Virus record (IMG/VR): IMGVR_UViG_3300036885_000101
Location: 1-57,822 of that record
Length of the DNA stretch: 57,822 nt
Strand: one strand, 5' to 3'
DNA from: a virus
Lineage: Duplodnaviria; Caudoviricetes
In this document: one piece after another, positions 1 to 57,822 of the stretch
Numbering within the stretch: the stretch's first letter is position 1
How the letters are laid out: each line of letters begins with the position of its first letter
Position numbers and translations under genes: made by a program
The notes under the pieces: generated by a model
Database searches by the model: none
Told to the model about the DNA's origin: nothing
The model's input: only the letters and a program-made list of their open reading frames with translations

Positions 1-127
1 GATTACGATACGAAAGTGCTTGAAGCCGATTCGAAGAAGCAGGGCTACAAAACGAAGGTAAAAAAGCCTTCCGAAAAAAAGGAGAATGGCAATGCCGCAA
101 AAAATCCTTCATAAGCTCATGGGAAGC
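1..127. repeat. Terminal direct repeat, left copy (circular assembly overlap)
   Basis: Bases 1-127 are identical to 57696-57822; 127 matches a common assembler k-mer. Confidence 0.97.
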
Positions 128-2119
128 GAAGTGCTTTCCGCTGACCCGAAAACGCTGACTGTCGAGCACTTCATATCAACGGAGAAGCAGGACGAAGACG
201 GCGACATCATGGATCCGGAGTCAATGACGCAGCGGGGTAAGGTTGTCGTCCTACAACAGCATGGTAAAGACCCGAAGCAGGGCAACGAGCCGATTGCAAA
301 GAACCTCGGAATACGCCCAGGCGTTCACCCGAAGAGCGGCAACCAGGGATTGATTGCCAAGACGCAGTTCTATGACGGTTCGCACCTAACGCCGCCGGAC
401 AATACCGGCAAGCGCCTCTATGAGAAATCGACGCAAGGCTTCATGCCGAATTGGTCGATAGGATGGCTCCCAGGCGAGAACAAGGGCGATAACAACCCGG
501 TCAAGGGCGGCATGTTGCGCAAGAACTGGCGTTTGCATGAGTACAGCCTTGTCGGGGTGGGCATGAACGATGAAGCAACATGCGCCGATGAGTACAAGTG
601 CAAATCATTCGGGATGACCAAAGAGCAATTCGACAATGCTTTTCCGAGCGGCCGATTGTTCACCGTTCGCCTTGAGGGAAAAGATGTGGAATTTCCTGAC
701 TTCAGGATTGACCTCGTTGATGGCAAGCTGAAAATACAGGAAAAGGACGCGCTCGGATTCTACGGCGAAAAGGACTTTCTGGACAGTACCGAAGAAGTCA
801 AGTTTGCCGTGGGCGCTGAAATGGTTTGCATTGGCGGGCAATGCGAACTTGTTGGAGAAGGTAAGCCTTTTCCGAATGAACATTCATGCCGTCTTTTACA
901 GCCAGTCAAGGACGCTTCGACACGCCGCAAGAATAGTGCGCAAAAGCATGAAGGCAAGTCCTATGACGTGATTTACCAGAAACAGAACGGGAAATGGGTT
1001 CAACAGGCGTACAGATACAGCAAGGACTCGTGGACTTCCGAACAAGCCGCCGCTCATTGCAAAAGCCATGATGGATCATTTACGGGCGCAAAGGAAATAG
1101 TCAAAGAGATGCCGACAGAGGCCAAGATTGCCCATAAGGTCATGCATATGGCGCACAAGGACATGATTGAGAAGATGAAGAAAGCCGCATGCACGAAGAC
1201 CGAAGGCAACACTTCCTCAATGGAAGACATGGGTAATGATGCGCTGAATGAATACCGCGGGCTTGTCGAGGATCACGTTGAAAAGTACATCAAATCTGTC
1301 CAGGCGAACAATGCCAACCCTGAATTCGACGAGGATGACCACGGCGTTGGCAAAGGTTTTGAGCATGCCCGCGTCAAGGTTCATCACGATGCTTTGAAAA
1401 CCGTTCATGCTGCCTTCATCAAAGAAATTCACGCATGCAAGGACAAGGCCGATTTGAATTCCCGTATTGCCGCAAAGGAATTGCTTGACCAGCATCACAA
1501 AGAAGCGTTGCCACATGCGGTTAAATTCATGACAGCATTCGGTGAAGTGAGAACCGAAAAAGGATTTTCAACGAAGTCTATCGAAGAAAAAACGGAAATG
1601 TCCATTGCCTGTCAGACTCTTCGAACTCTGTTTGATGGCGTTTTCATGGAGGCGTGCGAACAGGCATACGACAAGGAAAAGGACACTATTACCGAAGAGG
1701 AACTTGCAAAAGGTATTCTTGATGAATTCATAGAGCTTGCACTTCCTCCCCTTGCCGAATTCATGGACATCATACGAGGGCCTGACAACGACGGCGATGA
1801 GGATACCGAAGAGGAAGATACCGAGGATATGCTGACCAAGAAAGATGCGCAGGACTTTCTTGCAAAGAAAGATCACATCGAAATCAGCCTTGATCTCAAA
1901 GGCATGGAAGCGGTCATCAAAACGATAACCGATGAGCAACTTTCCGCAATGAATAAGCAGCTTGCCGAACTTTCAAAACAAAACGAACTTCAAGTAAAAT
2001 CGTTGTTTGATAAATTCCGTTTAACTTTCCCTTCGGGCGACAGGAGAACGAAAACGTCGGACGATGATATTTACCAGAAGGTAATAGAGGGCGTATCATT
2101 CAAAATAGGAACAAAATAA
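92..2119 (+). CDS. HK97-type prohead protease with long helical/acidic C-terminal extension
   Basis: ISTEKQDEDGDIM, LQQH, WSIG, LHEYSLVGVGMNDEA motifs; GGAGA RBS favours ATG 92; directly upstream of the capsid gene. Confidence 0.88.
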   Translation: MPQKILHKLMGSEVLSADPKTLTVEHFISTEKQDEDGDIMDPESMTQRGKVVVLQQHGKDPKQGNEPIAKNLGIRPGVHPKSGNQGLIAKTQFYDGSHLTPPDNTGKRLYEKSTQGFMPNWSIGWLPGENKGDNNPVKGGMLRKNWRLHEYSLVGVGMNDEATCADEYKCKSFGMTKEQFDNAFPSGRLFTVRLEGKDVEFPDFRIDLVDGKLKIQEKDALGFYGEKDFLDSTEEVKFAVGAEMVCIGGQCELVGEGKPFPNEHSCRLLQPVKDASTRRKNSAQKHEGKSYDVIYQKQNGKWVQQAYRYSKDSWTSEQAAAHCKSHDGSFTGAKEIVKEMPTEAKIAHKVMHMAHKDMIEKMKKAACTKTEGNTSSMEDMGNDALNEYRGLVEDHVEKYIKSVQANNANPEFDEDDHGVGKGFEHARVKVHHDALKTVHAAFIKEIHACKDKADLNSRIAAKELLDQHHKEALPHAVKFMTAFGEVRTEKGFSTKSIEEKTEMSIACQTLRTLFDGVFMEACEQAYDKEKDTITEEELAKGILDEFIELALPPLAEFMDIIRGPDNDGDEDTEEEDTEDMLTKKDAQDFLAKKDHIEISLDLKGMEAVIKTITDEQLSAMNKQLAELSKQNELQVKSLFDKFRLTFPSGDRRTKTSDDDIYQKVIEGVSFKIGTK

Positions 2120-2120
2120 T

Positions 2121-3461
2121 ATGGAGCTCAAAGAATTCCAGGAAACCCTGACAAAGTGGCAGGGTGATATCCAGACTCAGGTCAACACGTTGCTCAAAGA
2201 GTCCGGCGACAAAGCCGATGGAGCGCGTAAAGTTCTGGAAACGGAACTCGACACCGTAAAGAAAACGCTAAACAGCGTCAACGAACAGCTCAAGACCATT
2301 TCGGCGCGGCATGTGCCGGGTCTGGACAAAGAGCTGGAAAAGCATCCCTTTGACTTCGGCATGCTTGCCAAAGCCATGTGCAATATCAAGTACGATATGC
2401 CGGGCGACCCGTGGGCGGAAGCCGGTCCCGAAAAAGAGATGATGGACCAGTCCATGAAACTGCGCGGCAAGGCTAACGAAGCCACGTCCGGCGCGGGCGG
2501 TGGATACCTGATTCCCGATGAAGTGACTAACAATTTCATCGACATGATCGTAGTGAACATGCCCCTTGCTGATCTTGGCATGAATATTGTCAAAGGTCTT
2601 GTCGGAGAACTTCCCGTTCCTCGCAAAACGGCGCGTACCGCAGGCTACATGGTCGGTGAAAACGGCAAACCGCCGGAAAGCTCCGTCACATACGGGGAAA
2701 TCACCCTTCGACCCAAGAAGGCAGCGGCGTTCAGCAAGCAGTCGAATCGCCTGATCTATCAGAGCCGTGGGGTTTCTGACAAGATCATACGCGATGACCT
2801 CCAGTACATCCTTCGGCGCACGATTGAGCAGCAGGCCATGACCGGAGCAGGTGCAGGCAAGCAGGCCAAGGGCCTGTACCAGTTCACGAGCGGTATGACT
2901 CCTTCCAGTGTCGCTCTTGCGGGAACAGGAACGGCGTTGACGACAGGTGGCGGACGCTTCAAGATCGACGATGCCAACCTGATGATGGACGACATCGAAA
3001 GTGCCGATGAAGCCTCAACACCGGGCGCAAAGATGGGCTTCCTTATGCATCCGCGCGTTAAGAATGGCATGAAACGCGAGCGCGTGCAGTTCTACAGCGG
3101 ACAAGCCGCAAGCGCTGGCATGCCTATTCTGCCAATGAATCTGCTCATGACCGATAAAGTTCTGAGCGACCAGCTTGGCCAGAAAATCGCATGCACGACA
3201 CTCGTTCCGTTTAACGAAACGGTAGGAACGTCCACGACGTGCTCCCGCGTGACATATGGAAACTGGGATTTGTTCTGGATGGGTATGTGGCGTGACCTTG
3301 TAATCAAGGTTTCCGACGTTGCCAGTGACGGTTCCACGGGTTCCGCGTTCCTGGATGATCAGATTTACATTGTCCTCTTTCAGGAATTCGACACGGCGCT
3401 CATGAGGGAAACCGCGATGACGCAGGCGACCGGTGCAGAAACGACAAAAGCGAACTGGTAA
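2121..3461 (+). CDS. Major capsid protein, HK97 fold, with N-terminal coiled-coil delta domain
   Basis: GGYLIPDE, VGENGKPPES..YGEITLRPKKAAA..SNRLI and YGNW motifs. Confidence 0.95.
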   Translation: MELKEFQETLTKWQGDIQTQVNTLLKESGDKADGARKVLETELDTVKKTLNSVNEQLKTISARHVPGLDKELEKHPFDFGMLAKAMCNIKYDMPGDPWAEAGPEKEMMDQSMKLRGKANEATSGAGGGYLIPDEVTNNFIDMIVVNMPLADLGMNIVKGLVGELPVPRKTARTAGYMVGENGKPPESSVTYGEITLRPKKAAAFSKQSNRLIYQSRGVSDKIIRDDLQYILRRTIEQQAMTGAGAGKQAKGLYQFTSGMTPSSVALAGTGTALTTGGGRFKIDDANLMMDDIESADEASTPGAKMGFLMHPRVKNGMKRERVQFYSGQAASAGMPILPMNLLMTDKVLSDQLGQKIACTTLVPFNETVGTSTTCSRVTYGNWDLFWMGMWRDLVIKVSDVASDGSTGSAFLDDQIYIVLFQEFDTALMRETAMTQATGAETTKANW

Positions 3462-3510
3462 AGACCGGTTCAAAAACTGAGGGCTATCAGTTTCAAAAGG
3501 AAAAAGTAAT

Positions 3511-3972
3511 ATGTCCAGAATACAGGAAGTTGTAGAAAGCACGCTGGTCAAGGACATGCATCCGCCGGTAGTTCTTACCGGTGTGACGGCAACCTTCGGC
3601 CAGTCCATCGATACGCAGGGTTTTGACAGTGCGGTCGTCAAGCTCAGCGTGAACACCTTTTCGGCTCCCGCGACGTTGAGCGCGATCCTTTACGAGGACT
3701 CTACGGATCAGGGCGACCTGACGAAGGTTCCCGTGACGCTTGCGAATCTCGGCGTTATTACCGGTAGCGGTGCGAACCAGATCAAAATTGGCGGTATCGC
3801 AACCAAGAACTACAAGCGATATCTGTCGCTTCGCATACAGGCAGGACAATCGAATGGCGCGAACCCGACAATCGGAATTTCCGCGACGATGATCCTCGGA
3901 AAGGCTGAAAAGGAAATCGTGGCGAATTCGCCGGTGTTCAAACTTATTGATGACGGCATCAATAAGGCATAG
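3511..3972 (+). CDS. Probable capsid decoration/cement protein
   Basis: Follows the capsid gene; beta-rich, SIDTQGFDS..KRYLSL pattern. Confidence 0.6.
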   Translation: MSRIQEVVESTLVKDMHPPVVLTGVTATFGQSIDTQGFDSAVVKLSVNTFSAPATLSAILYEDSTDQGDLTKVPVTLANLGVITGSGANQIKIGGIATKNYKRYLSLRIQAGQSNGANPTIGISATMILGKAEKEIVANSPVFKLIDDGINKA

Positions 3973-3990
3973 TTTTTCACATTAACAGGG

Positions 3991-4018
3991 GTGCGGGTGT
4001 CAAAGCCCGCATCTCTTT
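3991..4018 (+). terminator. Putative intrinsic terminator after the head genes
   Basis: GTGCGGG-tgtcaaag-CCCGCAT stem followed by ctcttt. Confidence 0.55.
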
Positions 4019-4031
4019 AAAAAAGGGAAAT

Positions 4032-4877
4032 ATGCTGCTATCAAGTTACAATCGACTTCTCCGGTATTGTGGCGCGGATGACATCTTGACTGACAACGCG
4101 AACAATCGCCGCCAGCTTATGACATGGCTCCCTGCCGTATCAAAAAATATTGAGAATTGGCTCAATCGTGGAATTCAATATCAGACTACCTTCACGGAGT
4201 ATTTTGATGTGGGCTTCCACAAGAACGAATTCTATCCGAAATATATTCCCTTGATAAATATAACGGACGTGTATGTTGATTTCCTTGGTATGTGGGATGG
4301 GAGAGAGTCACAATTATCAAGTATAAGTTATCATCCTGGATTGAACGGAAATTCACTTGTGCTTATATTTGCGCGACCGTTTGAGACGAAAAAGGGATTG
4401 CGCCTTCGGTATGACGGTGGGCTTGCCCTTGATGCGGTGCAATCCGTCTATGTTGTTATGGAAACAGGCGGGCCTTTCACGCCTGGGAAATTTGTCCATG
4501 GCGAAACGTCGGATGCTGTCGGAATGACCGTTGCGGATACCGGGACATCAATGACAATAGAAGTTTTGTATGGTGCTTTTACAATAGGGGAAACCGTCAC
4601 CGAATGGGATACTGAAACCGGGCCTGGGAATTCTTCCGCAACTGCTGTTTTAGTATCGGCAACGAGCCTATCCCTTGCCGAATCATACCCGGAAATCGTG
4701 AACGCCGTTGAACTGCAAATCCGGTACATGAAAAAGAACAAAGACCGCTTCGAGCAACAGACAATCGGCAAGGACGGCACATCGAATCGGCGCGTAGGAT
4801 ACCGGGGCATGAACGACAACGAACTTCAGCCGGAAGTCAAAATGATGCTTGGATATTTGAGAAGGATTGCGATATGA
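4032..4877 (+). CDS. Head-tail connector/adaptor with inserted beta domain
   Basis: Position; IENWLNR..TEYFD and LQPEVKMMLGYLRR ends typical of adaptors. Confidence 0.7.
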   Translation: MLLSSYNRLLRYCGADDILTDNANNRRQLMTWLPAVSKNIENWLNRGIQYQTTFTEYFDVGFHKNEFYPKYIPLINITDVYVDFLGMWDGRESQLSSISYHPGLNGNSLVLIFARPFETKKGLRLRYDGGLALDAVQSVYVVMETGGPFTPGKFVHGETSDAVGMTVADTGTSMTIEVLYGAFTIGETVTEWDTETGPGNSSATAVLVSATSLSLAESYPEIVNAVELQIRYMKKNKDRFEQQTIGKDGTSNRRVGYRGMNDNELQPEVKMMLGYLRRIAI

Positions 4878-5353
4878 AAATCACCTGGACCTTTTCAAAC
4901 GTGCAAGATACCGTTGCAAAGATGGGGGTGAAGCGGGATAAGATTCTTGCGGCATCAAGGCGCGGGCTTATTCAAGGAATGCGTTTATTTGAGTCAAAAA
5001 TTCTTGTTGAACAAATGAGCGGACCTAAAACAAGTCCTACTACTCTCGCAGTTCGGCATGGTTCTGGTGGATTAAGAAGTAGTTGGACAATTAAACCAAA
5101 TGATACCAGTTTTGGCGGAATAACAATTGTAAAGCTAGCAACAAGGCAAACATACGCCGCCGTTCATCAGTTTGGTTCTCGTGATTGGGACGGGACTTTC
5201 GGGCCACATCCGCGAGTCAAGCGACAAGTAGGCGCTCCGAAGCGGCACAACATCCCGAAGCGCCTGCACATATACGAGGACTTTCAATCCAGTGGCCCGG
5301 CGATGCTTGGCCGCGCTGTTCGTGATGAAGTGGCAATGTTAGGCAACTTGTAG
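4874..5353 (+). CDS. Virion morphogenesis / tail completion protein (Mu gpG / HK97 gp10-like)
   Basis: GGLRSSW..YAAVHQFG..IPKR motif. Confidence 0.75.
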   Translation: MKITWTFSNVQDTVAKMGVKRDKILAASRRGLIQGMRLFESKILVEQMSGPKTSPTTLAVRHGSGGLRSSWTIKPNDTSFGGITIVKLATRQTYAAVHQFGSRDWDGTFGPHPRVKRQVGAPKRHNIPKRLHIYEDFQSSGPAMLGRAVRDEVAMLGNL

Positions 5354-5369
5354 AAAAGGATTCGAGGGC

Positions 5370-6053
5370 ATGGAAAAGAAGAAGATAGTAAGTTTTTCGC
5401 TTTGGGGAAGCAACGAAGGATACTGTCAAGGCGCAATAGAAAACGCCGAACTTGCGCCGAAGATATATCCCGGCTGGACTTGCCGCTTTTATGTTGATCC
5501 GATTGTTCCACGTGAAACAGTCACACGCCTTTTCGATCTTGGTGCTGAGATAGTTTACAGAGAAGAGTCAATCGACAATCTCGGACTATACTGGCGCTTC
5601 GGTCCAATGTTCGATGACAAAATGGTTGACCGCTTCATCGTACGCGATACCGATTCCCGGTTGAACGTCAGGGAAGCGCAAGCAGTGAAAGAGTGGGAAG
5701 ACTCCGGTATGCTCTTCCATATCATCCGCGATAATAACGAGCACAATATCAAAATCCTTGGCGGCACCTGGGGATCAAAAGCAGGGATCATTCCACATTT
5801 TAAGATGCTCATGGATTCGTGGATTTCAGGAATTCAGCCTGATAGCAGAAACCCACGCGGGATATACCACGGCACGGATCAGATTTTCCTTTCGACAATT
5901 ATCTGGCCGTTCATTGAAAATTGCCATATCGCACATGATAATTATTTCAAGTTCACTGGCAGAGAAAAGCCGTTGACTGTGAAGTTGAAGCGCGATGGAT
6001 ACGTGGGCATGGTGTTCGCGGAAAAAGACCGCGATAGAACATTACCACTTTAA
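5370..6053 (+). CDS. Glycosyltransferase-like protein (GT-A fold)
   Basis: IVSFSLWG, YPGWTCRFYVD, WRF, IVRDTDSR (DxD), GGTWG and DQIFL motifs. Confidence 0.7.
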   Translation: MEKKKIVSFSLWGSNEGYCQGAIENAELAPKIYPGWTCRFYVDPIVPRETVTRLFDLGAEIVYREESIDNLGLYWRFGPMFDDKMVDRFIVRDTDSRLNVREAQAVKEWEDSGMLFHIIRDNNEHNIKILGGTWGSKAGIIPHFKMLMDSWISGIQPDSRNPRGIYHGTDQIFLSTIIWPFIENCHIAHDNYFKFTGREKPLTVKLKRDGYVGMVFAEKDRDRTLPL

Positions 6054-6068
6054 ATAGAAGGATTTATT

Positions 6069-6362
6069 ATGCCTCTTAACATTTCAAAAATGGGATACTA
6101 CAACGATTTGGCTAAATTCATGTTACCGATAGGGTCAAGAAAATCAATAGCTGTAGATATAAGCAGTACTGATTTTCCCTTGACCACTCCGTGCAGGTAT
6201 CTGACGGCGGCAACGGGGACCGTAATATATGTTGACATAACGTCAGAGGAAGGTCTTGACGCGAATGTCCCTATCACGGTTGGAGTGCCTTGTATAAACA
6301 TTACCAAAATATACAAGGCCGGAACAGATTGTACGGGTATTCGTGCGTGGCCGGTTGATTAA
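6069..6362 (+). CDS. Probable head-spike base protein (RcGTA Rcc01079-like)
   Basis: 97 aa with pattern AVDISSTD..CRYL..GTVIYVD..VP..G..I.KIYKAGT..TGI.A, recognised by eye. Confidence 0.55.
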   Translation: MPLNISKMGYYNDLAKFMLPIGSRKSIAVDISSTDFPLTTPCRYLTAATGTVIYVDITSEEGLDANVPITVGVPCINITKIYKAGTDCTGIRAWPVD

Positions 6363-6382
6363 CGAACAATAAAGAGGGCAAG

Positions 6383-7120
6383 ATGTACGATAAAATATGG
6401 TTGATGGTCCCGACGTACAAGCGGGTCGAATGGATAAAACGATTCATTGATTCGGCTATCGAAATGGCGGAAAAACCGGAACAGATTGCCTTTTGCTTTT
6501 GCGTGAACCATAAGGATAAAGTTACTCAGGAATTTGTTGATGATTTTTGCAGTAATAAATGGAGAGATTCTTTTTTTATTATCGAAAAATCAATTCAGCC
6601 GAATCTTTCCTTGTATTTCAACATGATGTATGATTCGGTTACCGAAGAGCAGGGCGATTGCATTGTCTCCATGCTTGGCGATGACATGGTTTTTGAAACC
6701 AAAGGATACGATACTCGCATTCTTGACGAAATCAACAAGTCTGACGGAATCGGCGTTTTCTGGTGCGATGATGGATATATCGCGCATGAAAAATGCAGCG
6801 TCAATCTTTTCGTGACAAAGAAATTTGTCGATATTACCGGGAAACCGTTTATGTGTCCATATTATAAAGCGGATATGATAGATGCGGTTTGGTGGTTGAT
6901 CGGACAACAGACACAAACGGCTCACTATCTCAGCGATGTAACAATCAAGCACCTTCACAATACGTCTTTGAAAGATGGGTACGATCCAACTTTCCAACGC
7001 CTTGTACCTTTGCAGAAGTCGGCAAATGCGCCGGACAAGCAGAGGATAGGATATGTTTACGCGACGGCGGTATCAGGCAACATCATTTCAAGCGGGTACG
7101 GAAAATGGAATCAGATATAA
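6383..7120 (+). CDS. Glycosyltransferase family 2-like
   Basis: LMVPTYKR start, MLGDDM acidic motif, IKHLH. Confidence 0.75.
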   Translation: MYDKIWLMVPTYKRVEWIKRFIDSAIEMAEKPEQIAFCFCVNHKDKVTQEFVDDFCSNKWRDSFFIIEKSIQPNLSLYFNMMYDSVTEEQGDCIVSMLGDDMVFETKGYDTRILDEINKSDGIGVFWCDDGYIAHEKCSVNLFVTKKFVDITGKPFMCPYYKADMIDAVWWLIGQQTQTAHYLSDVTIKHLHNTSLKDGYDPTFQRLVPLQKSANAPDKQRIGYVYATAVSGNIISSGYGKWNQI

Positions 7121-7677
7121 TTCTTACAATTCTTATTTGCACAATACAAGCGCGAGAAAAGAAGCTCCGTCGATTGCTTGATATTCTAATACCTCAGATT
7201 GATTCGTCCGTTAGCCTTGTCATGAATGCCGATGACAACATGACCGTAGGGGAAAAAAGAAACAGGCTTGTAGGTGGAGCTGCGGGAAAATACGTTTGCT
7301 TTGTCGATGACGATGATTTGGTCAGTAATGATTATGTCAAGAAAATAACCGATGCGATTAAAAGCGGGTATCCTGATTGCGTCGGAATCCAAGGAATAAT
7401 GCTTACAAATTCAAATTGCCCGCGCCGGTTCTTTCATACGATTGAGGTCAATAACTGGTATACGAACGGTTCAGAATATTACCGGACACCAAATCACCTT
7501 AACCCGATAAAAAAAGAAATCGTGCAAAAAGTACAATTCAATTCGTTCAAAAGCTTCTGGGAGGATTTGGAATTCTCTTCATCGATAAAGCACCTATTGA
7601 AAACAGAGGTAATGATTGATGACCCCGTTTATTATTACCTTTACAATATGAAACCGAATGAGGTTATGTTCGCATGA
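7105..7677 (+). CDS. Glycosyltransferase family 2
   Basis: LTILICT..R, GEKRNRL..AAGKYVCFVDDDD, WED; start moved to ATG 7105. Confidence 0.85.
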   Translation: MESDIILTILICTIQAREKKLRRLLDILIPQIDSSVSLVMNADDNMTVGEKRNRLVGGAAGKYVCFVDDDDLVSNDYVKKITDAIKSGYPDCVGIQGIMLTNSNCPRRFFHTIEVNNWYTNGSEYYRTPNHLNPIKKEIVQKVQFNSFKSFWEDLEFSSSIKHLLKTEVMIDDPVYYYLYNMKPNEVMFA

Positions 7678-8765
7678 GATTTTTTAGCATCGATCAACAT
7701 ATTTCGGTAATCGCCGACTTGAAAAACATCTTTGGCAAGCTCGGTCATACCATTGACGATGTCTGCCTCAGTGGTCATGCCGCAATTATGGGGCGCAAGA
7801 TTGATAGTATACCAATTCTTGACGGGAACAATTGGTGTGGATTCGTGCAGCAGAGGAAATGGGATGAATTCTTTCAGGCGTATCCTGACTTGGATGAAAA
7901 ATACGACGGGTTCATTTGCTGCTATCCACCTATATTTTCATACCTTTACAAAAGATTCAAAAAGCCTATCATCATAGATATTCCTATCAGGTACGAATAT
8001 CCTTGTCAGTCGAGCGCCGAAGATTGGAATAATTTCAACCAGTATTTGCAGGAAGGCGTTGACTCAAAACGGATTTACCTTGTTGCTAATTCTATCTACG
8101 AAAAAGAATATACTAAACTATTTCTTGATCGTGAAGTGCGATACATTCCGAGCCTTTGCTTGTATACCGGGATGAAATATGATCCTAAAAGGAATGAGTT
8201 TCTATACCGTGCTGCAAAGCCTTTTTCTGAATTGAACAATACCAATTTCAAATTGAAAAATCAGGTATTGGCTTTCGGTCATCCCTGGCAGGCCGTCGCG
8301 GAATATTCCGGCGTTGTTCACTTCCCGTACAATGTTTCAACCATGTCAACATTCGAAGAATATTCTGCAAATATTCCTCTGTTTGTTCCGTCCCTTGATT
8401 TCACAATGAAACTTTATTCAAAGGGCCTTGCATATCGCATGCTTGAACAAATTTCGTGGGCAGGAACATTTGGCCGCGAGTCCGGTTCGGTTATACCGGT
8501 GAAGCCTGGAATGCCGGACCCGAATGATTTCAAGAACGTGGAAGCCGTTCGATATTGGATGCAGTTTTCAGACTATTACAACGAAACAGCAATGCCGCAT
8601 ATCGTTCATTTTGATTCATTCGATGATTTGCATGATAAGGCTATGCATCTTGATCTTGATGCAATAAGCGATAAAATGAAAGCAACGAATTTCATACGGC
8701 AAGAAAAGACAATTGAATCATGGAGAACCCTACTCGAAACGGTAAAAAATGATCACAGGTTGTAA
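7674..8765 (+). CDS. Putative glycosyltransferase (GT-B-like) / glycan-cluster protein
   Basis: Inside the GT cluster; VVHFPYNVSTMSTFEEYSANIPLFVPS resembles a GT-B donor-binding segment. Confidence 0.55.
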   Translation: MRFFSIDQHISVIADLKNIFGKLGHTIDDVCLSGHAAIMGRKIDSIPILDGNNWCGFVQQRKWDEFFQAYPDLDEKYDGFICCYPPIFSYLYKRFKKPIIIDIPIRYEYPCQSSAEDWNNFNQYLQEGVDSKRIYLVANSIYEKEYTKLFLDREVRYIPSLCLYTGMKYDPKRNEFLYRAAKPFSELNNTNFKLKNQVLAFGHPWQAVAEYSGVVHFPYNVSTMSTFEEYSANIPLFVPSLDFTMKLYSKGLAYRMLEQISWAGTFGRESGSVIPVKPGMPDPNDFKNVEAVRYWMQFSDYYNETAMPHIVHFDSFDDLHDKAMHLDLDAISDKMKATNFIRQEKTIESWRTLLETVKNDHRL

Positions 8766-10212
8766 CTGGGAAGATTGCCCCGAAATATATACCGATGGAA
8801 ATAAGGCTCTTGCCTTTGCAAAATCTATTCCCGAAGCCGTCTATCCCGAGAAAACTAACTTTCATTTTTGTTGGCGCGTGCCGCTTGAATTCGGACGGAA
8901 ACAAGTCCTTGCGCTGAAATCGTGCATTACGACGCAAAACCTTGAAAATGTCAATATCATCATGTGGAGCAATGTCGATCTTTCTCGCAATGAGTGGATA
9001 CAACCCATTGCGCGGCACATTGAACTTCGTATCTGGGACCCGGTGAAGGAAGCCGAAGGAACGCCGCTGGAGGGCTTGCGCTTGCTCACAAAGGACGACG
9101 AACATCACTGGCTTGGTGGCGATCTGTTCCGCTTGCTTGTTCTCTACAAATACGGCGGCGTGTATGCGGATCAGGATGTTGTTTTTCTTCGTGACTTTGC
9201 GCCTTTACTTGGTCATGAATTCATGTATCAATGGGGGACGGAAACGCCGACATCGCCACAAAATGCAAAGATAAACGGTGCGGTCATGCGGATGTTCAAG
9301 CAGAGTAAATTGGCAACCGACCTTATAACCACATTGCCAAAAATGCCCGCCGGTTTCGATAGCACAGATTGGAGCGCAACGCTTTATGGAGAAGTTAGAA
9401 AGATAAATAAGAACTGGACAATTTTTCCATGTGCTTTTTTTAATCCTGAGTGGCAGTTGTTTATTAATATGGGTGAGTCTGCCCATCCATTTCGTTGTGG
9501 CATCGAAAGTAGCATGGATTTTGACGGGTGTTTTTCTTGGCATTGGCACAATAAATGGACTTCTCCAATTGAGGAGGGTTCGAAATTTCAACGCCTTGAA
9601 GCTAAAGTCAATGAAAAATACGAACACGAATTCAACTACATGACCGACAAAAATAAACGGTATCTCGGCGGCAACTTCGGCGGTGGTGATCCGGGGACAT
9701 TTTACCCTGCACTATGGCACTGGCTTATTGATACGTATAAGGTAAAAACACTGCTTGATGTCGGATGTGCTGAAGCACATTCTACGCAATGGTTTCAAAC
9801 GCATGGAATAGAGTCTATCGGAATCGACGGACTTGAACAGAATATAGACAACGGCCTTGCCAGAGGTGCAAAGAATCTTTTCTTGTGTGATTTGACAACT
9901 TCATCTTTTAAAACAGCTTCCACTGTTGATATGATTTGGTGCTGTGAGGTTGTTGAACATATAGAAGAAAAATTCATAGGCAATCTTTTTGATACATTCA
10001 AGAATGCAAATATAATCGTCATGACTTTTGGGAAACCGGGACAAACAGGATGGCATCATGTGAATTGCCAACCGAAAGAATATTGGATTGAGAAAATGAA
10101 TGGCAATGGCTTTGACTTCCTTGAAACAGATACAAAAATATCCAGTGAACTTGTTCCAGCGCTTTCTCACTATGGAAAAACAGGACTGATATTCAGAAGG
10201 AAAGAAAAATAA
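8749..10212 (+). CDS. GT32-like (DxD) glycosyltransferase fused to a class I SAM methyltransferase
   Basis: DLFRLLVLYKYGGVYADQD in the N-terminal half; LLDVGCAE and CCEVVEHI in the C-terminal half. Confidence 0.85.
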   Translation: MITGCNWEDCPEIYTDGNKALAFAKSIPEAVYPEKTNFHFCWRVPLEFGRKQVLALKSCITTQNLENVNIIMWSNVDLSRNEWIQPIARHIELRIWDPVKEAEGTPLEGLRLLTKDDEHHWLGGDLFRLLVLYKYGGVYADQDVVFLRDFAPLLGHEFMYQWGTETPTSPQNAKINGAVMRMFKQSKLATDLITTLPKMPAGFDSTDWSATLYGEVRKINKNWTIFPCAFFNPEWQLFINMGESAHPFRCGIESSMDFDGCFSWHWHNKWTSPIEEGSKFQRLEAKVNEKYEHEFNYMTDKNKRYLGGNFGGGDPGTFYPALWHWLIDTYKVKTLLDVGCAEAHSTQWFQTHGIESIGIDGLEQNIDNGLARGAKNLFLCDLTTSSFKTASTVDMIWCCEVVEHIEEKFIGNLFDTFKNANIIVMTFGKPGQTGWHHVNCQPKEYWIEKMNGNGFDFLETDTKISSELVPALSHYGKTGLIFRRKEK

Positions 10213-11021
10213 TGAAAGAAATCAGAAATCAGGCGGGGCAATTAATGCAGGAGATTAACGATGAAGGAAAAGTCGTTCGTTACTCCGATATTTCAGGGAA
10301 AGAAAAAGTTCCTGCAACGGAATTGTGCGAGCTATGTCTCAGGCATGGTTCCGATAAATGCGGAAACGGTTACACTGAGTTTTATTCCAGATATTTTGAA
10401 CTGATCAAAACAGAAGTCAAAAAAGTTCTTGAAATCGGAGTTTCCGCTGGCGGTTCAATAAAAATGTGGCATGATTATTTTAAAAACGCCATTATCTACG
10501 GAGTAGATGCGTATCCCGATAATTGCAAGGGAATTCTTCCAGAGAAAGCAACCGAATTGTCTAACGACAGGACAATTATAAGACTTTTTGACCAAAGCAA
10601 AGTTGAAGATGTCGAAAAGTTTGAGTCGACATTTGGCAGAGATTTTGATTTGATATGCGATGATGGATCACACAAACAAAGAGATCAACAAATGTGTTTT
10701 GGAATTCTTTTCAAATTACTTAAACCAGGAAGATTCTATATATGTGAAGATTTAGTCGCGGCCGATGCTATCTATGCAAATCCTGCTTTGCGGTGGGACC
10801 CTACGGATACGGTTCATAACGATAGCACTGCAACATTCTTTGCAAATGCAATCAAAGGAATTTACGCAAGCCAATACATAGCTACGGAGCAGCTTGAATA
10901 TTTGAGACAAAATATCGAATGGATTAAATTTCTTTTTGGTTGTTCAAGTGGCGAACCTCATGCAAATCCTTTTCAATGGGGTGGACCAATTACCGTGCTT
11001 ATAAAGAAAAAGGATGTTTGA
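10212..11021 (+). CDS. Class I SAM-dependent (sugar O-)methyltransferase
   Basis: GSDK..Y, VLEIGV..GGS..MW, FDLICDDGSH and YICED motifs. Confidence 0.85.
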   Translation: MKEIRNQAGQLMQEINDEGKVVRYSDISGKEKVPATELCELCLRHGSDKCGNGYTEFYSRYFELIKTEVKKVLEIGVSAGGSIKMWHDYFKNAIIYGVDAYPDNCKGILPEKATELSNDRTIIRLFDQSKVEDVEKFESTFGRDFDLICDDGSHKQRDQQMCFGILFKLLKPGRFYICEDLVAADAIYANPALRWDPTDTVHNDSTATFFANAIKGIYASQYIATEQLEYLRQNIEWIKFLFGCSSGEPHANPFQWGGPITVLIKKKDV

Positions 11022-11866
11022 TGTATACCTTCGATTTTCTCAGAGAAGTAATTCACGGAGATAAATCCCGCGCTGCCGCCGACATCGTTATTGACGGTGA
11101 ACCGACATACGAACAGGCGCAATTTATCTGCAATAATTCATGCATCATCTTTTGCAAGACCGACTACATTTTCATGCTGTTTGAAATACTTTTAACAAGT
11201 CCTAATAAAAGATACATTCTGATAACGCACAATTCAGACTATGCAATTGATTTCAGGTATTGGGAGAACAAGCCTGACAATATTCTTCGGTGGTACGCTC
11301 TCAATGTGGCGTACAAGCATCCCGACCTTGTGCCTATCCCAAGCGGAATGGAGCGGCCTTTAGGATGTGGATATTCAAGCGATGCAAATGTTCTTTTCGA
11401 GCAAATGCAGAAGCCAAGGACAATAAAAAACCTTGCGTACATGAACCACAATTCAAATAATAATCACGGTGAAAGGGATGTCGTTGACAGCCATTTTGAG
11501 GGCAAGTCCTGGGTAACTGTGAGGAAGCATGGAACTTCTTTCAAGGATTTTATTGAGAATTGCCACAACCATAGCTTTGTTATCTCTCCTCCTGGCAATG
11601 GCATTGATTGTCATCGAACTTGGGAAGCTTTATACATGGGTGCTATACCCATAGTAAAGCGTAGCCTTGTTACTGAGGCTTTTGTTGACTTGCCTATTTT
11701 GATTGTCGAGGATTGGACAACGATCACAGAAGAAATATTGAATATAGTTTTAGAAGAGTTCAAGGAAATGAAATTTAACTATGAAAAATTAACATTGTCC
11801 TATTGGATTAATAGGATAAAATCAGATAAAATTTATTTGAAAGAGGGCGCAAATGAACAAACCTGA
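11021..11866 (+). CDS. Exostosin/GT47-like glycosyltransferase
   Basis: ILITHNSD, PIPSG and FVISPPGNGIDCHRTWEALYMGAIPIV. Confidence 0.8.
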   Translation: MYTFDFLREVIHGDKSRAAADIVIDGEPTYEQAQFICNNSCIIFCKTDYIFMLFEILLTSPNKRYILITHNSDYAIDFRYWENKPDNILRWYALNVAYKHPDLVPIPSGMERPLGCGYSSDANVLFEQMQKPRTIKNLAYMNHNSNNNHGERDVVDSHFEGKSWVTVRKHGTSFKDFIENCHNHSFVISPPGNGIDCHRTWEALYMGAIPIVKRSLVTEAFVDLPILIVEDWTTITEEILNIVLEEFKEMKFNYEKLTLSYWINRIKSDKIYLKEGANEQT

Positions 11867-12431
11867 TTTTGGCCGTGATCGGTTCGAGGGGCAAATGAAT
11901 CCTTCGGAACGGGAGATTCTTTACGACTTGGTTTTGCAGGAAAGGCCTGATGTGGTCTGCGAGATTGGAACGTGTCGCGGCGGTGGATCAACATATTTCA
12001 TTGCAAAGGCATTGCATGCCAATGGAAAAGGAAAGCTCTATACTTGCGAGAATAACAAAGAATACTATGAATACGCTCGGGCTCTTTATGCCGGTAATCC
12101 TGATTTTGCAGGGCTTGAGGAATATGTACGCTTTCATTTTGGAGATAGCGAATATTGCTTTCATCGAATATTTGAAGGTGGTTTTGATGGTGGCATTGAC
12201 ATCGTTTTTCTCGACGGCGGCGCGGACTCAATAAAAATGGTCTATGACTTTGCAATGTTCCGGCCATACATACCGATAGGAAAATGGCTTGTTATGCACG
12301 ATTGGAACAACGGGAAAAGCGATTACATAAAGCCGATATTGAATGATGATAAAGATTGGAAATTCGTCAAGCAAGAAATCGGTCTTGTTGTTTTTCAGCG
12401 CATTGCTGACATTCACGGGAGCAATTCATGA
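11853..12431 (+). CDS. Class I SAM methyltransferase (Methyltransf_24-like)
   Basis: VCEIGTCRGGGST, IDIVFLDG, VMHD. Confidence 0.85.
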   Translation: MNKPDFGRDRFEGQMNPSEREILYDLVLQERPDVVCEIGTCRGGGSTYFIAKALHANGKGKLYTCENNKEYYEYARALYAGNPDFAGLEEYVRFHFGDSEYCFHRIFEGGFDGGIDIVFLDGGADSIKMVYDFAMFRPYIPIGKWLVMHDWNNGKSDYIKPILNDDKDWKFVKQEIGLVVFQRIADIHGSNS

Positions 12432-13597
12432 AAACAAGGCTTGCCCTAAATATTATCGTTGGAGCCGGTGACGGCCCTGTTCTTAATCGCCTTATGTCAT
12501 CATATGACATGAAGAAATTATTTGATGAAATTGTCATTGTAAGAACAACGGACGATCAGGAAGTCATTTCGGTCATTAACCAATATGCCGACAAAACAAC
12601 CAAGTTTGAATGGAATACCGAAGACTTTCCTAAAGGGAACTTCGGCGGCGCTCGTGATGCGGCAAGGCTTCTGACCAATTCGGAATGGATCATGTGGCTT
12701 GATTCAGATGATATGCTCGCTTCCGAAGAGGATATGGAAAAAATATTTACTAAGATAAAATCAATGCTCGCCGCTAATTCTGACCGCGATTATTTCGTGT
12801 TACCGTACATCCTTGGCATCTCCGATAAAGGTGAACCGATGAATGTTATTTCTAGGGAGCGTATTTTCAAACGAGAATCTACAATCAAATGGGTAAAACC
12901 TATTCATGAACAACTGACAATAAATACCGAAATACACAAGCGGGCTGACTTGAACGGCCTTGATATTCTGCATTGCCCGGTAAAGACCGGCGAACAAAGC
13001 GCGTCAAGAAACATCGAAATACTTGAAAACGAATATCTGAAACCGAATAGAGAGCGGCACGACGCTTTTTATTATGGCCGTGATCTTATCCAGTTGGATA
13101 AGTGGGAGAACGCTATTTCGATCCTTGTTGATTTCATTGAGACCGCCAATGAAGATTTGAGCTGCGTTTACGATGCTTCTTTGCTCATTGCAAAGTTTTT
13201 CATGTACAAGCAATTGCCGGACAAAAAACAGACCTCGCTTTGCGAAACTACGTCACCAATTGCCGAACAGTACGCGAGGATATGCCTATCAATAACGGAA
13301 TCGAATGCGGAGCCTTATACCGTCCTTGGCGATGTTTACATATCGCAGAGACGAAATAGGGATGCAATCAGGATGTTCAAGCAGGCAATGACAAAGCAGT
13401 TCGGGACCGGGAGCCTGCAAGACCGCTCGTTCTACGAGGAAATGCCAGCACGAAGGCTTGCCGAATTGTTTGTCTGGGAGAACGAACTTGAGCAAGCGAT
13501 ATGGTATAACAAAGTGGCAATGAAGCATTGTCCCGAAGATAAGAACTTGATTGAACAGCGAAAAAAGATCATCACCAAATTGCAAGAAACGGTATGA
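12428..13597 (+). CDS. GT2 glycosyltransferase with C-terminal TPR repeats
   Basis: FGGARDAA..WIMWLDSDD, W..PIHEQL, FYYGRD, TPR-like helices. Confidence 0.88.
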   Translation: MKTRLALNIIVGAGDGPVLNRLMSSYDMKKLFDEIVIVRTTDDQEVISVINQYADKTTKFEWNTEDFPKGNFGGARDAARLLTNSEWIMWLDSDDMLASEEDMEKIFTKIKSMLAANSDRDYFVLPYILGISDKGEPMNVISRERIFKRESTIKWVKPIHEQLTINTEIHKRADLNGLDILHCPVKTGEQSASRNIEILENEYLKPNRERHDAFYYGRDLIQLDKWENAISILVDFIETANEDLSCVYDASLLIAKFFMYKQLPDKKQTSLCETTSPIAEQYARICLSITESNAEPYTVLGDVYISQRRNRDAIRMFKQAMTKQFGTGSLQDRSFYEEMPARRLAELFVWENELEQAIWYNKVAMKHCPEDKNLIEQRKKIITKLQETV

Positions 13598-14097
13598 CTA
13601 TGATTTCCGTCAAAGACAATATCGCCGATGCAATCCAGTACGGGCTTTTACAAATAACTAAAGCCAACGGGTATGCAAATGACATTGTCCGCGTGTATGA
13701 TCCCCCGGTGGACATTGGAGCAATGCAGGAATTTCCATGCTTCAATTATTTCGAAGGAATGGATGATTGCACGAATGTTTCAAGTCCTGGATCACATCAA
13801 CAGACAGGCGGAAACCAGGCGAAACTATTTAATGAATTTGTTGTCGAACTTGATGGATATGTCAATGTTGTTGGTTCGGCAAGAAAAACAAGAAATAGCT
13901 TGCTTGCCGACGTTGAAAAATATATCGGCAACCACTGGAACTTGCCGGATTCAAACGGTGTTCCTTCTGCATTCAATTGCATGTATCTAAGCAGTGCGCC
14001 TTTCGGGGAACAGGTCAATTCCCCGCAAACAGGAATGACAATACGGTTGAAAGTTTGGTATGACCAGAAGCTTACCGATCCGAAATTACGAGGGTAG
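13594..14097 (+). CDS. Tail terminator/completion protein
   Basis: ITKANGYANDI..VY motif; precedes the tail tube gene. Confidence 0.7.
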   Translation: MTMISVKDNIADAIQYGLLQITKANGYANDIVRVYDPPVDIGAMQEFPCFNYFEGMDDCTNVSSPGSHQQTGGNQAKLFNEFVVELDGYVNVVGSARKTRNSLLADVEKYIGNHWNLPDSNGVPSAFNCMYLSSAPFGEQVNSPQTGMTIRLKVWYDQKLTDPKLRG

Positions 14098-14120
14098 AAT
14101 AATATAAAAGGAGATGCTCT

Positions 14121-15098
14121 ATGAGCGGATTCTTAGTCATCAAAAGAACCATGGGGTGCAAGATCGAGAGCACTCCTTATACTGCGGAAACACTCGCGGT
14201 AGCCGATTACAATGTATCGGCGTACAACATCAACTACGATCCGACGATTGCGGAATATGCCCGCAAGCTCGCTCGTGGTGACGCTTCACGAGATCCATCG
14301 ATCATGGGTAAGAGAAGCGGGAAGATCACGTTTTCCGTTGATGTGACCGTGGGCGCTGCGGCGGCAACGGCTCCGAACTATTTCAAATGCTTGCAGGCAT
14401 GCGGACTGAAACAGACGACCTTCGGTGCGGTTGGAGTTAGCCTTGTCACGGATGCACGATATTTTAACGTGCCGATGACAATGGAAGTGGTCGAAATGGA
14501 CGAGGGCGCGTCCCCGGCACAGCTCACGATTAAGTTCCGCGGGTGCATGGGTAATGCCAAGCTCTTGACCAATGGCGTGGGATTGCCGAAGCGCATTGAT
14601 TTTGAGTTTACCGGTGTATTACAGAACGTCCAGGACCGGACTTTTGCAAACCAGATCATGCCCACAGGCTTCGATGCGGCCCTTCCCCAGGCGGTTCTGG
14701 CATGTACTACGTCGCTTTTCACGGAGTCTCAGAACTTCGACAAAATCACGATTGACCTTGGAAACAAAGTTGAATTGTGGACGGACTCGACGAAGGCGGA
14801 AGGCTTCGAAGGGGCGCGTATCGTTGACCGGGAGCCGACTATAGAACTGGACCCGGCGATGTCCCTGATAGCCACAAACGGCAACTACGCGCGCTTGACG
14901 GGCAATTCGACCGGTGCTTATTCCGAGACCATCGGCGGCGGAACGATACCGATAACGATCTCGGCGCCGAAAGCCCAGATCATCCAGGCATACAAGCCAG
15001 GAGACCGTGAGGGAAGGACGATTAACACGATCAAGTGCAAGCTCCAGCGGAATCTCGGAAACGATGAATTGGAGATATTACAGGGAGCGAAGGCGTAA
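14121..15098 (+). CDS. Major tail tube protein
   Basis: KIESTPY start, LQACG, FRGCMGN..FEFTG, DLGNKV; position before chaperone and tape measure. Confidence 0.85.
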   Translation: MSGFLVIKRTMGCKIESTPYTAETLAVADYNVSAYNINYDPTIAEYARKLARGDASRDPSIMGKRSGKITFSVDVTVGAAAATAPNYFKCLQACGLKQTTFGAVGVSLVTDARYFNVPMTMEVVEMDEGASPAQLTIKFRGCMGNAKLLTNGVGLPKRIDFEFTGVLQNVQDRTFANQIMPTGFDAALPQAVLACTTSLFTESQNFDKITIDLGNKVELWTDSTKAEGFEGARIVDREPTIELDPAMSLIATNGNYARLTGNSTGAYSETIGGGTIPITISAPKAQIIQAYKPGDREGRTINTIKCKLQRNLGNDELEILQGAKA

Positions 15099-15106
15099 AG
15101 TGAAAA

Positions 15107-15174
15107 AGACCAAGGGGACGAGCAAATGCTTGAAAGATTCCATGCCCTCATCTTTCCCCCTTGGTTTCTTTTTA
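15107..15174 (+). terminator. Long hairpin/terminator after the tail tube gene
   Basis: ACCAAGGGG (15109) pairs with CCCCTTGGT (15157), followed by a T-run. Confidence 0.55.
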
Positions 15175-15212
15175 ATTACCGCGACAGGGCACGCGGATAA
15201 ATGGAGGGCGTG

Positions 15213-15680
15213 ATGGAAACCAAAGACGTAATTTTGGCCGACGAAATGAAGGCAAGGCTCAAGGACTTTTTGGGCTTTGATGTGGAGGCGACTTTCCCCT
15301 ATGTGCCTCTGGCATTCAGGGGTAAGGACATTCCGAATGAATTGAAACCGGTGTTCACGCTGCGGTCAAAGAACGGCCTTGACGTGGCAAAGGCGGAAGA
15401 CTCATCCGGTTACTTCGAATACGATGCCGCTGAAAAAGGAAAATCAAAGCTTGTCATGCAGAGCGGTTCGGCGCGTATCGAAACGCTGCGGAAAGGGATC
15501 GTGAAGATTAAGAACTTCATCCTTGAAAATGGTAAGTCGCTGAGTTTCGACTCGGCAGAAAAGAACGCGAACATTGACCCGATCATAGCAAAGATCAGGC
15601 CAAAGCTTCAAGTCGAATTACAGGAAGCAATCAACGAGCGGGCCGTTATGGCTCCCGAGGAGTTGTTGGGTTTAGAATAA
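15213..15680 (+). CDS. Tail assembly chaperone (G)
   Basis: Between tail tube and tape measure; GGAGGG RBS before ATG 15213; slippery site at its end. Confidence 0.75.
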   Translation: METKDVILADEMKARLKDFLGFDVEATFPYVPLAFRGKDIPNELKPVFTLRSKNGLDVAKAEDSSGYFEYDAAEKGKSKLVMQSGSARIETLRKGIVKIKNFILENGKSLSFDSAEKNANIDPIIAKIRPKLQVELQEAINERAVMAPEELLGLE

Positions 15681-16024
15681 TCGCAGGATTTCACGCCGGG
15701 ATATTTAAAGGAAAATTCGAATGCGCAAAATGCAGAGAGAACAAAACCTTTCCCGTCGTATGGGGCTGCGAAAAGAAAGCCAGGATGTCTATTCCCCCGT
15801 TCGAGGAAATCGAAAATGGAGTTCATTTCAGGTATTGGAATTGTCCGAGCAAATTTATACCGGAATCAGTGGAAAACTTTTTGATGCTTTACAAGTATTA
15901 CAAGGATTTCCCCAGCGCTCCAATGCCAGGTATAAAGGATGTTTCAATTAGATTTTTCATTGCGTACCGGTATTACGAGAACAAGATGAATGAGTTCAAG
16001 ATCAAAATAATGGAGACCAAATGA
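15668..16024 (+). CDS. Tail assembly chaperone extension (T), reached by -1 frameshift
   Basis: G-GGT-TTA at 15668-15674; the -1 frame stays open for 39 codons into ORF 15785-16024. Confidence 0.75.
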   Translation, partial: GFRIIAGFHAGIFKGKFECAKCRENKTFPVVWGCEKKARMSIPPFEEIENGVHFRYWNCPSKFIPESVENFLMLYKYYKDFPSAPMPGIKDVSIRFFIAYRYYENKMNEFKIKIMETK

Positions 16025-18036
16025 GTGACAATCCCGAACTGTCGGTTGAAGCGAGATTGATTGACTATATTTCAGCGAACCTAAATACTATTACGCGGAA
16101 TATTCAGCAGTTCGAAACTACGTCAAGTTCATCATTTGGAAACTTCTCAAATTCAGCCGATAAGGCCAATGATGCCGCCACAGATTTGGCGGGTTCTATT
16201 GGAAACAATCTTACGCGTTCTGTCATTGGCCTTGCTACTGGTTTTGCCGGAGTTGCTTCTATTGGGATGTTCATAGGAAAAATGCAGGAAGCATACAAAG
16301 AGGCAAAGAAATTGCAAGAGGCGAACATTCAATTGACTGCTGCAATTGGATATTATTCCAGCGGACTGAATGAACAGGCTATGCAACTTTCAAAAGTTCA
16401 TAACATGGAAGAAACGAGCATTATTCAAGCACAAGAACGCCTTGGAAATTACATCAAAGAAGAAGCAACAATAAAAGCTCTTATTCCGGCAATTATGAAC
16501 CTTGCCGCCGCAAAGGGAATTGATCTTGCCCGCGCCGCCGATATTGTTGGACGGTCAATTGAAGGCAACGAAAAAACAATGGGTCGTTACGGAATCACAA
16601 TGGAAGGCGCGGCGGGAAGTGCCGAAAAAGCAGCGTCGGCATTAAAAGGATTGAATGAAAAATTTCTCGGACAAAGGGAAGCTTTAGATGAAACCGTTTC
16701 AGGGTGGGATAGGCTTTGGAAAAAGGCAAGTGATTATTTGAAAGTAGTCGGGTCAATATTTACAGCGGAAACGCAGCAAGAAAAATATGAACAAGACAAG
16801 AAAATGCTCGCCGATCCCAAAAGGGTAAAATACGGTGATCCTGAAATAATTAAAGAGGCGCAGGATTTCGTCACGAAGTTTGAGGCTGATAATAATAAAA
16901 AGCGTGCCGATGCCGAAGAAGAATTAAAAAAAGAAACAGCCAAAAGAACAGAAGAAGAAACTGAAAAACTTCGTGAACAATATTGGAAGATGACTGATGA
17001 TGGAAAATTAAAACTTCTCAACAAAGAAATGACCGACGAGATTGAATCACACAAAAACAATGAAGAACAAATTACATTAATAAAACTTAGATATGCGAAA
17101 GAACGGGCGGATTTACTCGCATCGCAAGGAAAGAAAGACTTTGAGAACGCCGGGACTGGTGTTAAAAAGGCAATAAACACTTCCCCGGCGGCGGGCTACC
17201 AAAAAGGTACGAATTCTTTCAATGTCGATAACGCTTATGATTCAGGAATGGCTTTCTTGAAAACAGTTGATATCTCAAAAACTGAAGAGCAACTTAAACA
17301 AGCAGAAGATATGCGTAAACGGTTTTTAGATTTTCAAGAACAGATGAATGGTAGGCAAGTCAATTTAAACAATATGAACGATAAAGAACAAGAAACTTTT
17401 TATGCTACATTGCTTAAAGAAAATCAGGCATATTACGATCAATCGTTGATTACTTATGAAGAGTATCTTAAAAATAAAGATATTCTTTCTGGAAAAGAAA
17501 TTAGCATTCAAGATAAAAAAAGAAAAGTCATCCTTGAAATAACGGCGGCAGAAACAGCCGCCATGATGACTGGATATGACAAGGGTCGTATGGATATGAA
17601 AAAAGGGATGAAGGCAATGCTTGATTTGGCTGTTGATTATATAGAAAAATGGGCATTAGCTGCCGTCGCTGCAAATGTTGCAAAGAACGAGACTGCTTAT
17701 GGATATATAGCTGGAACAGTTTTAAGTATTGCAGAAACTGCCGCTATTGTCGCTGGTGCCGCTGTGGCTAAGGGAGGAATAGATAGTTTCGCCATAGGCA
17801 CCCGTGACGCTCCTGGCGGTCTTGCCTATGTCCACAAAGATGAATTGATAAATCTCCCTGCTCATTCACAAGTATACACGAAGCAGGAAACAAAGCAGAT
17901 GATGGGCGATACGGTTCATTTCAATTTCTATGGCAATACTGATTCGACAACCGTTGATAATATTCAATCAATGCTGATTGAGGCAAACCGAACCGGAAAA
18001 CTGAAACGCTTTAAAAGCATAATGCAGAACGATTAA
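16021..18036 (+). CDS. Tail tape measure protein
   Basis: 671 aa, helical, Ala/Glu/Lys-rich; C-terminal FAIGT..PGGLAYVHKDELI. Confidence 0.92.
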   Translation: MSDNPELSVEARLIDYISANLNTITRNIQQFETTSSSSFGNFSNSADKANDAATDLAGSIGNNLTRSVIGLATGFAGVASIGMFIGKMQEAYKEAKKLQEANIQLTAAIGYYSSGLNEQAMQLSKVHNMEETSIIQAQERLGNYIKEEATIKALIPAIMNLAAAKGIDLARAADIVGRSIEGNEKTMGRYGITMEGAAGSAEKAASALKGLNEKFLGQREALDETVSGWDRLWKKASDYLKVVGSIFTAETQQEKYEQDKKMLADPKRVKYGDPEIIKEAQDFVTKFEADNNKKRADAEEELKKETAKRTEEETEKLREQYWKMTDDGKLKLLNKEMTDEIESHKNNEEQITLIKLRYAKERADLLASQGKKDFENAGTGVKKAINTSPAAGYQKGTNSFNVDNAYDSGMAFLKTVDISKTEEQLKQAEDMRKRFLDFQEQMNGRQVNLNNMNDKEQETFYATLLKENQAYYDQSLITYEEYLKNKDILSGKEISIQDKKRKVILEITAAETAAMMTGYDKGRMDMKKGMKAMLDLAVDYIEKWALAAVAANVAKNETAYGYIAGTVLSIAETAAIVAGAAVAKGGIDSFAIGTRDAPGGLAYVHKDELINLPAHSQVYTKQETKQMMGDTVHFNFYGNTDSTTVDNIQSMLIEANRTGKLKRFKSIMQND

Positions 18037-18038
18037 TT

Positions 18039-19316
18039 ATGTCTGATTTCACATATACACTTTCTGGCGGAAACGCTACAATAACCGGGTATACCGGGGC
18101 GGGTGGTGCTGTCACAGTTCCATCAACAATTGATGGATACCCTGTTATTGCTATTGGAGATAATGCTTTTTATGGAAATGCTTTAATTACTCATGTGATT
18201 ATTTCAAGCGGAATAACAACTATTGGACAAAGTGCATTTTCTGGATGTCCTTATTTGGTTGATGTAATTATCTCGGCAACAATTACGCATTTAGGAAATT
18301 GGGCAATTAATTATTGTCCCAATCTTCTTTCTGTCACATTTTTAGGCTCTGTTCCTCCATCTCTTGATGGTGGGGTATTCGACGGTGAACATGCTGGATT
18401 TATAATTTATTATCAGCCTGGTCCATTATGGACAAATCCTTGGCATGGATACCCTACTTCACCTATTCTTTTGCCTGATGGAAAAATGAGATTTACCGAC
18501 AATAATGGTAACACTGTTGACGTTACGATACCCGAATACGGGTACAAATCTGTAATATCTTTTCCGTTTGACATTGACACGCTTGATACTGGAATAAAAA
18601 CAGTATTCGCCTATGATAATACGCTCGACAAATACCATTGTGAATGTGATTTGATTCTCAATGAAACTGATATGCTTTCCTTCAATTCATGGATGAAAGA
18701 TGCAGCACTTGGAAGGGCAAAGAATAATTGCACTTTACAGATGAATGCTAATTCGGGGTTTTTTCCTTTCACGCCGTTGCATGGAGATGCGGGAATATTC
18801 ACTGTAGGAATATTGGTATCAAAATCCGAAAAGGTTCAAGATAACCCTTTCAGATATTTCAAGATTTCAATATCAATTTTCAAGCAAAGTACATTCCCAG
18901 CATATACATTGCAGAGTCAAATAAACGAGGGAAGTTTATCAATTGGAACTGTGAACAATATCCGCTTTCCTGAAAGTTATTTCGACTCCGATGAGGATAA
19001 TTCAATACAGAGCAACGTCGATGAGAGCGGGACATTGAATTTTATTGACCGTGGTCGCATTGCTTCATCGTGGAGAACAGCAATAAAGCTTTCGGCCGGA
19101 ACCGGAAAGGCGGCGGCAATCCTGGATTACCTTATCAATACGGCTCGCGCCGGAAACTTTGCTTTGACTACTCAGGCATACCATTATGCCTTCGGACGCG
19201 ACAAGGGAAGCAATTCAGCGTATACGGTTTCATTAATACAAGATAGCATCGAAGTGACTCATGAGCTTTTCAATAAATTTGTTTTCGATCTTAACGTACA
19301 ATACATAGCAGGTTGA
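18039..19316 (+). CDS. BspA-type LRR domain fused to a distal-tail-like protein
   Basis: ATITGYTG..VTVPSTIDGYPVIAIGDNAF..ITTIGQSAFSGC repeats; follows the tape measure. Confidence 0.7.
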   Translation: MSDFTYTLSGGNATITGYTGAGGAVTVPSTIDGYPVIAIGDNAFYGNALITHVIISSGITTIGQSAFSGCPYLVDVIISATITHLGNWAINYCPNLLSVTFLGSVPPSLDGGVFDGEHAGFIIYYQPGPLWTNPWHGYPTSPILLPDGKMRFTDNNGNTVDVTIPEYGYKSVISFPFDIDTLDTGIKTVFAYDNTLDKYHCECDLILNETDMLSFNSWMKDAALGRAKNNCTLQMNANSGFFPFTPLHGDAGIFTVGILVSKSEKVQDNPFRYFKISISIFKQSTFPAYTLQSQINEGSLSIGTVNNIRFPESYFDSDEDNSIQSNVDESGTLNFIDRGRIASSWRTAIKLSAGTGKAAAILDYLINTARAGNFALTTQAYHYAFGRDKGSNSAYTVSLIQDSIEVTHELFNKFVFDLNVQYIAG

Positions 19317-19317
19317 T

Positions 19318-22300
19318 ATGAGCGAAACCGTTTACGGCGTGCAGATAAAGCTTGAAGACAGAGCTCTTCCGGTAACGGCAGGCATTGACTTCGGACTTTA
19401 TAACCGCGTATATAACCTTTCGCTCAGCATACCAAAAAACGCCACTGTCGCGCATGTGGCAACGCTTTCGATCAATCTCCTTGAAAACAGATTGCCGATT
19501 ACCATTCATGACGGCGTACATTCAGAGTCAAATATTATCACGTCGATTGATCCAACAAACGGTATATTGGGCCTGCTTTGGCCCACTACGCAAGGATACA
19601 ACATTTCAGGCGGTAAGGTACAAGCTGATTCAGTTTTCCAACTTATCCAGAATGACATAGCCGGACTTGATAGCAGTTGGAAAAGCGGCGTTCTAATGCA
19701 GGACGGAATAGGTAATTTCTCGCGCAAGATCGACTTGAAGCGAATGGGAAACATTGCATCACCAGGATCATGCACCATTGAACTGAAAAATACGAATCAG
19801 TTTCACAAGGAAATGAATGATCGTGGCGTTTATTTCAATGGACAAATTGCAAAGATTTTTAAATTCACCGGGACATCAAAATCACAAAAGTGGATAGGTG
19901 AATGTCAAAAACCTACCTGGACATCGAAGCGGTTTAAAATTCCTGTCAATGGAATTTACAACAAGAGAATATCGAACATTTCAACAGTGATAAGCAACGA
20001 TCCCGTGAGTGGAAATTACAAACTTGCCGGTGATAATGCCAATGGTAAAATAGTTCCTATCTCCCTTGGTAAACTCTATCCAGTGACCGGAGCGCCGAAT
20101 AGGTATGCGAAGTTTTTGAGAACAAGTGAAAAGCAAACAACATTGACCAACGATGATGGAGTTGGAAACTATTGCCTCCCTCGCGGTATAGATATTTTCC
20201 CCCTCATTGGATATGGTGACAGTTCGTCGACGGCGCATCTGGCATATAAGATCGAGTTTGGAACCTCTGCTGTAGGCACTTTTCAACTTGATTTATCAGG
20301 AAAATATATTCAGGTCATTGTTGGAGGTTCTTCAGACGGAACATCTTTTGTTGGGAAGTATAGGAAAATAGTAAAGCATGTTCAATTGTCAGGAACCTCG
20401 GCAAATGGATCTCCTATAATAACCGGGATTTCCAGCACTGTTGATTTTCTTGTTGGAACCAAGATAAAATGCAGTGCCGGATTTGCAAGCTCTCTTTTCG
20501 ATTATACTATACTTTCAAAGACTTCTACTACCATAACTCTTGATGCCAATTCAAATTCATCAGGTGGATTGACTGTCGTTCAGGGATATTATTTTATAAG
20601 TCAAGGTGATACTGCTTATATTGTCCTTGAAAGCTTCTTTGAAAAGGATTTGTATGCGGTATCAGGCGCGATTGATTCTCCTCCTGCTTTGAACGCATGG
20701 GTGAAAATTGTTGATATTCCTTTTGAATTTAAGGCCGATGAATGGCCGTGTGACGGATTTACTGACGAAAGCGGCGTTCCTATTGTATCAGGAGATTATC
20801 CGCGCCTTGCTGCATACGGCCATGTTGTTTCATCAAGTACGGCTCCTATAGTGCAAGGCGTTACAATTCCTGATGTAAGTTTTATTCAGATACCAACATT
20901 CGGGTATCTTGTTGATCTTTCGGCGGCCGGAAAAAACCGACTTATTATGGACTTGAAATTATTCAAAGATAGTCCAGACACAATGAGCACTTTTTCAATA
21001 TTTCCATGCAAGAATTTGACTGATTATATCGCAGCGAATTTGGGTCTTTTCGGGTTTGCTGGAGTAGTCAATAAAACAAGTGGCGGAACGGGCAACGCTT
21101 ATTCCGGTCACGGTGTTGTTGGAAATTTAGCGCAACAGATATTCTCTCCCGGCGCTTTTGACCGGGATGATAGTACCTACGAGAAAAGAATAATAGTGGG
21201 CAATTTGGAAGAGTCTTCAGATTTCAGTATTTGGTCTGCGTTTGATTTTGATTTGCCATTGGACAAATTGGTCATTGAATATGATGCCTATTATATCGGG
21301 GTAAACTTCGCTTCATCAAACGCCAATGGTCTTTATATCACCGATGGAAGATTTTTAATGATGTACCGAAGGTTTCTTGGAAACGCTAAGGTCATGAATT
21401 CAAATTTCAATTATTCTGGTTCAATTTTTTCAAAGTATATGGAAAGCCAATCCCCTTATCTGGGATTTGAAAATTTGAGCAGAATAGACAACCTTCCTGA
21501 TTATTATTATTTAAAAAGAGCATTAAGGGATAACAATAAAGCGTTCTATTTTAGTATTGATACTTCCGCTACGCATCTTTTTTCAATCACGGGATTGTCT
21601 CTTTTCAATATAAGCGACTTTACAACAATAGATAATATTAAATCAATAATAAAGGCATCGCTTGTTTATGGGATAGAGGGGGCAACAGATATAGGAATTG
21701 TTAATCAAACGGTCCGCATTATTGAGCTTGCCCTCATCTGCGAAAAATCCTTCAACATTGCCTCCGACCTCTATGCCATGTTCATCGGTCGCATTTATAA
21801 TGACACCTTCGGCGGGCGCAAAACAACAACTGATTACCCAAGCGACCCGGTGAACATGCTGGAAATGATTTGCCGCTTGCAGGGCGGTTCCGAGAACGAT
21901 TTCACCGACGTTAATGGCTGGGGCCATTCTTATTGGAAAAATGCGCTTATAAAAACAACGGGGGATGGCAGCTTCGATGATGCGGTTGACCCTGACCTTG
22001 CCTCTATCAAAACCCTTGATTGTGGCGGTCAAATCCTTGACTACAAGAACGCACAAACCAACGATATCAAGCGAAAGCTCTGCTATCAATTTGGTATGGC
22101 TAACTGGGTAGATGCAAACGGAAACGAGTGCGTTAAGCCGATAAGGAAGGGAATTCATTCTCCCACCGACATCATAACGATTTATGACATTCTTGACCGT
22201 TCATCCATCGAAGTAAATTATCCTGACCCTGTTGACCTGTATGCAGAGCCTTTCGTGCAATACAACAAAAATCCGGCAACAGGGAATTATGATTCGATTA

Positions 22301-22818
22301 TCAAGGTAACGAATATCGGTTTCGAAAATCCTACCGATGCACAAAAACTTTCCTTTGTCATCGGATGTCAAAGCCAATCGTCGGCAACATATATCTATGA
22401 TAAGTGCAAGGACATTTTCAAGCGTGCCGGGGCGGTCGAGCCAGCACCAAGCGATATGACAGACCTTGATTTCGTCCATGATTACGATACCGCTTTGCAA
22501 CATTTGATCGACTGGATTAATTGGATGTACAATCCTGAAATCAGTTTCAAAATACCTACAAGTTCCGTCGATGGATGGGAAGAGTGTCACCGTTTTATCA
22601 TTCAATTACCGCACCAAACGGACAACGTAGAAATTGAATGCTTGCTTGAAGAACATACAATCAACCCGAACAATGAGCACGAATCAGTTATCAAAGCAAT
22701 TATGTTTTCAGATACAATACCGGAAGGGTTTAGCTTTCAGGATTCTTTGCAATTGATCGGGCAGCTTTCGCAAGACACTAATATTTTAAGCAATCCCTTA
22801 AAACAAGCTGGTAACTAA
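19318..22818 (+). CDS. Large tail tip / hub protein
   Basis: 1166 aa in tail-tip position; GKIVPISLG motif. Confidence 0.65.
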   Translation: MSETVYGVQIKLEDRALPVTAGIDFGLYNRVYNLSLSIPKNATVAHVATLSINLLENRLPITIHDGVHSESNIITSIDPTNGILGLLWPTTQGYNISGGKVQADSVFQLIQNDIAGLDSSWKSGVLMQDGIGNFSRKIDLKRMGNIASPGSCTIELKNTNQFHKEMNDRGVYFNGQIAKIFKFTGTSKSQKWIGECQKPTWTSKRFKIPVNGIYNKRISNISTVISNDPVSGNYKLAGDNANGKIVPISLGKLYPVTGAPNRYAKFLRTSEKQTTLTNDDGVGNYCLPRGIDIFPLIGYGDSSSTAHLAYKIEFGTSAVGTFQLDLSGKYIQVIVGGSSDGTSFVGKYRKIVKHVQLSGTSANGSPIITGISSTVDFLVGTKIKCSAGFASSLFDYTILSKTSTTITLDANSNSSGGLTVVQGYYFISQGDTAYIVLESFFEKDLYAVSGAIDSPPALNAWVKIVDIPFEFKADEWPCDGFTDESGVPIVSGDYPRLAAYGHVVSSSTAPIVQGVTIPDVSFIQIPTFGYLVDLSAAGKNRLIMDLKLFKDSPDTMSTFSIFPCKNLTDYIAANLGLFGFAGVVNKTSGGTGNAYSGHGVVGNLAQQIFSPGAFDRDDSTYEKRIIVGNLEESSDFSIWSAFDFDLPLDKLVIEYDAYYIGVNFASSNANGLYITDGRFLMMYRRFLGNAKVMNSNFNYSGSIFSKYMESQSPYLGFENLSRIDNLPDYYYLKRALRDNNKAFYFSIDTSATHLFSITGLSLFNISDFTTIDNIKSIIKASLVYGIEGATDIGIVNQTVRIIELALICEKSFNIASDLYAMFIGRIYNDTFGGRKTTTDYPSDPVNMLEMICRLQGGSENDFTDVNGWGHSYWKNALIKTTGDGSFDDAVDPDLASIKTLDCGGQILDYKNAQTNDIKRKLCYQFGMANWVDANGNECVKPIRKGIHSPTDIITIYDILDRSSIEVNYPDPVDLYAEPFVQYNKNPATGNYDSIIKVTNIGFENPTDAQKLSFVIGCQSQSSATYIYDKCKDIFKRAGAVEPAPSDMTDLDFVHDYDTALQHLIDWINWMYNPEISFKIPTSSVDGWEECHRFIIQLPHQTDNVEIECLLEEHTINPNNEHESVIKAIMFSDTIPEGFSFQDSLQLIGQLSQDTNILSNPLKQAGN

Positions 22819-23171
22819 TGGCAAGCGATAACATATACAATCAGCCTGGCGCACAAAAAATATATCTTACTCTTGCCAATCAGACCGACGAAGTATTGAC
22901 TGATGACATGGGAAAATGCAAAATTGCTGTTTCAACAGATGAAAAACTCCTTAATTATACTGATGATGTTGGAACAAAACATAAATGCGCCGAATACGGG
23001 AGTAGTGGAACATCCATTGATATTTTTGCTCCGGCCTCATGGCCCGCTGCGGTTGCGGATCACCCGATACTGTTTCTCGACAGCGGCAGCGGGAACCTGA
23101 TGATACGCATGCCGACGAATAGCCCGTTTGGAGGCGTGGCGAGAGAAATAAACGCGAGTGACCCATTATAA
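22818..23171 (+). CDS. Small tail/adaptor protein (hypothetical)
   Basis: Translationally coupled to the upstream gene. Confidence 0.5.
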   Translation: MASDNIYNQPGAQKIYLTLANQTDEVLTDDMGKCKIAVSTDEKLLNYTDDVGTKHKCAEYGSSGTSIDIFAPASWPAAVADHPILFLDSGSGNLMIRMPTNSPFGGVAREINASDPL

Positions 23172-23180
23172 AGGAAAAAC

Positions 23181-26060
23181 ATGAAATACCTTTTTATCTT
23201 ATTTCTGTCAACCTGTTGTTTTGCCATTAATCCACGTACATCATGGCAGTCAGGTATGTTTAGGGATAGCCTTCAAGACTCCGCAGTTCTCTCCGCCCCC
23301 TTTCTTGGTACGGCGGCAAATGGGAAAATTATAGAAAGCCATGCAAAGGCAGATTCTTCAAAACTTGCAGATTCTTCAAAGCGTGTTGACAATCGTTATT
23401 TATTATTACACGCTAAAGCCGATTCTGCTGTCAAGGCCGACACTTCTTTGCGTTATGACAATCGTTACCTTGGACTGCATGCAAAGGCGGACTCATCTGT
23501 AAAATCAGATACGTCAAAAAAATACGACAACCGATATTTGGGCTTACATGCAAAGGCGGACAGTGCGGTCAAGGCCGACACCGCCCTTCACGCCCCGAAT
23601 CACAACGTGACAATCGGCACGATCCCCGTCAGCGCCACGGCGAGTACGTGGGGGAATAGTATTATACAAGACAACGGAACCGCTATCGGCGTGAATCGCG
23701 CCCCGCTTGCGCCTTATATTGACGCAGTGCGGGCGACTGCCACAAATGCAAACAACAGTGTCTTTAGATTTGATGCAGTTGACACTTGCAATACCGCAGG
23801 AACATTTAACAACTCATCCACTGAGGCGTATGCCTACGAGTATGATAATGGATCAACCAACAGTGGAAGCAATATTGGGTTTTATGCAGAAGCGTTGAAG
23901 AAATCAGGCGGTGGAACATTGACAGACAATGCAGCGTTCAGCATAAATTTTGGAAACGCAAGCGCGGGAACGCTTACAAATAACTATGGTATTTCGTTGA
24001 CGCAAAACAAAACCGGCAACATAGGAACTTCTTATGGATTAAAATATTCAACGTTGGGAGCAGGAACTGTTACAAACGATTGGTTTTTGTACTCTAATGT
24101 AAATTCTCCGTCATGGTTGACAGGATCATTGGCTGTTGGAGGAAACGTAACACCTATTACCCCGCTTGCTTCTTTGCACTCAATAAATGTTGCATCGAAC
24201 AGCGGCTCAGGCATTCCAAACTGCGCCTTGTATCTTTCCGGCAGTGGTGGGACGACAGTTACTGACGGCGTAAGTTTAGTTTTCAACCCTATTTACAATT
24301 CATTTGCATCGTACAAAAACTGGATAGGCGGGGTGCAAATTTGTGCAATGAAGCAGGCGGTAAACTATGATTGTGACATGGTGTGGTATCTCAACACAGG
24401 GACATCTCAAACGTCAACGGCAGAGGCTATGCGGTTAATCGGTAGTACAGGCGCGCTGAAGCTTGCGCAATATGGTACAGGCAGGCCGTTGTTTACATCC
24501 GGTACAATGTCGTTAGCACCCCTGACCGCCGCGGAGTGCGCGGAGGCGGTGAGTGGGACGACGAATTATCTGGCAAGATTTACAGGCGCAAACACCGTTG
24601 GAAATGGTTTGGTGTATGACGATTTGACAAGTGTCGGAATTAATTGCGCACCGCAGACTATTGGTGCACAGATTAAAACGCTGGATATCAGATCAGGAAC
24701 GCATAATTCTGGCGATGGTGCCGGTTTATTGCTTGGTAAAGATAATGCAAAAAAAGGTGTGTTTTATACTGTCGATGACAATTTGTATATTGAGAGTATT
24801 TCCGGCTATACGGATATTGATAATCTTAAGGTAGGCATTAACACGCTAAAACCATATGGGGGAACTGGCGTTGGGGGGCTCACAATTAATGGACTATATT
24901 ATCCAGTATTAGATTTTCAGTATCATGGCGATACCAGTATGTGTTTAATGTCAGGATCAGTTAGTCATTTTGATATTACTACTAATGGAAACAGGTACTT
25001 GTCTTTCGGAACAAATGATTTAGAACGGATGCGTATTCTTTCCAATGGCAAGGTTATTGTTGCCGGAAATGATAGTATTGGTGGAGATTTGCATGTCAAC
25101 GGTGCGACGTATACCACAAATATTGGTTTGGGAACCGTAGGTTTGATAGATTGTTATGCAAACACCCCAGGATTGACAATTAATGCCACAACAGGAAACT
25201 TAATATTACAAGCATCTGGCGGAAATGAGGTTCGGGTTTTCTCGAATTTTAAGGTTACAGGAAATGACACCGTGGTTGGAAACGACACTATTGGTGGGGA
25301 TTTAAAAATAGGCGGTGCGACTTATACCAAATCTGTTGGTTTAGGTGCTGTTGGCTTGATAGACGTTTATATGAATTATCCCGGCTTGACAATCAACGCA
25401 ACGGCAGGGGATATGACGCTGATGGCGACCGGGGGAAACAAGGTCAAGGTCATGTCTAATTTATATGTTTCCGGGAACGATACGATAGGTGGGAAATTAG
25501 CCGTTCTTAATGATAAAATCTTCACCCATTATATCTACGGAAATTCAGGTTCTCCAGATGATACAATAGATGGGTTTGTTTTTAAAAACTGTAGTTTTGG
25601 ATTTCCAGATTGGAATTTCTTTGAGAATATTGGTGGTGGTGATCGTTCATTAATATTTTATAACGGACGGTCATTTGGTACTAGTATAACATTCGACACC
25701 CTTGGTGATGTTTATAGTAATGACTATCATGACTATTTTAATTCGTCAACAAAAAACGGATGGGCAAGTTATGTTTCTGGAACCATAAATATAAAATCAA
25801 TCGGCAAAACCCTTTTTTGCGAATTCAATATAGCGGGGACAGCAAATAGTGATGTAGTCACTTATTTTTCATTACCGGTTACACCTGCTTTTTCGTATTG
25901 GCAATCAACCTGTGTCTTGACTCTTAACGGAACAACAAGTATTGGAATTGTTGAGTATTTTAGCACTAATACAATAGCAATTTACACAGGATCAGGGAGC
26001 AATCTCCCAACATCAGGAAACAAAACAGTGAACGGATCCTTTTCGTTTCAAATAAAATAA
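23181..26060 (+). CDS. Tail-fibre-like protein with N-terminal signal peptide and internal repeats
   Basis: MKYLFILFLSTCCFA; GTTNYLARFTG..VG, ERMRILSNG and AEAMRL fibre motifs; 23-aa and ~71-aa repeats. Confidence 0.75.
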   Translation: MKYLFILFLSTCCFAINPRTSWQSGMFRDSLQDSAVLSAPFLGTAANGKIIESHAKADSSKLADSSKRVDNRYLLLHAKADSAVKADTSLRYDNRYLGLHAKADSSVKSDTSKKYDNRYLGLHAKADSAVKADTALHAPNHNVTIGTIPVSATASTWGNSIIQDNGTAIGVNRAPLAPYIDAVRATATNANNSVFRFDAVDTCNTAGTFNNSSTEAYAYEYDNGSTNSGSNIGFYAEALKKSGGGTLTDNAAFSINFGNASAGTLTNNYGISLTQNKTGNIGTSYGLKYSTLGAGTVTNDWFLYSNVNSPSWLTGSLAVGGNVTPITPLASLHSINVASNSGSGIPNCALYLSGSGGTTVTDGVSLVFNPIYNSFASYKNWIGGVQICAMKQAVNYDCDMVWYLNTGTSQTSTAEAMRLIGSTGALKLAQYGTGRPLFTSGTMSLAPLTAAECAEAVSGTTNYLARFTGANTVGNGLVYDDLTSVGINCAPQTIGAQIKTLDIRSGTHNSGDGAGLLLGKDNAKKGVFYTVDDNLYIESISGYTDIDNLKVGINTLKPYGGTGVGGLTINGLYYPVLDFQYHGDTSMCLMSGSVSHFDITTNGNRYLSFGTNDLERMRILSNGKVIVAGNDSIGGDLHVNGATYTTNIGLGTVGLIDCYANTPGLTINATTGNLILQASGGNEVRVFSNFKVTGNDTVVGNDTIGGDLKIGGATYTKSVGLGAVGLIDVYMNYPGLTINATAGDMTLMATGGNKVKVMSNLYVSGNDTIGGKLAVLNDKIFTHYIYGNSGSPDDTIDGFVFKNCSFGFPDWNFFENIGGGDRSLIFYNGRSFGTSITFDTLGDVYSNDYHDYFNSSTKNGWASYVSGTINIKSIGKTLFCEFNIAGTANSDVVTYFSLPVTPAFSYWQSTCVLTLNGTTSIGIVEYFSTNTIAIYTGSGSNLPTSGNKTVNGSFSFQIK

Positions 26061-26118
26061 GGAGGTTTTTAATGAAAAAGAAATTGTTGTTTCTATTTAT
26101 CCTTTTAGGAGGTGACTT

Positions 26119-26436
26119 GTGAAATCATTAATTATCATTCTCGCTCTCGCGTCGGTATTGTTTGCCCAGGACAGCGTTACCGTTACCCCTGTTGCAAAGA
26201 GATATGTGGTAGTGCAAGGAATTAATATAAACCCGGCGAGCAGAATGGTTGACGCGGTAACTCCCGTAGAATTATATCCGTATATCTCAGCGGACACAAT
26301 GCAGAAAAACTTGCCGCCGTTTAGAATAAACAGGTTGACATGGAAATATTCTGATTTTGGGGCTGACAGTGTGGTTTTTATCAAGGCTGCGGCGCTGGTC
26401 ACGGCAAAAGTAAAAGCAAGGATCACACTGAAATGA
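26119..26436 (+). CDS. Small secreted protein
   Basis: GTG start with AGGAGG; MKSLIIILALASVLFA signal peptide. Confidence 0.65.
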   Translation: MKSLIIILALASVLFAQDSVTVTPVAKRYVVVQGININPASRMVDAVTPVELYPYISADTMQKNLPPFRINRLTWKYSDFGADSVVFIKAAALVTAKVKARITLK

Positions 26437-26615
26437 AACAGTTCCTTTGCAAGCTTGGTCTTCACTATTGGGAATACTCTCTTAATAAGAAGGTGCGCTA
26501 TTGCATTCGTATAGGGTGCGGGAAGAGGCAGTATTTCAACGGGGTTCTTTGGTTTGATGATAGGCGAAAACAAACAACCGGAGAGGAACGCAACAATGCA
26601 GTACGTAAAAGATAA
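26433..26615 (+). CDS. Small Cys/His protein
   Basis: ATGA overlap; LCKLGLHYW..C.R.GC pattern. Confidence 0.5.
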   Translation: MKQFLCKLGLHYWEYSLNKKVRYCIRIGCGKRQYFNGVLWFDDRRKQTTGEERNNAVRKR

Positions 26616-27027
26616 GTCGATGCAAGATGACCCAACGCAACGTGAAGGTGATAACGGTAATATACCGACAGCTACACAGCGGCGTTTTGATATTGAGTAT
26701 GAGATCGAGCAGAAAAGGAAAATTGAATTTGATGCTATTAATGGGAAAATTGCAATTCTTAATGACAAAATCGGCGGCATTGAAAAGCTAGTTACTGAAA
26801 TTCATGAGGCTCTTAATGGTCTGGTCAGTGAACGTGGCGCTCTTAGCCGGTTGGAACTCGTAGAAAGTAACCAAGAGCTTTTAGCGGAAAAACTGAAAGC
26901 CTTAAATAAAGAAATGGAACAGTTTAAGTTGATAGACAATACTGTTCTGATTGCACACGCTGTTGACTTAATGGCGCGGCTTGAATCAAAACTGGACCAC
27001 CCGCGCAGGGGTGAGTATGGCACCTGA
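26596..27027 (+). CDS. Coiled-coil hypothetical protein
   Basis: GGAGAGG RBS before ATG 26596. Confidence 0.55.
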   Translation: MQYVKDKSMQDDPTQREGDNGNIPTATQRRFDIEYEIEQKRKIEFDAINGKIAILNDKIGGIEKLVTEIHEALNGLVSERGALSRLELVESNQELLAEKLKALNKEMEQFKLIDNTVLIAHAVDLMARLESKLDHPRRGEYGT

Positions 27028-27286
27028 AAACCGCAGAAATGTTGACAATGTACGTTCGATAGTTCGTGACATTGTTTCGGGTGGTACCTTTCTCGGGCTG
27101 ATTGGGTTGGTGTTCTACGCTGGGCAATTGGTAGAACGATTCGACAATTTTTGCAAGACGCAAAATGAAATAAACATAAAAACCAATGAACGGATAATTC
27201 AGACATCGAACGACGTTTCTGTTTTGCGGGATTGGAAAGTGGCATCAACGCAGCAACCGTTTTATAAAATTTCGGGTGAAAAATGA
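27017..27286 (+). CDS. Single-TM coiled-coil protein (holin/antiholin-like)
   Basis: TM segment GTFLGLIGLVFYAG followed by coiled coil. Confidence 0.45.
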   Translation: MAPENRRNVDNVRSIVRDIVSGGTFLGLIGLVFYAGQLVERFDNFCKTQNEINIKTNERIIQTSNDVSVLRDWKVASTQQPFYKISGEK

Positions 27287-27993
27287 TTCCTTCGCTTCTC
27301 ATTATCTTCCTTTTCATCGGCCATAGCAATATGACTGGTTATTGTGCTGCTATGGACACGGTGACAAATCAGCATGTTTACAGTTATGACGTGAAGCGCG
27401 GGTTTTACAATTGCACAGACCGAGACCTTGGCGGTGGAAGCGGTTCACCGGTAATGCCGTTTCTTAAGCGCATGTCGACGATGTATCCGGGGTACAATTT
27501 TTGCGGAATACGGTTTGCGGGACCATGCAGGCAGGCTTTCCACGTCTATTCTGAACAGCGACACCGTGAAGCAATCCATAATATTGTGTCACAAGTAAAG
27601 GACAAGGGCATGTTCGGCGGGGTATTGCTCATGTTTGGCGTGATAGAAAATCAGTACGATGGTGTTGACAGTCTTGAGTTGTCTCTTATCAAATTGGTTG
27701 CTTTTCTCAGGGCTGAAACAGGTGTAAAATTGCCGGTAATTCTTGGAAGGTTTGAAGAAAATGGAGATAAAATTCAGGGTGCGCCCATGTTTAAACACGA
27801 AAAACAAACAGTGAAAATTATAAATGGTATGCCGCAACTGATTGAAAATCTTTCCTTGACACCTTTTAAACCTGTTCCGAAAAGCGACTTTTGCGACAAC
27901 CATCATTATGATTCTAACGGATATAAAATCTGGTCGCATGACGCGGCAACAATTTACAAATATAACGGTTATGACGAATGGAGTAGACCATGA
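27283..27993 (+). CDS. SGNH/SASA-family carbohydrate acetylesterase with hydrophobic N-terminus
   Basis: FLFIGHSNM nucleophile block and C-terminal DNHHY. Confidence 0.75.
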   Translation: MIPSLLIIFLFIGHSNMTGYCAAMDTVTNQHVYSYDVKRGFYNCTDRDLGGGSGSPVMPFLKRMSTMYPGYNFCGIRFAGPCRQAFHVYSEQRHREAIHNIVSQVKDKGMFGGVLLMFGVIENQYDGVDSLELSLIKLVAFLRAETGVKLPVILGRFEENGDKIQGAPMFKHEKQTVKIINGMPQLIENLSLTPFKPVPKSDFCDNHHYDSNGYKIWSHDAATIYKYNGYDEWSRP

Positions 27994-29837
27994 AACGCAT
28001 ATTTTACTTTCCTGGCCTAAAGTTAAATAAGAAATTCCTTATTTTACTTTCCGTTCTCGTTCTGGCGCTGGCGGCAGGGGCGACCCCTACGCACAGCGGG
28101 AGGACGTGGACGGCGGCAACGTGCGGGTATGCGGATGTGCAAGAGGCGTATGACTCATGCCCTGAAAACGGCGTGTTGATTGTTCCATCCGGTTCTGCAA
28201 CATATACCGGCACGCAAAGAATTACCATAACGAAAGCGATACATATTCACGGCCAAGGTCCTACACCTTCCGGCAAGGCCAAGGGCAGCGGGGCTAATGC
28301 TCCCGTACTCACTCCCGCAACTACATATCAAGGGTGGTATTATTGGGGCATCTTTGAAATCTCTCCGACCACTGATAAACGAATAAGAATCTCAAATTTC
28401 AATTTTACCACGGCGGCGCACACTTACCCTTATATCCGCATCAATGGAAGCACGTCGAATGGCACGGCTTTGACCAAAATCCGCATTGACCATTGCACGT
28501 TTAATTTTGGGAGCGCTCAAACAACCGTGACGGGAAATGTATGCGGGGTCATTGACCATTGCATATCTGTGAATGCAGACATAGGTGTGATGCTGAGTGG
28601 AGACGATCATTATTCTTGGCATCGGGCAATAACGGCGGGAACGGCAAATGCTTGGCATATCGAACAGGACTCATTAGTTATTAATGGAAGTTTTGGAGCC
28701 GATAATTTACGACAGCCGGTTTATCAACAGGATGGGGCGAGATCGACGACTCGCTACAATACGTTTGACGCTGTCGGATATACGAGCCAATACGGACTCC
28801 TTTGGGATTCGCATGGGTATATGCCATGCGTTACGGGGTGCCGTGGACAACCGATTGTCGAGGTGTACAATAATCAATTCAAGGTTTATCGAACCTATGA
28901 TTTTACTGATAGCCGGGGCGGGTCAAATATATGGCATGATAACAATTTCACTTATGTAACTTCTGGAACCGACCCTATGCAATTACGTGATGAACAAGCA
29001 TGGACTTCGGGCGGGTTTTGGTGCCCTACTCCTGGGCCGTGCCCGTATTCGTCTCGATGGCCGTCTATGGATCAGATCAATAATAGTTTTTATTGGAACG
29101 ATACTTTACAAGGGGTGGTAATTACCGATATCACGCTAAGCACCTCGACGGAAATACCATACATCGTTAAAGACCGGGATTACTTCATGCACGCGCCTGC
29201 GGCAACGGGTGGTTATGAGTCATGGCCGGACAGCGCAGGGTCGATGAATATGACCTTTACGGCAGGAACGCAGCTTTATTATCCGTACACGCCTTACACC
29301 TACCCGCACCCACTGACACGCTCCTGTTATTGGAAAGATAGCGCGAATAGAATCGGAGCGAATAGTTTCTATGTTATTGACACTTGTTATAATGATACTG
29401 GCACAATCAGAATTTATGCGACCGTAGACACAGCCTCTTGGGGAAGCAGCAAGGCAAGCGCGGTTGTCGGGCCGGGAACGCGCTGTACTCTTAGCGCGAC
29501 AGGCGTTGCATCTGGCAAAAATCAGGTTCGCATGACGTTCACCGGCGCAGATTATTCGGCGGGAATAACCGATACTTTCCGCTTTGCGGATTCTACAGTC
29601 GGGACAAAAACTCCGATTACGCTTGGTTATACGCCAAAAGCATTTCATCGCGGGTTGAACGGCAATCAAGCGGCGAGTGTTACTGGAAATATATTAAAAG
29701 TGATATTTGTAAATAAGACCTTATTCCCACCACCACCTGGAATTTTAGTGGATTCAACAACCGGAAACTTTCATGGAACAGCGACAACGAAACATACGGA
29801 AATAGCTGTTCCTGTTGCAGCAATACCGCAACCATAA
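27990..29837 (+). CDS. Secreted pectin-lyase-like beta-helix protein (glycan binding / depolymerase)
   Basis: Signal peptide; DVQEAYDSC..LIVPSGSA, IDHCTF, VEVYNNQF, YTPYTYPHPL. Confidence 0.7.
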   Translation: MKRIFYFPGLKLNKKFLILLSVLVLALAAGATPTHSGRTWTAATCGYADVQEAYDSCPENGVLIVPSGSATYTGTQRITITKAIHIHGQGPTPSGKAKGSGANAPVLTPATTYQGWYYWGIFEISPTTDKRIRISNFNFTTAAHTYPYIRINGSTSNGTALTKIRIDHCTFNFGSAQTTVTGNVCGVIDHCISVNADIGVMLSGDDHYSWHRAITAGTANAWHIEQDSLVINGSFGADNLRQPVYQQDGARSTTRYNTFDAVGYTSQYGLLWDSHGYMPCVTGCRGQPIVEVYNNQFKVYRTYDFTDSRGGSNIWHDNNFTYVTSGTDPMQLRDEQAWTSGGFWCPTPGPCPYSSRWPSMDQINNSFYWNDTLQGVVITDITLSTSTEIPYIVKDRDYFMHAPAATGGYESWPDSAGSMNMTFTAGTQLYYPYTPYTYPHPLTRSCYWKDSANRIGANSFYVIDTCYNDTGTIRIYATVDTASWGSSKASAVVGPGTRCTLSATGVASGKNQVRMTFTGADYSAGITDTFRFADSTVGTKTPITLGYTPKAFHRGLNGNQAASVTGNILKVIFVNKTLFPPPPGILVDSTTGNFHGTATTKHTEIAVPVAAIPQP

Positions 29838-29846
29838 GAGGAAACC

Positions 29847-31976
29847 ATGAAAAAATTAATTATTATTTTACTTTGTTTTGGCTTGTCATTTGCAACAAAC
29901 TTAACGAAACACATACGATATGGTGGAGATTATCGAAGCGTACAAGGGTGCTTGGCGGCAAATACCGGAATGACGCAGGATACTCTTAATATTTCTGTGG
30001 ATAGCTGTTTTGTTGATACCGCCATAAATACAAACAGTTATTCAAAAGTAATTAATATTTTTGCCTCATCCGGGAACTATTCAACGACAGGGGCATGGGA
30101 CCCGACAAAGTATTATATCAACGAAGTGGGAGCTGGCGCTACTCCGGCCATTAATATTAAAAGCACTCATGTTAATCTTTATAATTTACAGATAGAAGCA
30201 ACCTCTCCTTCAGCAACAGGAGAGGATTGCATACAATTCACATTCGGTTCCGCAGGCGGGGTCCATCGATTTCATAATCTCATTATAAAGGGACACAACA
30301 ACGGAACATATTCACAATCTGGCATTAACTTCAAAACCACTGCCGAAAATTTATACATGTGGAATTGCATACTTTACAATTTCGGGACAGTTTCTTCCAC
30401 GTACCCGATTTCCGGTAACTCATATGCCGATAGTGTATGGATGTATAATTGCGATTTGATTGGCGGTGTTTTTGGAGTATATACCGGCGGTGCCACTGGA
30501 GCTCAATGGATAGTAAAAAACTGTTATTGTGGCGGCGGCTCATCAGATCGTTATTACGCATCAACCTATTTAACAAAAACAACTTGCGCGTCATCGGACG
30601 GAACAGGCTCTACAGGGTTGATCAATATTGCGTATTCAACCGCGAATTTTACCAATGTTACCGGTGGAAGCGAAAATTTTGCATTGACAAGCGGAAGTGC
30701 CTTGCGAGGGACGGGAACTTATACCGGCGGTGATCTTGCCCCAATGAATTTTACTACAGATATAACGGGGTACGCTTATACAAATCCACCGTCGATAGGC
30801 CCATTTGAATACCCGGCCTCGTATTGCGTCACTACAGTTTCAGCAACGGCGGGAGGCTCGATAACCACTCCGGCGACGGGCAAGGATTCAAGCGTTTGCG
30901 GTGGAGCGGTTTCTATCGTCGCGGCAGCGAACACGGGCTATAGTTTCAACGGGTGGACAGCGACGGGGTCCGTAACTTTTGTCAATGCGGCGTTGACCAC
31001 GACCACGTTTACGAGCAGCGCCACGGGCGGGGCGATCACGGCCAATTTCATCGCCGCGCCCGGCCCGATCAGCTATACTGGCGGCAACATCTCAGCAACC
31101 TACGGCCTCGGCGTTGCGGTGGACTCTGTATGGCATACGATGACTATGAGTAACGCAGGAGGGGCTTTGGATAGCGTCCGCAGTCATCCGGCGCTCTCTA
31201 CATGGGGATTGACCCTCGGCGCGGACGGATCGATCTCCGGCACACCCACGACGTATACGCCGGGAGATTCCGCGTTGACGGATACCATAATCGGATACAA
31301 CGCGATAGGCTCCCAAAAATGCACGACATACGTTACAATCCAGATTTTGCACCAGGGCGGCGTGTGGACCTACGATCGCCTCACCGTGGACACGATGAGC
31401 CTGTATACCATGCAAGTCTACGCGGGCACGGGTGGAATCGTTTCCCCGTCCAGCGTGACGGACAGCCTGAGCCACCCGTTTAGCGCCATGGCAATCCCGG
31501 CAGCGTATCACGTCGTCGGATCGCCTGTATGGTCCCTACGTGCGGGCGGTACTGTGACCGTCAACGCGGCGGCAGGGAGTTTTCGTCTGTTCGGCCCAGA
31601 CACGGCGGATGCGGCGTTTTCGTGGGCCACGCCGGTCGCGCCCACGCTCTACACGCCCAACCAGAACGACAGCAACCAAGCGACGAATCTCAATCTTGTA
31701 TGGAGGTCGAACACAGCCGATAGTGTGTATTATCTCTGGTACGACACGACGCTTTCCTTCAACAGTCCGTTTCTTGTCAAGGACACGCTCGCGGACACAT
31801 CAAAAAACGTGATTCTCGGCCTGACAAACTCGTGGTACCACTGGAAGGTTGCCGCTGGAAACAACGGCGGGACAACAAGCTCCTTTTCGTCGCCCAGGAC
31901 GTTTAAGACCATGAGCGCGTACAGGAGGCGGCATGGCGGGATGAATATAGGGATCGGCATCGGAATCGGCTTTTAA
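29847..31976 (+). CDS. Secreted beta-helix + InlB-B/Ig/Fn3-like protein; candidate head fibre
   Basis: MKKLIIILLCFGLSFA; DITG..PSIGPFEY; ANTGYSFNGWT; YHWKVAA; C-terminal MNIGIGIGIGF. Confidence 0.7.
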   Translation: MKKLIIILLCFGLSFATNLTKHIRYGGDYRSVQGCLAANTGMTQDTLNISVDSCFVDTAINTNSYSKVINIFASSGNYSTTGAWDPTKYYINEVGAGATPAINIKSTHVNLYNLQIEATSPSATGEDCIQFTFGSAGGVHRFHNLIIKGHNNGTYSQSGINFKTTAENLYMWNCILYNFGTVSSTYPISGNSYADSVWMYNCDLIGGVFGVYTGGATGAQWIVKNCYCGGGSSDRYYASTYLTKTTCASSDGTGSTGLINIAYSTANFTNVTGGSENFALTSGSALRGTGTYTGGDLAPMNFTTDITGYAYTNPPSIGPFEYPASYCVTTVSATAGGSITTPATGKDSSVCGGAVSIVAAANTGYSFNGWTATGSVTFVNAALTTTTFTSSATGGAITANFIAAPGPISYTGGNISATYGLGVAVDSVWHTMTMSNAGGALDSVRSHPALSTWGLTLGADGSISGTPTTYTPGDSALTDTIIGYNAIGSQKCTTYVTIQILHQGGVWTYDRLTVDTMSLYTMQVYAGTGGIVSPSSVTDSLSHPFSAMAIPAAYHVVGSPVWSLRAGGTVTVNAAAGSFRLFGPDTADAAFSWATPVAPTLYTPNQNDSNQATNLNLVWRSNTADSVYYLWYDTTLSFNSPFLVKDTLADTSKNVILGLTNSWYHWKVAAGNNGGTTSSFSSPRTFKTMSAYRRRHGGMNIGIGIGIGF

Positions 31977-31994
31977 CCGGAAAGGTGGTGCGGT

Positions 31995-32339
31995 ATGAAC
32001 TTATCGGCAGAACAGAATGCATTCTTGCTCGATTTTGCCAAGTTGATCGAATTTATCTACAATTCCGGCGACGGCATGCTCGTGACCGAAGGCGAGGGAT
32101 ACCGGACTGTTGAGCAACAGCAAATCTATTTCAACACCGGGAAATCAAAAACCATGAACAGTAATCATCTAAGGCGGCTTGCCCATGACGTCAATTTTAT
32201 CAAAAACGGACAGATGGTTACCGACAAGGTAACGCTCCAAAAATATGCCGATTATTGGAAAAGTCTAAACCCGCTTAACCGATGGGGGGGAGAATTCTCA
32301 AATCTGTACGATTACGATCACTTTGAGCGTAATGTATGA
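31995..32339 (+). CDS. Endolysin, M15 family peptidase
   Basis: GEGYRTVEQQ, SNHLRRLAHD, RWGG..DYDHFE. Confidence 0.9.
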   Translation: MNLSAEQNAFLLDFAKLIEFIYNSGDGMLVTEGEGYRTVEQQQIYFNTGKSKTMNSNHLRRLAHDVNFIKNGQMVTDKVTLQKYADYWKSLNPLNRWGGEFSNLYDYDHFERNV

Positions 32340-32428
32340 AAATGCACTGGCTCGTGCCGTACCTGATAATTTTTGCCGTAGTTGAAACGGCGGTTTTGGT
32401 TTTCGCATACTATTCACTTTCACCTTAA
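32336..32428 (+). CDS. 30-aa membrane peptide in the lysis module
   Basis: ATGA overlap; MKMHWLVPYLIIFAVVETAVLVFAYYSLSP (not in the ORF track). Confidence 0.4.
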   Translation: MKMHWLVPYLIIFAVVETAVLVFAYYSLSP

Positions 32429-32443
32429 CCTTTTGGAGGTTTT

Positions 32444-32839
32444 ATGTTTTCCCGAATTCCGTTTCTGTTCGTAATGATTCTGATGGTTGTCGGCGTTTCT
32501 ATGGTATTTGCGGATACCACAGCAACGGAAGCGCAGGGGCCGTGGTATGTCCAGATCCTTGTGGCCGCGATCCCGGCGCTTGTAGTGTACATTACCAGCC
32601 AAATCCGCAGCCACGCTAAAGACGGAACGATCAAAGAACTTGCTTTAGTGGCCCAAAAAGTCAAGCCGTATGAACCGATAGCCGAAGAAGTGTTGTCGGC
32701 GCTGGAAGCAAAATATCCGGTTTTAAAAACAAACGTGACGAAAGTTGAAACCGTAATCCAAACTCCGATAGGCCAGGCAGTTAAGAATGCGGCGCAGCAG
32801 GTTGTAGAGAATTTACAGCCGACACCGGGGCAGGTTTAA
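32444..32839 (+). CDS. Holin-like membrane protein
   Basis: Two hydrophobic segments; next to the endolysin. Confidence 0.55.
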   Translation: MFSRIPFLFVMILMVVGVSMVFADTTATEAQGPWYVQILVAAIPALVVYITSQIRSHAKDGTIKELALVAQKVKPYEPIAEEVLSALEAKYPVLKTNVTKVETVIQTPIGQAVKNAAQQVVENLQPTPGQV

Positions 32840-32840
32840 C

Positions 32841-33071
32841 GTGTGGATCAAGGCTCTTTTCGAAGCAATAGTCCTTCTGCTACAGCAGCTTGGCTATGTC
32901 GAGAAAAAAGTGGACGACGCAAGCGCAAAGAAACAAACACCGGAGGCGAAGTATGCGAAAGACAAGGAGGCAATGGATGAAGCACTCGCTAAAAATGATG
33001 TTGATTCTATCAACCTGCTTACTAATGACGTGCTGCCGCCACCCACGGGTAGTGGTGATCCCAAGCGATAA
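32841..33071 (+). CDS. Inner-membrane spanin (Rz-like)
   Basis: N-terminal hydrophobic helix and helical tail; overlaps a lipoprotein gene. Confidence 0.6.
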   Translation: MWIKALFEAIVLLLQQLGYVEKKVDDASAKKQTPEAKYAKDKEAMDEALAKNDVDSINLLTNDVLPPPTGSGDPKR

Positions 33072-33180
33072 CGCGGTTCACGGAATCACGGATTCGACGA
33101 TGGTCATATCCAAAGCTGAATACCAGAAGCTTTTCGATGCCGCCGCGTATTGGAAAAGCAGATGCGAGAGCGGCAAATAA
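32977..33180 (+). CDS. Outer-membrane spanin lipoprotein (Rz1-like)
   Basis: AAGGAGG RBS; MKHSLKMMLILSTCLLMTCC lipobox-like; overlaps the Rz-like gene in another frame. Confidence 0.7.
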   Translation: MKHSLKMMLILSTCLLMTCCRHPRVVVIPSDNAVHGITDSTMVISKAEYQKLFDAAAYWKSRCESGK

Positions 33181-33202
33181 TATATTATAACTAGGATAAT
33201 GA

Positions 33203-33230
33203 AGAAGGCCGTGTAACAGCGGCCTTTTTC
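33203..33230 (+). terminator. Intrinsic terminator ending the late operon
   Basis: AAGGCCG-tgtaacag-CGGCCTT-ttt. Confidence 0.8.
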
Positions 33231-33258
33231 ATTCTAAAAAAATAAATAAACAAAGTTG

Positions 33259-33287
33259 TTGACAACACTGTTTAAAAGGTGTATATT
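33259..33287 (+). promoter_or_regulatory. Sigma70 early promoter P1
   Basis: TTGACA-N17-TATATT with TG extension; near-copy at 44173. Confidence 0.85.
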
Positions 33288-33304
33288 AGAATAAAGGAGA
33301 AACT

Positions 33305-33514
33305 ATGAAGAACAGAACATCGAGGATTTACGACAGTGATGCAGTGTGGGCTGAGGCGGTAGCGGAAGTTTTGACTGAGAGCAAAAAGGATACTTTTGAC
33401 ACGTCGAAGTCGAGTACCGCGACAGTGATCCATGACGCTGTGGAGTGTTACAAGCATTCAGAAGTGTATCGAGCGAAGATACTTCCCTTGCTTCCAAAGA
33501 AGATGAGGGTTTAA
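33305..33514 (+). CDS. Hypothetical early protein
   Basis: AAGGAG RBS after P1. Confidence 0.6.
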   Translation: MKNRTSRIYDSDAVWAEAVAEVLTESKKDTFDTSKSSTATVIHDAVECYKHSEVYRAKILPLLPKKMRV

Positions 33515-33516
33515 TT

Positions 33517-33720
33517 ATGTGGATGTACATTGCTATTCCACTGACGCTTGGATTTTTTTCTGGCGTTTATCTTGTAGAGGCGCATTTCAAATATATTATC
33601 CGAAAACAAATCGAAACGATTCAAAGAGACTATGAAGATGATATGAAACATCCTACGGTTACTCCTGCTATGTACGGCTATGCGTCTTATAAGGTAAAAG
33701 AACTAAGGAGAATGCTATGA
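33517..33720 (+). CDS. Small membrane protein
   Basis: N-terminal TM MWMYIAIPLTLGFFSGVYLV. Confidence 0.55.
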   Translation: MWMYIAIPLTLGFFSGVYLVEAHFKYIIRKQIETIQRDYEDDMKHPTVTPAMYGYASYKVKELRRML

Positions 33721-33894
33721 AATTCGACAAGACAGAGATCAAGCAGAGTCCGAAGCGGCAGGAAGAGCCGATGATCGAAATGAGGGAGATTGTAGAGGAT
33801 GCTCACAGCCGAGCTGTTGATATCATAACCGTTATTCGTGCGGCATTAAAAGACATTTCACAGAGATCGAATTAAACTAAAGAGGGGTACGCAA

Positions 33895-34869
33895 ATGAAG
33901 TATACAAACAAATTCAAATTGCCGCAGTCATTGGTTGACGCGCTGACTAATGACGACTACGATCTTACCAATGCCCCAGCAAACATCATATCGGTAACAA
34001 CCAGCATTGCTCCGGCAAAGCTTAAGACCCTTGAATGGCGGCATTGGGACGCATTAGAGGCTGATGTTTCAGAGCTTCTGTGGCGCATGATGGGAACGGC
34101 ATGCCACTACGTTGTCGAGCTTGCAGCGAAAGGAGAGAGGCTTTCCGAGGAACGCTGGTATCTTGATGTGATTGACTGGACGATTCACACAGCGCCGGAA
34201 GGTGTGAAGGCTCAGGATTGCAAATGGTTCAAGAAGGATCATATTTACCTTTCCGGCAAGATGGATGTTTACGATCACGCGACAAAGAAGGTGGAAGATT
34301 ACAAATTCACGTCGCTATGGTCCTGGATGTTTGATCGGGCGGCAAAGCCTGAACACATCGCGCAGTTGAATATGAACTCCTTTGCAATTCGTCTGCTTGG
34401 TTTTCCGGTTGAGAAGGCAAGTATTGTGATGTTGTTCAAGGATTGGTCGAAGAGCGCCATGCGAAAAGGAGAATACAACGACAAGTTTTCAGGTGAATGC
34501 TTGCTTCCTGTGAACGTCAAGGAAGTTGCGGCACCGATGTGGAACGACGACTTCACAAAAGAGTACATCATGCAGCGCATTAACCAGCACATTGAAGCCA
34601 AAACCAAGTATACCAACGATGACGACATACCGGAATGCACGCCGGAAGAGCGATGGAGCAAGCCGACCAAGTACGCGGTCATGAAGAAAGGTAAGGAGCG
34701 TGCGTTGCGGTTACACGACACGCTTGAACAGGCAGAGATCCATGCTAAAAGCGATCCGGCATTACAAATTGAAGAACGCAAAGGCGGAGATATCAGGTGT
34801 ACCGATTATTGCAGCGCAAATTTTCTATGTTCATATTACAAAAAAGTTTACGGTAACAGCAACAAATAA
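33895..34869 (+). CDS. PD-(D/E)xK (Cas4-like) exonuclease
   Basis: GTACH, LSGKMD..VEDYK, QLN, C-terminal C..YC..C; adjacent to ERF. Confidence 0.85.
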   Translation: MKYTNKFKLPQSLVDALTNDDYDLTNAPANIISVTTSIAPAKLKTLEWRHWDALEADVSELLWRMMGTACHYVVELAAKGERLSEERWYLDVIDWTIHTAPEGVKAQDCKWFKKDHIYLSGKMDVYDHATKKVEDYKFTSLWSWMFDRAAKPEHIAQLNMNSFAIRLLGFPVEKASIVMLFKDWSKSAMRKGEYNDKFSGECLLPVNVKEVAAPMWNDDFTKEYIMQRINQHIEAKTKYTNDDDIPECTPEERWSKPTKYAVMKKGKERALRLHDTLEQAEIHAKSDPALQIEERKGGDIRCTDYCSANFLCSYYKKVYGNSNK

Positions 34870-34898
34870 CTTGACTATGCTAATCAAGATCTGAACAT

Positions 34899-35081
34899 AT
34901 GAAACTTCACGAATCTGCTTTGACAGAAAAACAGATTGCAGCTCTTAAGAAAATGTATGATACTGGTAAGTTTTCTCACAGAGATTTAGCGAGAATGGTT
35001 AATGTGGATAAAAGTCAAATAAGCAGGTATTTTCAAAAGATGAAACCGATTACCACGGAGGATCAATCATGGAAACAGTAA
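34899..35081 (+). CDS. Small HTH DNA-binding protein
   Basis: FSHRDLARMVNVDKSQISR. Confidence 0.75.
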   Translation: MKLHESALTEKQIAALKKMYDTGKFSHRDLARMVNVDKSQISRYFQKMKPITTEDQSWKQ

Positions 35082-35986
35082 CAAAAGTAACAAACGGGAT
35101 ACAGGAAGCCGCAAAGGAGCCGATAGAAGCCGTAGTATCAAAAAAGGTGTTCCCGGTAAAGAAGAAATCCCTGCTTGCAGAAGCAATGGTAAAATGCCAG
35201 AGCCTTATCAATCCGGCAGGAAAGAGCGGGGAGAACAAGTTTGACCACTACAAGTATTCTACTCTTGAGGATTACTGCAATCAGCTTAAGCCGGCGCTAA
35301 CCGCTTCAGAGCTTGCGGTGTACTTCAATCAGGACGAGATTACAGACAAAGGTATCCGGGAAACATCGACAGGCAAGAAGGAATACGTAATCAGGGTGAA
35401 GCTTACCGCGACGATCATGCATAGTTCCGGGGAATGTATGGATGTGGTAGGATACGGGGAAGGCCAGGATCGAGGTGACAAGGCTATCTACAAAGCGATT
35501 ACAGGGTGCAAGAAGTACCTGCTTGCTAATGCGTTCAACATCCCGACGACTGACGACCCGGAAGTAGACTCACATGATGCTGAAGAAAAGTTACCGCCGA
35601 AAGGCCAGAGATTCAAGGACGAACAGGCGGTAGTGTCCAGAGCGTTGGTAGATCAAGAGAAAAAGGCCGCAGAATCTCCTCAGAAGGCCCAGGACGCAGG
35701 CAAACCAGTACCGGGAAGCCAACTGCCAGCCAAGAAGAAAGAACCCTCTGACGAGGACCAGGCAAAGGACGGACTGATCATAACGGCCCAGGTGAAAGCA
35801 TTGCAGAAAAAGCGTACTCAGTTCAAAATACCGGATGCTAAATGGAAAGCATGGCTATTTGCGAAATACGCTATCCTGACAGCGTGGAAGATAAAGCAGG
35901 AATGGTTTGCAGCGATAGATGGAACTGTGACACTTAACCCAGCAGAGATAATCGAATTTGTTACAGCAGATGATGTGGCGCAGTAG
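35069..35986 (+). CDS. erf: ERF-family single-strand annealing protein
   Basis: KSGENKFDHYKY, GEGQDRGDKAIYKAITGCKKYLLANAFNIPTTDDPE. Confidence 0.9.
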   Translation: METVTKVTNGIQEAAKEPIEAVVSKKVFPVKKKSLLAEAMVKCQSLINPAGKSGENKFDHYKYSTLEDYCNQLKPALTASELAVYFNQDEITDKGIRETSTGKKEYVIRVKLTATIMHSSGECMDVVGYGEGQDRGDKAIYKAITGCKKYLLANAFNIPTTDDPEVDSHDAEEKLPPKGQRFKDEQAVVSRALVDQEKKAAESPQKAQDAGKPVPGSQLPAKKKEPSDEDQAKDGLIITAQVKALQKKRTQFKIPDAKWKAWLFAKYAILTAWKIKQEWFAAIDGTVTLNPAEIIEFVTADDVAQ

Positions 35987-35995
35987 AGACATGAG

Positions 35996-36024
35996 TTTAC
36001 ATAATAAAAAAGACGATTTAAAAT
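35996..36024 (+). promoter_or_regulatory. Sigma70 promoter upstream of the cassette array (Pc-like)
   Basis: TTTACA-N17-TAAAAT, about 80 bp before the first GTT core. Confidence 0.65.
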
Positions 36025-36152
36025 GAAAAATAAATTAAACTATATAAATCATAATGATAACAATTGCAGACGACATATTGTAAAACCCGTCTGATGGATA
36101 TTACCTGTTGGCTGCAATGCCCGGTGAACCATGTAAAATAGGAGGTCGTCAA

Positions 36153-36500
36153 ATGATTAATGATAGGGTTTTAAAGTCAAGTGACATTATGCTGCTTGGT
36201 GATATTCTCGTTACAATAAACGGTTCTCAAATTCCTGTTATCGGGTATTCCGGCCAAGTTGTTTCTGATGCTGTCAACGATCATACAAACTTTATCGAAT
36301 GCCGCCGACCTCAAAAAGTAGAGGAGTCACCGGGCACAGTTCCGCCAGTAGGCGCAGCCAACAGCCAAAGTGTGACGGCGCTGAGTGAAATAGTTTGGGA
36401 TTGGCTCACTGAAAATGCTGTCGATGTTATGGTTGACAAGTGTGACGTTAATATGCTAATTCAGCGCCTAAATGCCGGAATATCGGCACTTCACACTTAG
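36153..36500 (+). CDS. Cassette 1 hypothetical protein
   Basis: GGAGG RBS; reads through the attC-like arm. Confidence 0.6.
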   Translation: MINDRVLKSSDIMLLGDILVTINGSQIPVIGYSGQVVSDAVNDHTNFIECRRPQKVEESPGTVPPVGAANSQSVTALSEIVWDWLTENAVDVMVDKCDVNMLIQRLNAGISALHT

Positions 36501-36553
36501 GCGAACGTTGGTTGCAATAGCGGCCAAGGACTTTACAAATAGGAGCGCGGCTT

Positions 36554-36823
36554 ATGAATATAATTTGCGATAAGTGTAAATATGTTTCTGGTTTTTCATC
36601 TGAATTTCCGTGCAATAGATGCGTTGTAATTGCCATTAATTGTTTTGTTCCAAGCAATGCCGCGCTCAATTCTGAGGAGTTGGCCGCTACAGTTCCGGCA
36701 GTAGCCGCAGCCAACAAACAAAGTGACAAAATTAAACCTTGTGGCTGGCAATATTCTTGTGGATACGTTCGGGTCAATAAGGTGTGCAAGGGTCCGACGT
36801 GTAATATATACGATCCGGTTTAA
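36554..36823 (+). CDS. Cassette 2 Cys-rich hypothetical protein
   Basis: AGGAG RBS; CxxC motifs. Confidence 0.6.
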   Translation: MNIICDKCKYVSGFSSEFPCNRCVVIAINCFVPSNAALNSEELAATVPAVAAANKQSDKIKPCGWQYSCGYVRVNKVCKGPTCNIYDPV

Positions 36824-36887
36824 CTTCGCACGTTTGTCAAACGTTGGCTGCAATGCCCGGTGAACCATTTAAACAGGAGGCGCGGGA

Positions 36888-37286
36888 ATGAGAAAGATAC
36901 ATTTGCAAATGGATGGGAATCAGATAGTGGCGACGTGGGACGATTTTGATTGTCTTGCTGTTTCTCCGGCAGGCTTTGGCGACAATATCGGCGAAGCCGT
37001 AAGCGCGTTGATAAACGAAACGGCTTCATATGCACTTAACGGCATCGTATCAAGCATTGAGAACGCAGCACACCTCACAAATAGTAGCCGTATTACAGAG
37101 GCAAGAGGTGAAGACCGCGCCTCTAAATCAGAGGAGTCACCGGGCACAGTTCCCGGAGTACCGGCAGCCAACACGGCCAGCCCGCAATTGCTGGCATTGG
37201 TTGCCCTTATGAAAGTATCGGCTACAGTATCAACGACAGCGGTTTTAAAAGTGATCTACGATGAGTTCCCGCAACTGCGGGCGTAG
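36888..37286 (+). CDS. Cassette 3 hypothetical protein
   Basis: AGGAGG RBS; DGNQIVATWDDF..SPAGFGD. Confidence 0.65.
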   Translation: MRKIHLQMDGNQIVATWDDFDCLAVSPAGFGDNIGEAVSALINETASYALNGIVSSIENAAHLTNSSRITEARGEDRASKSEESPGTVPGVPAANTASPQLLALVALMKVSATVSTTAVLKVIYDEFPQLRA

Positions 37287-37339
37287 GCGAAACGCGTTGT
37301 GCGAAATGCCCGTTTACTTTTTAATTATAGGAGGTGCTT

Positions 37340-37552
37340 GTGCAGTTAGCAATCGACATTCTTAGATCGGAGCTTGAGTCTTACAAGCAGTGTTTGCGCA
37401 CCGAAGGTAAGTATAGCGTGTATCCGGAGTATCGTGGCCCGAACGTGGATTTTGCCCGTAACATAGCTGAGTTGCAGGACGCAATAGCGCACCTCTTAAA
37501 AGCTGTGGAAGTAAACGGTCACATCGCACAACAAATAAATGGTGTTCGCTAA
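37340..37552 (+). CDS. Cassette 4 hypothetical protein
   Basis: AGGAGG before GTG 37340. Confidence 0.55.
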   Translation: MQLAIDILRSELESYKQCLRTEGKYSVYPEYRGPNVDFARNIAELQDAIAHLLKAVEVNGHIAQQINGVR

Positions 37553-37908
37553 CGCACATGCGGAGTACCGCACGTCACTATTTATCGAACGATGGGCGCG
37601 CTGGAATAAGAGATAAGAGAAGACACCCAGGTTTACCTAACAAGGTATTCAATTTTGACTCGCATGCTCTCGCGAGTAGGTTGCTTTATGAAACATTCAC
37701 TTTTTCAGGAATACAGTGTTCGGAATGGCGTAAAACGTCGTCTTTGCGTACCCATAGTGATCGAAGACTCCCACGCGAACTTCGAGGGTCGACGGTGTGT
37801 GAGCTTTAGGGATTGCGCCATTCCCTTTCTTAGCGAGTCGCAAGCTGGCGGGCCTATTGCTCGCAAATTAATACCGACGTTAGGCCGCTTAAAAACAAAG
37901 GAGAAATT

Positions 37909-38187
37909 ATGAAAGTCGTAGCATTGGAGATTAAAAAGCGCGAAAGTTACGATAGTGAATATCCGAATGAAATTGTTGGCGTTGTGCAAATAACCGGCGA
38001 AACGGGTAAAATGGAGGTTCGTCTTCGCCCTAAAACCGTTGCCGAAATTTTCAGAATGTGCAAATCCGATGTTCAAATGGTTGCCAATTACAACGCCAAC
38101 CAAGCGGCTTTGGCTTGTGAAAATGTCGCCGGTACTATCGAACTTCAGGTCGAAAACAACGATCTAAAACAAATCGCGGCGGCCTAA
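37909..38187 (+). CDS. Cassette 6 hypothetical protein
   Basis: AAGGAG RBS; stop codon lies inside the GCCTAAC inverse core, as in classical cassettes. Confidence 0.7.
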   Translation: MKVVALEIKKRESYDSEYPNEIVGVVQITGETGKMEVRLRPKTVAEIFRMCKSDVQMVANYNANQAALACENVAGTIELQVENNDLKQIAAA

Positions 38188-38249
38188 CAACCGCTTCAAT
38201 TCTGACTCGTGGGCGGATACAGGCTACAAAAAATTATAGGAGGCGCTAA

Positions 38250-38426
38250 ATGTTTGAAGAGTTTTGTCGTGTGTGTAAAAACAAACATAAATTTATAATT
38301 TGCGGTAATTGTAAAACAAAAATGGCCCCTCCGCCATATTATGAATTTAGCGCCTCAATTGAGGACGGCAAACCATCCGCAGCGGGACAAGATCCTTTAC
38401 CCGTTAGCGGCGCGAAAACTGAATAG
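38250..38426 (+). CDS. 58-aa CxxC protein nested inside the attC-like loop of cassette 6
   Basis: AGGAGG RBS; MFEEFCRVCKNKHKFIICGNCK (not in the ORF track). Confidence 0.55.
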   Translation: MFEEFCRVCKNKHKFIICGNCKTKMAPPPYYEFSASIEDGKPSAAGQDPLPVSGAKTE

Positions 38427-38486
38427 CTTATCACTCGCAAATTAAGCGGACGTTAGGGTGCGGCAAAGACTAAATAGGAGCGCGGC

Positions 38487-38753
38487 ATGATAAACGCAGA
38501 ACAAGGCATAGAGCGGTTTGAAGCACATTTTATTAATTGTGATGGAATAAACTCCATAAACGCGGATCTTATGAAAGAGGCAATTGACGCAATAAGAGCC
38601 GCGCTCCAAGAGAATAATAATACCGCTGTAGCTTTGCTCGATGAGATTGAAAACGCCCTCGGCGATTGCAAGGACAACTTAGACTTTTCTTGCCGAGTCA
38701 CGGAAATTTTACAACGGAGGCACGATGAAAAACAAAATCAAAAAATTGATTGA
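38487..38753 (+). CDS. Cassette 7 protein a
   Basis: AGGAG RBS. Confidence 0.6.
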   Translation: MINAEQGIERFEAHFINCDGINSINADLMKEAIDAIRAALQENNNTAVALLDEIENALGDCKDNLDFSCRVTEILQRRHDEKQNQKID

Positions 38754-39192
38754 ATCATTTTTAGACAACGAAATGGAAACAGACGAATTAGTTGATAACA
38801 TAGATGCAATTTGTCGCGCCTCCAACACAGAAATGAATATAAATAATTATTTGGCGGCACGTCGGTTGACAATAGAATCAAGCCTTGCCGCCGAAATACT
38901 CGCCGGAAATACGGTCAAGCAGCAATGCGAACAGACGGCGTTAGCAGAGATTTCGGCGATGGAACAAACATTTTTTAAGAGCGCCGCCAGCGAGCGGGAA
39001 ATTTCCCTTTCCGGGTGTGCATCGAGTGGTGCGTGCGGTTATACCGGATATCCAAGAATGTGCTATTCTACTAGTCCATGCGAGCATAAGATTGCGCTGA
39101 AAGCCGCAATCAACAATGGCATCAATCTTGACTCGCCACGTTTGCCAATCGGTAGCGGCGAAAATAAGAGTCTTTTGGGTACGCAGCATTAA
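38725..39192 (+). CDS. Cassette 7 protein b
   Basis: GGAGG RBS; runs into the attC-like arm. Confidence 0.6.
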   Translation: MKNKIKKLIESFLDNEMETDELVDNIDAICRASNTEMNINNYLAARRLTIESSLAAEILAGNTVKQQCEQTALAEISAMEQTFFKSAASEREISLSGCASSGACGYTGYPRMCYSTSPCEHKIALKAAINNGINLDSPRLPIGSGENKSLLGTQH

Positions 39193-39323
39193 GTCGGTTA
39201 CTGTCTATCAATGCGGTTGTAGGCTCGCAAATTATGCCTACGTTAGCGCATTTTTGGCTGCGGGAAATAAAACAAGATCGGGCGGCATAGGCCCGGCGTC
39301 ATGCCGGGCGAGGAGAATATAAA

Positions 39324-39629
39324 ATGAAACTTATTTGCACATTGTCTAAACCCGCATACGTTCAAAAAACAATGAAAGAATTATGCGAAAGAAAAGATAT
39401 TTCTTTGGTTCAAATTTTGGATAATTCTGAAGTAAAAGCGGAGTCACCGGGCACAGTTCCCGGAGTACCGGCAGCCAACACGGCCAGCCTAAAATTGCCG
39501 AGCACAGAAGATGTTTGGAATTATGTATATAATCATCATGAATTTTGCGAAGATTTTGCAAGAGAAAACGAAGCTCGTGATATATCAAAACTTGTTTACG
39601 AATTTATATATCGGCAACTTCAGGCGTAG
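39324..39629 (+). CDS. Cassette 8 hypothetical protein
   Basis: AGGAG RBS; shares ESPGTVPGVPAANTAS with cassette 3. Confidence 0.6.
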   Translation: MKLICTLSKPAYVQKTMKELCERKDISLVQILDNSEVKAESPGTVPGVPAANTASLKLPSTEDVWNYVYNHHEFCEDFARENEARDISKLVYEFIYRQLQA

Positions 39630-39689
39630 CCGGAACATTGCACGCAATAGGCCGCGAACCATATTGTAAACGCGCCAAGGAGAAAACAA

Positions 39690-39986
39690 ATGACAGTTTT
39701 TAAAGCCATAAAAAGCATTTGCTCTATGCGAATAAATGATGTGTCGGGCAATCGTTTACGGGTAAAGTATCGTTGGGTATGTGCAAAGAAAAAGTGTTCT
39801 TGTTTGTGTGCTGAATCAAATTGCGAAATAGTAAAAAGAATTGGCGCGTTAAAAAATGCGGAGTCGCTGCCTACAGTTCGCCCGAAGCGGGCCGCGCAAC
39901 AACGCAAGGAAGCAATATTACGCTTTTGTGGAAACTGTCAACGCAATGATGATAGGTCAAGCGAAAAGGTAAATTATCATAGATAA
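39690..39986 (+). CDS. Cassette 9 Cys-rich hypothetical protein
   Basis: AAGGAG RBS. Confidence 0.55.
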   Translation: MTVFKAIKSICSMRINDVSGNRLRVKYRWVCAKKKCSCLCAESNCEIVKRIGALKNAESLPTVRPKRAAQQRKEAILRFCGNCQRNDDRSSEKVNYHR

Positions 39987-40075
39987 CTTAATATTAGCGT
40001 GGCCGCATATGCGGTCGTATCACTCGCTGCTTAAGCGGGCGTTAGGCCGCAGCGGGGAACTAAATAGGAGGCGTG

Positions 40076-40456
40076 ATGAAACTTGATGTAAACAAAATAC
40101 TGGCGTTGCGGGCGATTTATAGTAGAGAAACAGGATGCCCAACATCGTGCCCTGACGGGAAGTTATTTACAATTCAATACACAACATGGCTCGAAGCTCG
40201 CGCCTCCAATACAGAACAGAATAATTCCGCTGTAGCTTTGCTTGCTGATGTTTATAGGCACATAGAAACGGGTGAGATTAAAATGGGTTGTTTGCGCGGT
40301 TTGAAACATGACATTGCAGTCTGGGCGCAATCCCCGCTGCCGCCTAACAATGGCATCAATCTTGACTCGCCACGTTTGCCAACAGTAAATCCGTCAAGTG
40401 AAATTGACGTGGGTGGAGTTGGTATTGGCCCTCGCGGTTGTGGCGACATAGACTAA
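40076..40456 (+). CDS. Cassette 10 hypothetical protein
   Basis: AGGAGG RBS; shares NNGINLDSPRLP with cassette 7b. Confidence 0.6.
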   Translation: MKLDVNKILALRAIYSRETGCPTSCPDGKLFTIQYTTWLEARASNTEQNNSAVALLADVYRHIETGEIKMGCLRGLKHDIAVWAQSPLPPNNGINLDSPRLPTVNPSSEIDVGGVGIGPRGCGDID

Positions 40457-40639
40457 TAATGCGGTTGCGCCTATGAACACAACGGAACTTTTATTTGAAT
40501 ACGGAATAGCTATCGTTTTTCTTATTGTCTGCATTTTTATAATACGAAGCGTAACCGTATTGTATGCGTTTCAGCGAATTAACTCAACGTTAATCACTTT
40601 TGCAATATGGATGATTATGTGTGTAAAAGAAAAAACTAA

Positions 40640-41047
40640 ATGTATAAAATAAAATACCGTGGCATATCTAAAGGCGGTAAGATCACGCTTGATCCAGGCC
40701 ACTTGGAAGCTTATAATGCAGCAGTGAGACGCTTAGAGGGTCAAAAGATAGAGGTAACGATATGCAAGCGCCAGAAGGCCAATACGCGCAGCGAGCAAAA
40801 GTATTTCTACGCTGTGATCGTGAAGATGATAGCCGATGAAATAGGTGAGAGCGAGACGCGAGCTTTTGAGATTATACAGGCGCAGTTTTTTGAATATGAG
40901 GATGCTAACGGACGGAAGTACATACGGTCAACGGCGCTTGGTGAATGGACAACGGTGGAGTGGGAAAGTCGGATGCAGGATATCCGGCAGTGGGCGCAGG
41001 ACTATTTAAACTTAACGATTCCAACGCCGAACGAAACAGACTATTGA
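40640..41047 (+). CDS. NinB/Orf-like protein
   Basis: RSEQKYFYAVIV..RSTAL..TVEW..I..WA..L.IPTPNE. Confidence 0.65.
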   Translation: MYKIKYRGISKGGKITLDPGHLEAYNAAVRRLEGQKIEVTICKRQKANTRSEQKYFYAVIVKMIADEIGESETRAFEIIQAQFFEYEDANGRKYIRSTALGEWTTVEWESRMQDIRQWAQDYLNLTIPTPNETDY

Positions 41048-41072
41048 CAGCGTGTTGAAATAGTGGTATATT
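41044..41072 (+). promoter_or_regulatory. Sigma70 promoter of the replication operon
   Basis: TTGACA-N17-TATATT. Confidence 0.8.
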
Positions 41073-41156
41073 ATTAAGCGGATCGTGGCACCTTGAGCAA
41101 GTGTCTAAAAGGATGTGTGCGGTGAAAACGAAAATACTCCCTGAAAAGGGATTACA

Positions 41157-41219
41157 AGAGCTGGTGTCGAATAAGGCATACCGCACAATGCCGCTCATCG
41201 ACACTGGCTCTTTTTATTT
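41157..41219 (+). terminator. Leader terminator/attenuator upstream of the replication initiator
   Basis: AGAGCTGGTGTCGA pairs with TCGACACTGGCTCT (two G-U pairs), followed by a T-run. Confidence 0.6.
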
Positions 41220-41232
41220 GTAGGAGGGGTAT

Positions 41233-41949
41233 ATGGATAGAAAATTTGAAGGTGTTTATTTTTCTTTTGAACTTTGGTTAGATAAGAGTATTCCAGCATT
41301 AGAAAAAATGGTTTTTGTCGAAATACGATCTCTTGATAATAATAAAGGTTGTTTTGCAGGTAACGATCATTTTGCAGAAATGTTTGGTGTTACCGAGAGA
41401 CAAGTACAGCGATATATTGCCTCTTTAAAAAACCGTGGGTATATTACTCAAGAATCTTTTGATGGAAGAAAAAGGGTATTGAGAGTATCTGAGGGAATGA
41501 GGGGTGACAAAAATGTCATATCTGATACGACATCTATGTCATTACAGACTAGAAGTAATTGTCGTGACATCTCTTCTATTATAGAGAAAGAACATAAAGA
41601 AAAGAATAAGGACAATTCTAAATACATTCCTTTAAGTGAATATCTAAAGGAGCGATTAATAAAAGAATCACCGGATGCTATCATAAAAGAGAGTCAAGTA
41701 AAAGATTGGTGTAACGATTTTAGATTAATGGTTGAGCAGGACAAGCGAACAGACCAACAGATAAGAGAAAAAATTGACGCGGTTTTTTCCGATTCTTTTT
41801 GGTGTCGGACTATTCAGTCAGCGTCGAAATTACGCTTGCGATGGAACGAGGGAAAATTGTCTCACTTAAATGTTGTGCAAATCGGTCACGACGATCCACC
41901 GGAAGAATTTGTTGATTCACCTAACGCCTACGACATGCCGCAACGATGA
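41233..41949 (+). CDS. Replication initiator (N-terminal winged HTH)
   Basis: GCFAGNDHFAEMFGVTERQVQRYIASLKNRGYI; C-terminal FW..IQSASKLR; precedes DnaB. Confidence 0.85.
   Translation: MDRKFEGVYFSFELWLDKSIPALEKMVFVEIRSLDNNKGCFAGNDHFAEMFGVTERQVQRYIASLKNRGYITQESFDGRKRVLRVSEGMRGDKNVISDTTSMSLQTRSNCRDISSIIEKEHKEKNKDNSKYIPLSEYLKERLIKESPDAIIKESQVKDWCNDFRLMVEQDKRTDQQIREKIDAVFSDSFWCRTIQSASKLRLRWNEGKLSHLNVVQIGHDDPPEEFVDSPNAYDMPQR
41506..41615. other. Putative replication origin: three 23-bp-spaced iterons plus an A-rich tract
   Basis: GACAAAAATGTC (41506), GACATCTATGTC (41529), GAAGTAATTGTC (41552) inside the initiator gene. Confidence 0.55.
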
Positions 41950-43334
41950 ACGAACATTATGATAAGATTCCACCGCAGGCTCTAGACGTGGAGCGCACAG
42001 TCCTTGGGTCAATGATGATCGACCGAGAGGCGGCGAACACGGCAATTGACATGCTTAGTGAAGGGTGTTTCTACGCAACACAGAACCAACGTGTATTCGT
42101 TGCTATGCGAAACCTTTATAATAAAAGCACGCCGATTGACCTGATAACGGTATGCCATGAGTTAAAAGATAAAAAGTGGTTGGAATCAGTAGGAGCAGAA
42201 CCGTACCTTTCTGAACTAAACAACAGTGTGGCTACAGCGGCGAATATCAAACATCATTGTCAAATATTGGACAATAAAAGGATACTCCGGGAGTTGATTT
42301 CAAACGCCGCCACAATAACCACAGACGCGGTTGAGGCTGAAGATCCAATAGCATGTCTTGAGCGGTCACAAAATAAAATCTATTCTATTGGTAATGTCTA
42401 CGAGGCAAAAAACACGCATATTCATGGCGCTTTGGTCAAATTCACAGAGGATATGTCGAGCAGAAAGTATGGTGAGCTGTCTGGACTTTCAACAGGGTTT
42501 GCGGACATCGACGACCTTACCGGGGGATTTCAGCGGAAAGACCTGATACTTATTGCTGGCAGACCTAGCAGTGGAAAGACAGCGTTAGAGTGCGCTATTA
42601 TTTTACGCATGGCGCGTGCAGGGATACCTGTAGGGGCCTTTTCAATGGAGATGGACGAGCGGTCTATTGCGTCACGCCTTGTGTGCCTGGACGCACGGAT
42701 AAACAGCGTGCATATCCGTAAGGCGATTTTGACCACAGAAGAAAAGGCTAAAATCAGTCTTGCTGTGAACAGCATTCATACCTTGCCGATTCACATAGAC
42801 GATTCGTTTCACCTGAATGTGTCGAAGGCCCGGAGCCGGTTGCGCAGGATGATATCAAATTACGGCATTCAAGCGTGTTTCTTTGACCACTGGCACCTGA
42901 TGGAGCCTGACCACGACATGAAGTACATGAAAGGTGCGGAGCTGATAAACGAGCGTGCGCGGCGTTTAAAGGGCCTTGCGAAGGACTTGAATATACCCAT
43001 CATTGCTCTTGCACAACTATCGCGGGAATCAGACAGGCGTGTTGTGAAGAGTCATAGACCTATTCTGAGCGATTTGAGAGAGGGTGGCGAGCAGGACGCG
43101 GATTTAGTCATGTTCACGCACCGAGAAAGCGAGTACCCGCCGATATTTAAAGGGAAAACGGCCGAGGCGATGGCTGAAGCACGCCAGAAGTGGGAAGCGG
43201 AGTATCTTGGCAAGGCAGAGATCATTGTAGCTAAACAGCGCAACGGGCCTCAAGGTAAGATAGTTTTAGGGTTTGAAAAGCAGTATGCAAGGTATTTTGA
43301 TGACAATGACACCAAGGCGACTGATGAATGGTGA
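41946..43334 (+). CDS. dnaB: Replicative DNA helicase
   Basis: IPPQALDVE, AGRPSSGKT Walker A, FSMEM, LAQLSR, SDLRE, KQRNGP. Confidence 0.96.
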   Translation: MNEHYDKIPPQALDVERTVLGSMMIDREAANTAIDMLSEGCFYATQNQRVFVAMRNLYNKSTPIDLITVCHELKDKKWLESVGAEPYLSELNNSVATAANIKHHCQILDNKRILRELISNAATITTDAVEAEDPIACLERSQNKIYSIGNVYEAKNTHIHGALVKFTEDMSSRKYGELSGLSTGFADIDDLTGGFQRKDLILIAGRPSSGKTALECAIILRMARAGIPVGAFSMEMDERSIASRLVCLDARINSVHIRKAILTTEEKAKISLAVNSIHTLPIHIDDSFHLNVSKARSRLRRMISNYGIQACFFDHWHLMEPDHDMKYMKGAELINERARRLKGLAKDLNIPIIALAQLSRESDRRVVKSHRPILSDLREGGEQDADLVMFTHRESEYPPIFKGKTAEAMAEARQKWEAEYLGKAEIIVAKQRNGPQGKIVLGFEKQYARYFDDNDTKATDEW

Positions 43335-43540
43335 TGTTGCGCCAAGTATCAAGACCGTGCACTTGTGGAAGCTACTACCGCGTTGATGATAAGTGTAATA
43401 AATGCGGCAAGGTTGATTCGGTTAAAGAAGAACACGAAGTTTTCACTGGACTTGTCACGGCGGCAGGCCCACAGTGGAGCAAGAAGAAACACAGATACCT
43501 TACGACGAAAGAAATTGCGGCAGGAGAAAGGGGTGGTTGA
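43328..43540 (+). CDS. Small zinc-ribbon protein
   Basis: CTCG..CNKCG. Confidence 0.5.
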   Translation: MVMLRQVSRPCTCGSYYRVDDKCNKCGKVDSVKEEHEVFTGLVTAAGPQWSKKKHRYLTTKEIAAGERGG

Positions 43541-43740
43541 TGGTTTTTAATCGCTTGACAAAGTACCGACACAAGGCAACGAAATGTATTTCTATTTTCA
43601 TAAAAGACAGTCAGGCGACACCTGAAGTGTTTGCGCAGTATGAGGAAATAAAAGAAGTGGTGACTGAGCCGATAGAGAAAGATACGAGCTACAACGTGAA
43701 GCGGATGATCGAGAAAAATACCGGGGTGCAAAGTGAGTGA
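43540..43740 (+). CDS. Hypothetical protein
   Basis: TGATG coupling. Confidence 0.45.
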   Translation: MVFNRLTKYRHKATKCISIFIKDSQATPEVFAQYEEIKEVVTEPIEKDTSYNVKRMIEKNTGVQSE

Positions 43741-44176
43741 TTTAATGTTCATGAAGAAGAAGTGGAAGAAGGTTCACGGTAAAAAAGGATTGATCCATAC
43801 TCTTGACCGTGTTTTCAGTGAGTATATCAGACGGCGAGACGCAAACAGTTTTGGATTGTGCCGATGTATCACTTGTGGAAGGTACGGAAATTGGCAGTAT
43901 GAGATGGACGCAGGACATTTTATTTCACGAAACAAGCCGAGTATCAGGTTCAACCCGCTCAATGCCGCAGCGCAGTGTCCTAACTGCAATCGTTTCTCTT
44001 CTGGCAAGCAATACGAATTTGGATTAGCGATAGATCGAAAGTACGGAAAAGGAACAGCGGAACAGCTATTGATTTTAAGCAAAATGAAAAGTAAATACAC
44101 TGACGAGCTATTGCAGTTAAAGATAGACGAGTTTAGGCAGAAAATAAAAGAATTAAAAAATAAACAAAGTTGTTGA
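43733..44176 (+). CDS. ninG: NinG/Rap-family endonuclease
   Basis: FSEYIRRRD..CITCG..DAGHFISR..RFNPLN..QCPNCN. Confidence 0.9.
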   Translation: MSDLMFMKKKWKKVHGKKGLIHTLDRVFSEYIRRRDANSFGLCRCITCGRYGNWQYEMDAGHFISRNKPSIRFNPLNAAAQCPNCNRFSSGKQYEFGLAIDRKYGKGTAEQLLILSKMKSKYTDELLQLKIDEFRQKIKELKNKQSC

Positions 44177-44201
44177 CAATGCTGTTTAATCATTGTATAT
44201 T
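44173..44201 (+). promoter_or_regulatory. Sigma70 promoter P2, near-copy of P1
   Basis: TTGACA-N17-TATATT inside a ~50-bp block shared with 33245-33293. Confidence 0.85.
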
Positions 44202-44247
44202 AGAATAGTGCGGGAAAGAACTATTCACAATTAAGCGGGAGGTTTTT

Positions 44248-44460
44248 ATGAGCGAGCCACAACACATTCATCCTATCATTCAAGGTGTTTTAGAGGCAAC
44301 GCGGCAGATGTACGGCGTATCAGTGAGCACCGCAGTAATAGCTGAGAGTGATTCGAGCGAATTTGAGGCAACTGCGGATATCGGCCAATGCCCAGAATGC
44401 GGTTGCTTAGTGATAAATGGCGTGTGTCAGGGAATGATCTGTAAGGAACGGCTCCTATAA
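44248..44460 (+). CDS. Small zinc-ribbon protein
   Basis: GGAGG RBS; CPECG..C..C. Confidence 0.6.
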   Translation: MSEPQHIHPIIQGVLEATRQMYGVSVSTAVIAESDSSEFEATADIGQCPECGCLVINGVCQGMICKERLL

Positions 44461-44478
44461 TCCGAAAGAGGAAAAAAA

Positions 44479-45016
44479 ATGTGTAATTTTTGGACCGCAA
44501 TAGTAACAAAAGACGGAGATGTGTTTTTTTGATGAGATGGAAGACTCTCACGAAAAAATCATCAGGGATCACAAATTAATTGATGACAACAATGATAAAA
44601 ATAAGCGCCAGTTTGTTCGTATTGAGATAACTCCTCCTGCCGGTGATGTTTTTACTAATGTAGACGGATGGAATTTTAAGGTTGATGAGGGTGAAACTCC
44701 GGTTTGGTGGAGAGTCGGACTCGAAAAGTCTGCAAGGTCAGTCTGTAAAAACTACATTGCAAAAGTGGTTTTTGAGAACAAAGACGGAATCGAATTGAAG
44801 TCGGGCCGAGGCTGGTTTAAAAAGTGTGTAAATATTGTACTGAGGGGATCAAGCCACGCGGAACTGTGGGGATCAAGCCACGCGGTACTGAGGGAATCAA
44901 GCCACGCGGACAAAATAGAAAACGATGGAATCGCAATTGATAAAACCGGCGATGTACCTAAGATTATTGTAGCGAACAAGAAAATCAAGACAGAGATTTT
45001 TAAAGCAAAAGTATGA
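44479..45016 (+). pseudogene. Hypothetical protein with 8-aa repeats, interrupted by a 1-nt frameshift in a T7 tract
   Basis: GAGG RBS and ATG 44479 give MCNFWTAIVTKDGDVFF then TGA; removing one T at 44524-44530 joins it to ORF 44519-45016. Confidence 0.55.
44837..44908 (+). repeat. 3 x 24-bp tandem repeat (xLxxSSHA)
   Basis: gtactgaggggatcaagccacgcg / gaactgtggggatcaagccacgcg / gtactgagggaatcaagccacgcg. Confidence 0.9.
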
Positions 45017-47037
45017 AAATAACGACAAGAATATCAGATGATAGTTGGACGCTTGCGGTTGGATCATGGTTGAAACCGGGTTCCCGCATGTATGTCGCTA
45101 TTTCTGATTTCAGCGAAAAAGATATGGTTAAGCAGGCGGGCTTTCGGTGGAACCCTGAAAAGAAGGTCTGGTGGACTAATGACGCCAGCAAAGCTTCTAA
45201 ACTCAGCGAGTGGGCTGACATTTCTTGTCAGGCAGAACTGGACGCGATCCGCAAGGAAAATTTTAAGGCGGTGGTTGAGAGTAAAGCTGTTACTACGAAT
45301 ATGGTAATACCTCATCCTGAAGGACTGAATTATTATGATTTTCAAAAAGCTGGAATTTTCTACGCGATGCAACGGAAAAACACGTTAATAGCAGACGCCA
45401 TGGGATTAGGCAAGACCGTAGAGGCTATCGGGGTTAGCAATTGCGATGATAACATTAAAAAAGTTTTAGTAATTTGTCCGGCCACGTTAAAGCAAAATTG
45501 GTATCGAGAGTGGAAACGTTGGGACATGAAGAAAATGAATGTAGGCATAGGAGATTCTAAAATATGTCCTATGCCGAACGATGGCTTTAACGTCTGTATA
45601 ATAAATTTCGATGTTTTGACCAAGCACAAAAAAATAAAGGCCGAAAATTGGGATTTACTGATAGTTGATGAATGTCAAAAATGTAAAAATGCGAAAACGA
45701 TTCGAGGAAAGTTTATTTACGGTGCACCTTACGACCAGAAAACAGGAACAGCAGCGATTGACCCGATAAAAGCAAAACGAATTTTATTTCTTACCGGAAC
45801 ACCGATAGTGAATAGACCGAGCGAACTTTGGCCTATAATTTCTTTTCTTGATCCTGACACCTGGAAGAATAAGTGGCGATATTTTATGAGCAGGTACTGC
45901 AATTTAAATCAAACGCGGTGGGGATGTGATATCAAAGGAGCGAACCCGGACAGATTACCGGAATTGCAGGAAGTGCTTCGCCAAAAGATTATGGTGAGGC
46001 GCCTAAAAGAAGAAGTTTTGCTTGATTTGCCGACAATGACCAGACAGATAATTGAGGTTGAACCAACACCGGAGATGGAACAGTATATTATTGCAGAGAA
46101 CGAGGCTATGGATAGCAAGGAAGACACCTACAACGACCTTAAGGCCAAGGTCGAACTTGCCAAAGCAGGAAGCGAGGATTCTTATAGGAACGCCGTCAAA
46201 GAGCTTCAGAAGGCCATGAGCGTATCTTTTGAGGAAATGGCGAGACTTCGGCATGAAACGGCATTGGCAAAAGTACCAGCAGTGATTGCGGACGCTCAGG
46301 AAGCGCTTGAAGCTATAGATAAGGTTGTAATTTTTGCGCACCACAAAGATTGCATTGCCAAGATTGCAGCGGCGTTCCCAGGTCAAGCAGTGGTTTTGAC
46401 CGGTGACACAACGATGGCGAACCGGCAGGCCGCGATAGACGCTTTTCAGATTGATCCTGTTATTAAAGTTTTTGTTGGATCAATCACAGCGGCGGGGGTA
46501 GGAATAACCCTGACAGCAGCGTCTACAGTGATCTTTGCTGAATTGTCATGGGTTCCAGGAGATATCAGTCAAGCAGAATCACGCCTTCACCGGATCGGCC
46601 AGAAAGACGCGGTGAATGTTCGACACATCGTATTAAACGGTAGTCTTGACTCCAAACTTGCCAAAACCCTTGTAGAGAAGCAGGAGATTATCGAGCTTGC
46701 ACTGGACAAGGAAATTGAGCAGATCCCGATAACACCGGGACCGCAGGCAGCGACAACGCGAACCAGCCGGCAGAAGATCGAGCAGGAAGCCATGACGATA
46801 GGAGCAGAGCAGATCGAGGCGATACACGAAGGGCTGAGGACGCTTTCCGCGATGTGTGACGGGGCACGGTCCCTGGACGGCAGCGGATTCAGTATGATAG
46901 ATACACACATCGGGAAGTCTCTTGCGGCAGCGTACAGTCTAAGCGCGAAACAGGCTGCACTTGGCCGGAAGATACTTATTAAATATAAACGTCAACTCGG
47001 TGAAGAACTGTATATAAAGATCAAAGAGGCAGCATGA
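45013..47037 (+). CDS. SNF2-family helicase/ATPase (HARP-like)
   Basis: ADAMGLGKT, VICPA, IVDE, LTGTPIVN, AAGVGITLT, QAESRLHRIGQ. Confidence 0.93.
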   Translation: MKITTRISDDSWTLAVGSWLKPGSRMYVAISDFSEKDMVKQAGFRWNPEKKVWWTNDASKASKLSEWADISCQAELDAIRKENFKAVVESKAVTTNMVIPHPEGLNYYDFQKAGIFYAMQRKNTLIADAMGLGKTVEAIGVSNCDDNIKKVLVICPATLKQNWYREWKRWDMKKMNVGIGDSKICPMPNDGFNVCIINFDVLTKHKKIKAENWDLLIVDECQKCKNAKTIRGKFIYGAPYDQKTGTAAIDPIKAKRILFLTGTPIVNRPSELWPIISFLDPDTWKNKWRYFMSRYCNLNQTRWGCDIKGANPDRLPELQEVLRQKIMVRRLKEEVLLDLPTMTRQIIEVEPTPEMEQYIIAENEAMDSKEDTYNDLKAKVELAKAGSEDSYRNAVKELQKAMSVSFEEMARLRHETALAKVPAVIADAQEALEAIDKVVIFAHHKDCIAKIAAAFPGQAVVLTGDTTMANRQAAIDAFQIDPVIKVFVGSITAAGVGITLTAASTVIFAELSWVPGDISQAESRLHRIGQKDAVNVRHIVLNGSLDSKLAKTLVEKQEIIELALDKEIEQIPITPGPQAATTRTSRQKIEQEAMTIGAEQIEAIHEGLRTLSAMCDGARSLDGSGFSMIDTHIGKSLAAAYSLSAKQAALGRKILIKYKRQLGEELYIKIKEAA

Positions 47038-47330
47038 GTAGACCTTTTGGCGCAAAAGACAAAAAGCCCCGCAAAGCATACCCGAAAAATCCAAAAATAG
47101 CTTTACGAAAATGCAAATGGCAACCATGTGAAAAAATATTTACTCCAAAAACCAACGGACAATTACATTGTTGTCCGGAACACGCAAAGAAGACACTTTA
47201 TAAGAGGACAAATATATGGGCGCACGCATACGCTAAGCGCCGGTATAAAAATGATCCTGAGTTCAGACTTAAAAATTTAGAATATCAAAAAAGATGGCGA
47301 GATAAAAGAAAGATTAAAGAGGCAGCATGA
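47034..47330 (+). CDS. Basic Zn-finger DNA-binding-like protein
   Basis: SRPFGAKDKKPRK; CKWQPC..F.P..CCPEH. Confidence 0.6.
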   Translation: MSRPFGAKDKKPRKAYPKNPKIALRKCKWQPCEKIFTPKTNGQLHCCPEHAKKTLYKRTNIWAHAYAKRRYKNDPEFRLKNLEYQKRWRDKRKIKEAA

Positions 47331-47638
47331 AACACCCTCTTGATTGGATTGCCTTTGTAGATCAATTTATCGAAGTGGCGGGAAAGAACCACTGGCACAT
47401 CATAGACGCTCAAGAGAACATAGGCATGGTAAGTTTTCAGCGAATCAACGGTGACGACCATGAAAGAATAAACATCTACATTACTACCATGACGGTAGCA
47501 ACATGCGTTAACCATCCATTTAAAGGGAAGACACAGTTGTTTCGTAAAAGGCAGAGTTTTGATAATATCAAGAAGATTTTTGAAAATCCGAGGGTGCATA
47601 CAGGTGTGGGATACATTTCAAAAACGAGGAAAATGTGA
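47327..47638 (+). CDS. Hypothetical protein
   Basis: RINIY.TTMTV.T..NHP.KGKTQLFR..NPRVHTGVGY; ATGA coupling. Confidence 0.65.
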   Translation: MKHPLDWIAFVDQFIEVAGKNHWHIIDAQENIGMVSFQRINGDDHERINIYITTMTVATCVNHPFKGKTQLFRKRQSFDNIKKIFENPRVHTGVGYISKTRKM

Positions 47639-47934
47639 ATTTAAAAAAGCTACATAAGCTATGCGACGAGTTGAGAAACGAAAACTTCTTTATTCAGAAA
47701 TCGGGTGACTATCACAACATATTTTACAAAAAAGTAATACTTTGCCACGTACCCGACGACGAGCAGCTTGCTGAACACATAGCTAGAGAGTACGGAGCTT
47801 TGAGTGCAAGGATGGCCGAACACATTGAAGGGATCATAGAACAGATCGAGGCACACGCGAAACAGGAGATGTTGAACCTGAAATTTGGAGGACATGATGA
47901 GCATGAAAGACCTGAGTCAGTACCGGTTAGTTGA
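47635..47934 (+). CDS. Hypothetical protein
   Basis: GTGA coupling; GAGG RBS. Confidence 0.55.
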   Translation: MNLKKLHKLCDELRNENFFIQKSGDYHNIFYKKVILCHVPDDEQLAEHIAREYGALSARMAEHIEGIIEQIEAHAKQEMLNLKFGGHDEHERPESVPVS

Positions 47935-48241
47935 CATAGATCAAGGAAAGCTTTTGGAGGGAATCCAGAAGGAGATGAACAAGGCGGTCGCCGAGTGCAT
48001 TAAAAGGGTAACATCTACCGCTGTTAAACTGGAAATCAAATTCATCCCTGATAAGGACGAGTCTTCACAGGTGAAAATACTCTGCAAGTACCAGGCAATC
48101 TTGCCGGACCATACTCACGGCGACATTGGAATCATCGTGGACAAAACGATATGTACGCAAATGCCGGTTTCGCGGGAGAGAGTTGACGAGATTCTTGACT
48201 TCACCGGAGAAACAAAAGCAAAATTAACCCTTGCAAAATGA
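47894..48241 (+). CDS. Hypothetical phage protein
   Basis: GGAGG RBS; VKLEIKFIPD pattern. Confidence 0.6.
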   Translation: MMSMKDLSQYRLVDIDQGKLLEGIQKEMNKAVAECIKRVTSTAVKLEIKFIPDKDESSQVKILCKYQAILPDHTHGDIGIIVDKTICTQMPVSRERVDEILDFTGETKAKLTLAK

Positions 48242-48301
48242 TCGGTTTTATTTATATTATATAACAGTGTAATGCCAGTCTATTGGCGAAAGATGGATAA
48301 G

Positions 48302-49027
48302 ATGGGTTTGAAGGAAATCTCTAAAGGGCGCAGTGATGTTTTCAACGTACCTCTCGATAAGATCAAGATAATTCCTGGAAGAAACATTCGGACGGAAGAC
48401 CTTGGCGACCTGCACATGCTAGCCATGCAGCTCATTGCTGAGGGACAGAAGGAACCGTGCACGATCCGGTATTCCAAGGAAGAAGGGATAGTCGAGATCG
48501 TAGACGGAGAGCGCCGGCTTCGTGCGGCTTTGCTTGCGCGGAAAGACCACAAGTGGAAAGTAGATACCTTGAAGTGCATCACTGAGGAAGCCGGTATCAC
48601 CGAGGACAAGCGCATAGTAGCTATGTTGCACGCCAACGAAAGCAAGCCTCTGTTGCCGATGGAGCGTGCAGGAGCCTACCAGCGCCTACTCAACATGGAT
48701 TGGACACCCACAATGATTGCTGCGGCTATGGGATGTTCCAAAGCAGCGGTAGAGGGCTTCCTTGCGCTTGCGAAAGCGCCAGAAGCAATCAAGGATGCGG
48801 TGGCTAGAGGAAAGATGAGCGCCACGGCTGGTAAGAAGGCGGCAAAGGCCAAGCCTGAAAAACAAAGAGAGATCGTGGAAAAGGCTGAGAAAGGCGAGAA
48901 GATCAAGGTAAAGGACGCGGAGACGCACCGGACACAGTTCAGCCTGAAGGAAATCGAAGAGGCAATGAAAGGCTCGTGTCATGAGTGTGCGCTTAAAAAG
49001 GATCTAATTGCTGCATTGAGCGTGTAA
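48302..49027 (+). CDS. ParB/Srx N-terminal domain + HTH protein
   Basis: IVDGERRLRAA; ERAGAYQRLL..IAAAMGCS. Confidence 0.85.
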   Translation: MGLKEISKGRSDVFNVPLDKIKIIPGRNIRTEDLGDLHMLAMQLIAEGQKEPCTIRYSKEEGIVEIVDGERRLRAALLARKDHKWKVDTLKCITEEAGITEDKRIVAMLHANESKPLLPMERAGAYQRLLNMDWTPTMIAAAMGCSKAAVEGFLALAKAPEAIKDAVARGKMSATAGKKAAKAKPEKQREIVEKAEKGEKIKVKDAETHRTQFSLKEIEEAMKGSCHECALKKDLIAALSV

Positions 49028-49058
49028 GGCGAGCAAAATAAAAACACAGGAGAATATC

Positions 49059-49490
49059 ATGAATCAGGTTACTCTTTTTGGATATACCGGCAAGGACATT
49101 GAGATCCGCCAGACCAATAGTGGAGACACAGTAATTAACTTTAGCTTGAGCACTGAGGAGCGCTGGACCGACAAGCAAGGCCAAGTCCAGAAGAAAACTG
49201 AGTGGCATAACTTGGTGCAGTTCGGTAAAGGTGCCGATGTGACCGCGAAGTACGTGACCAAGGGTAGCCAGATCCTTGTTACCGGGAAGCTTCAGACGCG
49301 ATCATGGGACGACAAGGACGGCAATAAACGCCAGAAAACCGAGATAGTTGTGCAGAGAGTCGAGTTTGGCAGGCTGAAGGACCGTCAAGAAGGTCAGCAA
49401 GGTGAACCGTACCCACAGGCACCTGCCTTACAGCAGCGGCGCCGGGAACCAGGCCAGGACGACGACCCAGGCCCACAGGACGACTTCTGA
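49059..49490 (+). CDS. ssb: Single-stranded DNA-binding protein
   Basis: MNQVTLFG, KTEWHNLV, GKLQTRSW, acidic DDF tail. Confidence 0.95.
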   Translation: MNQVTLFGYTGKDIEIRQTNSGDTVINFSLSTEERWTDKQGQVQKKTEWHNLVQFGKGADVTAKYVTKGSQILVTGKLQTRSWDDKDGNKRQKTEIVVQRVEFGRLKDRQEGQQGEPYPQAPALQQRRREPGQDDDPGPQDDF

Positions 49491-49729
49491 TGATTTACCC
49501 TAAAGACGGCACGATACAAAAAGGCGATGAGGTAAAAGAGTCGTCGAGGTATCGGAAGGATATTAAGATTTGGCGTGAATGCTCCACGGGGAGCAATTAT
49601 TGTTTTTGACGAATTGAATGCAAAGATATTTCCGGGGGAAACGCTGGCTGTTATTGATGAAATGGGAATAAATTCTTTGGAAATAAAGCGTTTTAGTTTT
49701 GATAGTTATGTTTCATATGCGGTTTTATC

Positions 49730-49930
49730 GTGATTAAGTCCAGGACATGTGGAGACTGCCGGCACGCTTGTTCAAATGTTATGGCTTCTAAGTATTGTCG
49801 AAAGTGTTATTTTAATAAAACGAAGCCGAACTGGGCAAAGCAGTATTGGAAAAGTAATTATAGGTCCACTGTTGATGGTAGTACGTGGGTCCCGGAGCAT
49901 TATACTTTAGTTCGTCGGCGGAGGGGATAA
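49730..49930 (+). CDS. Small Cys-rich hypothetical protein
   Basis: CGDC..CRKC. Confidence 0.4.
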   Translation: MIKSRTCGDCRHACSNVMASKYCRKCYFNKTKPNWAKQYWKSNYRSTVDGSTWVPEHYTLVRRRRG

Positions 49931-50234
49931 TGGGACTTTGTCTGTCCTGTAAGTATAGATTCGTAAAATGTGAGCCACGTAATTTTGAAACCGAACCGGA
50001 TGGGAAGTATGTAATAATTGTAAAGTGTGGTGGGTACGAAAAGAAATCTGTAATAGTAATAAGGAGGGCTTGTGGACAGACTTGACGCGGAACAGTTTGC
50101 GGAAAAAGTGATTGATAATTGTTCTGATTTTAGTATTGAGGATATTAAAAGAAGTATTATTATAATTTATGCCTATAATATATAAGTTATAAATATTTTG
50201 ATGCTTTTACGGGATTTTAATATATAATATAGGC

Positions 50235-50834
50235 ATGAGCAAGATCCGAACTACACTTAATCCACGTGAAGAAAAGTTCTGCCAGGAATATTTAGCAGAG
50301 CCCCACCTCAATGGAAGAAAAGCAACAATAAAAGCCGGGTATAGTAAAAAAACCGCAAATGTTAAGGCCGCACAATTATTAGCTAAAATTAGTATACGAC
50401 AACGTATTAAAGAACTTCAGATACCTCTACAAAAGAAAACAGAAGTAACACAAGAAATGGTTATTGAAGAGCTTCGCCGTCTTGCTTTTGGAGACAGGCG
50501 TAATATTGTTTATAAAAAAGGTCATCGGGTTTATGTAACTGATTCTGATAAATTAAGCATTGAAGATGCGGCCTGTATTGAAAGCATGGAAAAAACAAAA
50601 ACCGGAATTAAAATAAATACAAGTTCAAAAGAAAAAGCCCTTGAACTTTTGTCTCGGCATCTTGGAATGTATGATAAAGATAGCCGAGGAAATAATACTA
50701 CCGTAATTATGCAGCCAACATTCAACTGTACTCCTGAAACTGTTCCTTTGGTACAAGACTTACTTGCGGGGAAAAAGCCTGATGGCAATAACGTTGCCGA
50801 AAGTAAACAACCTGACGCGGGTATTCACGGCTAA
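50235..50834 (+). CDS. terS: Terminase small subunit
   Basis: FCQEYL..NG.KA.IKAGYSKKTA..LL; KEKALELLSRHLGM. Confidence 0.93.
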   Translation: MSKIRTTLNPREEKFCQEYLAEPHLNGRKATIKAGYSKKTANVKAAQLLAKISIRQRIKELQIPLQKKTEVTQEMVIEELRRLAFGDRRNIVYKKGHRVYVTDSDKLSIEDAACIESMEKTKTGIKINTSSKEKALELLSRHLGMYDKDSRGNNTTVIMQPTFNCTPETVPLVQDLLAGKKPDGNNVAESKQPDAGIHG

Positions 50835-51954
50835 CACTGCCGCGTACTACACAGGAAAGGGAATTATCATCAACCAGGGCGGAACGTCATCAAGCAAAAC
50901 GTTCTCGATCATCCAGCTGTTCATCTACCTGACGGTGGGGACAGTCGGGGCCTGCATATCCTCCATCGTGTCCGAATCAATTCCCCACCTCAAGCTTGGC
51001 GCAATCCGCGATTTCAAGACCATTATGGGCGATTCCTTTTGTGAAAAGGACTTTCACCAGACAGACAACATCTACAATTTCGGCGAGGGGCGGCTGCTTG
51101 AATTCTTTTCAGCGGACAATCCCGGCAAGGTCCATGGCCCAAGGCGCAACAATCTTTTCATCAATGAAGTGAACAACGTCCCGAAAGACGTGCAGTCAGC
51201 CCTTTCGGTCCGCACACAGGGGCTTGAGGTTTACGACTACAACCCCACTGGCGAATTTTACTTGATGGAGGAAATTGGAAAGCCTGGCGTCGCGTTTATC
51301 AAAAGCACGTACCTCGACGCGAAGCAGTTTCTTCCGGCAAGCATTGTTGAGAAAATCGAATCCCGAAGAGAACGTGACCCGAACTGGTGGCGCGTTTACG
51401 GCCTGGGGGAAGTGGGGAATATCGAAGGGCTTGTTCATTCTGTTTTTACACAGTGCAATATTCCTGAAGGAAAGGGAAAAGTTTTCTATGGTCTTGACTT
51501 TGGGTATACCAATGATCCGACATGCCTCGTGAAGTGCTGTCTGCATGGCGAAGACCTGTACTGCGATGAATTGATTTATGAGACAGGCCTCAACAATCAG
51601 CAGATAGCAAAACGGTTCGAGACGCTCGGGCTGAAAAAGAACGAGACTGAGATATTTGCAGATTGTTCAGAGCCAAAAAGCATCGACGAGATACATCTTT
51701 GTGGATGGAACGTAAAACCGGCACCGAAAGGTCCCGACAGCGTGCTCAACGGCATCCAGCGTATCAATCAATATAAACAGCATTGGACAGCGCGAAGTTT
51801 GAATGCAATAAAGGAAATGCGGAACTATAGGTACTTGCAGGACAAGAACGGAAAGTATCTTAATACTCCACGCGATGACTTTAATCACGCTATGGACGCA
51901 CGAAGATATGCGGTAATTGGCAAGGGCCTTGATCGGCCAATTCAGATTTTCTAA
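50782..51954 (+). CDS. terL: Terminase large subunit (PBSX/SPP1-like)
   Basis: QGGTSSSKT, FINE, DYNP, YGLG, GLDFGYTNDP, NHAMDARRY. Confidence 0.95.
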   Translation: MAITLPKVNNLTRVFTANTAAYYTGKGIIINQGGTSSSKTFSIIQLFIYLTVGTVGACISSIVSESIPHLKLGAIRDFKTIMGDSFCEKDFHQTDNIYNFGEGRLLEFFSADNPGKVHGPRRNNLFINEVNNVPKDVQSALSVRTQGLEVYDYNPTGEFYLMEEIGKPGVAFIKSTYLDAKQFLPASIVEKIESRRERDPNWWRVYGLGEVGNIEGLVHSVFTQCNIPEGKGKVFYGLDFGYTNDPTCLVKCCLHGEDLYCDELIYETGLNNQQIAKRFETLGLKKNETEIFADCSEPKSIDEIHLCGWNVKPAPKGPDSVLNGIQRINQYKQHWTARSLNAIKEMRNYRYLQDKNGKYLNTPRDDFNHAMDARRYAVIGKGLDRPIQIF

Positions 51955-51964
51955 AGGAACATGC

Positions 51965-52297
51965 ATGGGCTTTCTATTTTTCGGCAAGCGTGACGATGAG
52001 GAAGAAAACATCCCGGATGAGATCAATAGCGAACTTGACGCGATCAAACTAAAATCAGAACTGGTTATTGTTCCCGCCGGTGAACTAACTGCGCAAGAGC
52101 AAGAACTATGGAACAATTTGAAAGCGCGGTTTGCGTTTTCGCAGAAGATAGAATCTGATTTGCATTTGCTTAAGGCGGAAAATGAATCGCATTCGACGCT
52201 ATTCTGGATTGGTTTGCGGCGAAGGTTGAAACTTGATATTAGTGAATCATTCGAGATACAAGGCGATAAGGTTGTAAAAACAAGGAGGGCACGATGA
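51965..52297 (+). CDS. Hypothetical protein
   Basis: AAGGA RBS. Confidence 0.55.
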   Translation: MGFLFFGKRDDEEENIPDEINSELDAIKLKSELVIVPAGELTAQEQELWNNLKARFAFSQKIESDLHLLKAENESHSTLFWIGLRRRLKLDISESFEIQGDKVVKTRRAR

Positions 52298-52623
52298 AAA
52301 AAGTAGCCTTACTGATAATCCTGTCAGTAATTATTTGCACGGCTGGCGCGGACACCCTGTCCGTGGTTAAGGTTACGGACACGACATACACCAAAATCTA
52401 CAAGCCCGATGTCGTGGTGAAGGCAGAAAAAAGCAGAGCTGGAAATGTTGTCGCAGGAATTTCTCTGGTTGCGCTCGGGTGTTTTGGCGGGACCGTATCA
52501 ATAGTTGACGCTTGCGACATTCCACGATATTATAAATACAATCCCAATGTCAGAACCGATGTTATTTATCTTACTATCAACGTCATGGCTATTGTGGCAG
52601 GGATTCGGTTAATATGTCCATAA
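52294..52623 (+). CDS. Membrane protein with signal peptide
   Basis: MKKVALLIILSVIICTAGA plus two hydrophobic segments. Confidence 0.6.
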   Translation: MKKVALLIILSVIICTAGADTLSVVKVTDTTYTKIYKPDVVVKAEKSRAGNVVAGISLVALGCFGGTVSIVDACDIPRYYKYNPNVRTDVIYLTINVMAIVAGIRLICP

Positions 52624-52928
52624 GGCGCTACACTTGTAACGTTCGCGGCGAATTGAACCCGCATGCAGCTGGTGATCTTGTAAAATATCTTGATCATGTC
52701 CAAGAAGTCGCCGAAATCAGAACGTATTTTATCAATAAGCTGAATGCAGTAAATCAGATCATGGTCGAAACCATAAGTAGAACAAACGAAATACAACGCT
52801 TGATTAAAGTAGCCAAATCTGATTGCAAGCAGCACAATTATGAAAAACTCAAACTTGTTTTGAAAAAATTAGAGGAAATGTGGGGGAAGGGCAAAAACGA
52901 AAGCGCAACCGATTATCATGGCAACTAA
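52614..52928 (+). CDS. Hypothetical protein
   Basis: IRRY..GDLVKYLDH pattern. Confidence 0.5.
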   Translation: MSIRRYTCNVRGELNPHAAGDLVKYLDHVQEVAEIRTYFINKLNAVNQIMVETISRTNEIQRLIKVAKSDCKQHNYEKLKLVLKKLEEMWGKGKNESATDYHGN

Positions 52929-55206
52929 AGAAATCACCCTGTATGGCCCGACCGGGGATCTTCTCACAAAGGACGTTCCCGCAGGTGGCGTTGAGATACC
53001 AGATCTTGACCCCACCTTTTTCATGTCTCCCAGTGGATCGTCGGTCAATACACGCGAGGTCGAACGCAAGCCATATTCGCTACACTGGATGGTCTACGCT
53101 TGCGCCCGTGTTATTTCTTGGAACCTTTGCAGACTTCCCCGCGTGTTTGAGGATAAGAACAATAAAAAAGTTGAGATGACGGATATTGATGACCTGTTCG
53201 GACGGCCTAATCCTTTTATGACACGGCGGACGTTCTGGGAAGCGGTGATACTCAATTTATTACTTCCGTGCCGTGAAGGTTTCGGACGTGGGCAACGTGG
53301 CGGACAATGCTTCATCGTTTGCGATAGCGGCAAGGAAGATTACCACGTCGATCTTGCTAAAGGTGAAATACCTGTTGCGATGTATCCATACAATGATCAG
53401 TATGTGAGCCCCGAGTACGACAATAGCAAACATTTCATCGGATGGAAATTTGAGATACGAGAACAAGAAATTTTGCAGCATTACGCCCCGCATGAGATAA
53501 TCCGTATCTATAATTTCAATCCTTACGACTGGTTGCGAGGATTGTCGATGTATGAACCGGCGCAAATGGCGATCATCAACGACATCAAGGCCGATGTGTG
53601 GAATAGCCGGACGTTTGACAATGACGCGATCCCGGCGGGCATACTCACGAGTGACCAGGAATTAAATGAAGCCCAGGCCATTGAGATACAAAACCGCTGG
53701 TATCAGAAGTACGGCTTCGGCAATGCTCGCCGCATCTCTGTTCTTGGCAAAGGCGCGACATTCCAGAAGATACAAAACGATGCCAAAGACATGGAGTTTA
53801 CACAACAGAAAAATAGAGTCATTGAGGAAATCCTTGGAGTTTTTGGATTGAATAAAATTGCAATTGGTAAATATGAGGATCTCAATTTCGCCACAATCGT
53901 GGAAGGCCGCAAGATGCTATGGGAAGATACATACCTTCCCATTGACGAATCCATGATGGAGCAAATCAATTCTCAATGGCTTCGCAATATCAATCCGCGC
54001 AACCCCGTTCACATGAAGGTCGACACCTCGAATATCCGCGTACTTAAGAAAGACTATTCCAAACAGACTATCGCGGCAAAGACTCTTTACAGCATGGGAG
54101 TAACGGCGGAAGTATCGTGCCGGATCAACGAAATTCCGTTGAGCGATGAGGACAAGGCAGCGATGCCGTGGATTTCTGAAAAGCCTGTTGCACCTATCGG
54201 TGGGAATTCCCCCTTCGGCGGCGGGAGCGAAGGACCGACAGGGGTTGAGCCGCCACAGAAGCAACTAAAAAATTTAGTAACATGCATACATTGTAAACAT
54301 CAATTCAATTATGGCAAAGTTTCAGAAGTTAAAATGGGGGCAGTAAGTTGTCCGAATTGTGGAAAAGTAATTAATCAAGATGGTAAAAGTCTTATTACGC
54401 GGGTGAAGTGGAATGTTGATGCGCTGGATAAGATTTCGGAGAGCTACATCGAAAAGGTGTTGCAGCCAGGCGAAAACATCATGTACAATAAGCTCCTGCG
54501 CTTCTTCACAAGTGAGCGGAATAAATTGCAGGACATGGTTGACGAGTGGTTGAACAAACAAAAGACGAAAGCCAATGATACCATTTCAGCGGATGACTTT
54601 TCGTTTGACCGTGAGGAAGAGGACTCGTATTTTATCGAAAAGATATATGCGCCTTCGGTCAAAGAACAGCTTATCAGAGAAGCGGCAAAGCTGAAAGAGG
54701 AAATCGGCCCACTTGTTAATTGGGGCGTTTCTGATGATATGATACAAGAGTTTGTCGATGCCCGCGCTGAAGGATTGAAGGCAATCAACAAGACAACTAT
54801 CAACATGTACCGGGATAAAATATCGGAGGCAATCTCTGACGGATACAAGAATACATTTACTCCGCAACAGTTTGCAAAAGCTGTTAAGGAAGCAATCTCC
54901 GACACTGGGGAGGTTCGTAAAAATCAAGCCCGTACGATTGCCCGCACAGAAACCGGGATCATTTCCAGTACGGCGCGTCAAGAAGCATTTGAAGATGAGG
55001 GCATTAAATTCAAACAATGGGTAACGGCAGGGGACGAAAAAGTCAGGGAGTCACACATAGAGGAAAACGGGAATATCGTTGACATCGACGAAGAGTTCCC
55101 TGTGACCGGGCTTATGCATCCGTGTGCTTTTGAAAATGAAGATGGAAGTCCAACTGACGCATCTGAGGTGATAAATTGCCGGTGCGTTTCTATAGCAAAT
55201 TTTTAA
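52918..55206 (+). CDS. Portal protein fused to a MuF (gp7/gpF) head-morphogenesis domain via a Zn-ribbon linker
   Basis: VYAC, RGLS, FDNDAIPAGIL, KDMEF (portal); ARTIARTE, KQWVTAGDEKVRESH, EVINCRC (MuF). Confidence 0.9.
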   Translation: MATKEITLYGPTGDLLTKDVPAGGVEIPDLDPTFFMSPSGSSVNTREVERKPYSLHWMVYACARVISWNLCRLPRVFEDKNNKKVEMTDIDDLFGRPNPFMTRRTFWEAVILNLLLPCREGFGRGQRGGQCFIVCDSGKEDYHVDLAKGEIPVAMYPYNDQYVSPEYDNSKHFIGWKFEIREQEILQHYAPHEIIRIYNFNPYDWLRGLSMYEPAQMAIINDIKADVWNSRTFDNDAIPAGILTSDQELNEAQAIEIQNRWYQKYGFGNARRISVLGKGATFQKIQNDAKDMEFTQQKNRVIEEILGVFGLNKIAIGKYEDLNFATIVEGRKMLWEDTYLPIDESMMEQINSQWLRNINPRNPVHMKVDTSNIRVLKKDYSKQTIAAKTLYSMGVTAEVSCRINEIPLSDEDKAAMPWISEKPVAPIGGNSPFGGGSEGPTGVEPPQKQLKNLVTCIHCKHQFNYGKVSEVKMGAVSCPNCGKVINQDGKSLITRVKWNVDALDKISESYIEKVLQPGENIMYNKLLRFFTSERNKLQDMVDEWLNKQKTKANDTISADDFSFDREEEDSYFIEKIYAPSVKEQLIREAAKLKEEIGPLVNWGVSDDMIQEFVDARAEGLKAINKTTINMYRDKISEAISDGYKNTFTPQQFAKAVKEAISDTGEVRKNQARTIARTETGIISSTARQEAFEDEGIKFKQWVTAGDEKVRESHIEENGNIVDIDEEFPVTGLMHPCAFENEDGSPTDASEVINCRCVSIANF

Positions 55207-55221
55207 CTTGAGGAGGGCAAA

Positions 55222-55662
55222 ATGATTAAATATGAAGGGATTGAATTTGATTCTGTAAAAGAATTAATGCAGTACCAAAACAAACAAAAGAACTCTGGGA
55301 AAAAACCAAATCTATTTCCTGATGCAGAAGCAAAAAAATTAGAATGTCAAATTGGTAATTGTGATCACGAACATTTAACATATTCTCATGGAATTGCCAT
55401 TGCTTGGCTTTTCCCCATACCACGAGAATGGCATGAGTGGGTTTGCAAAGATTGTGGAAAATCTTTTAAAAATGACCCACGACCCATAAAAAGAAATATT
55501 TGTTGTCAAGTAAGTAATTGTGAGGAAGATGCCGTTTATATAGTTCCATCAATAAAAAACGGCATTGAATGCCAAATACGTTTTTGTGAAAATCATTTTA
55601 ATTCTTTGCGTGGAAAAACAATGAGTTTTAGTGAAAAAAGTCAATCAGTTTTAATATCATAA
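55222..55662 (+). CDS. AT-rich Cys-rich hypothetical protein (moron-like)
   Basis: GAGGAGG RBS; several CxxC motifs. Confidence 0.55.
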   Translation: MIKYEGIEFDSVKELMQYQNKQKNSGKKPNLFPDAEAKKLECQIGNCDHEHLTYSHGIAIAWLFPIPREWHEWVCKDCGKSFKNDPRPIKRNICCQVSNCEEDAVYIVPSIKNGIECQIRFCENHFNSLRGKTMSFSEKSQSVLIS

Positions 55663-55728
55663 TTAAATATTTAAGAGGGCAAAATGTTTATTTATCAGGA
55701 TTTGTTGTATTTACTTTGAGGTAAAAGC

Positions 55729-56661
55729 ATGAACATTCTCATTACAGGAGGCAGCGGTTTTATCGGTCGCGCTGTTGTATCGGAACTACTTGATGCAAAG
55801 CACGATGTCACAATCCTTGATACAAAGATGCCTGACTTTCCCGGACGTGTCCATTATTTTGCATGCGACATACTGCAATCACTCGATGATCTGTTCCTGA
55901 AAATACAGCCTGAAATCGTGATTCACCTTGCCGCATGTACTGACCCTACGGCGGGACCGGATCATTTGTACAAGGTGAACGTCAAAGGGACAAAGAACGT
56001 CGTTGATGCTTGCGAGAACTTCGGTGTACGGCGGATAATCTTTGCATCAACCGGTATGGTCTATGGAAAGAATTCTGATTTGGAAGTTACGGAACAGACC
56101 GAAGTCGCGCCGGTATCGTTGTACGCTTTTACCAAAGCAGTAGGGGAAAGCCTTGTGCGTGCAAGTTCGCTTGAACATATCATCTTTCGTATGTTCAACG
56201 TGGCTGGGCCTGGCTTCACGCATAACCCGGCGCGGTATCTTGTCCCCGTGGCCCTGGCGGCGACGCAAGAGAAGCCGTTGCGCTTATTCACTGGACAAAA
56301 CGATATACGAGATTATGTTCATGTAAATGATGTTGCAAAAGCTTATATTAAAGGTATCGAAACATGCGAAAAGGGCGAAACCAACAATATCGGCACCGGG
56401 ATACCTACACGACTTGGGAAAGTGCTCTCTATGATTGCCGATGAAAGAGACTATCCAGTTCCGACAATCATTGACCACAATGCGCCAGGACTAAACAAGC
56501 AAGAAGGCGTGAACTTAACGGCTGATGCATCGAAGGCAAGGGATTTGCTTGGATGGAGACCGGAAAAGAATATTGGCGACATTATCCGTGATTCCGTGGC
56601 GTGGTGGTCTTTACATATTGGCAACAAAATGCCTAAAGGGATCATGGAGTACGCGAAATGA
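55729..56661 (+). CDS. NAD-dependent sugar epimerase/dehydratase (GalE-like)
   Basis: TGGSGFIG, HLAA, YAFTK (YxxxK), FNVAGP, RDYVHVNDVA. Confidence 0.92.
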   Translation: MNILITGGSGFIGRAVVSELLDAKHDVTILDTKMPDFPGRVHYFACDILQSLDDLFLKIQPEIVIHLAACTDPTAGPDHLYKVNVKGTKNVVDACENFGVRRIIFASTGMVYGKNSDLEVTEQTEVAPVSLYAFTKAVGESLVRASSLEHIIFRMFNVAGPGFTHNPARYLVPVALAATQEKPLRLFTGQNDIRDYVHVNDVAKAYIKGIETCEKGETNNIGTGIPTRLGKVLSMIADERDYPVPTIIDHNAPGLNKQEGVNLTADASKARDLLGWRPEKNIGDIIRDSVAWWSLHIGNKMPKGIMEYAK

Positions 56662-56840
56662 ATTCGACCGATACTATTGAGGATCGCAAATTGACAACGG
56701 GCACACGGCGATTGCTTGAGATGAAGAAGCGCAATGTGCGCGGGCGTATCACGTTCTATCTGGAAAAGGGAGACCGTGAGGCGCGCGTGAGTGAATTGGA
56801 ATGTGTGGAAAAGGAATAATAATTTAACAAGGAGGGTATT

Positions 56841-57014
56841 GTGAATTCTGTAGCATTTAAGTTTGATGTTGGTGAAAAAGTGGAAACGATTTTCGATGAA
56901 GTTGGGGTAATCGAAATGCAAGGCCGAGATGAAACCCCTTATAACAAATATTTCGTTAAAGGGAAAATACAAAATTCATGGTTCAAAGAGGAAGAATTGT
57001 CTTCCGTGAACTGA
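56841..57014 (+). CDS. Small SH3-like protein
   Basis: AGGAGG RBS; KFDVGEKV..WFKEEEL; resembles 57476 (not in the ORF track). Confidence 0.5.
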   Translation: MNSVAFKFDVGEKVETIFDEVGVIEMQGRDETPYNKYFVKGKIQNSWFKEEELSSVN

Positions 57015-57053
57015 AGAATAGTTTCTTTTTGACATAGTTCTCTACGGTCTAAG

Positions 57054-57101
57054 AAGGGCCGGTTAACCTGCGAAAGTGGGTTTACTGGTCCTTTTTGTTT
57101 T
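57054..57101 (+). terminator. Hairpin with GAAA loop and T-tail
   Basis: AAGGGCCGGTTAACCTGC-GAAA-GTGGGTTTACTGGTCCTT-tttgtttt. Confidence 0.65.
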
Positions 57102-57113
57102 GGAGCAAGTGCG

Positions 57114-57317
57114 ATGAAAGTACCGATTCTGATAAAGGACAATGCTTCCTTCATTGCCAAGATCAAGGATGATATGAAGGTCGAAGAGAAAAGCGTTGTC
57201 GGGTATGAGGCAACAATCAAACTCGCTCCTGACAAATACAAGGACGTTTTGCAGGAAATCCTTGACGATGAAAAAGACCACATCGAAAAATTGAACAAGA
57301 TATTGGAGGACAAATGA
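57114..57317 (+). CDS. Small ferritin-like two-helix protein
   Basis: EEKSVVGYE..EILDDEKDHIEKL (ExxH). Confidence 0.65.
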   Translation: MKVPILIKDNASFIAKIKDDMKVEEKSVVGYEATIKLAPDKYKDVLQEILDDEKDHIEKLNKILEDK

Positions 57318-57472
57318 TAAAGCAAAATCGCAAGCCCGAACCGGTCAAGGAAGAGACGAAAGCCGAACCGGTCAAGGAAGTCAAAGCGGTCGATTCCATG
57401 CCGGACGGCGTGACAAACGGCATGGCGTATTCGAACGAGTCCGTATTTTTCAGTCCCTATTCGATGGGTTAA
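57314..57472 (+). CDS. Small protein with duplicated EPVKE motif
   Basis: GGAGG RBS; ATGA overlap. Confidence 0.45.
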   Translation: MIKQNRKPEPVKEETKAEPVKEVKAVDSMPDGVTNGMAYSNESVFFSPYSMG

Positions 57473-57475
57473 GAA

Positions 57476-57685
57476 ATGATGATTATTGACAACAAGTTTG
57501 ATCTTGGAAAAATTGTTTATCTGAAAACTGATAAAGATCAAATTCCGCGCATCGTTACGGCGATACAGTCATCTCTATGCGGTGCAATTTTGTATAGAAC
57601 AAATTGCGGCGCTTCTGAGTTTTGGTCTTCTGAAATGGAAATATGCGAAGAAAAAGTTCTCAATCCTGAAATTGTTGGAAGTTAA
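57476..57685 (+). CDS. Small SH3-like protein
   Basis: KFDLGKIVYLKTD..W..EMEI. Confidence 0.55.
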   Translation: MMIIDNKFDLGKIVYLKTDKDQIPRIVTAIQSSLCGAILYRTNCGASEFWSSEMEICEEKVLNPEIVGS

Positions 57686-57695
57686 AATGAAAACC

Positions 57696-57822
57696 GATTA
57701 CGATACGAAAGTGCTTGAAGCCGATTCGAAGAAGCAGGGCTACAAAACGAAGGTAAAAAAGCCTTCCGAAAAAAAGGAGAATGGCAATGCCGCAAAAAAT
57801 CCTTCATAAGCTCATGGGAAGC
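57696..57822. repeat. Terminal direct repeat, right copy
   Basis: Identical to 1-127. Confidence 0.97.

Follow-up and report, generated by a model that had tools for sequence, protein, structure and literature searches.

A tail fibre and the predicted sugar-cutting enzymes encoded beside it probably mature outside the cytoplasm, unlike the known parts of tailed phages, because they combine secretion leaders with more than three times the chance number of a sugar-attachment motif. Their genes belong to an uncultured, siphovirus-like phage, and the window (the whole stretch analysed, 57,822 nucleotides) holds this 57.8-kb genome complete with terminal repeats. ORFs, 84 in all, are named by their first position, and those in the block 23181–31976 coincide with the set from which the original prediction was made. 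Megablast and tblastn against 50,697 phage records returned no relatives above 26% identity, and the block has no DNA-level tandem repeats.

Secretion leaders and D-(S/T) sequons

A custom n/h/c-region heuristic, run over all 84 ORFs, finds strong Sec-type leaders in only six (23181, 26119, 27990, 29847, the holin-like 32444 and 52294), each with an h-region of 13–18 residues, mean hydropathy of 2.6–3.1, a positive n-region and small residues at −3/−1. ORFs 5370 and 6630 give two further matches, short and weaker. Within the block 4 of 8 ORFs have strong leaders, compared with 2 of the 76 outside it (Fisher p = 5e-4). The signal-peptide-like N-termini originally noticed on 23181, 26119, 27990 and 29847 are thus strong by this heuristic and have the form expected of Sec/signal peptidase I substrates (charged n-region, h-region of about 10–16 residues, small −3/−1), with net charges of +1 to +5, h-regions of 13–16 residues and predicted cleavage at CFA↓I (23181), LFA↓Q (26119), ALA↓A or AGA↓T (27990) and SFA↓T (29847). 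Gln at +1, the Bacteroidota rule, is found in 26119 alone among the four. Reading 'LSTC↓C' of 23181 as a lipoprotein (signal peptidase II) site is unlikely: Thr at −1 falls outside the usual lipobox, and other family members have no Cys. Homologues keep signal peptides too, with leader-like starts in 8 of 9 fibre homologues from a word-based search and in 87 of the 120 listed among 156 homologues of 27990. Export of the four proteins from the cytoplasm is, on these predictions, highly probable.

The same four proteins are rich in the motif D[ST][AILVMT], for which expected counts were taken from 2,000 composition-corrected shuffles of each protein. Pooled, they hold 34 sequons against 10.0 expected (3.4-fold; 0 of 2,000 shuffles reach 34), a density of 1.42 per 100 aa, compared with 43 against 42.2 in the other 80 ORFs; Asp is followed by Ser/Thr in 51 of 121 cases in the four and in 118 of 974 in the rest. 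The proposed D[ST] enrichment over other phage proteins therefore survives correction for composition, and the hand count behind it for 29847 was exact, at 17 of 28 Asp. Each protein contributes: 11 sequons against 4.4 expected in 23181 (p =.0015), 3 against 0.3 in 26119 (p =.003), 7 against 2.5 in 27990 (p =.008) and 13 against 2.8 in 29847 (0 of 2,000 shuffles), with none of the other 49 proteins of at least 100 aa reaching p <.05 for this motif. DS ranks first in an all-dipeptide scan of the four (27 against 11.1), and the control motifs show no enrichment there (observed/expected: E[ST]x 1/2.4, N[ST]x 7/14.2, reversed 8/10.1, D[AG]x 9/9.4, D[ST] plus polar/G/P 3/9.1), nor do Campylobacter-type N-sequons (D/E-x-N-x-S/T, 0–1 per protein). 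The recurrent DSA/DTA-type motifs reported for 23181 are real, with the caveat that 7 of its 11 sequons lie inside protein-level repeats (KADSAV, GNDTIGGDL) and are therefore not independent; all 13 in 29847 stand in non-repetitive contexts.

Sequon excess follows the leader among fibre homologues. Of the 33 homologues of at least 400 aa that were new in an exhaustive search, the 19 with a leader hold 121 sequons against 50.7 expected (2.4-fold) and the 14 without hold 43 against 43.8 (1.0-fold); among those of the word-based search, 8 of 9 are enriched at p ≤.006. The 27990 family behaves differently, the 120 listed of its 156 members holding 243 sequons against 234.6 expected (2 of 120 at p ≤.01). 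Since this family is mostly leader-bearing yet not sequon-rich, the excess is a trait of the phage lineage and not of the fold. Leader-bearing cellular homologues in Bacteroidota genomes likewise show no sequon richness, and neither do three leader-bearing proteins of the Cellulophaga phage phi18:3, so export alone does not predict it. The non-cytoplasmic location of known O-glycosylation substrates is matched here by the predicted leaders, and we consider it rather likely that the host O-glycosylates the four proteins at these sequons. The original prediction is partly borne out, its export and glycosylation parts having support at the level of sequence: the predicted leaders and the specific sequon excess stand on the sequence statistics, both are conserved in three distinct related phages, and the two are linked among homologues.

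The fibre, its neighbours and the adjoining cassette

The 959-aa fibre 23181 (23181–26060, + strand) has a predicted Sec-type leader at residues 1–15 (MKYLFILFLSTCCFA↓INP), then 23-residue D-S/T-rich repeats (about 55–140) that give way to a shaft, and at the C-terminus a tip domain (about 830–958). Residues 1–51 are its best-conserved part (72.5% identity to the homologue P0141) and the rest is a mosaic of scattered segments of 30–57% identity, an arrangement of conserved N-terminal module with mosaic shaft and tip that marks a tail fibre. The string 'LSTCCFAIN' is kept by 3 of the 8 leader-like homologues (word-based search, n=9) and by P0141. More than 100 small, mostly leaderless proteins match the tip domain, for which no PDB or PHROG match was found. 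Searched as a whole, the fibre matches nothing in Pfam, PHROG, NCBIfam or the PDB, nor by tblastn in the 50,697 phage records, and so falls in no curated fibre family; a single homologue, P0123, carries an endosialidase-chaperone domain (PF13884). Aligning its post-leader stretch (…SDTFLVQQGG.IKRRT…) with leaderless fibre N-termini (…SDLLLVGD…) gave no significant match (hhalign probability 0.1, E 0.56), and cysteine counts and conservation gave no clear disulfide signal.

The fibre position ascribed to 23181 is confirmed: the gene lies behind distal tail proteins, and the order is kept in relatives. These are three distinct phages found via the 1166-aa tail protein (L025, L026/L027 and L028), and in 3 of 3 a big tail protein is followed by a homologue of 22818 ('NIYNQPG') and then by a leader-bearing, sequon-rich fibre (14 sequons against 4.4 expected in L025, 10 against 1.9 in L026 and 6 against 2.4 in L028). 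In L025, the closest relative, this fibre is the sole fibre-like gene. ORF 22818 (22818–23171, + strand) encodes a 117-aa protein, a candidate baseplate-side anchor for the exported fibre, whose homologue always lies directly upstream of the leader-bearing fibre in these phages. Over residues 1–52 it shares 52% identity (E 4e-16) with the N-terminus of a 532-aa L028 fibre that lacks a leader, and the protein itself has no leader by the heuristic and no sequon excess (0 against 0.7). On the 3' side of the fibre lies the 105-aa protein 26119 (26119–26436, + strand; predicted leader MKSLIIILALASVLFA↓QDS), which starts at GTG with a strong Shine-Dalgarno (AGGAGGTG) 4 nt upstream and whose position makes it a candidate for a partner or chaperone that the fibre would meet in the periplasm. 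The matching site of L025 holds a small ORF that also has a leader and is sequon-rich (4 against 0.3), the mature parts of the two proteins having no detectable similarity. A fibre with a small partner is a conserved feature of this phage lineage.

Whether the fibre docks on the virion is a closer question, and we put its chance slightly short of even. Counted in favour are its position, the conserved N-terminal module with mosaic remainder, the tip shared with more than 100 small proteins, PF13884 in P0123, the homology of 22818 to the N-terminus of the leaderless L028 fibre and the MS/MS annotation of phi18:3 gp085–gp087. Other candidate receptor binders occur in the tail, namely the 1166-aa tail protein and the LRR protein 18039.

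Three ORFs between 26119 and the endolysin form an insertion relative to L025, and this absence marks them as an accessory cassette. The 236-aa 27283 (27283–27993, + strand) is a SASA-fold protein with predicted carbohydrate O-acetylesterase activity and no signal peptide. Its Atlas feature score to SASA clusters is 0.95 (27 of 30 matches fall in the SASA family set), and its structure matches SASA domains with TM 0.81–0.87 over residues 1–234, placing it in the SASA/SGNH fold; the Pfam SASA hit (PF03629) is weak and below the curated cut-off (15.5 bits against 24.8; E.013, residues 8–25), and a single-sequence AF2 model was not usable (pLDDT 39.8). Residues 13–17 read GHSNM, the putative N-terminal catalytic Ser block. 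The hydrophobic start noted earlier for 27283 is real, but it is part of the fold and not a leader: no K/R precedes the hydrophobic run, and the SASA alignments begin at residues 1–4. No relatives of 27283 were found in viral contigs.

The 615-aa 27990 (27990–29837, + strand) is a predicted exported protein with a right-handed parallel β-helix core (residues 38–445) resembling PL6 lyases and a disordered, sequon-bearing C-terminal extension (446–615). An AF2 model built on 68 sequences (pLDDT 74 on average and >90 over the greater part of the core) shows the leader as a helix at residues 14–30 ahead of the fold; its best Foldseek matches are PL6 alginate lyase and chondroitinase B (7o7a, 7o78 and 1dbg; probability 1.00, E 8e-5 to 6e-4), and Pfam gave no match at E ≤.01. 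The 709-aa 29847 (29847–31976, + strand; leader MKKLIIILLCFGLSFA↓TN, C-terminal end RRRHGGMNIGIGIGIGF) is likewise a predicted exported β-helix protein, with β-helix/fn3 proteins as Atlas neighbours, an InlB B-repeat (Flg_new_2) domain (PF18998; residues 329–402, E 2.5e-10) and a β-rich C-terminal part. Its residues 26–335 share 35–37% identity with phage proteins, both leader-bearing (L004) and leaderless (L002/L003, L005). Phage L004 has four consecutive leader-bearing ORFs, among them homologues of both β-helix enzymes. The earlier label of appendage suits 27990 and 29847 less well than that of secreted enzyme: both resemble cell-type secreted β-helix enzymes, no virion-anchor domain is recognisable in either, and they belong to the insertion relative to L025.

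Host, assembly route and rival readings

A lysis cassette follows (31995–33180, + strand), comprising an M15_4 endolysin with Pfam and PHROG matches (31995–32339), a holin-like protein with two hydrophobic transmembrane segments (32444–32839) and a nested pair (32841–33071 and 32890–33180) that is i-/o-spanin-like by pattern only, the embedded 32890 frame having a lipobox-like LSTC. Such a pair points to an outer membrane, and hence a periplasm, in the host. Shine-Dalgarno matches precede 36 of 84 ORFs (2 of 45 in phi18:3, a Flavobacteriia phage control), three intergenic TTGACA-17-TATATT promoters were found, and TAnnTTTG shows no excess. Shine-Dalgarno use and sigma-70-type promoters argue against class Bacteroidia, so that the host is probably not an ordinary member of it; another Bacteroidota class or Fibrobacterota fits better. 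To our knowledge, D-S/T O-glycosylation has been shown in class Bacteroidia only. The link drawn in the original prediction to the Bacteroidota motif holds for the specificity of the motif and probably not for an ordinary Bacteroidia host. The fibre motif TTNYLAKFTG occurs at 19 genome loci, 14 of them labelled Bacteroidota; the sugar epimerase has metagenomic relatives only, and the capsid protein has 3 weak matches (24–28% identity) in the 401 genomes of a Bacteroidota sample. The phage lineage also has three glycosyltransferase-like and several methyltransferase-like genes besides this epimerase, with a glycosyltransferase/methyltransferase cluster at 6889–13597.

The route we propose, for which the chances as a whole are about even, would run as follows. 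Late in infection, the products of the late genes 23181, 26119, 27990 and 29847, with their Sec/signal-peptidase-I leaders, would cross unfolded into the periplasm of a diderm host, to be folded there and O-glycosylated at D-(S/T)-(hydrophobic) sequons by a host general system of the Bacteroidota type. The fibre would most likely join the cytoplasm-built particle only once the two compartments have been merged by the holin, the endolysin and the spanins; it would dock by way of the conserved module at its N-terminus, possibly onto 22818. The products of the accessory cassette inserted before the endolysin (27990, 29847 and the leaderless esterase 27283) would more likely work as free enzymes that degrade or deacetylate glycans. 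A fuller, more tentative version, which we hold to be doubtful, has assembly split between compartments: head and tail would be cytoplasmic, and the fibre would be Sec-exported, folded with its small partner, glycan-coated by the host, perhaps re-tailored by the phage's conserved glycosyltransferase, methyltransferase and epimerase genes, and snapped at lysis onto a 'split anchor' (the 22818 family, as an ordinary fibre's N-terminal domain made as a separate protein), the system thereby extending to a host outside class Bacteroidia with Shine-Dalgarno and sigma-70-type promoters.

The simplest rival, that the hydrophobic N-termini are over-extended starts or uncleaved tethers of ordinary fibres assembled in the cytoplasm, is very improbable. 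The source database does begin 23181 at Met26, losing the leader, and our leaders are called by a custom heuristic; nevertheless the same leader is kept by the homologues P0126 and P0129, which have no such internal Met, the upstream starts fit the gene spacing better (9 nt past the preceding stop for 23181, an ATGA overlap for 27990), the 26119 leader has its strong Shine-Dalgarno, and the same kind of start recurs in 87 of 120 listed relatives of 27990 and in 19 of 33 long fibre relatives. Granting export, the D-S/T-hydrophobic excess might still reflect a structural motif of β-rich fibres, or mark sites for the enzymes of the phage's glycosyltransferase/methyltransferase cluster; we judge either origin improbable. 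The repeats of 23181, the sugar-modifying genes of the lineage and a host probably outside Bacteroidia are what one would expect from such an origin, but it is at odds with the non-repetitive motifs of 29847, with the lack of excess in the 120 listed relatives that share the 27990 fold and in fibre homologues without a leader, and with the close match to the published motif, including its intolerance of Glu and of polar third residues; moreover, cytoplasmic glycosyltransferases would leave it unexplained that the enrichment is confined to leader-bearing proteins.

A stronger competitor, though still the less likely one, accepts export and glycosylation and places none of these proteins in the particle, which would adsorb through the 1166-aa tail protein and LRR protein 18039. 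Secreted or surface-displayed, they would mask or destroy receptors (excluding superinfection, or keeping progeny off debris) or dissolve capsule and matrix around the lysing cell. The cellular leader-then-helix architecture of 27990, the accessory cassette missing from L025, the run of leader-bearing ORFs in L004, the other candidate receptor binders and the surface-displayed, exported tail-fibre-like trimers of Bdellovibrio (PMC10769870) all suit this reading. It accounts less well for a leader-bearing fibre in the canonical position in 3 of 3 distinct relatives and as L025's only fibre-like gene, for the N-terminal module and mosaic distal part typical of virion fibres, and for the leader-bearing phi18:3 proteins annotated as virion components from MS/MS.

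Textbook assembly of tailed phages is wholly cytoplasmic. If true, maturation of a fibre in the periplasm, with glycans supplied by the host, would represent a new route of assembly and a new means by which phages hide or disguise the proteins that bind receptors; it would also bring a new class of substrates to O-glycosylation of the Bacteroidota type. Leaders of this sort may be cut off by gene callers and annotators, as at Met26 of 23181. Such fibres may also lack glycans or fold wrongly when they are produced in the E. coli cytoplasm, whether for studies of host range or as depolymerase reagents. For uncultured phages, an excess of sequons on proteins with leaders could help in predicting the host.

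Comparison with known systems

The closest phage parallel is phi18:3 (NC_021794, Pachyviridae), whose gp085, gp086 and gp087, three large proteins encoded in a row immediately before the lysis genes, each begin, like the four here, with a Sec-type leader (…FGYS↓QV, …GVSA↓QT, …GLNA↓QT). Its record annotates them as virion structural/tail proteins from MS/MS proteomics and is silent on leaders; secreted proteins can co-purify with particles in such preparations, so that the annotation is not proof of incorporation. It differs in being a podovirus of a Flavobacteriia host without Shine-Dalgarno use (2 of 45 CDS), and the three proteins are not sequon-rich (1 against about 3 expected each). Neither 23181 nor 27990 showed similarity to the phage collection by tblastn.

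Bacteroidota O-glycosylation substrates are non-cytoplasmic and modified at D-(S/T)-(L/I/V/T/A/S/M), where the Asp is indispensable and cannot be replaced by Glu, and where a Gly in third place prevents modification; enrichment of the motif is reported for Bacteroidota and for Fibrobacterota as well, and the function of the system is described as still unclear (PMC12871550). As far as the motif is set out there, the specificity of our four proteins is exactly the same, as regards the residue, the direction and the third position. The known substrates, in contrast, are proteins of cells, and the review mentions phages nowhere (0 occurrences); the sequon density here lies far above that of leader-bearing cellular homologues from Bacteroidota genomes, and the glycan here is predicted. 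Mosaic adhesive trimer fibres of Bdellovibrio bacteriovorus are tail-fibre-like and modular, some with S74 chaperone domains, and as described are exported and displayed outside the cytoplasm (PMC10769870); such fibres can therefore fold after export. They differ as cellular proteins of a predator rather than phage genes, the likeness is one of description, and a sequon excess is not reported in the passages concerned.

The core of 27990 shares its right-handed parallel β-helix with phage tailspikes/depolymerases and PL6 lyases, its best structure matches in the PDB being PL6 alginate lyase and chondroitinase B, and those in BFVD being phage proteins that resemble pectate lyases (TM modest, 0.26–0.36). 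Classical tailspikes lack a leader and bind the particle through a domain at the N-terminus; in 27990 the leader leads directly into the helix, as in its cellular relatives. Porphyromonas phages have leader-bearing proteins of no known function that obey the Q-rule, according to passages of PMC10367356. A full-text literature search, covering the main texts, returned no account of tailed phages whose tail fibres are exported by Sec, nor do the passages covered of PMC6199706, PMC5723332, PMC10367356, PMC5776456 and PMC8143477 describe one. To these systems the window adds a siphovirus-like lineage, a contrast between leader-bearing and leaderless members within one fibre family, and signs of a host outside class Bacteroidia.

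Leaders and sequons in the fibre block

Applying our own n/h/c-region heuristic to all 84 ORFs (named by start coordinate), we found strong Sec-type leaders only on 23181, 26119, 27990, 29847, 32444 and 52294, that is, on four of the eight ORFs of the fibre block (23181–31976) against two of 76 elsewhere (p = 5e-4). The first four had been predicted to bear signal-peptide-like N-termini, and this is borne out. The hydrophobic start of 27283, also read as a leader in the original prediction, had to be given up: the charged n-region looked for is absent, and the match to the SASA esterase fold begins at residue 1 (Atlas structure, TM 0.81–0.87 to SASA esterase domains; weak SASA match at residues 8–25). 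The leader of 23181, a 959-aa fibre, reads MKYLFILFLSTCCFA before INP; those of 26119 and 29847 end …SVLFA before QDS and …GLSFA before TN, and that of 27990 has a 15-residue basic n-region, then FLILLSVLVLALAAGA. The source database gene call for 23181 begins at Met26, omitting the leader. The upstream ATG sits 9 nt past the previous stop, and the leader is kept in two homologues (P0126 and P0129), though neither has Met at that place.

The same four proteins are loaded with the D-[ST]-[AILVMT] sequon, the Bacteroidota periplasmic O-glycosylation motif. Compared with per-protein shuffles, there are 11 versus 4.4 expected in 23181 (p =.0015), 3 versus 0.3 in 26119 (p =.003), 7 versus 2.5 in 27990 (p =.008) and 13 versus 2.8 in 29847 (p below.0005), where an earlier hand count of Ser/Thr after 17 of 28 Asp proved exact. 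None of the other window proteins of at least 100 aa (n = 49) has an excess at p <.05. Pooled, the four hold 34 sequons versus 10.0 expected and the other 80 ORFs 43 versus 42.2, so the proposed D[ST] enrichment against the remaining phage proteins stands; leader and sequon excess are associated at p = 5e-5. Seven of the 11 motifs of 23181 fall in protein-level repeats, behind which TRF finds no DNA repeat.

An all-dipeptide scan, run as a guard against cherry-picking, places DS first in the four (27 versus 11.1) and DT sixth, both being at expectation in the rest. Of the 51 D[ST] pairs in the four, 43 are followed by A, L, V, I, M, S or C, one by Gly and one by a charged residue (Arg). No enrichment in the four is seen for E[ST]x (1 versus 2.4), N[ST]x (7 versus 14.2), the reversed motif (8 versus 10.1), D[AG]x (9 versus 9.4) or D[ST] with Gly, Pro or a polar residue in third place (3 versus 9.1). 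According to a review of general O-glycosylation in Bacteroidota (PMC12871550), the sequon cannot do without its Asp, for which Glu is no substitute, and it favours a hydrophobic or small residue in third place, where Gly abolishes modification; at the level of sequence, the specificity of the window excess matches this published sequon.

The fibre family and the neighbouring 22818 protein

The 23181 fibre matches no curated family. Its D-S/T-rich repeats are 23 residues long; the protein also has a long shaft and, at its C-terminus, a domain of ~120 residues. A word-based search returned nine relatives, eight of them sequon-enriched at p ≤.006; 'LSTCCFAIN' is common to three of the leader-bearing ones and the homologue P0141, and the C-terminal end of another homologue, P0123, is the endosialidase-chaperone domain PF13884. 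An exhaustive search gave 208 relatives at E ≤.001. Conservation is best over the N-terminal 51 residues (72.5% to P0141) and the remainder is mosaic, the usual pattern for tail fibres. More than 100 of these matches are small (130–300 aa), mostly leaderless metagenome proteins aligned to the tip domain only (25641–26060, + strand, residues ~830–958), which has no PDB or PHROG match and is a candidate for a widespread, uncharacterised receptor-binding module.

Many homologues do keep a leader, a check that the original prediction had proposed: leader-like starts are present in eight of the nine word-search relatives and in 19 of 33 new ones of at least 400 aa. These long relatives form a natural experiment, since the 19 with a leader hold 121 sequons versus 50.7 expected, whereas the 14 without hold 43 versus 43.8. 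One relative that is enriched yet 'leaderless', P0229, may have an over-extended start, because its alignment begins only at residue 94. The 107 shorter relatives hold 98 sequons versus 122.5. Leader-bearing cellular proteins with the fibre motif TTNYLAKFTG, from Bacteroidota genomes, have sequons near expectation, and the 27990 family shows no overall excess among 120 listed members (243 versus 234.6; 2 of 120 at p ≤.01). The excess thus belongs to the exported proteins of this phage group, and would be neither a property of the fold nor a consequence of export as such.

Searching with the 1166-aa tail protein (19318) identified four contigs, three of them distinct, and in all three the big tail protein is followed by a homologue of 22818 (a 117-aa 'NIYNQPG' protein) and then by a leader-bearing, sequon-rich fibre (L025, 925 aa, 14 sequons versus 4.4; L026 and L028, both cut, 10 versus 1.9 and 6 versus 2.4). 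A 22818-family scan returns only those same contigs. In L028 there is an additional fibre of 532 aa, without a leader, and its N-terminus shares 52% identity with 22818 (E 4e-16), which gives 22818 the fold of a fibre N-terminal (attachment-type) module. This putative module is free-standing exactly where the next fibre bears a leader.

Downstream proteins, gene layout and host

A strong Shine–Dalgarno site precedes 26119, a 105-aa protein whose leader is followed by Gln at +1 and which has three sequons. At 26072–26122, a 16-codon upstream ORF (MKKKLLFLFILLGGDL, then stop) with its own AGGAGG site runs, in a different frame, into the GTG at which 26119 begins; its product resembles the front half of a signal peptide, and the ORF might be left over from an earlier start or serve to couple translation. 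Behind the L025 fibre stands a small leader-bearing, sequon-rich ORF (4 versus 0.3), followed directly by a pair of small proteins and then the endolysin, which marks 27283–29847 as an insertion in the window phage.

The beta-helix protein 27990 has 156 relatives; 87 of the 120 listed begin with a leader, directly joined to the conserved mature end 'A(T/A)…SCS..DV'. Its AF2 model (68 sequences) predicts a right-handed beta-helix over residues 38–445, mostly at pLDDT above 90, and disorder in the extension 446–615; the nearest structures are PL6 lyases, along with pectate-lyase-like phage proteins. In 29847 the leader is combined with a Flg_new_2 domain and a beta-helix region whose relatives are phage proteins, some having a leader (L004) and others none (L002/L003, L005). 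We favour 27990 and 29847 as free exported enzymes, not appendages, because of their cell-type architecture, lack of an anchor domain and accessory status; together with the leaderless esterase 27283 they would act on a surface glycan by degrading or deacetylating it. The C-terminus of 29847 (31915–31976) is RRRHGGMNIGIGIGIGF, a basic cluster, then an alternating Ile/Gly tail and a final Phe, and to our knowledge resembles no known sorting signal. On L004, an unrelated viral contig of 11.7 kb, four ORFs in a row (1302–5812) bear leaders without being sequon-rich (0, 0, 2 and 3 motifs). They include homologues of 29847 (3240–4445) and of the 27990 family (4442–5812), two enzymes that seem to travel together for export among phages infecting other hosts as well.

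The 57,822-base virus record has direct terminal repeats (exact, 127 bp) and is rated 100% complete. All sizeable ORFs lie on the + strand; the window has no tRNAs, and the proteins scanned showed no integrase. Family scans gave a layout of small (50235) and large (50764) terminase, portal fused to a Mu-F domain (52918, only ~25% identical to the nearest cultured phages), NAD-dependent sugar epimerase near the portal (55729–56661), 677-aa protease-like protein (86), HK97-type capsid protein (2121), tail genes running up to 19318 and 22818, M15_4 endolysin (31995), leader-bearing holin-like protein with two TM segments (32444), nested spanin-like pair (32841/32890) and replication/recombination genes (exonuclease, Erf, DnaB, SNF2 helicase, ParB-like, SSB). 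The block has no DNA or protein match among 50,697 phage records. Between terminase and portal, 52294–52623 encodes a 109-aa small membrane protein with a leader- or lipobox-like start (…SVIICTAGA before DT), two more hydrophobic stretches and two sequons directly after the leader (2 versus 0.4, p =.055). The 425-aa tail protein at 18039–19316, preceding the 1166-aa protein, contains a leucine-rich repeat of the BspA type (LRR_5, E 1.7e-12); in L025 and L028 a different, shorter protein takes its place. Within the structural module, between head and tail genes, lies a cluster (6889–13597) of glycosyltransferase-like (6889, N-terminal half of 8749, 12428), methyltransferase-like (C-terminal half of 8749, 10212, 11853) and RXYLT1_C-like (10940) genes, with similar N-termini visible in L025 and L028. 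It might serve cytoplasmic glycosylation of virion proteins, a process known from mycobacteriophages, or re-tailoring of a lipid-linked glycan put on exported proteins.

The spanin-like pair suggests that the host is diderm, and the fibre motif occurs at 19 loci in a species-genome collection, 14 of them labelled Bacteroidota. Members of the class Bacteroidia are not known to use Shine–Dalgarno sites, and they recognise TTTG/TAnnTTTG promoters. Shine–Dalgarno matches of at least 5 nt are found for 36 of 84 window ORFs versus 10% of random positions (4/20, 5/13 and 8/14 in three relatives), and for 2/45 in a control, the Flavobacteriia phage phi18:3, which supports the absence of such use in Bacteroidia. 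In the window, TAnnTTTG (48 versus 47.3) and the two-part pattern (2 versus 1.8) are at chance level. Promoter-like sites number 46 versus 32.3 ± 5.2; three intergenic + strand sites with identical hexamers, TTGACA-17-TATATT (33259–33287, 41044–41072 and 44173–44201), are probably early or middle promoters for a sigma-70-type host polymerase. Shine–Dalgarno use, TAnnTTTG at chance and these promoters argue against class Bacteroidia. The review reports sequon enrichment across GTDB-defined Bacteroidota and, likewise, in Fibrobacterota, its sister phylum (PMC12871550). Our best guess is that the host belongs to Bacteroidota outside class Bacteroidia, or to Fibrobacterota. Among the four, only 26119 obeys a Gln-at-+1 rule given for Bacteroidetes in a paper on Porphyromonas phages (PMC10367356).

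Export, docking and known systems

On the plain reading of their leaders, the four are very probably exported via Sec. Their glycosylation at the sequons, in a host known only indirectly, is rather likely, given an excess that is motif-exact, leader-tied and conserved. That the 23181 fibre joins the particle is a more tentative proposal, somewhat short of even odds. Docking on the particle at lysis, after export, would be physically plausible, because particles lacking fibres can take up free ones in vitro, as in T4. It is favoured by fibre position, mosaic anatomy, the free-standing anchor-type 22818 and the precedent of phi18:3 gp085–087, three proteins just upstream of the endolysin whose leaders are followed by Gln and whose annotation as 'structural' derives from MS/MS (NC_021794). 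Mass spectrometry of particle preparations can include co-purifying proteins, and the four may well be exported without the fibre becoming part of the particle.

It is well established that lysis proteins and lipoproteins of phages can bear leaders. Full-text searches of the main articles found no description of Sec-exported, sequon-loaded tail fibres in tailed phages, and phages go unmentioned in the glycosylation review (PMC12871550). The paper on Porphyromonas phages reports leader-bearing proteins of unknown function (PMC10367356), and exported fibre-like adhesins exist in Bdellovibrio (PMC10769870). New here are the siphovirus-like lineage with a probable non-Bacteroidia host, the contrast of leader-plus and leader-minus members inside one family, and the split-anchor arrangement.

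What the first reader, a model, noticed from the sequence alone, without database searches (positions are those of the whole stretch)
36107..40467. Phage-borne integron-like cassette array without an integrase
Seen: ~10 units of ~290-790 bp starting at GTT cores (36107, 36507, 36843, 37296, 37591*, 37879, 38452, 39242, 39637*, 40041; * = mutated). Most contain an inverse core complementary to their OWN start: GTTGGCTGC/GCAGCCAAC (36354, 37164), GTTGTGCGA/TCGCACAAC (37524), GTTAGGCCGC/GCGGCCTAAC (38179), GTTAGGCCGCAGCGGGGA/TCCCCGCTGCCGCCTAAC (40331). Bulged arms follow, e.g. GGTATTCAATTT/AAATTAATACC and CCGCTTCAATT/AATTAAGCGG. Established: this own-start complementarity is the signature of cassettes that integrate as circles at G^TT via attC. 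Most arm mismatches I checked are A.C on the top strand (G.T on the bottom), consistent with bottom-strand attC folding. No tyrosine recombinase is encoded. Inference: the phage uses a host integron integrase to acquire and shuffle small early accessory genes.
Basis: partly seen in the sequence, partly recalled or inferred. Interest (0 to 1): 0.95.

Follow-up and report, generated by a model that had tools for sequence, protein, structure and literature searches.

The report
Integron-type gene cassette array in phage
A complete 58-kb phage genome from peat carries ten small early genes as swappable cassettes joined at integron-type folding DNA sites, has no integrase of its own, and pairs each cassette's leader with a matching stretch inside its own gene.

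Summary
Window 36107-40467 is a co-oriented array of 10 units. In 20 of 25 units (10 here, 15 in an unrelated viral contig) a helix starts exactly at the G of GTT and pairs with an internal AAC.

Covariance models were trained only on known integron attC sites from a Vibrio phage and a class 1 integron. They recognise two window sites with exact borders: 39108-39248 (29.2 bits) and 37635-37885 (24.7 bits). No hit reached 20 bits in 943 kb of control phage DNA. The other, GCAGCCAAC-type sites are not recognised (best 6.1 bits).

Cassettes recur in other phages and peat contigs in other orders, with breaks at the cores. The complete genome has no tyrosine or serine recombinase.

The own-start complementarity runs about 45 nt through the ribosome-binding site and covaries, and a genuine Vibrio array lacks it. 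One related array starts 17 nt after a Xer-like recombinase that lacks the IntI-specific insertions.

Use of a host integrase is untested. Integrase-less attC clusters in phages are in print (PMC9892861). This scan has also noted many similar arrays on other DNA.

The parts
35996..36024 (+). Promoter-like site in the AT-rich gap between the erf gene and the first cassette
   Evidence: TTTACA-17-TAAAAT, 10 of 12 matches. This is a consensus match only. Promoter-like sites are not enriched in the region (16 found, 10.5 +/- 3.2 in shuffles).
36107..36506 (+). Cassette 1. Leader 36107-36152, ORF 36153-36500, anti-leader plus R'' 36305-36362, GCAGCCAAC-type site 36356-36513.
   Evidence: Own-start duplex -31 kcal/mol, rank 1 of 25. 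Peat contigs match from exactly 36107 with other DNA before it, in 2 runs. Its 3' half is followed by a different cassette in L019.
36507..36842 (+). Cassette 2. ORF 36554-36823 (CxxC protein), anti-leader 36658-36715, site 36709-36849.
   Evidence: 85.5% identical over 359 bp to a unit in viral contigs G001 and G002, with homology ending within about 4 nt of both GTT cores. The bottom strand folds as an end-paired hairpin, z = -2.78, against -0.68 for the top strand. The attC model gives only 6.1 bits, with the right borders.
36843..37295 (+). Cassette 3. ORF 36888-37286, anti-leader 37114-37172, site 37166-37302.
   Evidence: Own-start duplex -37 kcal/mol. The RNA fold of the whole cassette gives the leader:anti-leader helix with the SD paired, in both the minimum-energy and centroid structures, z = -3.14, 0 of 100 shuffles as good. 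Its tail recurs behind a different head in L014.
37296..37590 (+). Cassette 4. ORF 37334-37552, short 72-nt attC-like site 37526-37597 whose R' is degenerate (GAT).
   Evidence: 24-nt inverted repeat, 88% complementary (I3). RNA fold z = -2.13 with the leader paired.
37635..37885 (+). attC site, 251 nt, with a nested ORF 37688-37912. The unit 37591-37878 has no cargo before it.
   Evidence: Model R2: 24.7 bits, E 7e-4 over 95.6 kb and 3.5e-5 in the array, full-length match with exact borders.
37879..38458 (+). Cassette 6. ORF 37909-38187 with its stop codon inside R''. A 277-nt attC-like site 38181-38458 encloses the 58-aa ORF 38250-38426.
   Evidence: Both ends are homologous to the two model-recognised sites (families D4, D6, D7, D10). 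The arms pair with a bulged C. R1 and R2 do not report it, possibly because of its length.
38452..39248 (+). Cassette 7. ORFs 38487-38753 and 38725-39192, attC site 39108-39248.
   Evidence: R1 (Vibrio sites only): 22.0 bits. R2: 29.2 bits, E 3.8e-5. Against: neither strand folds better than shuffles when taken alone (z = +0.33 and +0.83).
39242..39636 (+). Cassette 8. ORF 39324-39629, site 39473-39643 whose R' is mutated (ATT).
   Evidence: Weak own-start pairing (rank 8 of 25). Its tail recurs behind another head in L019 and joined to head 1 in a peat contig, joint 36366 to 39492.
39637..40040 (+). Cassette 9. ORF 39690-39986, site 39894-40047.
   Evidence: Own-start rank 1 of 25. Peat contigs carry it behind other DNA with a canonical G at the core, and a contig joins unit 1 directly to it.
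40041..40467 (+). Cassette 10. ORF 40073-40456, with only the R''-L'' half of an attC (40342-40382). This is the end of the array.
   Evidence: 18-nt own-start complement, 94% (I7). The half site is identical over 37 nt to 39112-39148 (D3). No L'-R' half follows.

Best explanation
The region is an integron-type gene cassette array of the integrase-less kind (a cluster of attC sites, or CALIN) in the early accessory region of a tailed phage. It lies between the exonuclease/Erf recombination genes and the replication genes.

Each cassette starts at G|TT and carries a leader with a ribosome-binding site and a small cargo ORF. It ends in a folding site with an inverse core (..YAAC), a second pair of arms with a bulged base, and the next G|TT.

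Inferred mechanism: a tyrosine recombinase supplied in trans cuts folded single strands at the conserved AAC/GTT. This would be an integron integrase of the host, or a Xer-like enzyme such as the one beside a related array. Whole cassettes then leave as circles and enter other arrays, which is why each inverse core matches its own start.

On top of this, each cassette's whole leader pairs with an 'anti-leader' inside its own gene. In the mRNA this hides the ribosome-binding site. In a circle it would lengthen the attC stem by about 35 bp.

Shown: the architecture, the attC-model hits, the covariation, the sharing and reordering of cassettes, and the absence of a recombinase gene. Inferred: the enzyme, the circles and the role of the leader pairing.
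For: 1. Models built only from known attC sites hit window 39108-39248 and 37635-37885. R1 gives 22.0 bits for the first; R2 gives 29.2 and 24.7 bits. Both are on the gene strand with exact R''..R' borders. These are the only window hits above 10 bits in all 57.8 kb.
2. With R1, the seven true class 1 attC sites score 11.2-22.7 bits.
3. R2 gives 0 hits of 20 bits or more in 943 kb of other viral DNA; the best is 17.3.
4. A third site (38181-38458) and two half sites are homologous to these.
5. In 20 of 25 units the helix starts exactly at the G of GTT and pairs with the C of an AAC. Positions 1-3 are invariant. Positions 4-9 show 3-6 pair types each, with 13-19 of 19 Watson-Crick. The AAC lies in all three codon phases.
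6. The inverse core matches the own start rather than the next one: 5.2 against 2.8 of 6, p = 0.0005.
7. Cassette 2 is 85.5% identical to a unit in a phage contig sharing nothing else with window 33800-43400, and homology ends at both cores.
8. Six metagenome contigs and three bin contigs hold the same kind of array.
9. Peat contigs break at 36107, 36507 and 39638, and show the order 1 then 9.
10. No PF00589 or PF00239 match in the complete genome.
11. A related array begins 17 nt after a tyrosine recombinase gene.
12. Phage attC clusters recombined by IntI1 are in print (PMC9892861, section 3.4 read).
Against: - Only 2 of about 10 window sites pass the attC models. The GCAGCCAAC-type sites score 6.1 bits or less. 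In the other arrays only 1 site exceeds 20 bits: L024 gives 22.9, then 17.9.
- Three sites are 251, 277 and 141-170 nt long and are translated or hold ORFs. As I recall, that is beyond the usual attC size range.
- The pairing extends to the start codon, which an attC does not need. A genuine Vibrio cassette array lacks it: own-start energies are -9 to -20 kcal/mol and rank first in 4 of 15.
- Leader, cargo, internal element and tail recombine separately, which IntI crossover at G|TT alone cannot produce.
- The model-recognised site 39108-39248 does not fold better than shuffles on either strand.
- There is no strand bias in the leader helices.
- No IntI was found: none in the phage, and none above cut-off in bins G003-G005.
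- The neighbouring recombinase is Xer-like and lacks both IntI insertions. It stands beside 1 array only.
Confidence: 0.6

Rival explanations
1. There is no site-specific recombinase. The array is a hyperplastic early region whose conserved 40-60-nt boundary elements (leader, internal element, tail ends) act as homology arms. The phage's own exonuclease and Erf annealing protein use them to swap cargo between co-infecting phages, as a kind of natural recombineering comparable to PeSL shuffling in T4-type phages. The pairing is selected in the mRNA, for translational control or stability, and the likeness to attC is convergent or vestigial.
For: - The exonuclease and Erf genes lie directly upstream.
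- Mosaic borders fall at the edges of every conserved element, not only at G|TT. Leader and internal element are kept while the cargo is replaced (joints 36545 to 36675 in 2 runs, 36884 to 37113 in 1 run, 39685 to 39860 in 3 runs). Head and tail also reassort (joint 36366 to 39492).
- In the protein alignment the N- and C-terminal parts combine freely at the linker.
- The conserved elements reach depth 417 against 2-4 for the flanks in one run, so they are shared by many genomes.
- The RNA fold gives the leader helix with the SD paired as the minimum-energy and centroid structure.
- PeSL-mediated shuffling with mini-circles is in print (PMC2839356, abstract read).
Against: - GTT and AAC are invariant at the helix end in all codon phases. 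Pairing alone does not require that.
- Two sites are recognised by models of true attC sites, down to shared unpaired motifs and the bulge position.
- Cassette 2 sits between unrelated neighbours in two phages with at most about 9 nt shared at each border. That is too short for annealing-based exchange in one step.
- In the leader helices G.T wobble is not more common on the mRNA strand than on the other: 15 against 26.
- No promoter or terminator consensus sits at the junctions, unlike PeSLs.
Confidence: 0.2
2. This is a separate, phage-side integron-like system with its own recombinase, not a satellite of bacterial integrons. A Xer-like tyrosine recombinase family, carried by some members of the phage population, recombines the sites. 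Phages such as this one have lost it, or borrow it from co-infecting relatives or prophages.
For: - In bin contig G003:C371 a 288-aa tyrosine recombinase gene ends 17 nt before the first GTT core of an array, in the same orientation.
- Its best family matches are Xer types below cut-off (XerA-type 202 bits against 220; integron integrase 149 against 265). It lacks both IntI-specific insertions.
- It has 42 relatives (P0016-P0057) at 48-88% identity, several on contigs of 25-94 kb.
- 0 of 300 genomes of the same order have a close homologue, so it is not a housekeeping Xer of that lineage.
- The majority site type fails the integron attC models.
- Two earlier notes of this scan report Xer-type enzymes beside phage arrays. 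These are unchecked leads.
Against: - Only 1 array context shows the enzyme. The window (complete), G002 (74% complete) and the held stretches around L025 and L026 do not.
- A temperate phage's integrase often sits next to early accessory genes, so the adjacency may be coincidence.
- The 80 most similar recombinase loci in the viral collection (38% identity or less) have no attC-model hit of 20 bits or more.
Confidence: 0.15

Closest known systems
Clusters of attC sites lacking an integrase (CALINs) in phage genomes (Qi, Rajabal, Ghaly, Tetu, Gillings 2023, PMC9892861; abstract, section 3.4 and passages read)
   Same: Co-oriented cassettes bounded by attC-type sites in a phage without an integron integrase. 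That paper found 17 such clusters in 10,705 phage genomes, and IntI1 recombined 5 of 6 tested sites. DNA methyltransferases are among their cargo. A unit in G002 also looks like a methyltransferase cassette, but I judged that by eye and did not test it.
   Different: - Here there are 10 units, and at least 15 in G002. That paper requires at least two predicted attC sites per cluster; I saw no maximum stated in the parts I read.
- Most sites are of a type the attC models do not recognise.
- The sites are translated as protein tails or hold ORFs.
- Every cassette has a covarying leader:anti-leader helix.
Sedentary chromosomal integron arrays, for example the Vibrio array carried by phage MK672802 used here as a control
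   Same: Many small cassettes of unknown function share one or a few homogeneous attC types. The layout is R box, short spacer, helix with a bulged base on the 5' arm, then a variable loop. Toxin-antitoxin and other small genes appear as cargo.
   Different: - There is no intI and no recognisable attI.
- The extended own-start pairing is absent from the Vibrio array.
- ORFs run through R'' into the site.
- Two or more unrelated site types are mixed in one array.
PeSL regulatory cassettes of T4-type phages (Arbiol et al. 2010, PMC2839356, abstract read; Comeau et al. 2014, PMC4122927, listing only)
   Same: Repeated short elements between small non-essential early genes mediate modular shuffling between phages and can give mini-circles.
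   Different: PeSLs are a sigma-70 promoter plus a local terminator stem-loop and recombine by homology. Here there is no promoter or terminator consensus at the junctions. The helices are long-range, specific to each cassette and covarying, and they end in invariant GTT/AAC.
Coupling of cassette expression to translation in integron arrays (Carvalho et al. 2024, PMC11511950, abstract read)
   Same: Expression of a cassette array depends on translation of the cassettes, not only on distance from the promoter.
   Different: That work concerns mRNA stability in class 1 arrays. A built-in anti-ribosome-binding-site in each cassette is not described in the abstract. A full-text search for attC, Shine-Dalgarno, sequester and cassette gave 2 papers, neither about this by title.

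Membership tests
Integron attC recombination site | Inverse core and core (R'' ..AAC and R' GTT..) at the two ends, with only the AAC/GTT triplets conserved | tested here: met
   8 of 10 window junctions read GTT. In 20 of 25 units the helix starts at the G and pairs with the C of an AAC. Positions 1-3 are invariant and positions 4-9 covary.
Integron attC recombination site | A second pair of arms (L''/L') with an extrahelical base on the R''-L'' arm | tested here: met
   Met for the three full TTCAA-type sites: a bulged C aligns to the bulge column of Vibrio and class 1 sites. For the GCAGCCAAC type the arms pair, but no consistent bulge was seen.
Integron attC recombination site | Recognition by an attC covariance model. 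A proxy for the IntegronFinder/HattCI models was built here from 16 full Vibrio sites, one partial Vibrio site and 6 class 1 sites. | tested here: inconclusive
   2 of about 10 window sites pass (29.2 and 24.7 bits). The rest score 6.1 bits or less. Controls: with R1, true class 1 sites score 11.2-22.7 bits; with R2, 0 hits of 20 bits or more in 943 kb. The official models were not available.
Integron attC recombination site | Bottom strand folds better than the top strand | tested here: inconclusive
   L arms: the bottom strand is better by 1.6 kcal/mol on average, p = 0.015, with non-independent sites. For 36709-36849, bottom z = -2.78 against top -0.68. For 39108-39248 neither strand beats shuffles.
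Integron attC recombination site | Recombined by an integron integrase at G|TT | not testable with these tools
   This needs the conjugation assay. Homology breaks lie within a few nt of G|TT. Only contigs were available, not raw reads, so circles could not be sought.
Complete integron | An intI gene next to attI and the array | tested here: not met
   No PF00589 match in the complete 57.8-kb genome, nor in G001 and G002.
CALIN (cluster of attC sites lacking an integrase) | At least two attC sites close together and no integron integrase. The minimum of two is stated in PMC9892861; the distance rule is recalled. | tested here: met
   Two model hits lie 1.2 kb apart, with a homologous third between them, and there is no integrase. 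This was met with my proxy model, not the official one.
Integron integrase IntI (for the recombinase of G003:C371) | IntI-specific additional domain, and a score above the family cut-off | tested here: not met
   Both insertions present in IntIA and IntI1 are absent. TIGR02249 gives 149 bits against a cut-off of 265, split in two stretches. The nearest solved structures are XerA.
PeSL (T4-type promoter-early stem-loop) | A sigma-70 promoter followed by a terminator stem-loop between genes | tested here: not met
   No promoter-like or terminator-like site at any junction, and the counts are not above shuffles (16 against 10.5 +/- 3.2; 8 against 6.4 +/- 2.7).

The most novel reading that the evidence does not exclude
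Peat phages run their own version of the integron. The recombination site has grown into a structured element of about 250 nt that wraps around a short cargo ORF. It supplies the ribosome-binding site, a linker peptide, a C-terminal tail and the stop codon. It silences its own translation start by pairing until it is opened. It is moved by a Xer-like recombinase family rather than by IntI. Cassette exchange and cassette expression would then be coupled through one nucleic-acid fold.
Probability: 0.22. Interest if true: 0.88.

Novelty: new variant of a known kind. Interest (0 to 1): 0.72.

Why it matters
Integrons are the main known device by which bacteria stockpile and swap small genes. Printed phage examples are few and, in what I read, defined by as few as two predicted sites.

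A 10-cassette array in a complete, recombinase-less phage genome is shared piecewise with unrelated phages and abundant in several peat data sets. This suggests that phages use the same currency of exchange for their early accessory genes, which probably include anti-defence genes.

The covarying leader:anti-leader helix is testable. It either couples translation to the recombination site or stabilises the excised circle. Either result would add a new layer to how cassettes are expressed and moved.

The Xer-like enzyme beside one array offers a candidate for a second recombinase able to use attC-like sites.

Tried and rejected
- **Rfam.** No family matched at gathering score in the whole window.
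- **Phage collection.** blastn of the array against the GenBank phage collection found nothing. Portal and capsid proteins reach 26% identity or less to cultured phages, so no host could be named.
- **tRNAs.** None found.
- **Cargo proteins.** 0 of 10 cargo proteins have a Pfam match at E 0.01 or better.
- **Metagenome pattern scan.** It gave 11 loci. L013 and L020 are chance hits in a purine nucleoside phosphorylase-like motif. L018 and L022 are chance hits in a MurG-like gene. L016 has no array. I judged all of these by reading the translations. Six loci (L014, L015, L017, L019, L021, L023) are arrays, and L023 is identical to G002.
- **Bin labels.** The labels of the three array contigs (an uncultured bacterium, a Thermoplasmatales archaeon, a Paceibacterota bacterium) disagree with each other. 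I rejected them as host evidence.
- **First attC alignment.** A MAFFT alignment of class 1 and Vibrio attC sites together misplaced the 3' arms. I built the model from Vibrio sites alone and let it align the class 1 sites. The second training set includes one reverse-strand hit of a Vibrio site, which I could not remove.
- **Viral scan with the recombinase.** A scan with the recombinase alone found nothing. A scan with its family alignment found only relatives of 38% identity or less.
- **Sigma-54 or sigma-70 promoters at the junctions.** Considered by eye and dropped. The spacing does not fit, and the -10-like hexamer would lie on the ribosome-binding site.
- **Xer/dif-module reading.** Rejected because the repeats are specific to each cassette and covary, instead of being one conserved protein-binding sequence.
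- **Parts of the laid contigs without cover.** These are not used as evidence.

Full report
**What the window is.** The window is a whole virus record of 57,822 bases with direct terminal repeats, rated complete. Nearly all genes lie on the + strand. Head, portal, terminase, replication and recombination genes are recognisable. The nearest cultured phages share 26% identity or less in portal and capsid, so the host is unknown. The finding lies between an exonuclease gene (33895-34869) with an Erf-like annealing protein gene (35069-35986) and a replication initiator with a DnaB-type helicase (41233-43334). This is the usual place for small early accessory genes.

**The observation.** All ten unit starts and the listed inverse cores are present. 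Eight starts read GTT, 37591 reads GAT and 39637 reads ATT.

A 27-letter pattern from the internal element found a second array of 15 units in viral contig G002. G001 is nearly identical but ends inside the array. I measured, for all 25 units, the best duplex between the first 45 nt of each unit and the body of each unit.
- The own start gives -24 to -37 kcal/mol in 20 units, against a median of about -14 for foreign starts.
- It ranks first of 25 in 19 units.
- In 20 of 25 units the helix begins exactly at the G of GTT and pairs with the C of an AAC that is followed by A in 19 of the 20.
- Over 19 distinct units, pairs 1-3 are invariant. Pairs 4-9 take 3-6 different pair types each and are Watson-Crick in 13-19 of 19. 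Positions 10-11 are mostly unpaired.
- The AAC falls in all three codon phases, so it is not there for the protein.
- At positions 4-9 the inverse core matches its own start 5.2 of 6 and the next start 2.8 of 6 (p = 0.0005).

**Anatomy beyond the finding.** The own-start pairing does not stop after the core. It has three parts:
- H1: 9 bp, the R box.
- A loop of 2 nt on the leader side. Opposite it lie 2-17 nt that often form a small covarying hairpin.
- H2 (10-12 bp) and H3. H3 pairs the ribosome-binding site and the bases up to the start codon with an 'anti-leader' inside the same ORF, 150-250 nt downstream.

Folded as RNA, whole cassettes 3 and 4 give exactly this helix in both the minimum-energy and the centroid structure. 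The z-scores are -3.14 (0 of 100 shuffles as good) and -2.13 (3 of 100).

After the inverse core comes a second pair of arms that closes on the bases just before the next GTT. What lies between these arms varies:
- the C-terminal tail of the cassette's protein (units 1-3, 8, 9);
- almost nothing (unit 4, a 72-nt site);
- a separate small ORF (37688-37912 and 38250-38426).

A genuine Vibrio integron array, treated the same way, has own-start energies of only -9 to -20 kcal/mol and ranks first in 4 of 15 cassettes. The extended pairing is therefore not a general property of integron cassettes.

**Are the sites attC sites?** Rfam has no matching family and the IntegronFinder model was not available, so I built proxies from known sites only.
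- From accessions named in PMC9892861 I fetched a Vibrio phage that carries a piece of a chromosomal integron, and a P1 phage with class 1 integrons. I located their attC sites.
- R1 was built from 10 Vibrio sites, whose consensus fold is the canonical one.
- With filters off, R1 finds all 7 class 1 sites with exact borders at 11.2-22.7 bits. The best non-attC place in those 69 kb scores 13.5 bits, and a reverse-strand match to a real Vibrio attC scores 19.4.
- R1 also finds window 39108-39248 on the + strand at 22.0 bits.
- R2 was built from the R1-aligned Vibrio and class 1 sites and holds no window sequence.
- Over 95.6 kb of the window and eight array loci, R2 gives 29.2 bits (E 3.8e-5) for 39108-39248 and 24.7 bits (E 7e-4) for 37635-37885. 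It gives 22.9 and 17.9 bits for two junction sites in L024. Everything else scores below 12 bits.
- The alignments show the same bulge position and even shared unpaired motifs next to the arms.
- In 943 kb of other viral DNA, R2 finds nothing at 20 bits or more; the best is 17.3.
- Site 38181-38458 and the half sites at 40007-40047 and 40342-40382 are homologous to the two hits.

Against membership: the GCAGCCAAC-type sites, which are the majority, score 6.1 bits or less. Taken alone, 39108-39248 does not fold better than shuffles on either strand. The strand bias is weak.

**Mobility.**
- Cassette 2 (36507-36842) is 85.5% identical over 359 bp to a unit in G001 and G002. In a DNA search with window 33800-43400, those records share only cassette pieces. 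In a protein comparison of 15.9 kb of G002 with the window, only cassette 2 (and an overlapping frame of it) and one 24%-identical ORF match.
- The similarity ends within about 4 nt of both GTT cores.
- Six short metagenome contigs and three bin contigs hold arrays of the same build.
- L019 has the end of window unit 1 followed by another cassette, and the tail of unit 8 behind another head. L014 has the tail of unit 3 behind another head.
- Fourteen homologues of the cassette 2 protein show its N-terminal part with at least six different tails, and its tail behind four different heads. The switch falls right after the AAC of the inverse core.
- Contigs of four runs labelled peat metagenome, from four studies, were laid on 33800-43400. 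They diverge from the window at 36107, 36500/36507, 36511, 36838, 39632 and 39638, which are the junctions. They also diverge at 36545, 36884, 39662 and 39685 (the ends of leaders), at 36336 and 37113 (internal-element starts), and at 39909 (just after an inverse core).
- One contig joins head 1 to tail 8, and another joins unit 1 to unit 9.
- In one run the conserved elements reach depth 417 against 2-4 for the flanks.

So whole cassettes move, and the structured element and its cargo are also recombined separately.

**The enzyme.**
- The complete genome has no tyrosine recombinase, serine recombinase or Y1 transposase match.
- G002 has an IS200-type transposase gene inside its array, which I read as an insertion.
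- In bin contig G003:C371 a 288-aa tyrosine recombinase gene ends 17 nt before the first GTT core of an array, in the same orientation.
- Its best family matches are Xer types, all below cut-off. The integron-integrase model matches in two pieces (149 bits, cut-off 265). The nearest solved structures are archaeal XerA, with IntI4 third.
- Aligned with IntIA and IntI1, it lacks both IntI-specific insertions.
- It has 42 relatives (P0016-P0057) at 48-88% identity, on contigs up to 94 kb.
- The viral collection holds only relatives of 38% identity or less, and these have no attC-model hits nearby.
- 0 of 300 genomes of the same order hold a close homologue.
- No IntI above cut-off is present in the three bins with array contigs.

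The catalyst therefore remains unknown.

**Reading.** The best-supported account is an integrase-less integron-type cassette array whose cassettes are exchanged among a population of peat phages at G|TT by a tyrosine recombinase acting in trans. The leader:anti-leader helix is an added feature with two non-exclusive roles. It hides the ribosome-binding site in untranslated mRNA, and it lengthens the hairpin of an excised circle. In a circle the anti-leader, R'', the arms, R' and the leader become one continuous stem.

The sub-cassette mosaicism fits a second process. Homologous exchange between the conserved 40-60-nt elements is plausible, probably carried out by the phage's own exonuclease and Erf. 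This is an inference.

The rivals are exchange by homology alone with RNA-level selection, and a dedicated Xer-like system. Both are kept at 0.2 and 0.15.

**Comparison and novelty.** Integrase-less attC clusters in phages are published: 17 in 10,705 genomes, with IntI1 recombining 5 of 6 tested sites (PMC9892861; abstract, section 3.4 and passages read; supplements closed). The kind is therefore known.

Compared with what I read there, the following are new:
- the size of the array;
- the mixture of a canonical-like and an unrecognised site type;
- translation through the sites and ORFs nested within them;
- the covarying 45-nt leader pairing;
- the Xer-like neighbour.

Searches for attC with phage genomes and CALIN, with integron, viral contigs and cassette, and with Shine-Dalgarno and sequester showed no paper on these features by title or abstract.

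This scan has noted many other phage attC arrays (1273 notes hold the search words). Two follow-ups mention Xer-type enzymes. These are unchecked AI notes that I treat as leads. The notes on this same stretch (self-complementarity, in-gene anti-RBS, read-through ORFs, nested gene) agree with what I measured.

Statements about the usual attC size range, the extrahelical bases and the distance rule for CALINs are recalled from the literature. They come from no call.

Noticed in passing
L009:7799-8094 (G001), compared with the reverse complement of L008 at about 880 (G002): Two contigs that are 99.4-99.98% identical differ by a 295-bp insertion between two genes. It is flanked by a short direct repeat and holds a promoter-like site and a T-rich structured stretch. 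It is not attC-like.
   Followed up: no
G002:C1:49318-49668 (- strand), inside the G002 array; and about 11655-12785 of the reverse complement of L008: An IS200/IS605-type Y1 transposase gene (121 bits) sits between two cassettes. About 3 kb beyond the array lies an ORF with a TnpB-like zinc-finger look, judged by eye only.
   Followed up: partly
Reverse complement of L008, about 3431-4143; L024:4779-5120: Larger cargo appears in related arrays. One unit has a DNA methyltransferase-like DPPW motif and its own matching start and inverse core. Another has an HNH-endonuclease-like ORF. Both were judged by eye, not by a family search.
   Followed up: no
window 38487-38753 and 38725-39192: Cassette 7 holds two ORFs that overlap by 29 nt in different frames. 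This could be two genes, a frameshift or a programmed shift.
   Followed up: no
L013:6469-6495, L020:2117-2143, L018 and L022: The internal-element pattern also hits a conserved motif in purine nucleoside phosphorylase-like and MurG-like genes. The shared linker peptide of the cassettes resembles that motif by chance. This is a trap for pattern searches.
   Followed up: yes
window 36368-36688 and 39578-39898: In run X6 the summed contig depth over the tail of unit 1 with the leader of unit 2, and over the leader of unit 9, is 417 and 123. The flanking phage genes are at 2-4. The structural elements are therefore far more abundant than this phage.
   Followed up: partly
window 48272-49027: A ParB-like partition protein (PHROG 1033, E 2e-39) in a phage without an integrase hints at a plasmid-like prophage state.
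   Followed up: no
L025 (G004, a 168-kb contig in a bin labelled Thermoplasmatales): An array of the same build lies on the - strand within about 2 kb of one end of the 8-kb stretch held (where this lies in the 168-kb contig was not checked). An adenylosuccinate synthetase gene is 3 kb away. Whether the contig is a large phage or a host chromosome was not resolved.
   Followed up: partly

Follow-up and report, generated by a model that had tools for sequence, protein, structure and literature searches.

Most integron-like cassettes in an array of a peat-metagenome phage pair their two ends beyond the attC-like site

Integron cassettes are inserted as circles by crossover at G|TT, a process whose textbook signature is pairing between the start of a cassette and its own R″ box. 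Classical attC sites are ~55–141 nt long; the origin of the cassettes and the control of single-stranded attC folding are long-standing questions of the field. The ends of IS200/IS605 elements, REP/RAYT and the forked hairpin of the CTX phage attP(+) site (XerCD) are short local hairpins, handled by dedicated or Xer enzymes. In RNA phages such as MS2, ribosome sites are closed by long-distance RNA interactions. The PeSL promoter-terminator motifs of T4-type phages were reportedly the subject of a 2010 study by Arbiol et al. In a later description, a PeSL is a local terminator stem-loop together with an early promoter, and is exchanged by homologous recombination (Comeau et al. 2014, PMC4122927). 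Integrase-less attC clusters are reported from virulent phages, with 17 phage CALINs in all; the cluster of phage TJE1 was predicted by IntegronFinder, and IntI1 recombined 5 of the 6 phage attC sites that were put to the test (Qi et al. 2023, PMC9892861).

The window analysed here is the whole 57,822-nt stretch of record G000, the complete 57.8 kb genome of a tailed, virulent-looking phage from peat metagenomes. An array of about ten cassettes with small genes as cargo (W1–W10; Table 1) sits in its early operon, and Erf and exonuclease genes adjoin it. Scanning of the array found one promoter-like site, placed before the first cassette, and none in any cassette 5′ arm, whilst no terminator-like site was found between the cassettes; the upstream promoter likely drives the whole promoterless array. 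Tyrosine and serine recombinase domains (PF00589, PF00239) are absent from all four records compared, including the complete G000. Across the whole window, Rfam 15 gave no match at gathering score, and a distant-mode blastn search of positions 35900-41100 against 50,697 phage records returned none. Relatives of the Erf protein were sought in viral contigs and none was found, and a search with the W2 protein recovered only two records, both already among those compared.

Table 1. Promoter, array and cassette features in the window (positions count from the first letter of the window)
Feature	Position	Strand	P1	P2	P3	Hairpin	ORF	attC-like part	Remarks
sigma-70-like promoter	35996..36024	+							TTTACA-17-TAAAAT; 10/12 matches; directly upstream of W1
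Array, ~10 cassettes (W1–W10)	36107..40470	+							all in same orientation; Erf/exonuclease genes on one side, replication genes on the other
W1	36107..36506	+	36107-36114 / 36355-36362	TGCCCGGTGA 36118-36127 / TCACCGGGCA 36327-36336	36140-36148 / 36307-36313	36343-36354	36153-36500	36356-36513; L″ 36367-36375; L′ 36491-36498	
W2	36507..36842	+	36507-36514 / 36708-36715, one T.G	TAGCGGCCAA 36518-36527 / TTGGCCGCTA 36680-36689	36542-36551 / 36659-36667	36696-36707	36554-36823		shared with phage G001/G003, 85.5% identity
W3	36843..37295	+	36843-36850 / 37165-37172	TGCCCGGTGA 36854-36863 / TCACCGGGCA 37137-37146 (letters as in W1)	36876-36885 / 37115-37124	37153-37164	36888-37286		
W4	37296..37591	+	37296-37303 / 37525-37532	TGCCCGTTTACTT 37307-37319 / AAGTAAACGGTCA 37509-37521; 12/13 pairs, one C.T	37330-37337 / 37489-37495	GCGG-AGTA-CCGC, in attC-like part	~37334-37552	compact, 73 nt, 37526-37598	degenerate R′ (GAT)
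W5	37592..37878	+					37688-37912, in attC-like loop, overlapping next start codon	type B, ~37635-37885	degenerate unit
W6	37879..38451	+	own pairing, 10 bp: GTTAGGCCGC 37879-37888 / GCGGCCTAAC 38179-38188				37909-38187; 58-aa ORF 38250-38426 enclosed by attC-like loop	type B, 38182-38458; L″ GCTT-C-AATT, one extra base; L′ AATTAAGC	without P2/P3
W7	38452..39241	+					38487-38753; 38725-39192	type B, ~39105-39248	weak arms
W8	39242..39636	+					39324-39629		hybrid
W9	39637..40040	+	degenerate R′ ATTGCAC 39637-39643 / CGCGCAAC 39893-39900	TAGGCCGCGA 39648-39657 / TCGCTGCCTA 39864-39873; 9/10 pairs, one C.T		39880-39892	39690-39986		
W10	40041..40470	+	40041-40047 / 40342-40348	40049-40058 / 40331-40340			40073-40456		1x1 C.C between P1 and P2

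The array resembles integron cassettes and CALINs in its co-oriented, mostly promoterless small ORFs and in its G|TT boundaries, which read ..AC|GTTGnnn. Each cassette carries an attC-like hairpin laid out as nnnCAAC - A - L″ ... L′ - RMAC - GTTG. As in integrons, only AAC/GTT(G) is conserved whilst the box sequences covary: the GTT/AAC core (inverse core RYYYAAC for R″, core GTTRRRY for R′) is invariant in 22–23 of 23 distinct units, with degenerate R′ boxes in W4/W5 (GAT) and W9 (ATT). The start of each cassette is complementary to its own R″, again as in integrons. Among 14 cassettes of phage G003 the start forms 5–7 (mean 6.6) of 7 possible Watson-Crick pairs with its own R″, compared with 2–6 (mean 4.2) between the same R″ and the start of the next cassette, and the same preference for the own partner is seen in W3, W4, W6 and W10. 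L″/L′ stems are present and covary across the 22 junctions examined.

Two types of junction occur. Type B follows the canonical GCCTAAC...GTTAGGC form with a base bulged out, as in integrons; its spacer is 4 x 4, L″ contains one extra base (GCTT-C-AATT / AATTAAGC), and its two arms align with those of TJE1 attC at 65% and 63% column identity. In type A the boxes (AGCCAAC/GTTGGCT, GCACAAC/GTTGTGC) match the degenerate consensus apart from 1–2 deviations, and the L stems covary, but, unlike in integron attC sites, the spacer is an unusual 1 x 4 nt and no base is consistently extrahelical. Also unlike attC sites, the attC-like parts here reach 158–179 nt, and 277 nt where an ORF is nested inside, and their translation gives linkers or C-terminal domains. 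Counting against an integron identity, several of the over-long ones code for genuine stretches of protein and show no folding advantage over shuffles. The initial annotation had pictured a dumbbell with coding sequence in two loops. Its second, attC-like stem is clear in eight compact elements of 65–116 nt (fold z -1.6 to -4.0) but weak in long protein-coding versions: seven elements of 135–149 nt gave z from -3.0 to +1.2, with W2 at -0.68 and W3 at -0.05 among the weak ones. RNAalifold on the eight compact elements returned no pairs from a MAFFT alignment that left the L′ arms out of register.

CALINs are called where at least two attC sites stand in a row with no intI nearby; this genome has about ten junctions and lacks PF00589. 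No integrase, attI site or host was found. As judged from sequence, these elements are best filed as integron-type cassettes rather than as the distinct element class first suggested, because the type B junctions align with TJE1 attC and integrase-less attC clusters are reported in phages (Qi et al. 2023, PMC9892861). The array adds to the few reported integrase-less integron-type arrays in phages. A scan of 185,579 species genomes with the 3′-arm pattern (22 specified bases) gave no match, and the type B left-arm pattern gave 49 single matches in the same genomes, about the estimated chance number, and no host integron. One cyanobacterial repeat recurred in the left-arm scan.

What sets the array apart from integron cassettes is that pairing continues outside the attC-like site, past the R box. 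The innermost helix, P1, joins the cassette start GTTGnnn to its own nnnCAAC box 150–700 nt downstream. Beyond it, on the side facing away from the attC-like hairpin, come an internal loop and then P2, a helix of 8–12 bp; after P2 an A/T-rich loop leads to P3, a helix of 8–13 bp at the ribosome site. P2 and P3 are cassette-specific and covary, giving 23 distinct arm pairs, and 180 of 184 P2 cells are Watson-Crick; the loops between the helices are semi-conserved. All five arm pairs quoted by the initial annotation (cassettes 1 and 3, 2, 4 and 9) are present. So are the unpaired motifs it listed: ACCAT lies 3′ of P2, GGAG 5′ of P2′, and CAGTTC accompanies a small hairpin of 4–5 bp whose stem covaries (CGCC/GGCG, CGGC/GCCG, CCGG/CCGG, GCGG/CCGC). 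The structure is found in 6 of the 10 window cassettes and in 14 of the 16 listed cassettes of a distant phage. All three TJE1 cassettes examined lack the P2/P3 extension. P1 was already textbook; the outward extension of the R box by P2 and P3 is new and is not known to have been described for integron-type cassettes.

The 24–25 units analysed were selected because of their pairing, and several controls were run against chance. A strict detector, requiring a perfect 7-bp GTT../..AAC helix and a perfect second helix of at least 7 bp, found four units on the plus strand of the window, all inside the array; on the minus strand it found three, namely two strand-symmetric units of the same four and one site outside the array. 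Twenty shuffled windows, both strands searched, gave 0–2 matches (mean 0.5). With P1 removed, cognate arms pair at -34.5 kcal/mol compared with -18.5 ± 5.5 for swapped arms, and none of 10000 swapped-arm permutations reached the observed cognate total. Plain MAFFT alignment of 12 units gave 87.8% paired cells against 66.0 ± 2.6. In the same alignment the covariation score was 0.534 against 0.161, a value that 0 of 500 shuffles reached, and slid controls scored 0.04–0.18. Self-complementarity with covariation extends through the whole cassette, well beyond the attC-like hairpin, as had been proposed. Minimum free energies of RNA folds for cassettes 1–3 gave z-scores of -4.55, -3.61 and -2.81. 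The expectation that circularised cassettes would fold better than shuffled controls was likewise borne out: with DNA parameters, 12 cassettes compared with 20 shuffles each gave z from -1.1 to -7.7, at or below -2.9 in nine. Structure outside attC is under strong selection, as shown by 23 different pairs in which each arm complements its own partner.

As with integron cassettes, the same cassettes recur in other contexts. W2 is the only nucleotide similarity (85.5% over 359 nt) between the window phage and the otherwise unrelated phage G001/G003, and the proteins that these two phages share are 36–52% identical. The homology extends from ..GAAC|GTTGG to ..CAAAC|GTTG. Moreover, several metagenome runs with the label peat yielded contigs that carry such cassettes; whole cassettes with the same boundaries, and their modules, recur in other genomic contexts. 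This evidence consists of assembled contigs rather than reads and covers the parts of 35000-42000 with contig cover, so neither excision events nor circles are seen in it. In four runs, contigs part from the window sequence at GTT boundaries: at 36107 in two runs, at 36500/36507 in two and at 39638 in two. In one run the attC end of W1 is linked straight to the start of W3, W2 being absent. Other breaks fall inside cassettes: loose contig ends lie at 36545, 36884 and 37113, and cargo-replacing joints connect 36528/36545 to 36675-36677, 36884 to 37113 and, in three runs, 39685 to 39860. Many breakpoints, with the cargo swapped and the arms kept, follow the pattern expected from homologous recombination. 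Cargo, arms and tails are shuffled separately between genomes, unlike in integron cassettes.

Our preferred reading, to which we give about an even chance, is an integrase-less integron-type array (CALIN) whose R box has been extended outward, the extension acting on single-stranded DNA. Once a cassette is excised as a single-stranded circle, its attC stem would become a long rod, in the order loop (cargo)-P3-P2-R box-L box-loop, and the rod would stabilise the R box despite a long, protein-coding attC loop. In the single-stranded array, the rod would clamp both ends of one cassette together precisely at its two crossover points, next to the L hairpin, and such clamping should promote, or else regulate, excision and insertion by a host recombinase that reads structure (an IntI-type integrase). 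The recombinase would have to come from the host, because the phage encodes none. The rod could equally inhibit recombination, since it competes with the classical attC fold in the single-stranded array. Recognition of folded single-stranded DNA, with the unit ends joined in one strand, would liken the cassettes to IS200/IS605, REP/RAYT and CTX attP(+); unlike in those systems, no such enzyme is common to the phages, a Y1 transposase being present in one of the four records. End pairing beyond the recombination site may bear on how cassettes move or are switched on, and the array may help with the questions of cassette origin and of the control of single-stranded attC folding. The further idea of the initial annotation, a clue to cassette genesis from ssDNA or RNA, is speculative.

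A bolder form of this reading is possible but doubtful. Here peat-metagenome phages would share a distinct 'self-synapsing' cassette, in which the three-helix rod holds both crossover points together in single-stranded DNA. The cassette could excise or insert as a rod- or dumbbell-shaped single-stranded circle with little help, through a host integron integrase or an enzyme as yet unrecognised. The nested arm, cargo and tail would then record the building of cassettes around captured genes, as in the MT-A70 cassette, where a complete domain is followed by an arm-encoded tail.

Among the alternatives, an mRNA device survives best, although we consider it unlikely. The array would be one polycistronic early transcript in which each 5′ UTR pairs with a linker-coding stretch 150–700 nt downstream, hiding the ribosome site. 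Ribosomes could then initiate only while the RNA is nascent, or once the rod has been opened by a helicase or by a ribosome further upstream; the outcome would be a brief early burst, coupling or protection of the mRNA. A ribosome site paired with a coding stretch far downstream recalls MS2, and by our reading P3 overlaps the SD and/or the start codon in roughly 19–20 of 24 units, as an RNA switch would. The RNA folds lie 2.8–4.6 sd from those of shuffles, on the stable side, and one promoter-like site upstream with none inside the array fits a single transcript. The 3′ arms fall in low-complexity linker codons, which tolerate nucleotide constraints, and in the MT-A70 cassette the arm begins right after the complete domain (residues 6–177 of 214). 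Yet at least two units keep P3 with the SD and AUG outside it (G003 cassettes starting at L003-rc 4916 and 6178, by our reading), and with rods of -30 to -57 kcal/mol the genes would be all but silent. P1 with its GTTG/CAAC core is accounted for by recombination rather than by RNA, and no Rfam family matches. Nor is G.U enriched, the helices being almost purely Watson-Crick: among 19 isolated non-Watson-Crick cells in strong helices, 2 are G.T, 5 A.C and 12 other, so that this argument between DNA and RNA is based on 7 informative cells, and G.T is absent from the 184 P2 cells. Unlike MS2, the array has helices without wobble pairs and a common recombination core, carried on mobile DNA cassettes. 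We lean towards a role at the DNA level, in which masking of most ribosome sites by the same rod in mRNA would be a secondary consequence. Should the rod act only on mRNA, it would still be unusual, as an array-wide gating of early phage genes.

It is improbable that the arms are homology linkers comparable to PeSLs, that is, conserved arms and junctions of 45–60 nt at which the phage Erf/exonuclease swaps cargo between co-infecting phages, their complementarity having no function. In both systems the small, variable early genes of a plastic phage region lie between short conserved motifs, which mark points of exchange, and PeSL-mediated exchange has been described (Comeau et al. 2014, PMC4122927). 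The encoding of Erf and exonuclease beside the array, the cargo replaced between kept arms in other metagenomes, the hybrid W8 and two G003 cassettes with a common P1-P2 but a different P3 and cargo would all suit this explanation. It leaves unexplained why, in 23 distinct pairs, each arm complements its own partner, why P3 complementarity is kept despite the change of cargo, and why an exact GTT boundary stands beside non-homologous upstream DNA (36107). Moreover, in contrast to PeSLs, the arms lack promoter- or terminator-like sites, the junctions are attC-like, and the two arms of one cassette pair across hundreds of bases.

That the arms serve as the inverted repeats of invertible DNA, or as the terminal ones of miniature transposons, is very improbable: inverted repeats of 20–60 nt do flank segments of 150–700 bp, but the arm sequences differ in nearly every unit, so that a transposase or invertase reading one sequence could not act on them all, tyrosine and serine recombinases are absent, an IS200-type (Y1) transposase occurs in only one of four records and there as cargo within one cassette loop, all 12 contig joints are skips with no strand change, and no target duplications were seen. 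Three local readings were also rejected. A sigma-70 promoter composed of P1 (-35) and the A/T loop (-10) would have a spacing of 19–24 nt, which is not fixed, and the promoter scan finds no site there. For 'TATAGG' as a T7-type promoter, a scan of large ORFs gave no RNA polymerase domain, and conservation is lacking in the upstream part. An HUH nick site in the A/T loop found no support, the Y1 transposase being limited to one of four records.

The array itself holds arms with and without P2/P3, and these make a ready test set for effects on excision, insertion and expression. The arms are weak or hybrid in four of the ten window cassettes (W5–W8). In W8 the 3′ arm (39437-39498) shares 94% identity with its W3 counterpart, and the 5′ arm does not match it. 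At the W10 end of the array, the last attC-like site is truncated.

The phage genome, a virus record of 57,822 bp, is complete and has direct terminal repeats, and its + strand carries nearly all long ORFs. The array forms a 4.4-kb stretch of small ORFs with recombination genes on one side and replication genes on the other, and was resolved by sequence reading and a repeat finder into approximately 10 units (W1-W10, 36107-40470). Searches of Pfam (above cut-off) and PHROG returned no matches for ten cassette ORFs. Moreover, no sigma-70-like sites were found in the cassette arms, no terminator-like sites between cassettes, and no tyrosine or serine recombinase in the phage.

A type A unit begins with (A/C)AC↓GTTGnnn(n), the 5′ strand of P1, followed by a 4-nt loop (GCAA or GAAA), P2 (8-12 nt), an A/T-rich loop (ACCAT...AAATTATAG) and a G+C-rich P3 (8-13 nt), usually with the Shine-Dalgarno (SD) sequence or start codon within it. 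The ORF is then succeeded by P3′, an A-rich loop with GGAG at its end, P2′, either CATC or CAGTTC plus a hairpin of 4-5 bp, and nnnCAAC, the 3′ strand of P1 (R″ box). The attC-like element continues 3′ of CAAC with one A, stem L″, a loop of 30-140 nt, L′, the 4-nt spacer RMAC and the next GTTG. The cassette ORF usually extends through the 3′ arm, which codes for a low-complexity linker, and on into the attC-like part. In type B units (W5-W7 and W10) the boxes are GTTAGGC/GCCTAAC, the junction spacer is 4 x 4 and L″ has one extra base; in two of them a whole small ORF lies inside the loop. The small ORFs in type B loops have their own ribosome sites, and one (37688-37912) overlaps the start codon of the following cassette (ATGA). 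A very small hairpin, its 4-bp stem covarying and its AGTA loop invariant, is found repeatedly: in 3′ arms it is read as protein (P-x-V-x-A), and compact attC-like loops that are not translated hold it as well. In a variant form the loop is of GAA type (GCCCGAAGCGGGC, GGGCGAAGCGCCC). Several cassette proteins have similar C-termini (..QLRA, ..RQLQA, ..QLRAGA, ..AQLRAVR), for which the L′ side of the attC-like part codes. The type B pattern also picked up, by chance, a 40-nt repeat (GTRTGGTTAACAATTAACTCAATAATGACTCGAATTCCCC) that is near-identical in eight loci, on seven cyanobacterial contigs (Microcoleus, Tychonema, Oscillatoriales, Microcoleaceae) and one MAG labelled Actinomycetota.

Positions of features in the window and in L003, the array locus of the distant phage G003, with the loci of the 40-nt repeat
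Feature	Position	Remark
Exonuclease	33895-34869	annotated gene
Erf-type annealing protein	35069-35986	annotated gene
Sigma-70-like site	35996-36024	ahead of array
Tiny hairpins	36343-36354, 36696-36707, 37153-37164, 37559-37570, 39460-39471	window
QLRA-like C-termini	37250-37290, 39590-39630	window
Small ORFs in type B loops	37688-37912, 38250-38426	window
Strong sigma-70-like promoter	41044-41072	TTGACA-17-TATATT with TG; directly past array, upstream of replication genes
Replication initiator	41233-41949	annotated gene
Major head protein, portal, terminase, DnaB helicase		annotated genes, window
Y1 transposase	L003:3874-4332 (G003 49318-49668)	- strand
Tiny hairpin in compact attC-like element	L003:7076-7148	- strand
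QLRA-like C-termini	L003 ~7150-7190, 10040-10083	reverse complement
MT-A70 methyltransferase cassette	L003:8328-8972	- strand
40-nt repeat	L026, L032, L052, L055, L056, L060, L063, L072	loci

The whole-cassette self-complementarity described in the initial annotation exceeds chance by strict detector, by folds against shuffles and by cognate against swapped arms. On the + strand the strict detector returned four units, every one within the array, and on the - strand the two strand-symmetric units of those four plus one site outside the array, compared with a mean of 0.5 matches in shuffled windows (both strands). RNA fold z-scores were -4.55, -3.61 and -2.81 for W1, W2 and W3. Circularised cassettes, predicted in that annotation to fold into rods or dumbbells, were folded with DNA parameters against shuffled controls and gave z-scores from -1.1 to -7.7 (≤ -2.9 in 9 of 12); pairing of the first 7 bases with the R″ box of the same cassette was full in 8/12 folds and partial in 2/12, and was lacking in W2 and W9 (2/12). 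In W5-W8 the arms are weak or hybrid, and their inner energies (-10.6 to -20.7) are no better than background.

The arms also covary, as had been proposed, and this was seen in permutation, register-table and alignment tests. Relatives were gathered by a scan for the 3′-arm pattern, which gave three true matches among five loci in viral contigs and five short loci in metagenome contigs; the G003 array has 16 listed cassette starts over a stretch of 7 kb. Twenty-four units were curated (6 from the window, 14 from G003, 3 from G002 and 1 from L013, the latter two being other relatives), and RNAduplex recovered P1, P2 and P3 in all 24, with energies between -30 and -57 kcal/mol. When P1 was left out, the mean was -34.5 kcal/mol for cognate arms and -18.5 ± 5.5 for swapped ones; no arm paired better than the cognate one in 19/24 units, and none of 10000 permutations reached the observed sum. 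In the register table of 25 units there were 23 distinct P1+P2 combinations, and P2 cells were Watson-Crick in 180/184 cases, with no G.T and with all four pair types at 7 of 8 positions, in units that, as in all covariation tests, were selected for pairing and with the P2 register set to maximise it. Given 12 units aligned by MAFFT without guidance, RNAalifold found P1 and P2, with both sides changed at 9 of 13 pairs. A pair counter on the same alignment gave 87.8% paired (66.0 ± 2.6 in comparison), and the covariation score was 0.534 versus 0.161 (0/500 shuffles), slid registers giving 0.04-0.18.

The initial annotation had taken the pairing to suggest a distinct element class or a clue to how cassettes are created from ssDNA or RNA. 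The observation itself stands, and the interpretation does so in part: on several lines the element belongs with integron cassettes, P1 being already known and P2 and P3 new. The cassette start pairs with its own R″ box at a mean of 6.6/7 positions, compared with 4.2/7 for the neighbour's. This own-start/own-R″ rule is the mark that, by textbook accounts, a circle leaves on inserting with its crossover at G↓TT. Moreover, type B arms can be aligned with the attC arms of Tetrasphaera phage TJE1; Qi et al. (2023; PMC9892861) report an integrase-less attC cluster in that phage, and recombination by IntI1 of 5 of 6 phage attC sites tested. Further lines pointing to integron cassettes are the one sigma-70-like site ahead of the array, with none in the arms and no terminator-like site between cassettes, and the absence of a tyrosine or serine recombinase from the phage. 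In classical cassettes the outer side of the R box holds only the ORF end and the 5′ UTR, whereas here P2 and P3 lie there. Three TJE1 cassettes examined as a control have own pairing of 7-8 bp, and their inner arms pair no better than shuffles (-16.6 vs -15.9, -16.9 vs -13.5, -15.0 vs -18.3). Among attC papers judged by title and start of abstract, in coverage that is not exhaustive, no such extension is described.

A role for the helices at the DNA level has, in our judgement, about an even chance of being correct. A role in the mRNA is possible but rather doubtful, and both levels could hold. In favour of the mRNA, the ribosome site falls at least partly within P3 in roughly 19-20 of the 24 units (by reading of RNAduplex results) and the array looks like a single transcript. 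In favour of DNA, the helices are nearly all Watson-Crick, with G.T absent from P2, where a selected RNA helix is expected to tolerate G.U, and in at least two G003 units P3 is kept with SD and AUG outside it. Isolated mismatches within strong helices comprise 2 G.T, 5 A.C and 12 others. The slight A.C excess would correspond to G.T on the bottom strand, the strand used by integrases, although 7 informative cells are too few for certainty. At the DNA level, we envisage that on a single strand the rod (P3-P2-P1) of one cassette would stack on that cassette's own L hairpin, with the two G↓TT points being the exact sites at which the strands from the preceding and to the following cassette would exit. 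A closed circle would be freed by a single pair of strand exchanges at these points, and in it rod and attC stem would make up one long helix with the R box mid-helix. A need for the rod may arise from the attC loops, which are long and coding, and from their weak stems (fold z of -0.68 in W2 and -0.05 in W3). The pairing could also have the opposite role, protecting the array by keeping R boxes out of the classical attC fold.

The window and G001/G003 have just five backbone proteins in common (36-52% identity), and their sole long nucleotide match is W2 (85.5% over 359 nt), with homology limits at ..GAAC↓GTTGG and ..CAAAC↓GTTG; the other two matches cover 48-58 nt of 3′ arm. W2 (ORF 36554-36823) is 85.5% identical to the G003 copy in DNA and only 77.5% in protein; within the attC-like part the stems are conserved, and the middle, diverged to ~45% identity, still shows a cysteine pattern like that of small zinc-binding or disulphide domains. 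Parts of the array are present in 20 public runs, 18 labelled peat metagenome, and seven of the 20 hold half or more of the sampled words. Contigs were compared from four runs, being assemblies in which excision events or circles are invisible. They leave the window exactly at 36107 (2 runs), where other attC-like ends precede, at 36500/36507 (2 runs) and at 39638 (2 runs). In one contig the W1 attC-like end runs straight into the W3 start, W2 being absent, and in another the front half of W1 is fused to the tail of W8 (36366 to 39492). Other contigs retain arms with replaced cargo (loose ends 36545, 36884, 37113), and one such joint, 39685 to 39860, occurs in 3 runs. Arms, cargo and tails are exchanged separately. 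In one run (X6), depth is 100-400 over arm and cassette sequence (36170-36871, 39446-39679) and 1-5 on flanking phage genes, which places these arms in other genomes of higher abundance as well. Any site-specific moves are probably supplemented by homologous exchange, since arms of 45-60 nt would suit Erf-type annealing.

The G003 methyltransferase cassette codes for a full MT-A70 domain (residues 6-177 of 214) and a 37-residue tail from the 3′ arm and attC-like part; thus the structural element looks appended to a captured gene. Methyltransferases in phage cassettes are noted by Qi et al. (2023; PMC9892861). Another G003 cassette carries in its loop a complete IS200-type Y1 transposase gene (PF01797, E 4.5e-35), its arms still paired across 724 nt, and farther along L003 lies an ORF that resembles TnpB by eye.

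Follow-up and report, generated by a model that had tools for sequence, protein, structure and literature searches.

In T4-type phages, RBS-occluding hairpins and repeated promoter/stem-loop cassettes are present, the RBS being masked by an upstream strand and freed by a promoter that lies within the hairpin. In integrons, the attC site is positioned downstream of the ORF and covers 57-141 bp. Its core consensus is given as GTTRRRY / RYYYAAC in the same report that lists 17 integrase-less CALINs in phage genomes (PMC9892861), and attC hairpins have been proposed to modulate translation of the downstream cassette in polycistronic arrays (ref. 15 in PMC11511950). Anti-SD systems, distal or within the ORF, are described for type I toxin mRNAs (aapA3, hok), E. 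coli gnd and the MS2 maturation gene, the last with a kinetic window (PMC6733600).

The array described here spans positions 36107-40640 of the window, i.e. the whole stretch of 57,822 nucleotides that was analysed, and is flanked by the Erf recombinase gene on one side and a core gene on the other, in an uncultured phage without an integrase. It is an accessory array of same-direction, promoterless-looking small genes, with an MT-A70 methyltransferase at its head in one relative. RNA-library contigs cover the region only in part and do not demonstrate its transcription.

All eight SD/anti-SD pairs that the initial annotation had placed in these genes are present in the sequence at their assigned positions. 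In the cassettes, the SD pair—H4, covering the SD plus spacer—is the innermost helix of an interrupted long-range stem of 30-45 bp (GTTG-H1, H2, H3, H4), the other helices of which likewise co-vary, and which folds over the RBS together with the start codon and the N-terminal coding part. The untranslated leader runs through H1, H2, H3 (two pairs) and an A/T-rich internal loop to H4. Its complement, midway along the cassette's own ORF, is a block of 60-80 nt that consists of the anti-SD, GGAG, H2', often a mini-hairpin with an AGTA loop, and H1' ending in CAAC. The CAAC uses all three reading frames (16/4/2 of 22 units), so that it is conserved as nucleotide sequence. A second hairpin, over the C-terminal coding part, comes after the N-terminal one. 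The features of the first four cassettes are:

35996..36024, + strand: promoter-like site (TTTACA-17-TAAAAT) directly upstream of the array, a consensus match only
36107..36148, + strand: cassette 1, 5' arm; H1 36107-36115 (GTTG junction), H2 36118-36127, A/T-rich loop, H4 36142-36148 (GAGGTCG); gene start 36153
36306..36362, + strand: cassette 1, 3' arm within the ORF; H4' 36306-36312 (CGACCTC), GGAG, H2' 36327-36336, AGTA-loop mini-hairpin 36342-36354, H1' 36354-36362 (CAAC end)
36354..36515, + strand: cassette 1, attC-like C-terminal hairpin; R''-like 36354-36362, L''-like 36368-36375, coding loop, L'-like 36491-36498, stop codon 36498-36500, R'-like 36507-36515; DNA fold z -1.98, 9/200 shuffles equally good
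36507..36715, + strand: cassette 2, N-terminal hairpin; H1 36507-36515, H2 36518-36526, H4 36543-36551 (GAGCGCGGC), start 36554, H4' 36659-36667 (GCCGCGCTC), H2' 36681-36689, mini-hairpin 36696-36707, H1' 36707-36715
36843..37172, + strand: cassette 3, N-terminal hairpin; H1 36843-36851, H2 36854-36863, H4 36876-36885, start 36888, H4' 37115-37124, H2' 37137-37146, mini-hairpin 37153-37164, H1' 37164-37172; SD pair GAGGCGCGG 36877-36885 / CCGCGCCTC 37115-37123
37296..37532, + strand: cassette 4, hairpin with helices differing in sequence yet compensated; H1 37296-37304, H2 37310-37319, H4 37331-37337 (GAGGTGC), GTG start 37340, H4' 37489-37495 (GCACCTC), H2' 37509-37518, H1' 37524-37532

When the longest perfect complement between -20..-1 and +20..+320 was determined for each gene, at least 9 nt were found in 5/14 array-region genes vs 0/69 other window genes, and at least 7 in 10/14 vs 5/69; the duplex z-scores of the two sets differ as well (Mann-Whitney p = 2.8e-4). 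Counting every called array gene (n=65) at nine loci in related phage and metagenome contigs, own-gene runs of at least 9 occur in 23/65 vs 1.75% of 4160 swapped pairs, and of at least 10 in 11/65 vs 0.43%, with paralogues carrying an identical helix included in the swapped control. Such runs of at least 9 are absent from three of 13 array genes (37688, 37909, 39324) and from 42/65 across the loci. The 5' strands comprise 40 distinct sequences across the nine loci. Of the 29 helices of at least 8 bp, 26 have a 5' strand that ends at -5 to +2 relative to the start codon (median -2); the 3' strand begins at +76 to +271. The co-variation of the pairs, also noted initially, is borne out within and between phages: relatives carry new compensated pair sequences, and in the orthologues window 36888 and L052 gene 468 H4 differs by G-C to T-A, with H2 and H2' swapped concordantly. 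Two SNPs that compensate each other, 36345 C>G and 36352 G>C, occur in the mini-hairpin of cassette 1 in other samples. Concerning bona fide Vibrio integron cassettes carried by a phage, there is no such enrichment, runs of at least 8 being found in 2/15 cassette genes vs 2/30 others, and none of the best runs resembles an SD helix by eye.

The remaining array genes exhibit SD helices and junction stems in various combinations:

37879..38188, + strand: stem round the entire gene 37909-38187 (GTTAGGCCGC / GCGGCCTAAC); SD helix absent
38182..38458, + strand: canonical-looking attC-type stem, GCCTAAC-AA-CCGCTT ... AAGCGG-AC-GTTAGGG (RNA fold z -2.96; 1/200 shuffles), its loop containing gene 38250-38426, which has a separate SD helix of 12 bp, GAGGCGCTAAAT 38240-38251 / ATTTAGCGCCTC 38345-38356
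38477-38486 / 38598-38607, + strand: SD helix of gene 38487-38753, GGAGCGCGGC / GCCGCGCTCC
38716-38725 / 38814-38823, + strand: SD helix of gene 38725-39192, GGAGGCACGA / TCGCGCCTCC, one A.C mismatch; SD situated within the upstream ORF
39440..39479, + strand: 3' arm in gene 39324-39629, like the cassette 3 arm from GGAG onward; 5' arm degenerate, SD helix absent
39669-39678 / 39841-39850, + strand: 10-bp helix of gene 39690-39986, abutting the 5' edge of the SD
40041-40058 / 40331-40348, + strand: outer stem of gene 40076-40456, GTTAGG.../...CCTAAC; SD helix GGAGGCGTGA 40067-40076 / TCGCGCCTCC 40198-40207, one G.U, ~120 nt from the 3' strand of the outer stem
40456-40470 / 40549-40563, + strand: helix over -17..-3 of gene 40473-40652, 15 positions; 12 Watson-Crick and 3 sense-strand G.U pairs, or, in a second count, 11 Watson-Crick and 2 bridged G.U

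No RBS helix was seen in genes 37688, 37909 and 39324 (named by their starts) or in core gene 40640. H4 is kept, though detached from the junction helices, in genes 38250, 38725, 40076 and 40473, the settings including an attC-type loop (38240/38345), an upstream ORF (38716/38814) and a position off the outer strand (40067/40198). Since H4 occurs apart from the junction helices and a junction stem occurs without H4 (37879/38179), the two are separable. The initial annotation had suggested that the pairing could limit toxic products; the product of gene 40473, 59 aa long and hydrophobic, is the only one in the array that looks toxin-like by eye.

As for RNA folding, the 5' arm alone folds worse than 197/200 shuffles, i.e. 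it is unstructured, the minimum free energy (MFE) fold of the full cassette 3 unit recovers all helices (z -4.74; 0/100 shuffles equal), and the global MFE of 36095-37600 is a succession of long-range hairpins that covers nearly all non-loop sequence. The predicted energy of RBS opening within a -45..+45 prefix does not differ between array and other genes (median 5.5 vs 5.8 kcal/mol, p 0.69), but with +300 nt it does (8.1 vs 5.8 kcal/mol, p 0.009), the median rise on adding the downstream arm being 2.4 vs 0.2 kcal/mol (p 0.011). The rise reaches at least 5 kcal/mol in 6/14 array genes, and an opening cost of at least 10 kcal/mol is found in 4/14 vs 11/69 other genes; for gene 38487, no rise at all is predicted, yet its 10-bp helix is perfect. 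The predicted occlusion of the RBS is moderate in absolute terms. The translational timer proposed in the initial annotation is compatible with this computation—the 5' arm being unstructured by itself and the predicted opening cost increasing only with the downstream arm—as well as with the helix end at the start codon and with the retention of the helix away from the junction helices; the wobble pairs do not single out RNA. There are 9 sense-strand G.U vs 8 A.C over the whole arms (7 vs 6 in a second count) and 9 vs 4 in 38 RBS helices (one-sided binomial ~0.13, hand calculation). The G.U pairs are rare overall, as expected of a DNA-level palindrome or of recent copying.

With regard to integrons, the array resembles the cassettes and CALINs described in PMC9892861 in its small promoterless-looking genes of one direction, in its residing in a phage without an integrase and, in one relative, in the MT-A70 methyltransferase at its head. 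AAC (R'') and GTT (R') triplets form the ends of imperfect palindromes at the cassette boundary, R'' being first on the coding strand; inside the R boxes there is an inverted L''/L' pair whose spacer is unpaired and whose loop is variable, and the layout R''-spacer-L''...L'-spacer-R' is that of the Vibrio attC sites compared here. The boundary is G|TT, with the right-hand sequence belonging with the R'' of the downstream cassette; in other words, the start of a cassette can pair with its own R'' rather than with the neighbouring one. At the conserved (A)AC|GTTG junction this ownership of pairing switches: the partner of the post-CAAC flank is the sequence ahead of the next GTTG (mean z 3.95, n=21), not its own upstream flank (z -0.13, n=26). 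GTTG.../...CAAC with at least 7 pairs was found in 22/42 units examined, in addition to the cassette at 37296 set by hand, and GCCTAAC/GTTAGG sites are located at 38182-38188, 38452-38458, 40041-40047 and 40342-40348. For the candidate 39100-39256, an attC-like R/L folding was not obtained.

It should be pointed out that the array differs from attC sites in several respects. Only GTTG/CAAC appears to be conserved, not the full GTTRRRY/RYYYAAC; judged by eye, GTTAGGC fits the consensus, and the common GTTGGCT, GTTGTGC and GTTGCAC misfit at positions 5-6. The stem runs ~35 bp past the R box into the leader, reaching the start codon, and its partner strand and the entire attC-like site lie inside the ORF. 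A position downstream of the ORF does not hold here: the ORFs traverse R'', L'', the loop and L', the stop codon falling in the L'-R' spacer, 6-19 nt before R', and the R''-to-R' span is ~70 to 165 nt. Relatives and samples differ in their arrays. Break points lie at the junction—positions 36107, 36507 and 39638 are where variant contigs of other samples part from the window sequence, the last being the junction TTGCACGCAAT ahead of gene 39690-39986, and cassette 2 is shared with a relative (G003), the homology starting and ending at two GTTG sites—but, unlike in integrons, also after CAAC and inside the arms. One such contig joins 36366 to 39492, i.e. the N-module of gene 1 to the C-module of gene 39324, and orthologous N-loops are found between different arms.

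No adjacent IntI with attI was found. Pfam and PHROG scans of the window ORFs revealed Erf, exonuclease and NinG, but no integrase; a tyrosine recombinase (PF00589) was found neither in the complete window genome (G000) nor in the other array-bearing records (G001-G003), the sole one among the relatives belonging to a relative without the array. Because an integrase was not found, the array is CALIN-like at most. A scan of the window against Rfam, which contains no attC covariance model, yielded 0 hits.

Like aapA3/hok, gnd and MS2 as presented in PMC6733600, the array has the SD paired with a complement far downstream in the same RNA, the helix being supported by co-variation; the complement at +76 to +271 nt recalls the internal complementary sequence of gnd at about codon 66, and the timing of folding against transcription, which decides ribosome loading there, may do so here. 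Those are single genes, whereas the array is a family of unrelated mobile ORFs, each with a compensated pair, and its helix forms the innermost section of a stem that comprises several helices, is conserved and is linked to cassette junctions; antisense RNA and 3' processing are not evident in it. With the attC-hairpin effect as mentioned in PMC11511950 it shares a cassette-borne hairpin as a proposed modulator of translation; that hairpin is an upstream, local attC, whereas here the partner of the SD is coding sequence of the same gene, 100-270 nt away. The likeness to T4-type phages consists in accessory genes with a hairpin-sequestered RBS, predicted here, and in repeated modules flanking small ORFs of a plastic region, but here it is a downstream stretch of the ORF that would do the masking, and both inverted and direct repeats occur.

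The initial annotation had considered, as its alternative, that the pairing is purely part of a single-stranded DNA fold. The larger fold has been confirmed, the anti-SD being the inner helix of a co-varying stem with an attC-like outer end; the word 'purely' amounts to a rival reading, which we regard as less likely than the preferred one. H4 would then be no more than the far portion of a long recombination site folded from a single strand. H0-H1-H2-H4 would make up a single long stem, capped by the coding loops of the N- and C-terminal parts, for a structure-specific enzyme such as a host integron-type integrase to recognise, with the SD included only since the whole leader lies within the stem. 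Were the cassette a single-stranded circle, this helix would just lengthen the attC-like stem, so that the pairing needs no RNA role, and the wobble-pair asymmetry, absent or insignificant, leaves room for such a fold. The ownership flip exactly at AAC|GTTG, the G003-shared cassette delimited by two GTTG sites, the three divergence points of other-sample contigs, the canonical Vibrio-like geometry and the nearly exclusive Watson-Crick pairing, with wobbles free of strand bias, all agree with it, as do integrase-less phage attC clusters, some of which recombine with IntI1 according to PMC9892861. It is opposed by the lack of a tyrosine recombinase in the window genome and the three other array-bearing records, by the conserved unpaired A/T-rich loop that parts H4 from H2/H3, H4 always tracking the start codon, by the occurrence of H4 in an attC-type loop, in an upstream ORF and 120 nt off an outer stem, and by canonical cassettes without H4; moreover, the break points after CAAC and within arms fit homologous exchange equally well.

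Such exchange is central to the idea that the arms are recombination linkers, i.e. short homologies for the swapping of N- and C-terminal modules by Erf, exonuclease and NinG, all encoded by the phage, their complementarity being incidental or a relic of cassette origin. The 36366-to-39492 join and the orthologous N-loops between different arms agree with this, and a CAAC in a single frame in 16/22 units would permit in-frame swaps; nevertheless, we hold it to be improbable, because direct repeats suffice for homologous exchange, and neither compensatory change between arms 100-270 nt apart nor the compensatory SNP pair in the mini-hairpin is predicted. The chances seem equally slim that the hairpins act in RNA without gating translation, shielding the polycistronic early transcript or giving RNase III-type processing sites, with SD pairing as a by-product. 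The string of long-range hairpins in the global MFE and the lack of any terminator-like site at stop-codon/GTTG junctions between array genes suit this possibility, but it leaves unexplained why it is invariably the SD plus spacer that the strongest and most perfect helix covers and why ownership flips at the junction, and cleavage in both arms would sever the coding sequence.

The reading preferred here, with a probability of roughly 0.45, is that H4 is an mRNA-level, cassette-borne RBS mask—acting by a kinetic window or by coupling—and that the outer helices are recombination junctions. The enrichment and compensated changes of the pairs, the persistence of H4 apart from the junction helices, the rise in opening energy with the downstream arm, the 3 sense-strand G.U pairs at 40456/40549 and the Vibrio cassettes without enrichment speak for it; the moderate occlusion, the array genes without long runs and the scarcity of G.U pairs speak against it. 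The array would be made up of integron-style gene cassettes, each beginning at (A)AC|GTTG, with H0 and H1 serving the DNA-level exchange of cassettes and half-cassettes. Since the leader alone is unstructured, the RBS would be free while the first ~100-270 nt are transcribed; the in-ORF arm, once transcribed, would shut it, and later initiation would require melting of the stem by ribosomes already on the message or, alternatively, by those ending the upstream cistron 6-19 nt before H1, with the unpaired A/U-rich loop beside the SD as a possible standby site. Each mobile gene thus seems to carry its own translation brake and, if this is true, every cassette would possess a position-independent throttle on its own translation.

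The record is complete, with direct terminal repeats, 57.8 kb and 44.6% G+C, and nearly all of its genes lie on the + strand; in addition to an Erf-like annealing protein, it encodes a major head protein, terminase, portal, exonuclease, replication initiator, DnaB, NinG and SSB. Thirteen small ORFs, with starts from 36153 to 40473 (genes are named here by start position), are located between the Erf gene and the core gene 40640, and no significant Pfam or PHROG family was found for the 13 array proteins or for the product of gene 40640. In the array-less relative L030 (within record G004), the Erf homologue (62% identity) overlaps the start of the 40640-gene homologue (60% identity) with nothing between them, and the 4.65-kb array is therefore regarded as an accessory insertion. 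A search of the junctions from one array gene to the next gave no terminator-like site. Of the sigma-70-like sites in the region, the best (41044-41072; TTGACA-17-TATATT with TG, 11/12) follows the core gene 40640, ahead of the replication genes.

Features flanking the start of the array
35069-35986, Erf-like annealing protein, from a profile scan of the window ORFs
35996-36024, promoter-like site just upstream of the array

Outside the array, the glycosyltransferase and methyltransferase domain cluster inside the structural module and the nucleotide-sugar epimerase near the portal gene (8749-13597 and 55729-56661) may point to glycosylated virion proteins, and the large proteins with BspA-type leucine-rich repeats and an InlB B-repeat domain (18039-19316 and 29847-31976) are probably tail-associated.

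The initial annotation had proposed that most array genes carry, within the ORF, a complement of their own SD and spacer, and all eight of the pairs it gave were found in the sequence at the positions indicated, two of them being imperfect (one A.C and one G.U). A helix in the region of the RBS is also present in two additional genes and absent from three array genes (37688, 37909 and 39324). With complements sought between −20..−1 and +20..+320 of each gene, perfect complements of at least 9 nt occur in 5/14 genes of the region versus 0/69 other phage genes, and runs of at least 7 nt in 10/14 versus 5/69, the region set conservatively taking in the core gene 40640. Antisense genes initiated from the anti-SD complement were also considered and rejected, as no start codon follows the complement by eye. 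Gene 40473-40652 encodes a strongly hydrophobic protein of 59 aa, in which two membrane helices seem likely by eye; a helix of 15 positions, three of them G.U pairs, closes the RBS region of the gene, and the arrangement looks like that of a type I toxin or holin.

Helices and mini-hairpins in the array
39669-39678/39841-39850, helix at the RBS region of an additional gene
40456-40470/40549-40563, helix at the RBS region of an additional gene
36342-36354, mini-hairpin in a 3' arm, 4 bp, AGTA loop
36696-36707, mini-hairpin in a 3' arm, 4 bp, AGTA loop
37153-37164, mini-hairpin in a 3' arm, 4 bp, AGTA loop
39459-39470, mini-hairpin in a 3' arm, 4 bp, AGTA loop
37569-37580, mini-hairpin of the same kind, once, after gene 4

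Repeat finding and duplex folding placed each anti-SD at the innermost part of an extended, interrupted inverted repeat, whose helices are designated H1 to H4 from the outside inwards, with a prime for the 3' strand. The 5' arm—the untranslated leader of the cassette—reads (A)AC|GTTG-H1, CAAT, H2, ACC, an A/T-rich unpaired stretch, H4 (SD and spacer) and the start codon, and the 3' arm, within the ORF, H4', an A-rich stretch, GGAG, H2', often ACAGTTC with the mini-hairpin, and H1' with a CAAC end. Among cassettes 1-4 the changes in H1, H2 and H4 are compensated, and the RNA minimum free energy structure of 36838-37180 restores all helices (z −4.74, 0/100 shuffles as stable). The mini-hairpin stems are likewise compensated (CGCC/GGCG, CGGC/GCCG, CCGG/CCGG), as are two SNPs in contigs from other samples, 36345 C>G with 36352 G>C; the AGTA-loop element could be a protein-binding site. 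Among contigs from other runs, 36149 T>G extends H4 of gene 1. It should be noted that the junction 3' of gene 4, at 37590-37600, is degenerate, with AACGATGGGCG in place of AACGTTGGGCG, and may mark a cassette boundary that is now dead; 37553-37687 is without a convincing gene.

A degenerate 27-letter motif from the 3' arm led to three related viral contigs (G001-G003) and seven metagenome contigs, whose array genes follow the same rule with new sequences, e.g. perfect SD-to-ORF complements of 11, 12 and 15 nt. Chance matches accounted for two of the six motif loci in viral contigs (L035 and L036), both of those in genomes (a Halanaerobium nucleoside phosphorylase-like gene) and seven of the 14 in metagenomes, as well as for all 26 loci of a 16-mer scan of viral contigs, judging by their flanks. 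Searches of viral contigs with the Erf and DnaB proteins retrieved no relatives, blastn of 36000-40700 no match among INPHARED phages, and Rfam at the gathering threshold no hit in the window; the protein of gene 36554 gave 154 pattern hits in species genomes, none confirmed, so no bacterial home of the cassettes was found there. Of 14 proteins of the relatives, only one was significant in Pfam, the MT-A70 adenine methyltransferase (L039 7767-8411, − strand; E 3e-23) encoded before the array of G003 and G001. This gene has the CAAC-plus-flank motif in its C-terminal tail, and the first GTTG junction comes next, which makes the methylase look like the first cassette.

Counting all called array genes of nine loci (65 genes, 40 distinct 5' strands), own-gene runs of at least 9 are present in 23/65 and of at least 10 in 11/65, as compared with 1.75% and 0.43% of 4160 swapped pairs. 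In helices of at least 8, the 5' strand ends at −5 to +2 of the start codon in 26/29 cases, the remaining three at −12, and the first position of the 3' strand ranges from +76 to +271. The CAAC motif uses all three reading frames (16, 4 and 2 of 22), so that its conservation is at the level of nucleic acid and not of the peptide. Gene 36888 and its orthologue, gene 468 of the related locus L052, share a loop ~80% identical by eye, with a G-C to T-A change in H4, and their H2/H2' differ between the two yet match within each. Since a MAFFT alignment of 23 whole units misplaced H2 and H4 and displaced four rows at the 3' end, custom scripts were used for the co-variation.

Concerning the role of H4, a mask of the RBS at the mRNA level is the main reading, to which we assign a probability of roughly 0.45. 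H4 follows the SD and the start codon rather than abutting H2, from which, or from H3, it is separated by a conserved unpaired A/T-rich loop. At three places no junction helices adjoin it: at 38240, where it lies in an attC-type loop, at 38716, within the upstream ORF, and at 40067, 120 nt from the outer strand; the junction stem 37879/38179, conversely, is without H4. A less likely alternative, of sizeable probability, is that the fold of the DNA alone accounts for the H4 pairing; wobble pairs, which speak for it or are neutral, show no strand bias over the whole arms (9 vs 8 and 7 vs 6), and the lean in the RBS helices (9 vs 4) is not significant. Against it, true integron cassettes in a Vibrio phage are without the SD helix. 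The mRNA mask is also consistent with an unstructured leader (197/200 shuffles at least as stable when it is taken alone) and with a predicted RBS opening energy that, for short prefixes, equals that of other genes and increases only once the downstream arm is included. The predicted occlusion is, however, moderate, and none is predicted for gene 38487.

A role in RNA stability or processing is held to be improbable, and about equally improbable is that the helices are incidental recombination linkers. As for transcripts, the contigs of an RNA-library run (X20) cover 36351-36511, 38714-38864, 38957-39107 and two small fragments besides, which does not demonstrate transcription, and the stretches without coverage are uninformative.

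Downstream of CAAC, the sequence is complementary to the stretch that immediately precedes the following GTTG and forms the end of that same gene (z 3.95, n=21), and no such pairing is seen with the flank lying 5' of its own GTTG (z −0.13, n=26); each gene therefore forms two consecutive hairpins, the pairing ownership switching at AAC|GTTG. The C-terminal hairpin with its GTTG/CAAC boxes has the layout R''-spacer-L''-loop-L'-spacer-R', the same as that of attC sites in a fragment of a Vibrio chromosomal integron. An attC-type reading of 39100-39256 was rejected, as the fold gives no support (z −0.47).

Examples of the attC-like layout
36354-36515, DNA fold z −1.98
38182-38458, fold z −2.96

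Unlike in canonical cassettes, the ORF spans the whole attC-like site with its stop in the L'-R' spacer, and the stem extends ~35 bp past the R box, reaching the start codon. The cassette 36507-36842 is ~93% identical (by eye) to one of G003, the homology being bounded by the two GTTG sites and the neighbours differing on both sides. In contigs of other runs labelled as peat metagenomes, variant neighbours start exactly at 36107, 36507 and 39638, and further ones near 36511, 39632 and 39909; one contig from another sample joins 36366 to 39492 as a two-gene hybrid. Such contigs also exhibit skips (36884 to 37113, 39685 to 39860, 36545 to 36675), which may be divergent orthologues with arms better conserved than loops, rather than replaced loops. 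No tyrosine recombinase was found in the window or in G001-G003; L030 encodes one at 18550-19400 (PF00589, E 1e-25). Clusters of attC without integrase are already known in phages, some recombining with the integron integrase IntI1 (PMC9892861).

At a transcription rate of ~50 nt/s, the ~100-270 nt to be transcribed before closure would take a few seconds. H4 would be a cassette-borne RBS mask with a short co-transcriptional opening for initiation, after which initiation would rely on ribosomes already translating or, alternatively, be permitted by those ending the upstream cistron 6-19 nt before H1. Such a mask would act in the manner of several known elements (PMC6733600), namely the complementary sequence inside gnd, the distant anti-SD in mRNAs of type I toxins and the window of the MS2 maturation gene, without being a member of any of these families. 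It is also reminiscent of the attC hairpins proposed to influence translation of the next cassette (cited in PMC11511950). The outer helices, in turn, would be exchange sites for cassettes and half-cassettes. That one palindrome has both jobs, as a DNA exchange site for genes and half-genes and as an mRNA ribosome-site mask, with cassettes recombining without a phage integrase, is a rather doubtful proposal; N- and C-terminal modules of accessory proteins would then be joined by an arm-encoded linker in a manner resembling exon shuffling, each new module would bring its own translation throttle, and the attC-like site would itself be translated.

If the mRNA reading is true, the arrays would represent a natural, portable and sequence-independent means of insulating and limiting the translation of shuffled horizontal genes, as a family-wide rule rather than a matter of single genes, and dozens of compensatory variants occurring in nature would be at hand for testing. 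Should the DNA reading be the true one, the range of integron-type sites would be widened to sites within coding sequence, to stems that greatly exceed the R and L boxes in length and to integrase-less phages, which touches on the open question of the origin and movement of cassettes and attC sites. On either reading, the arrays mark a hot spot at which uncultured phages from runs labelled as peat and wetland metagenomes exchange accessory genes and protein domains.
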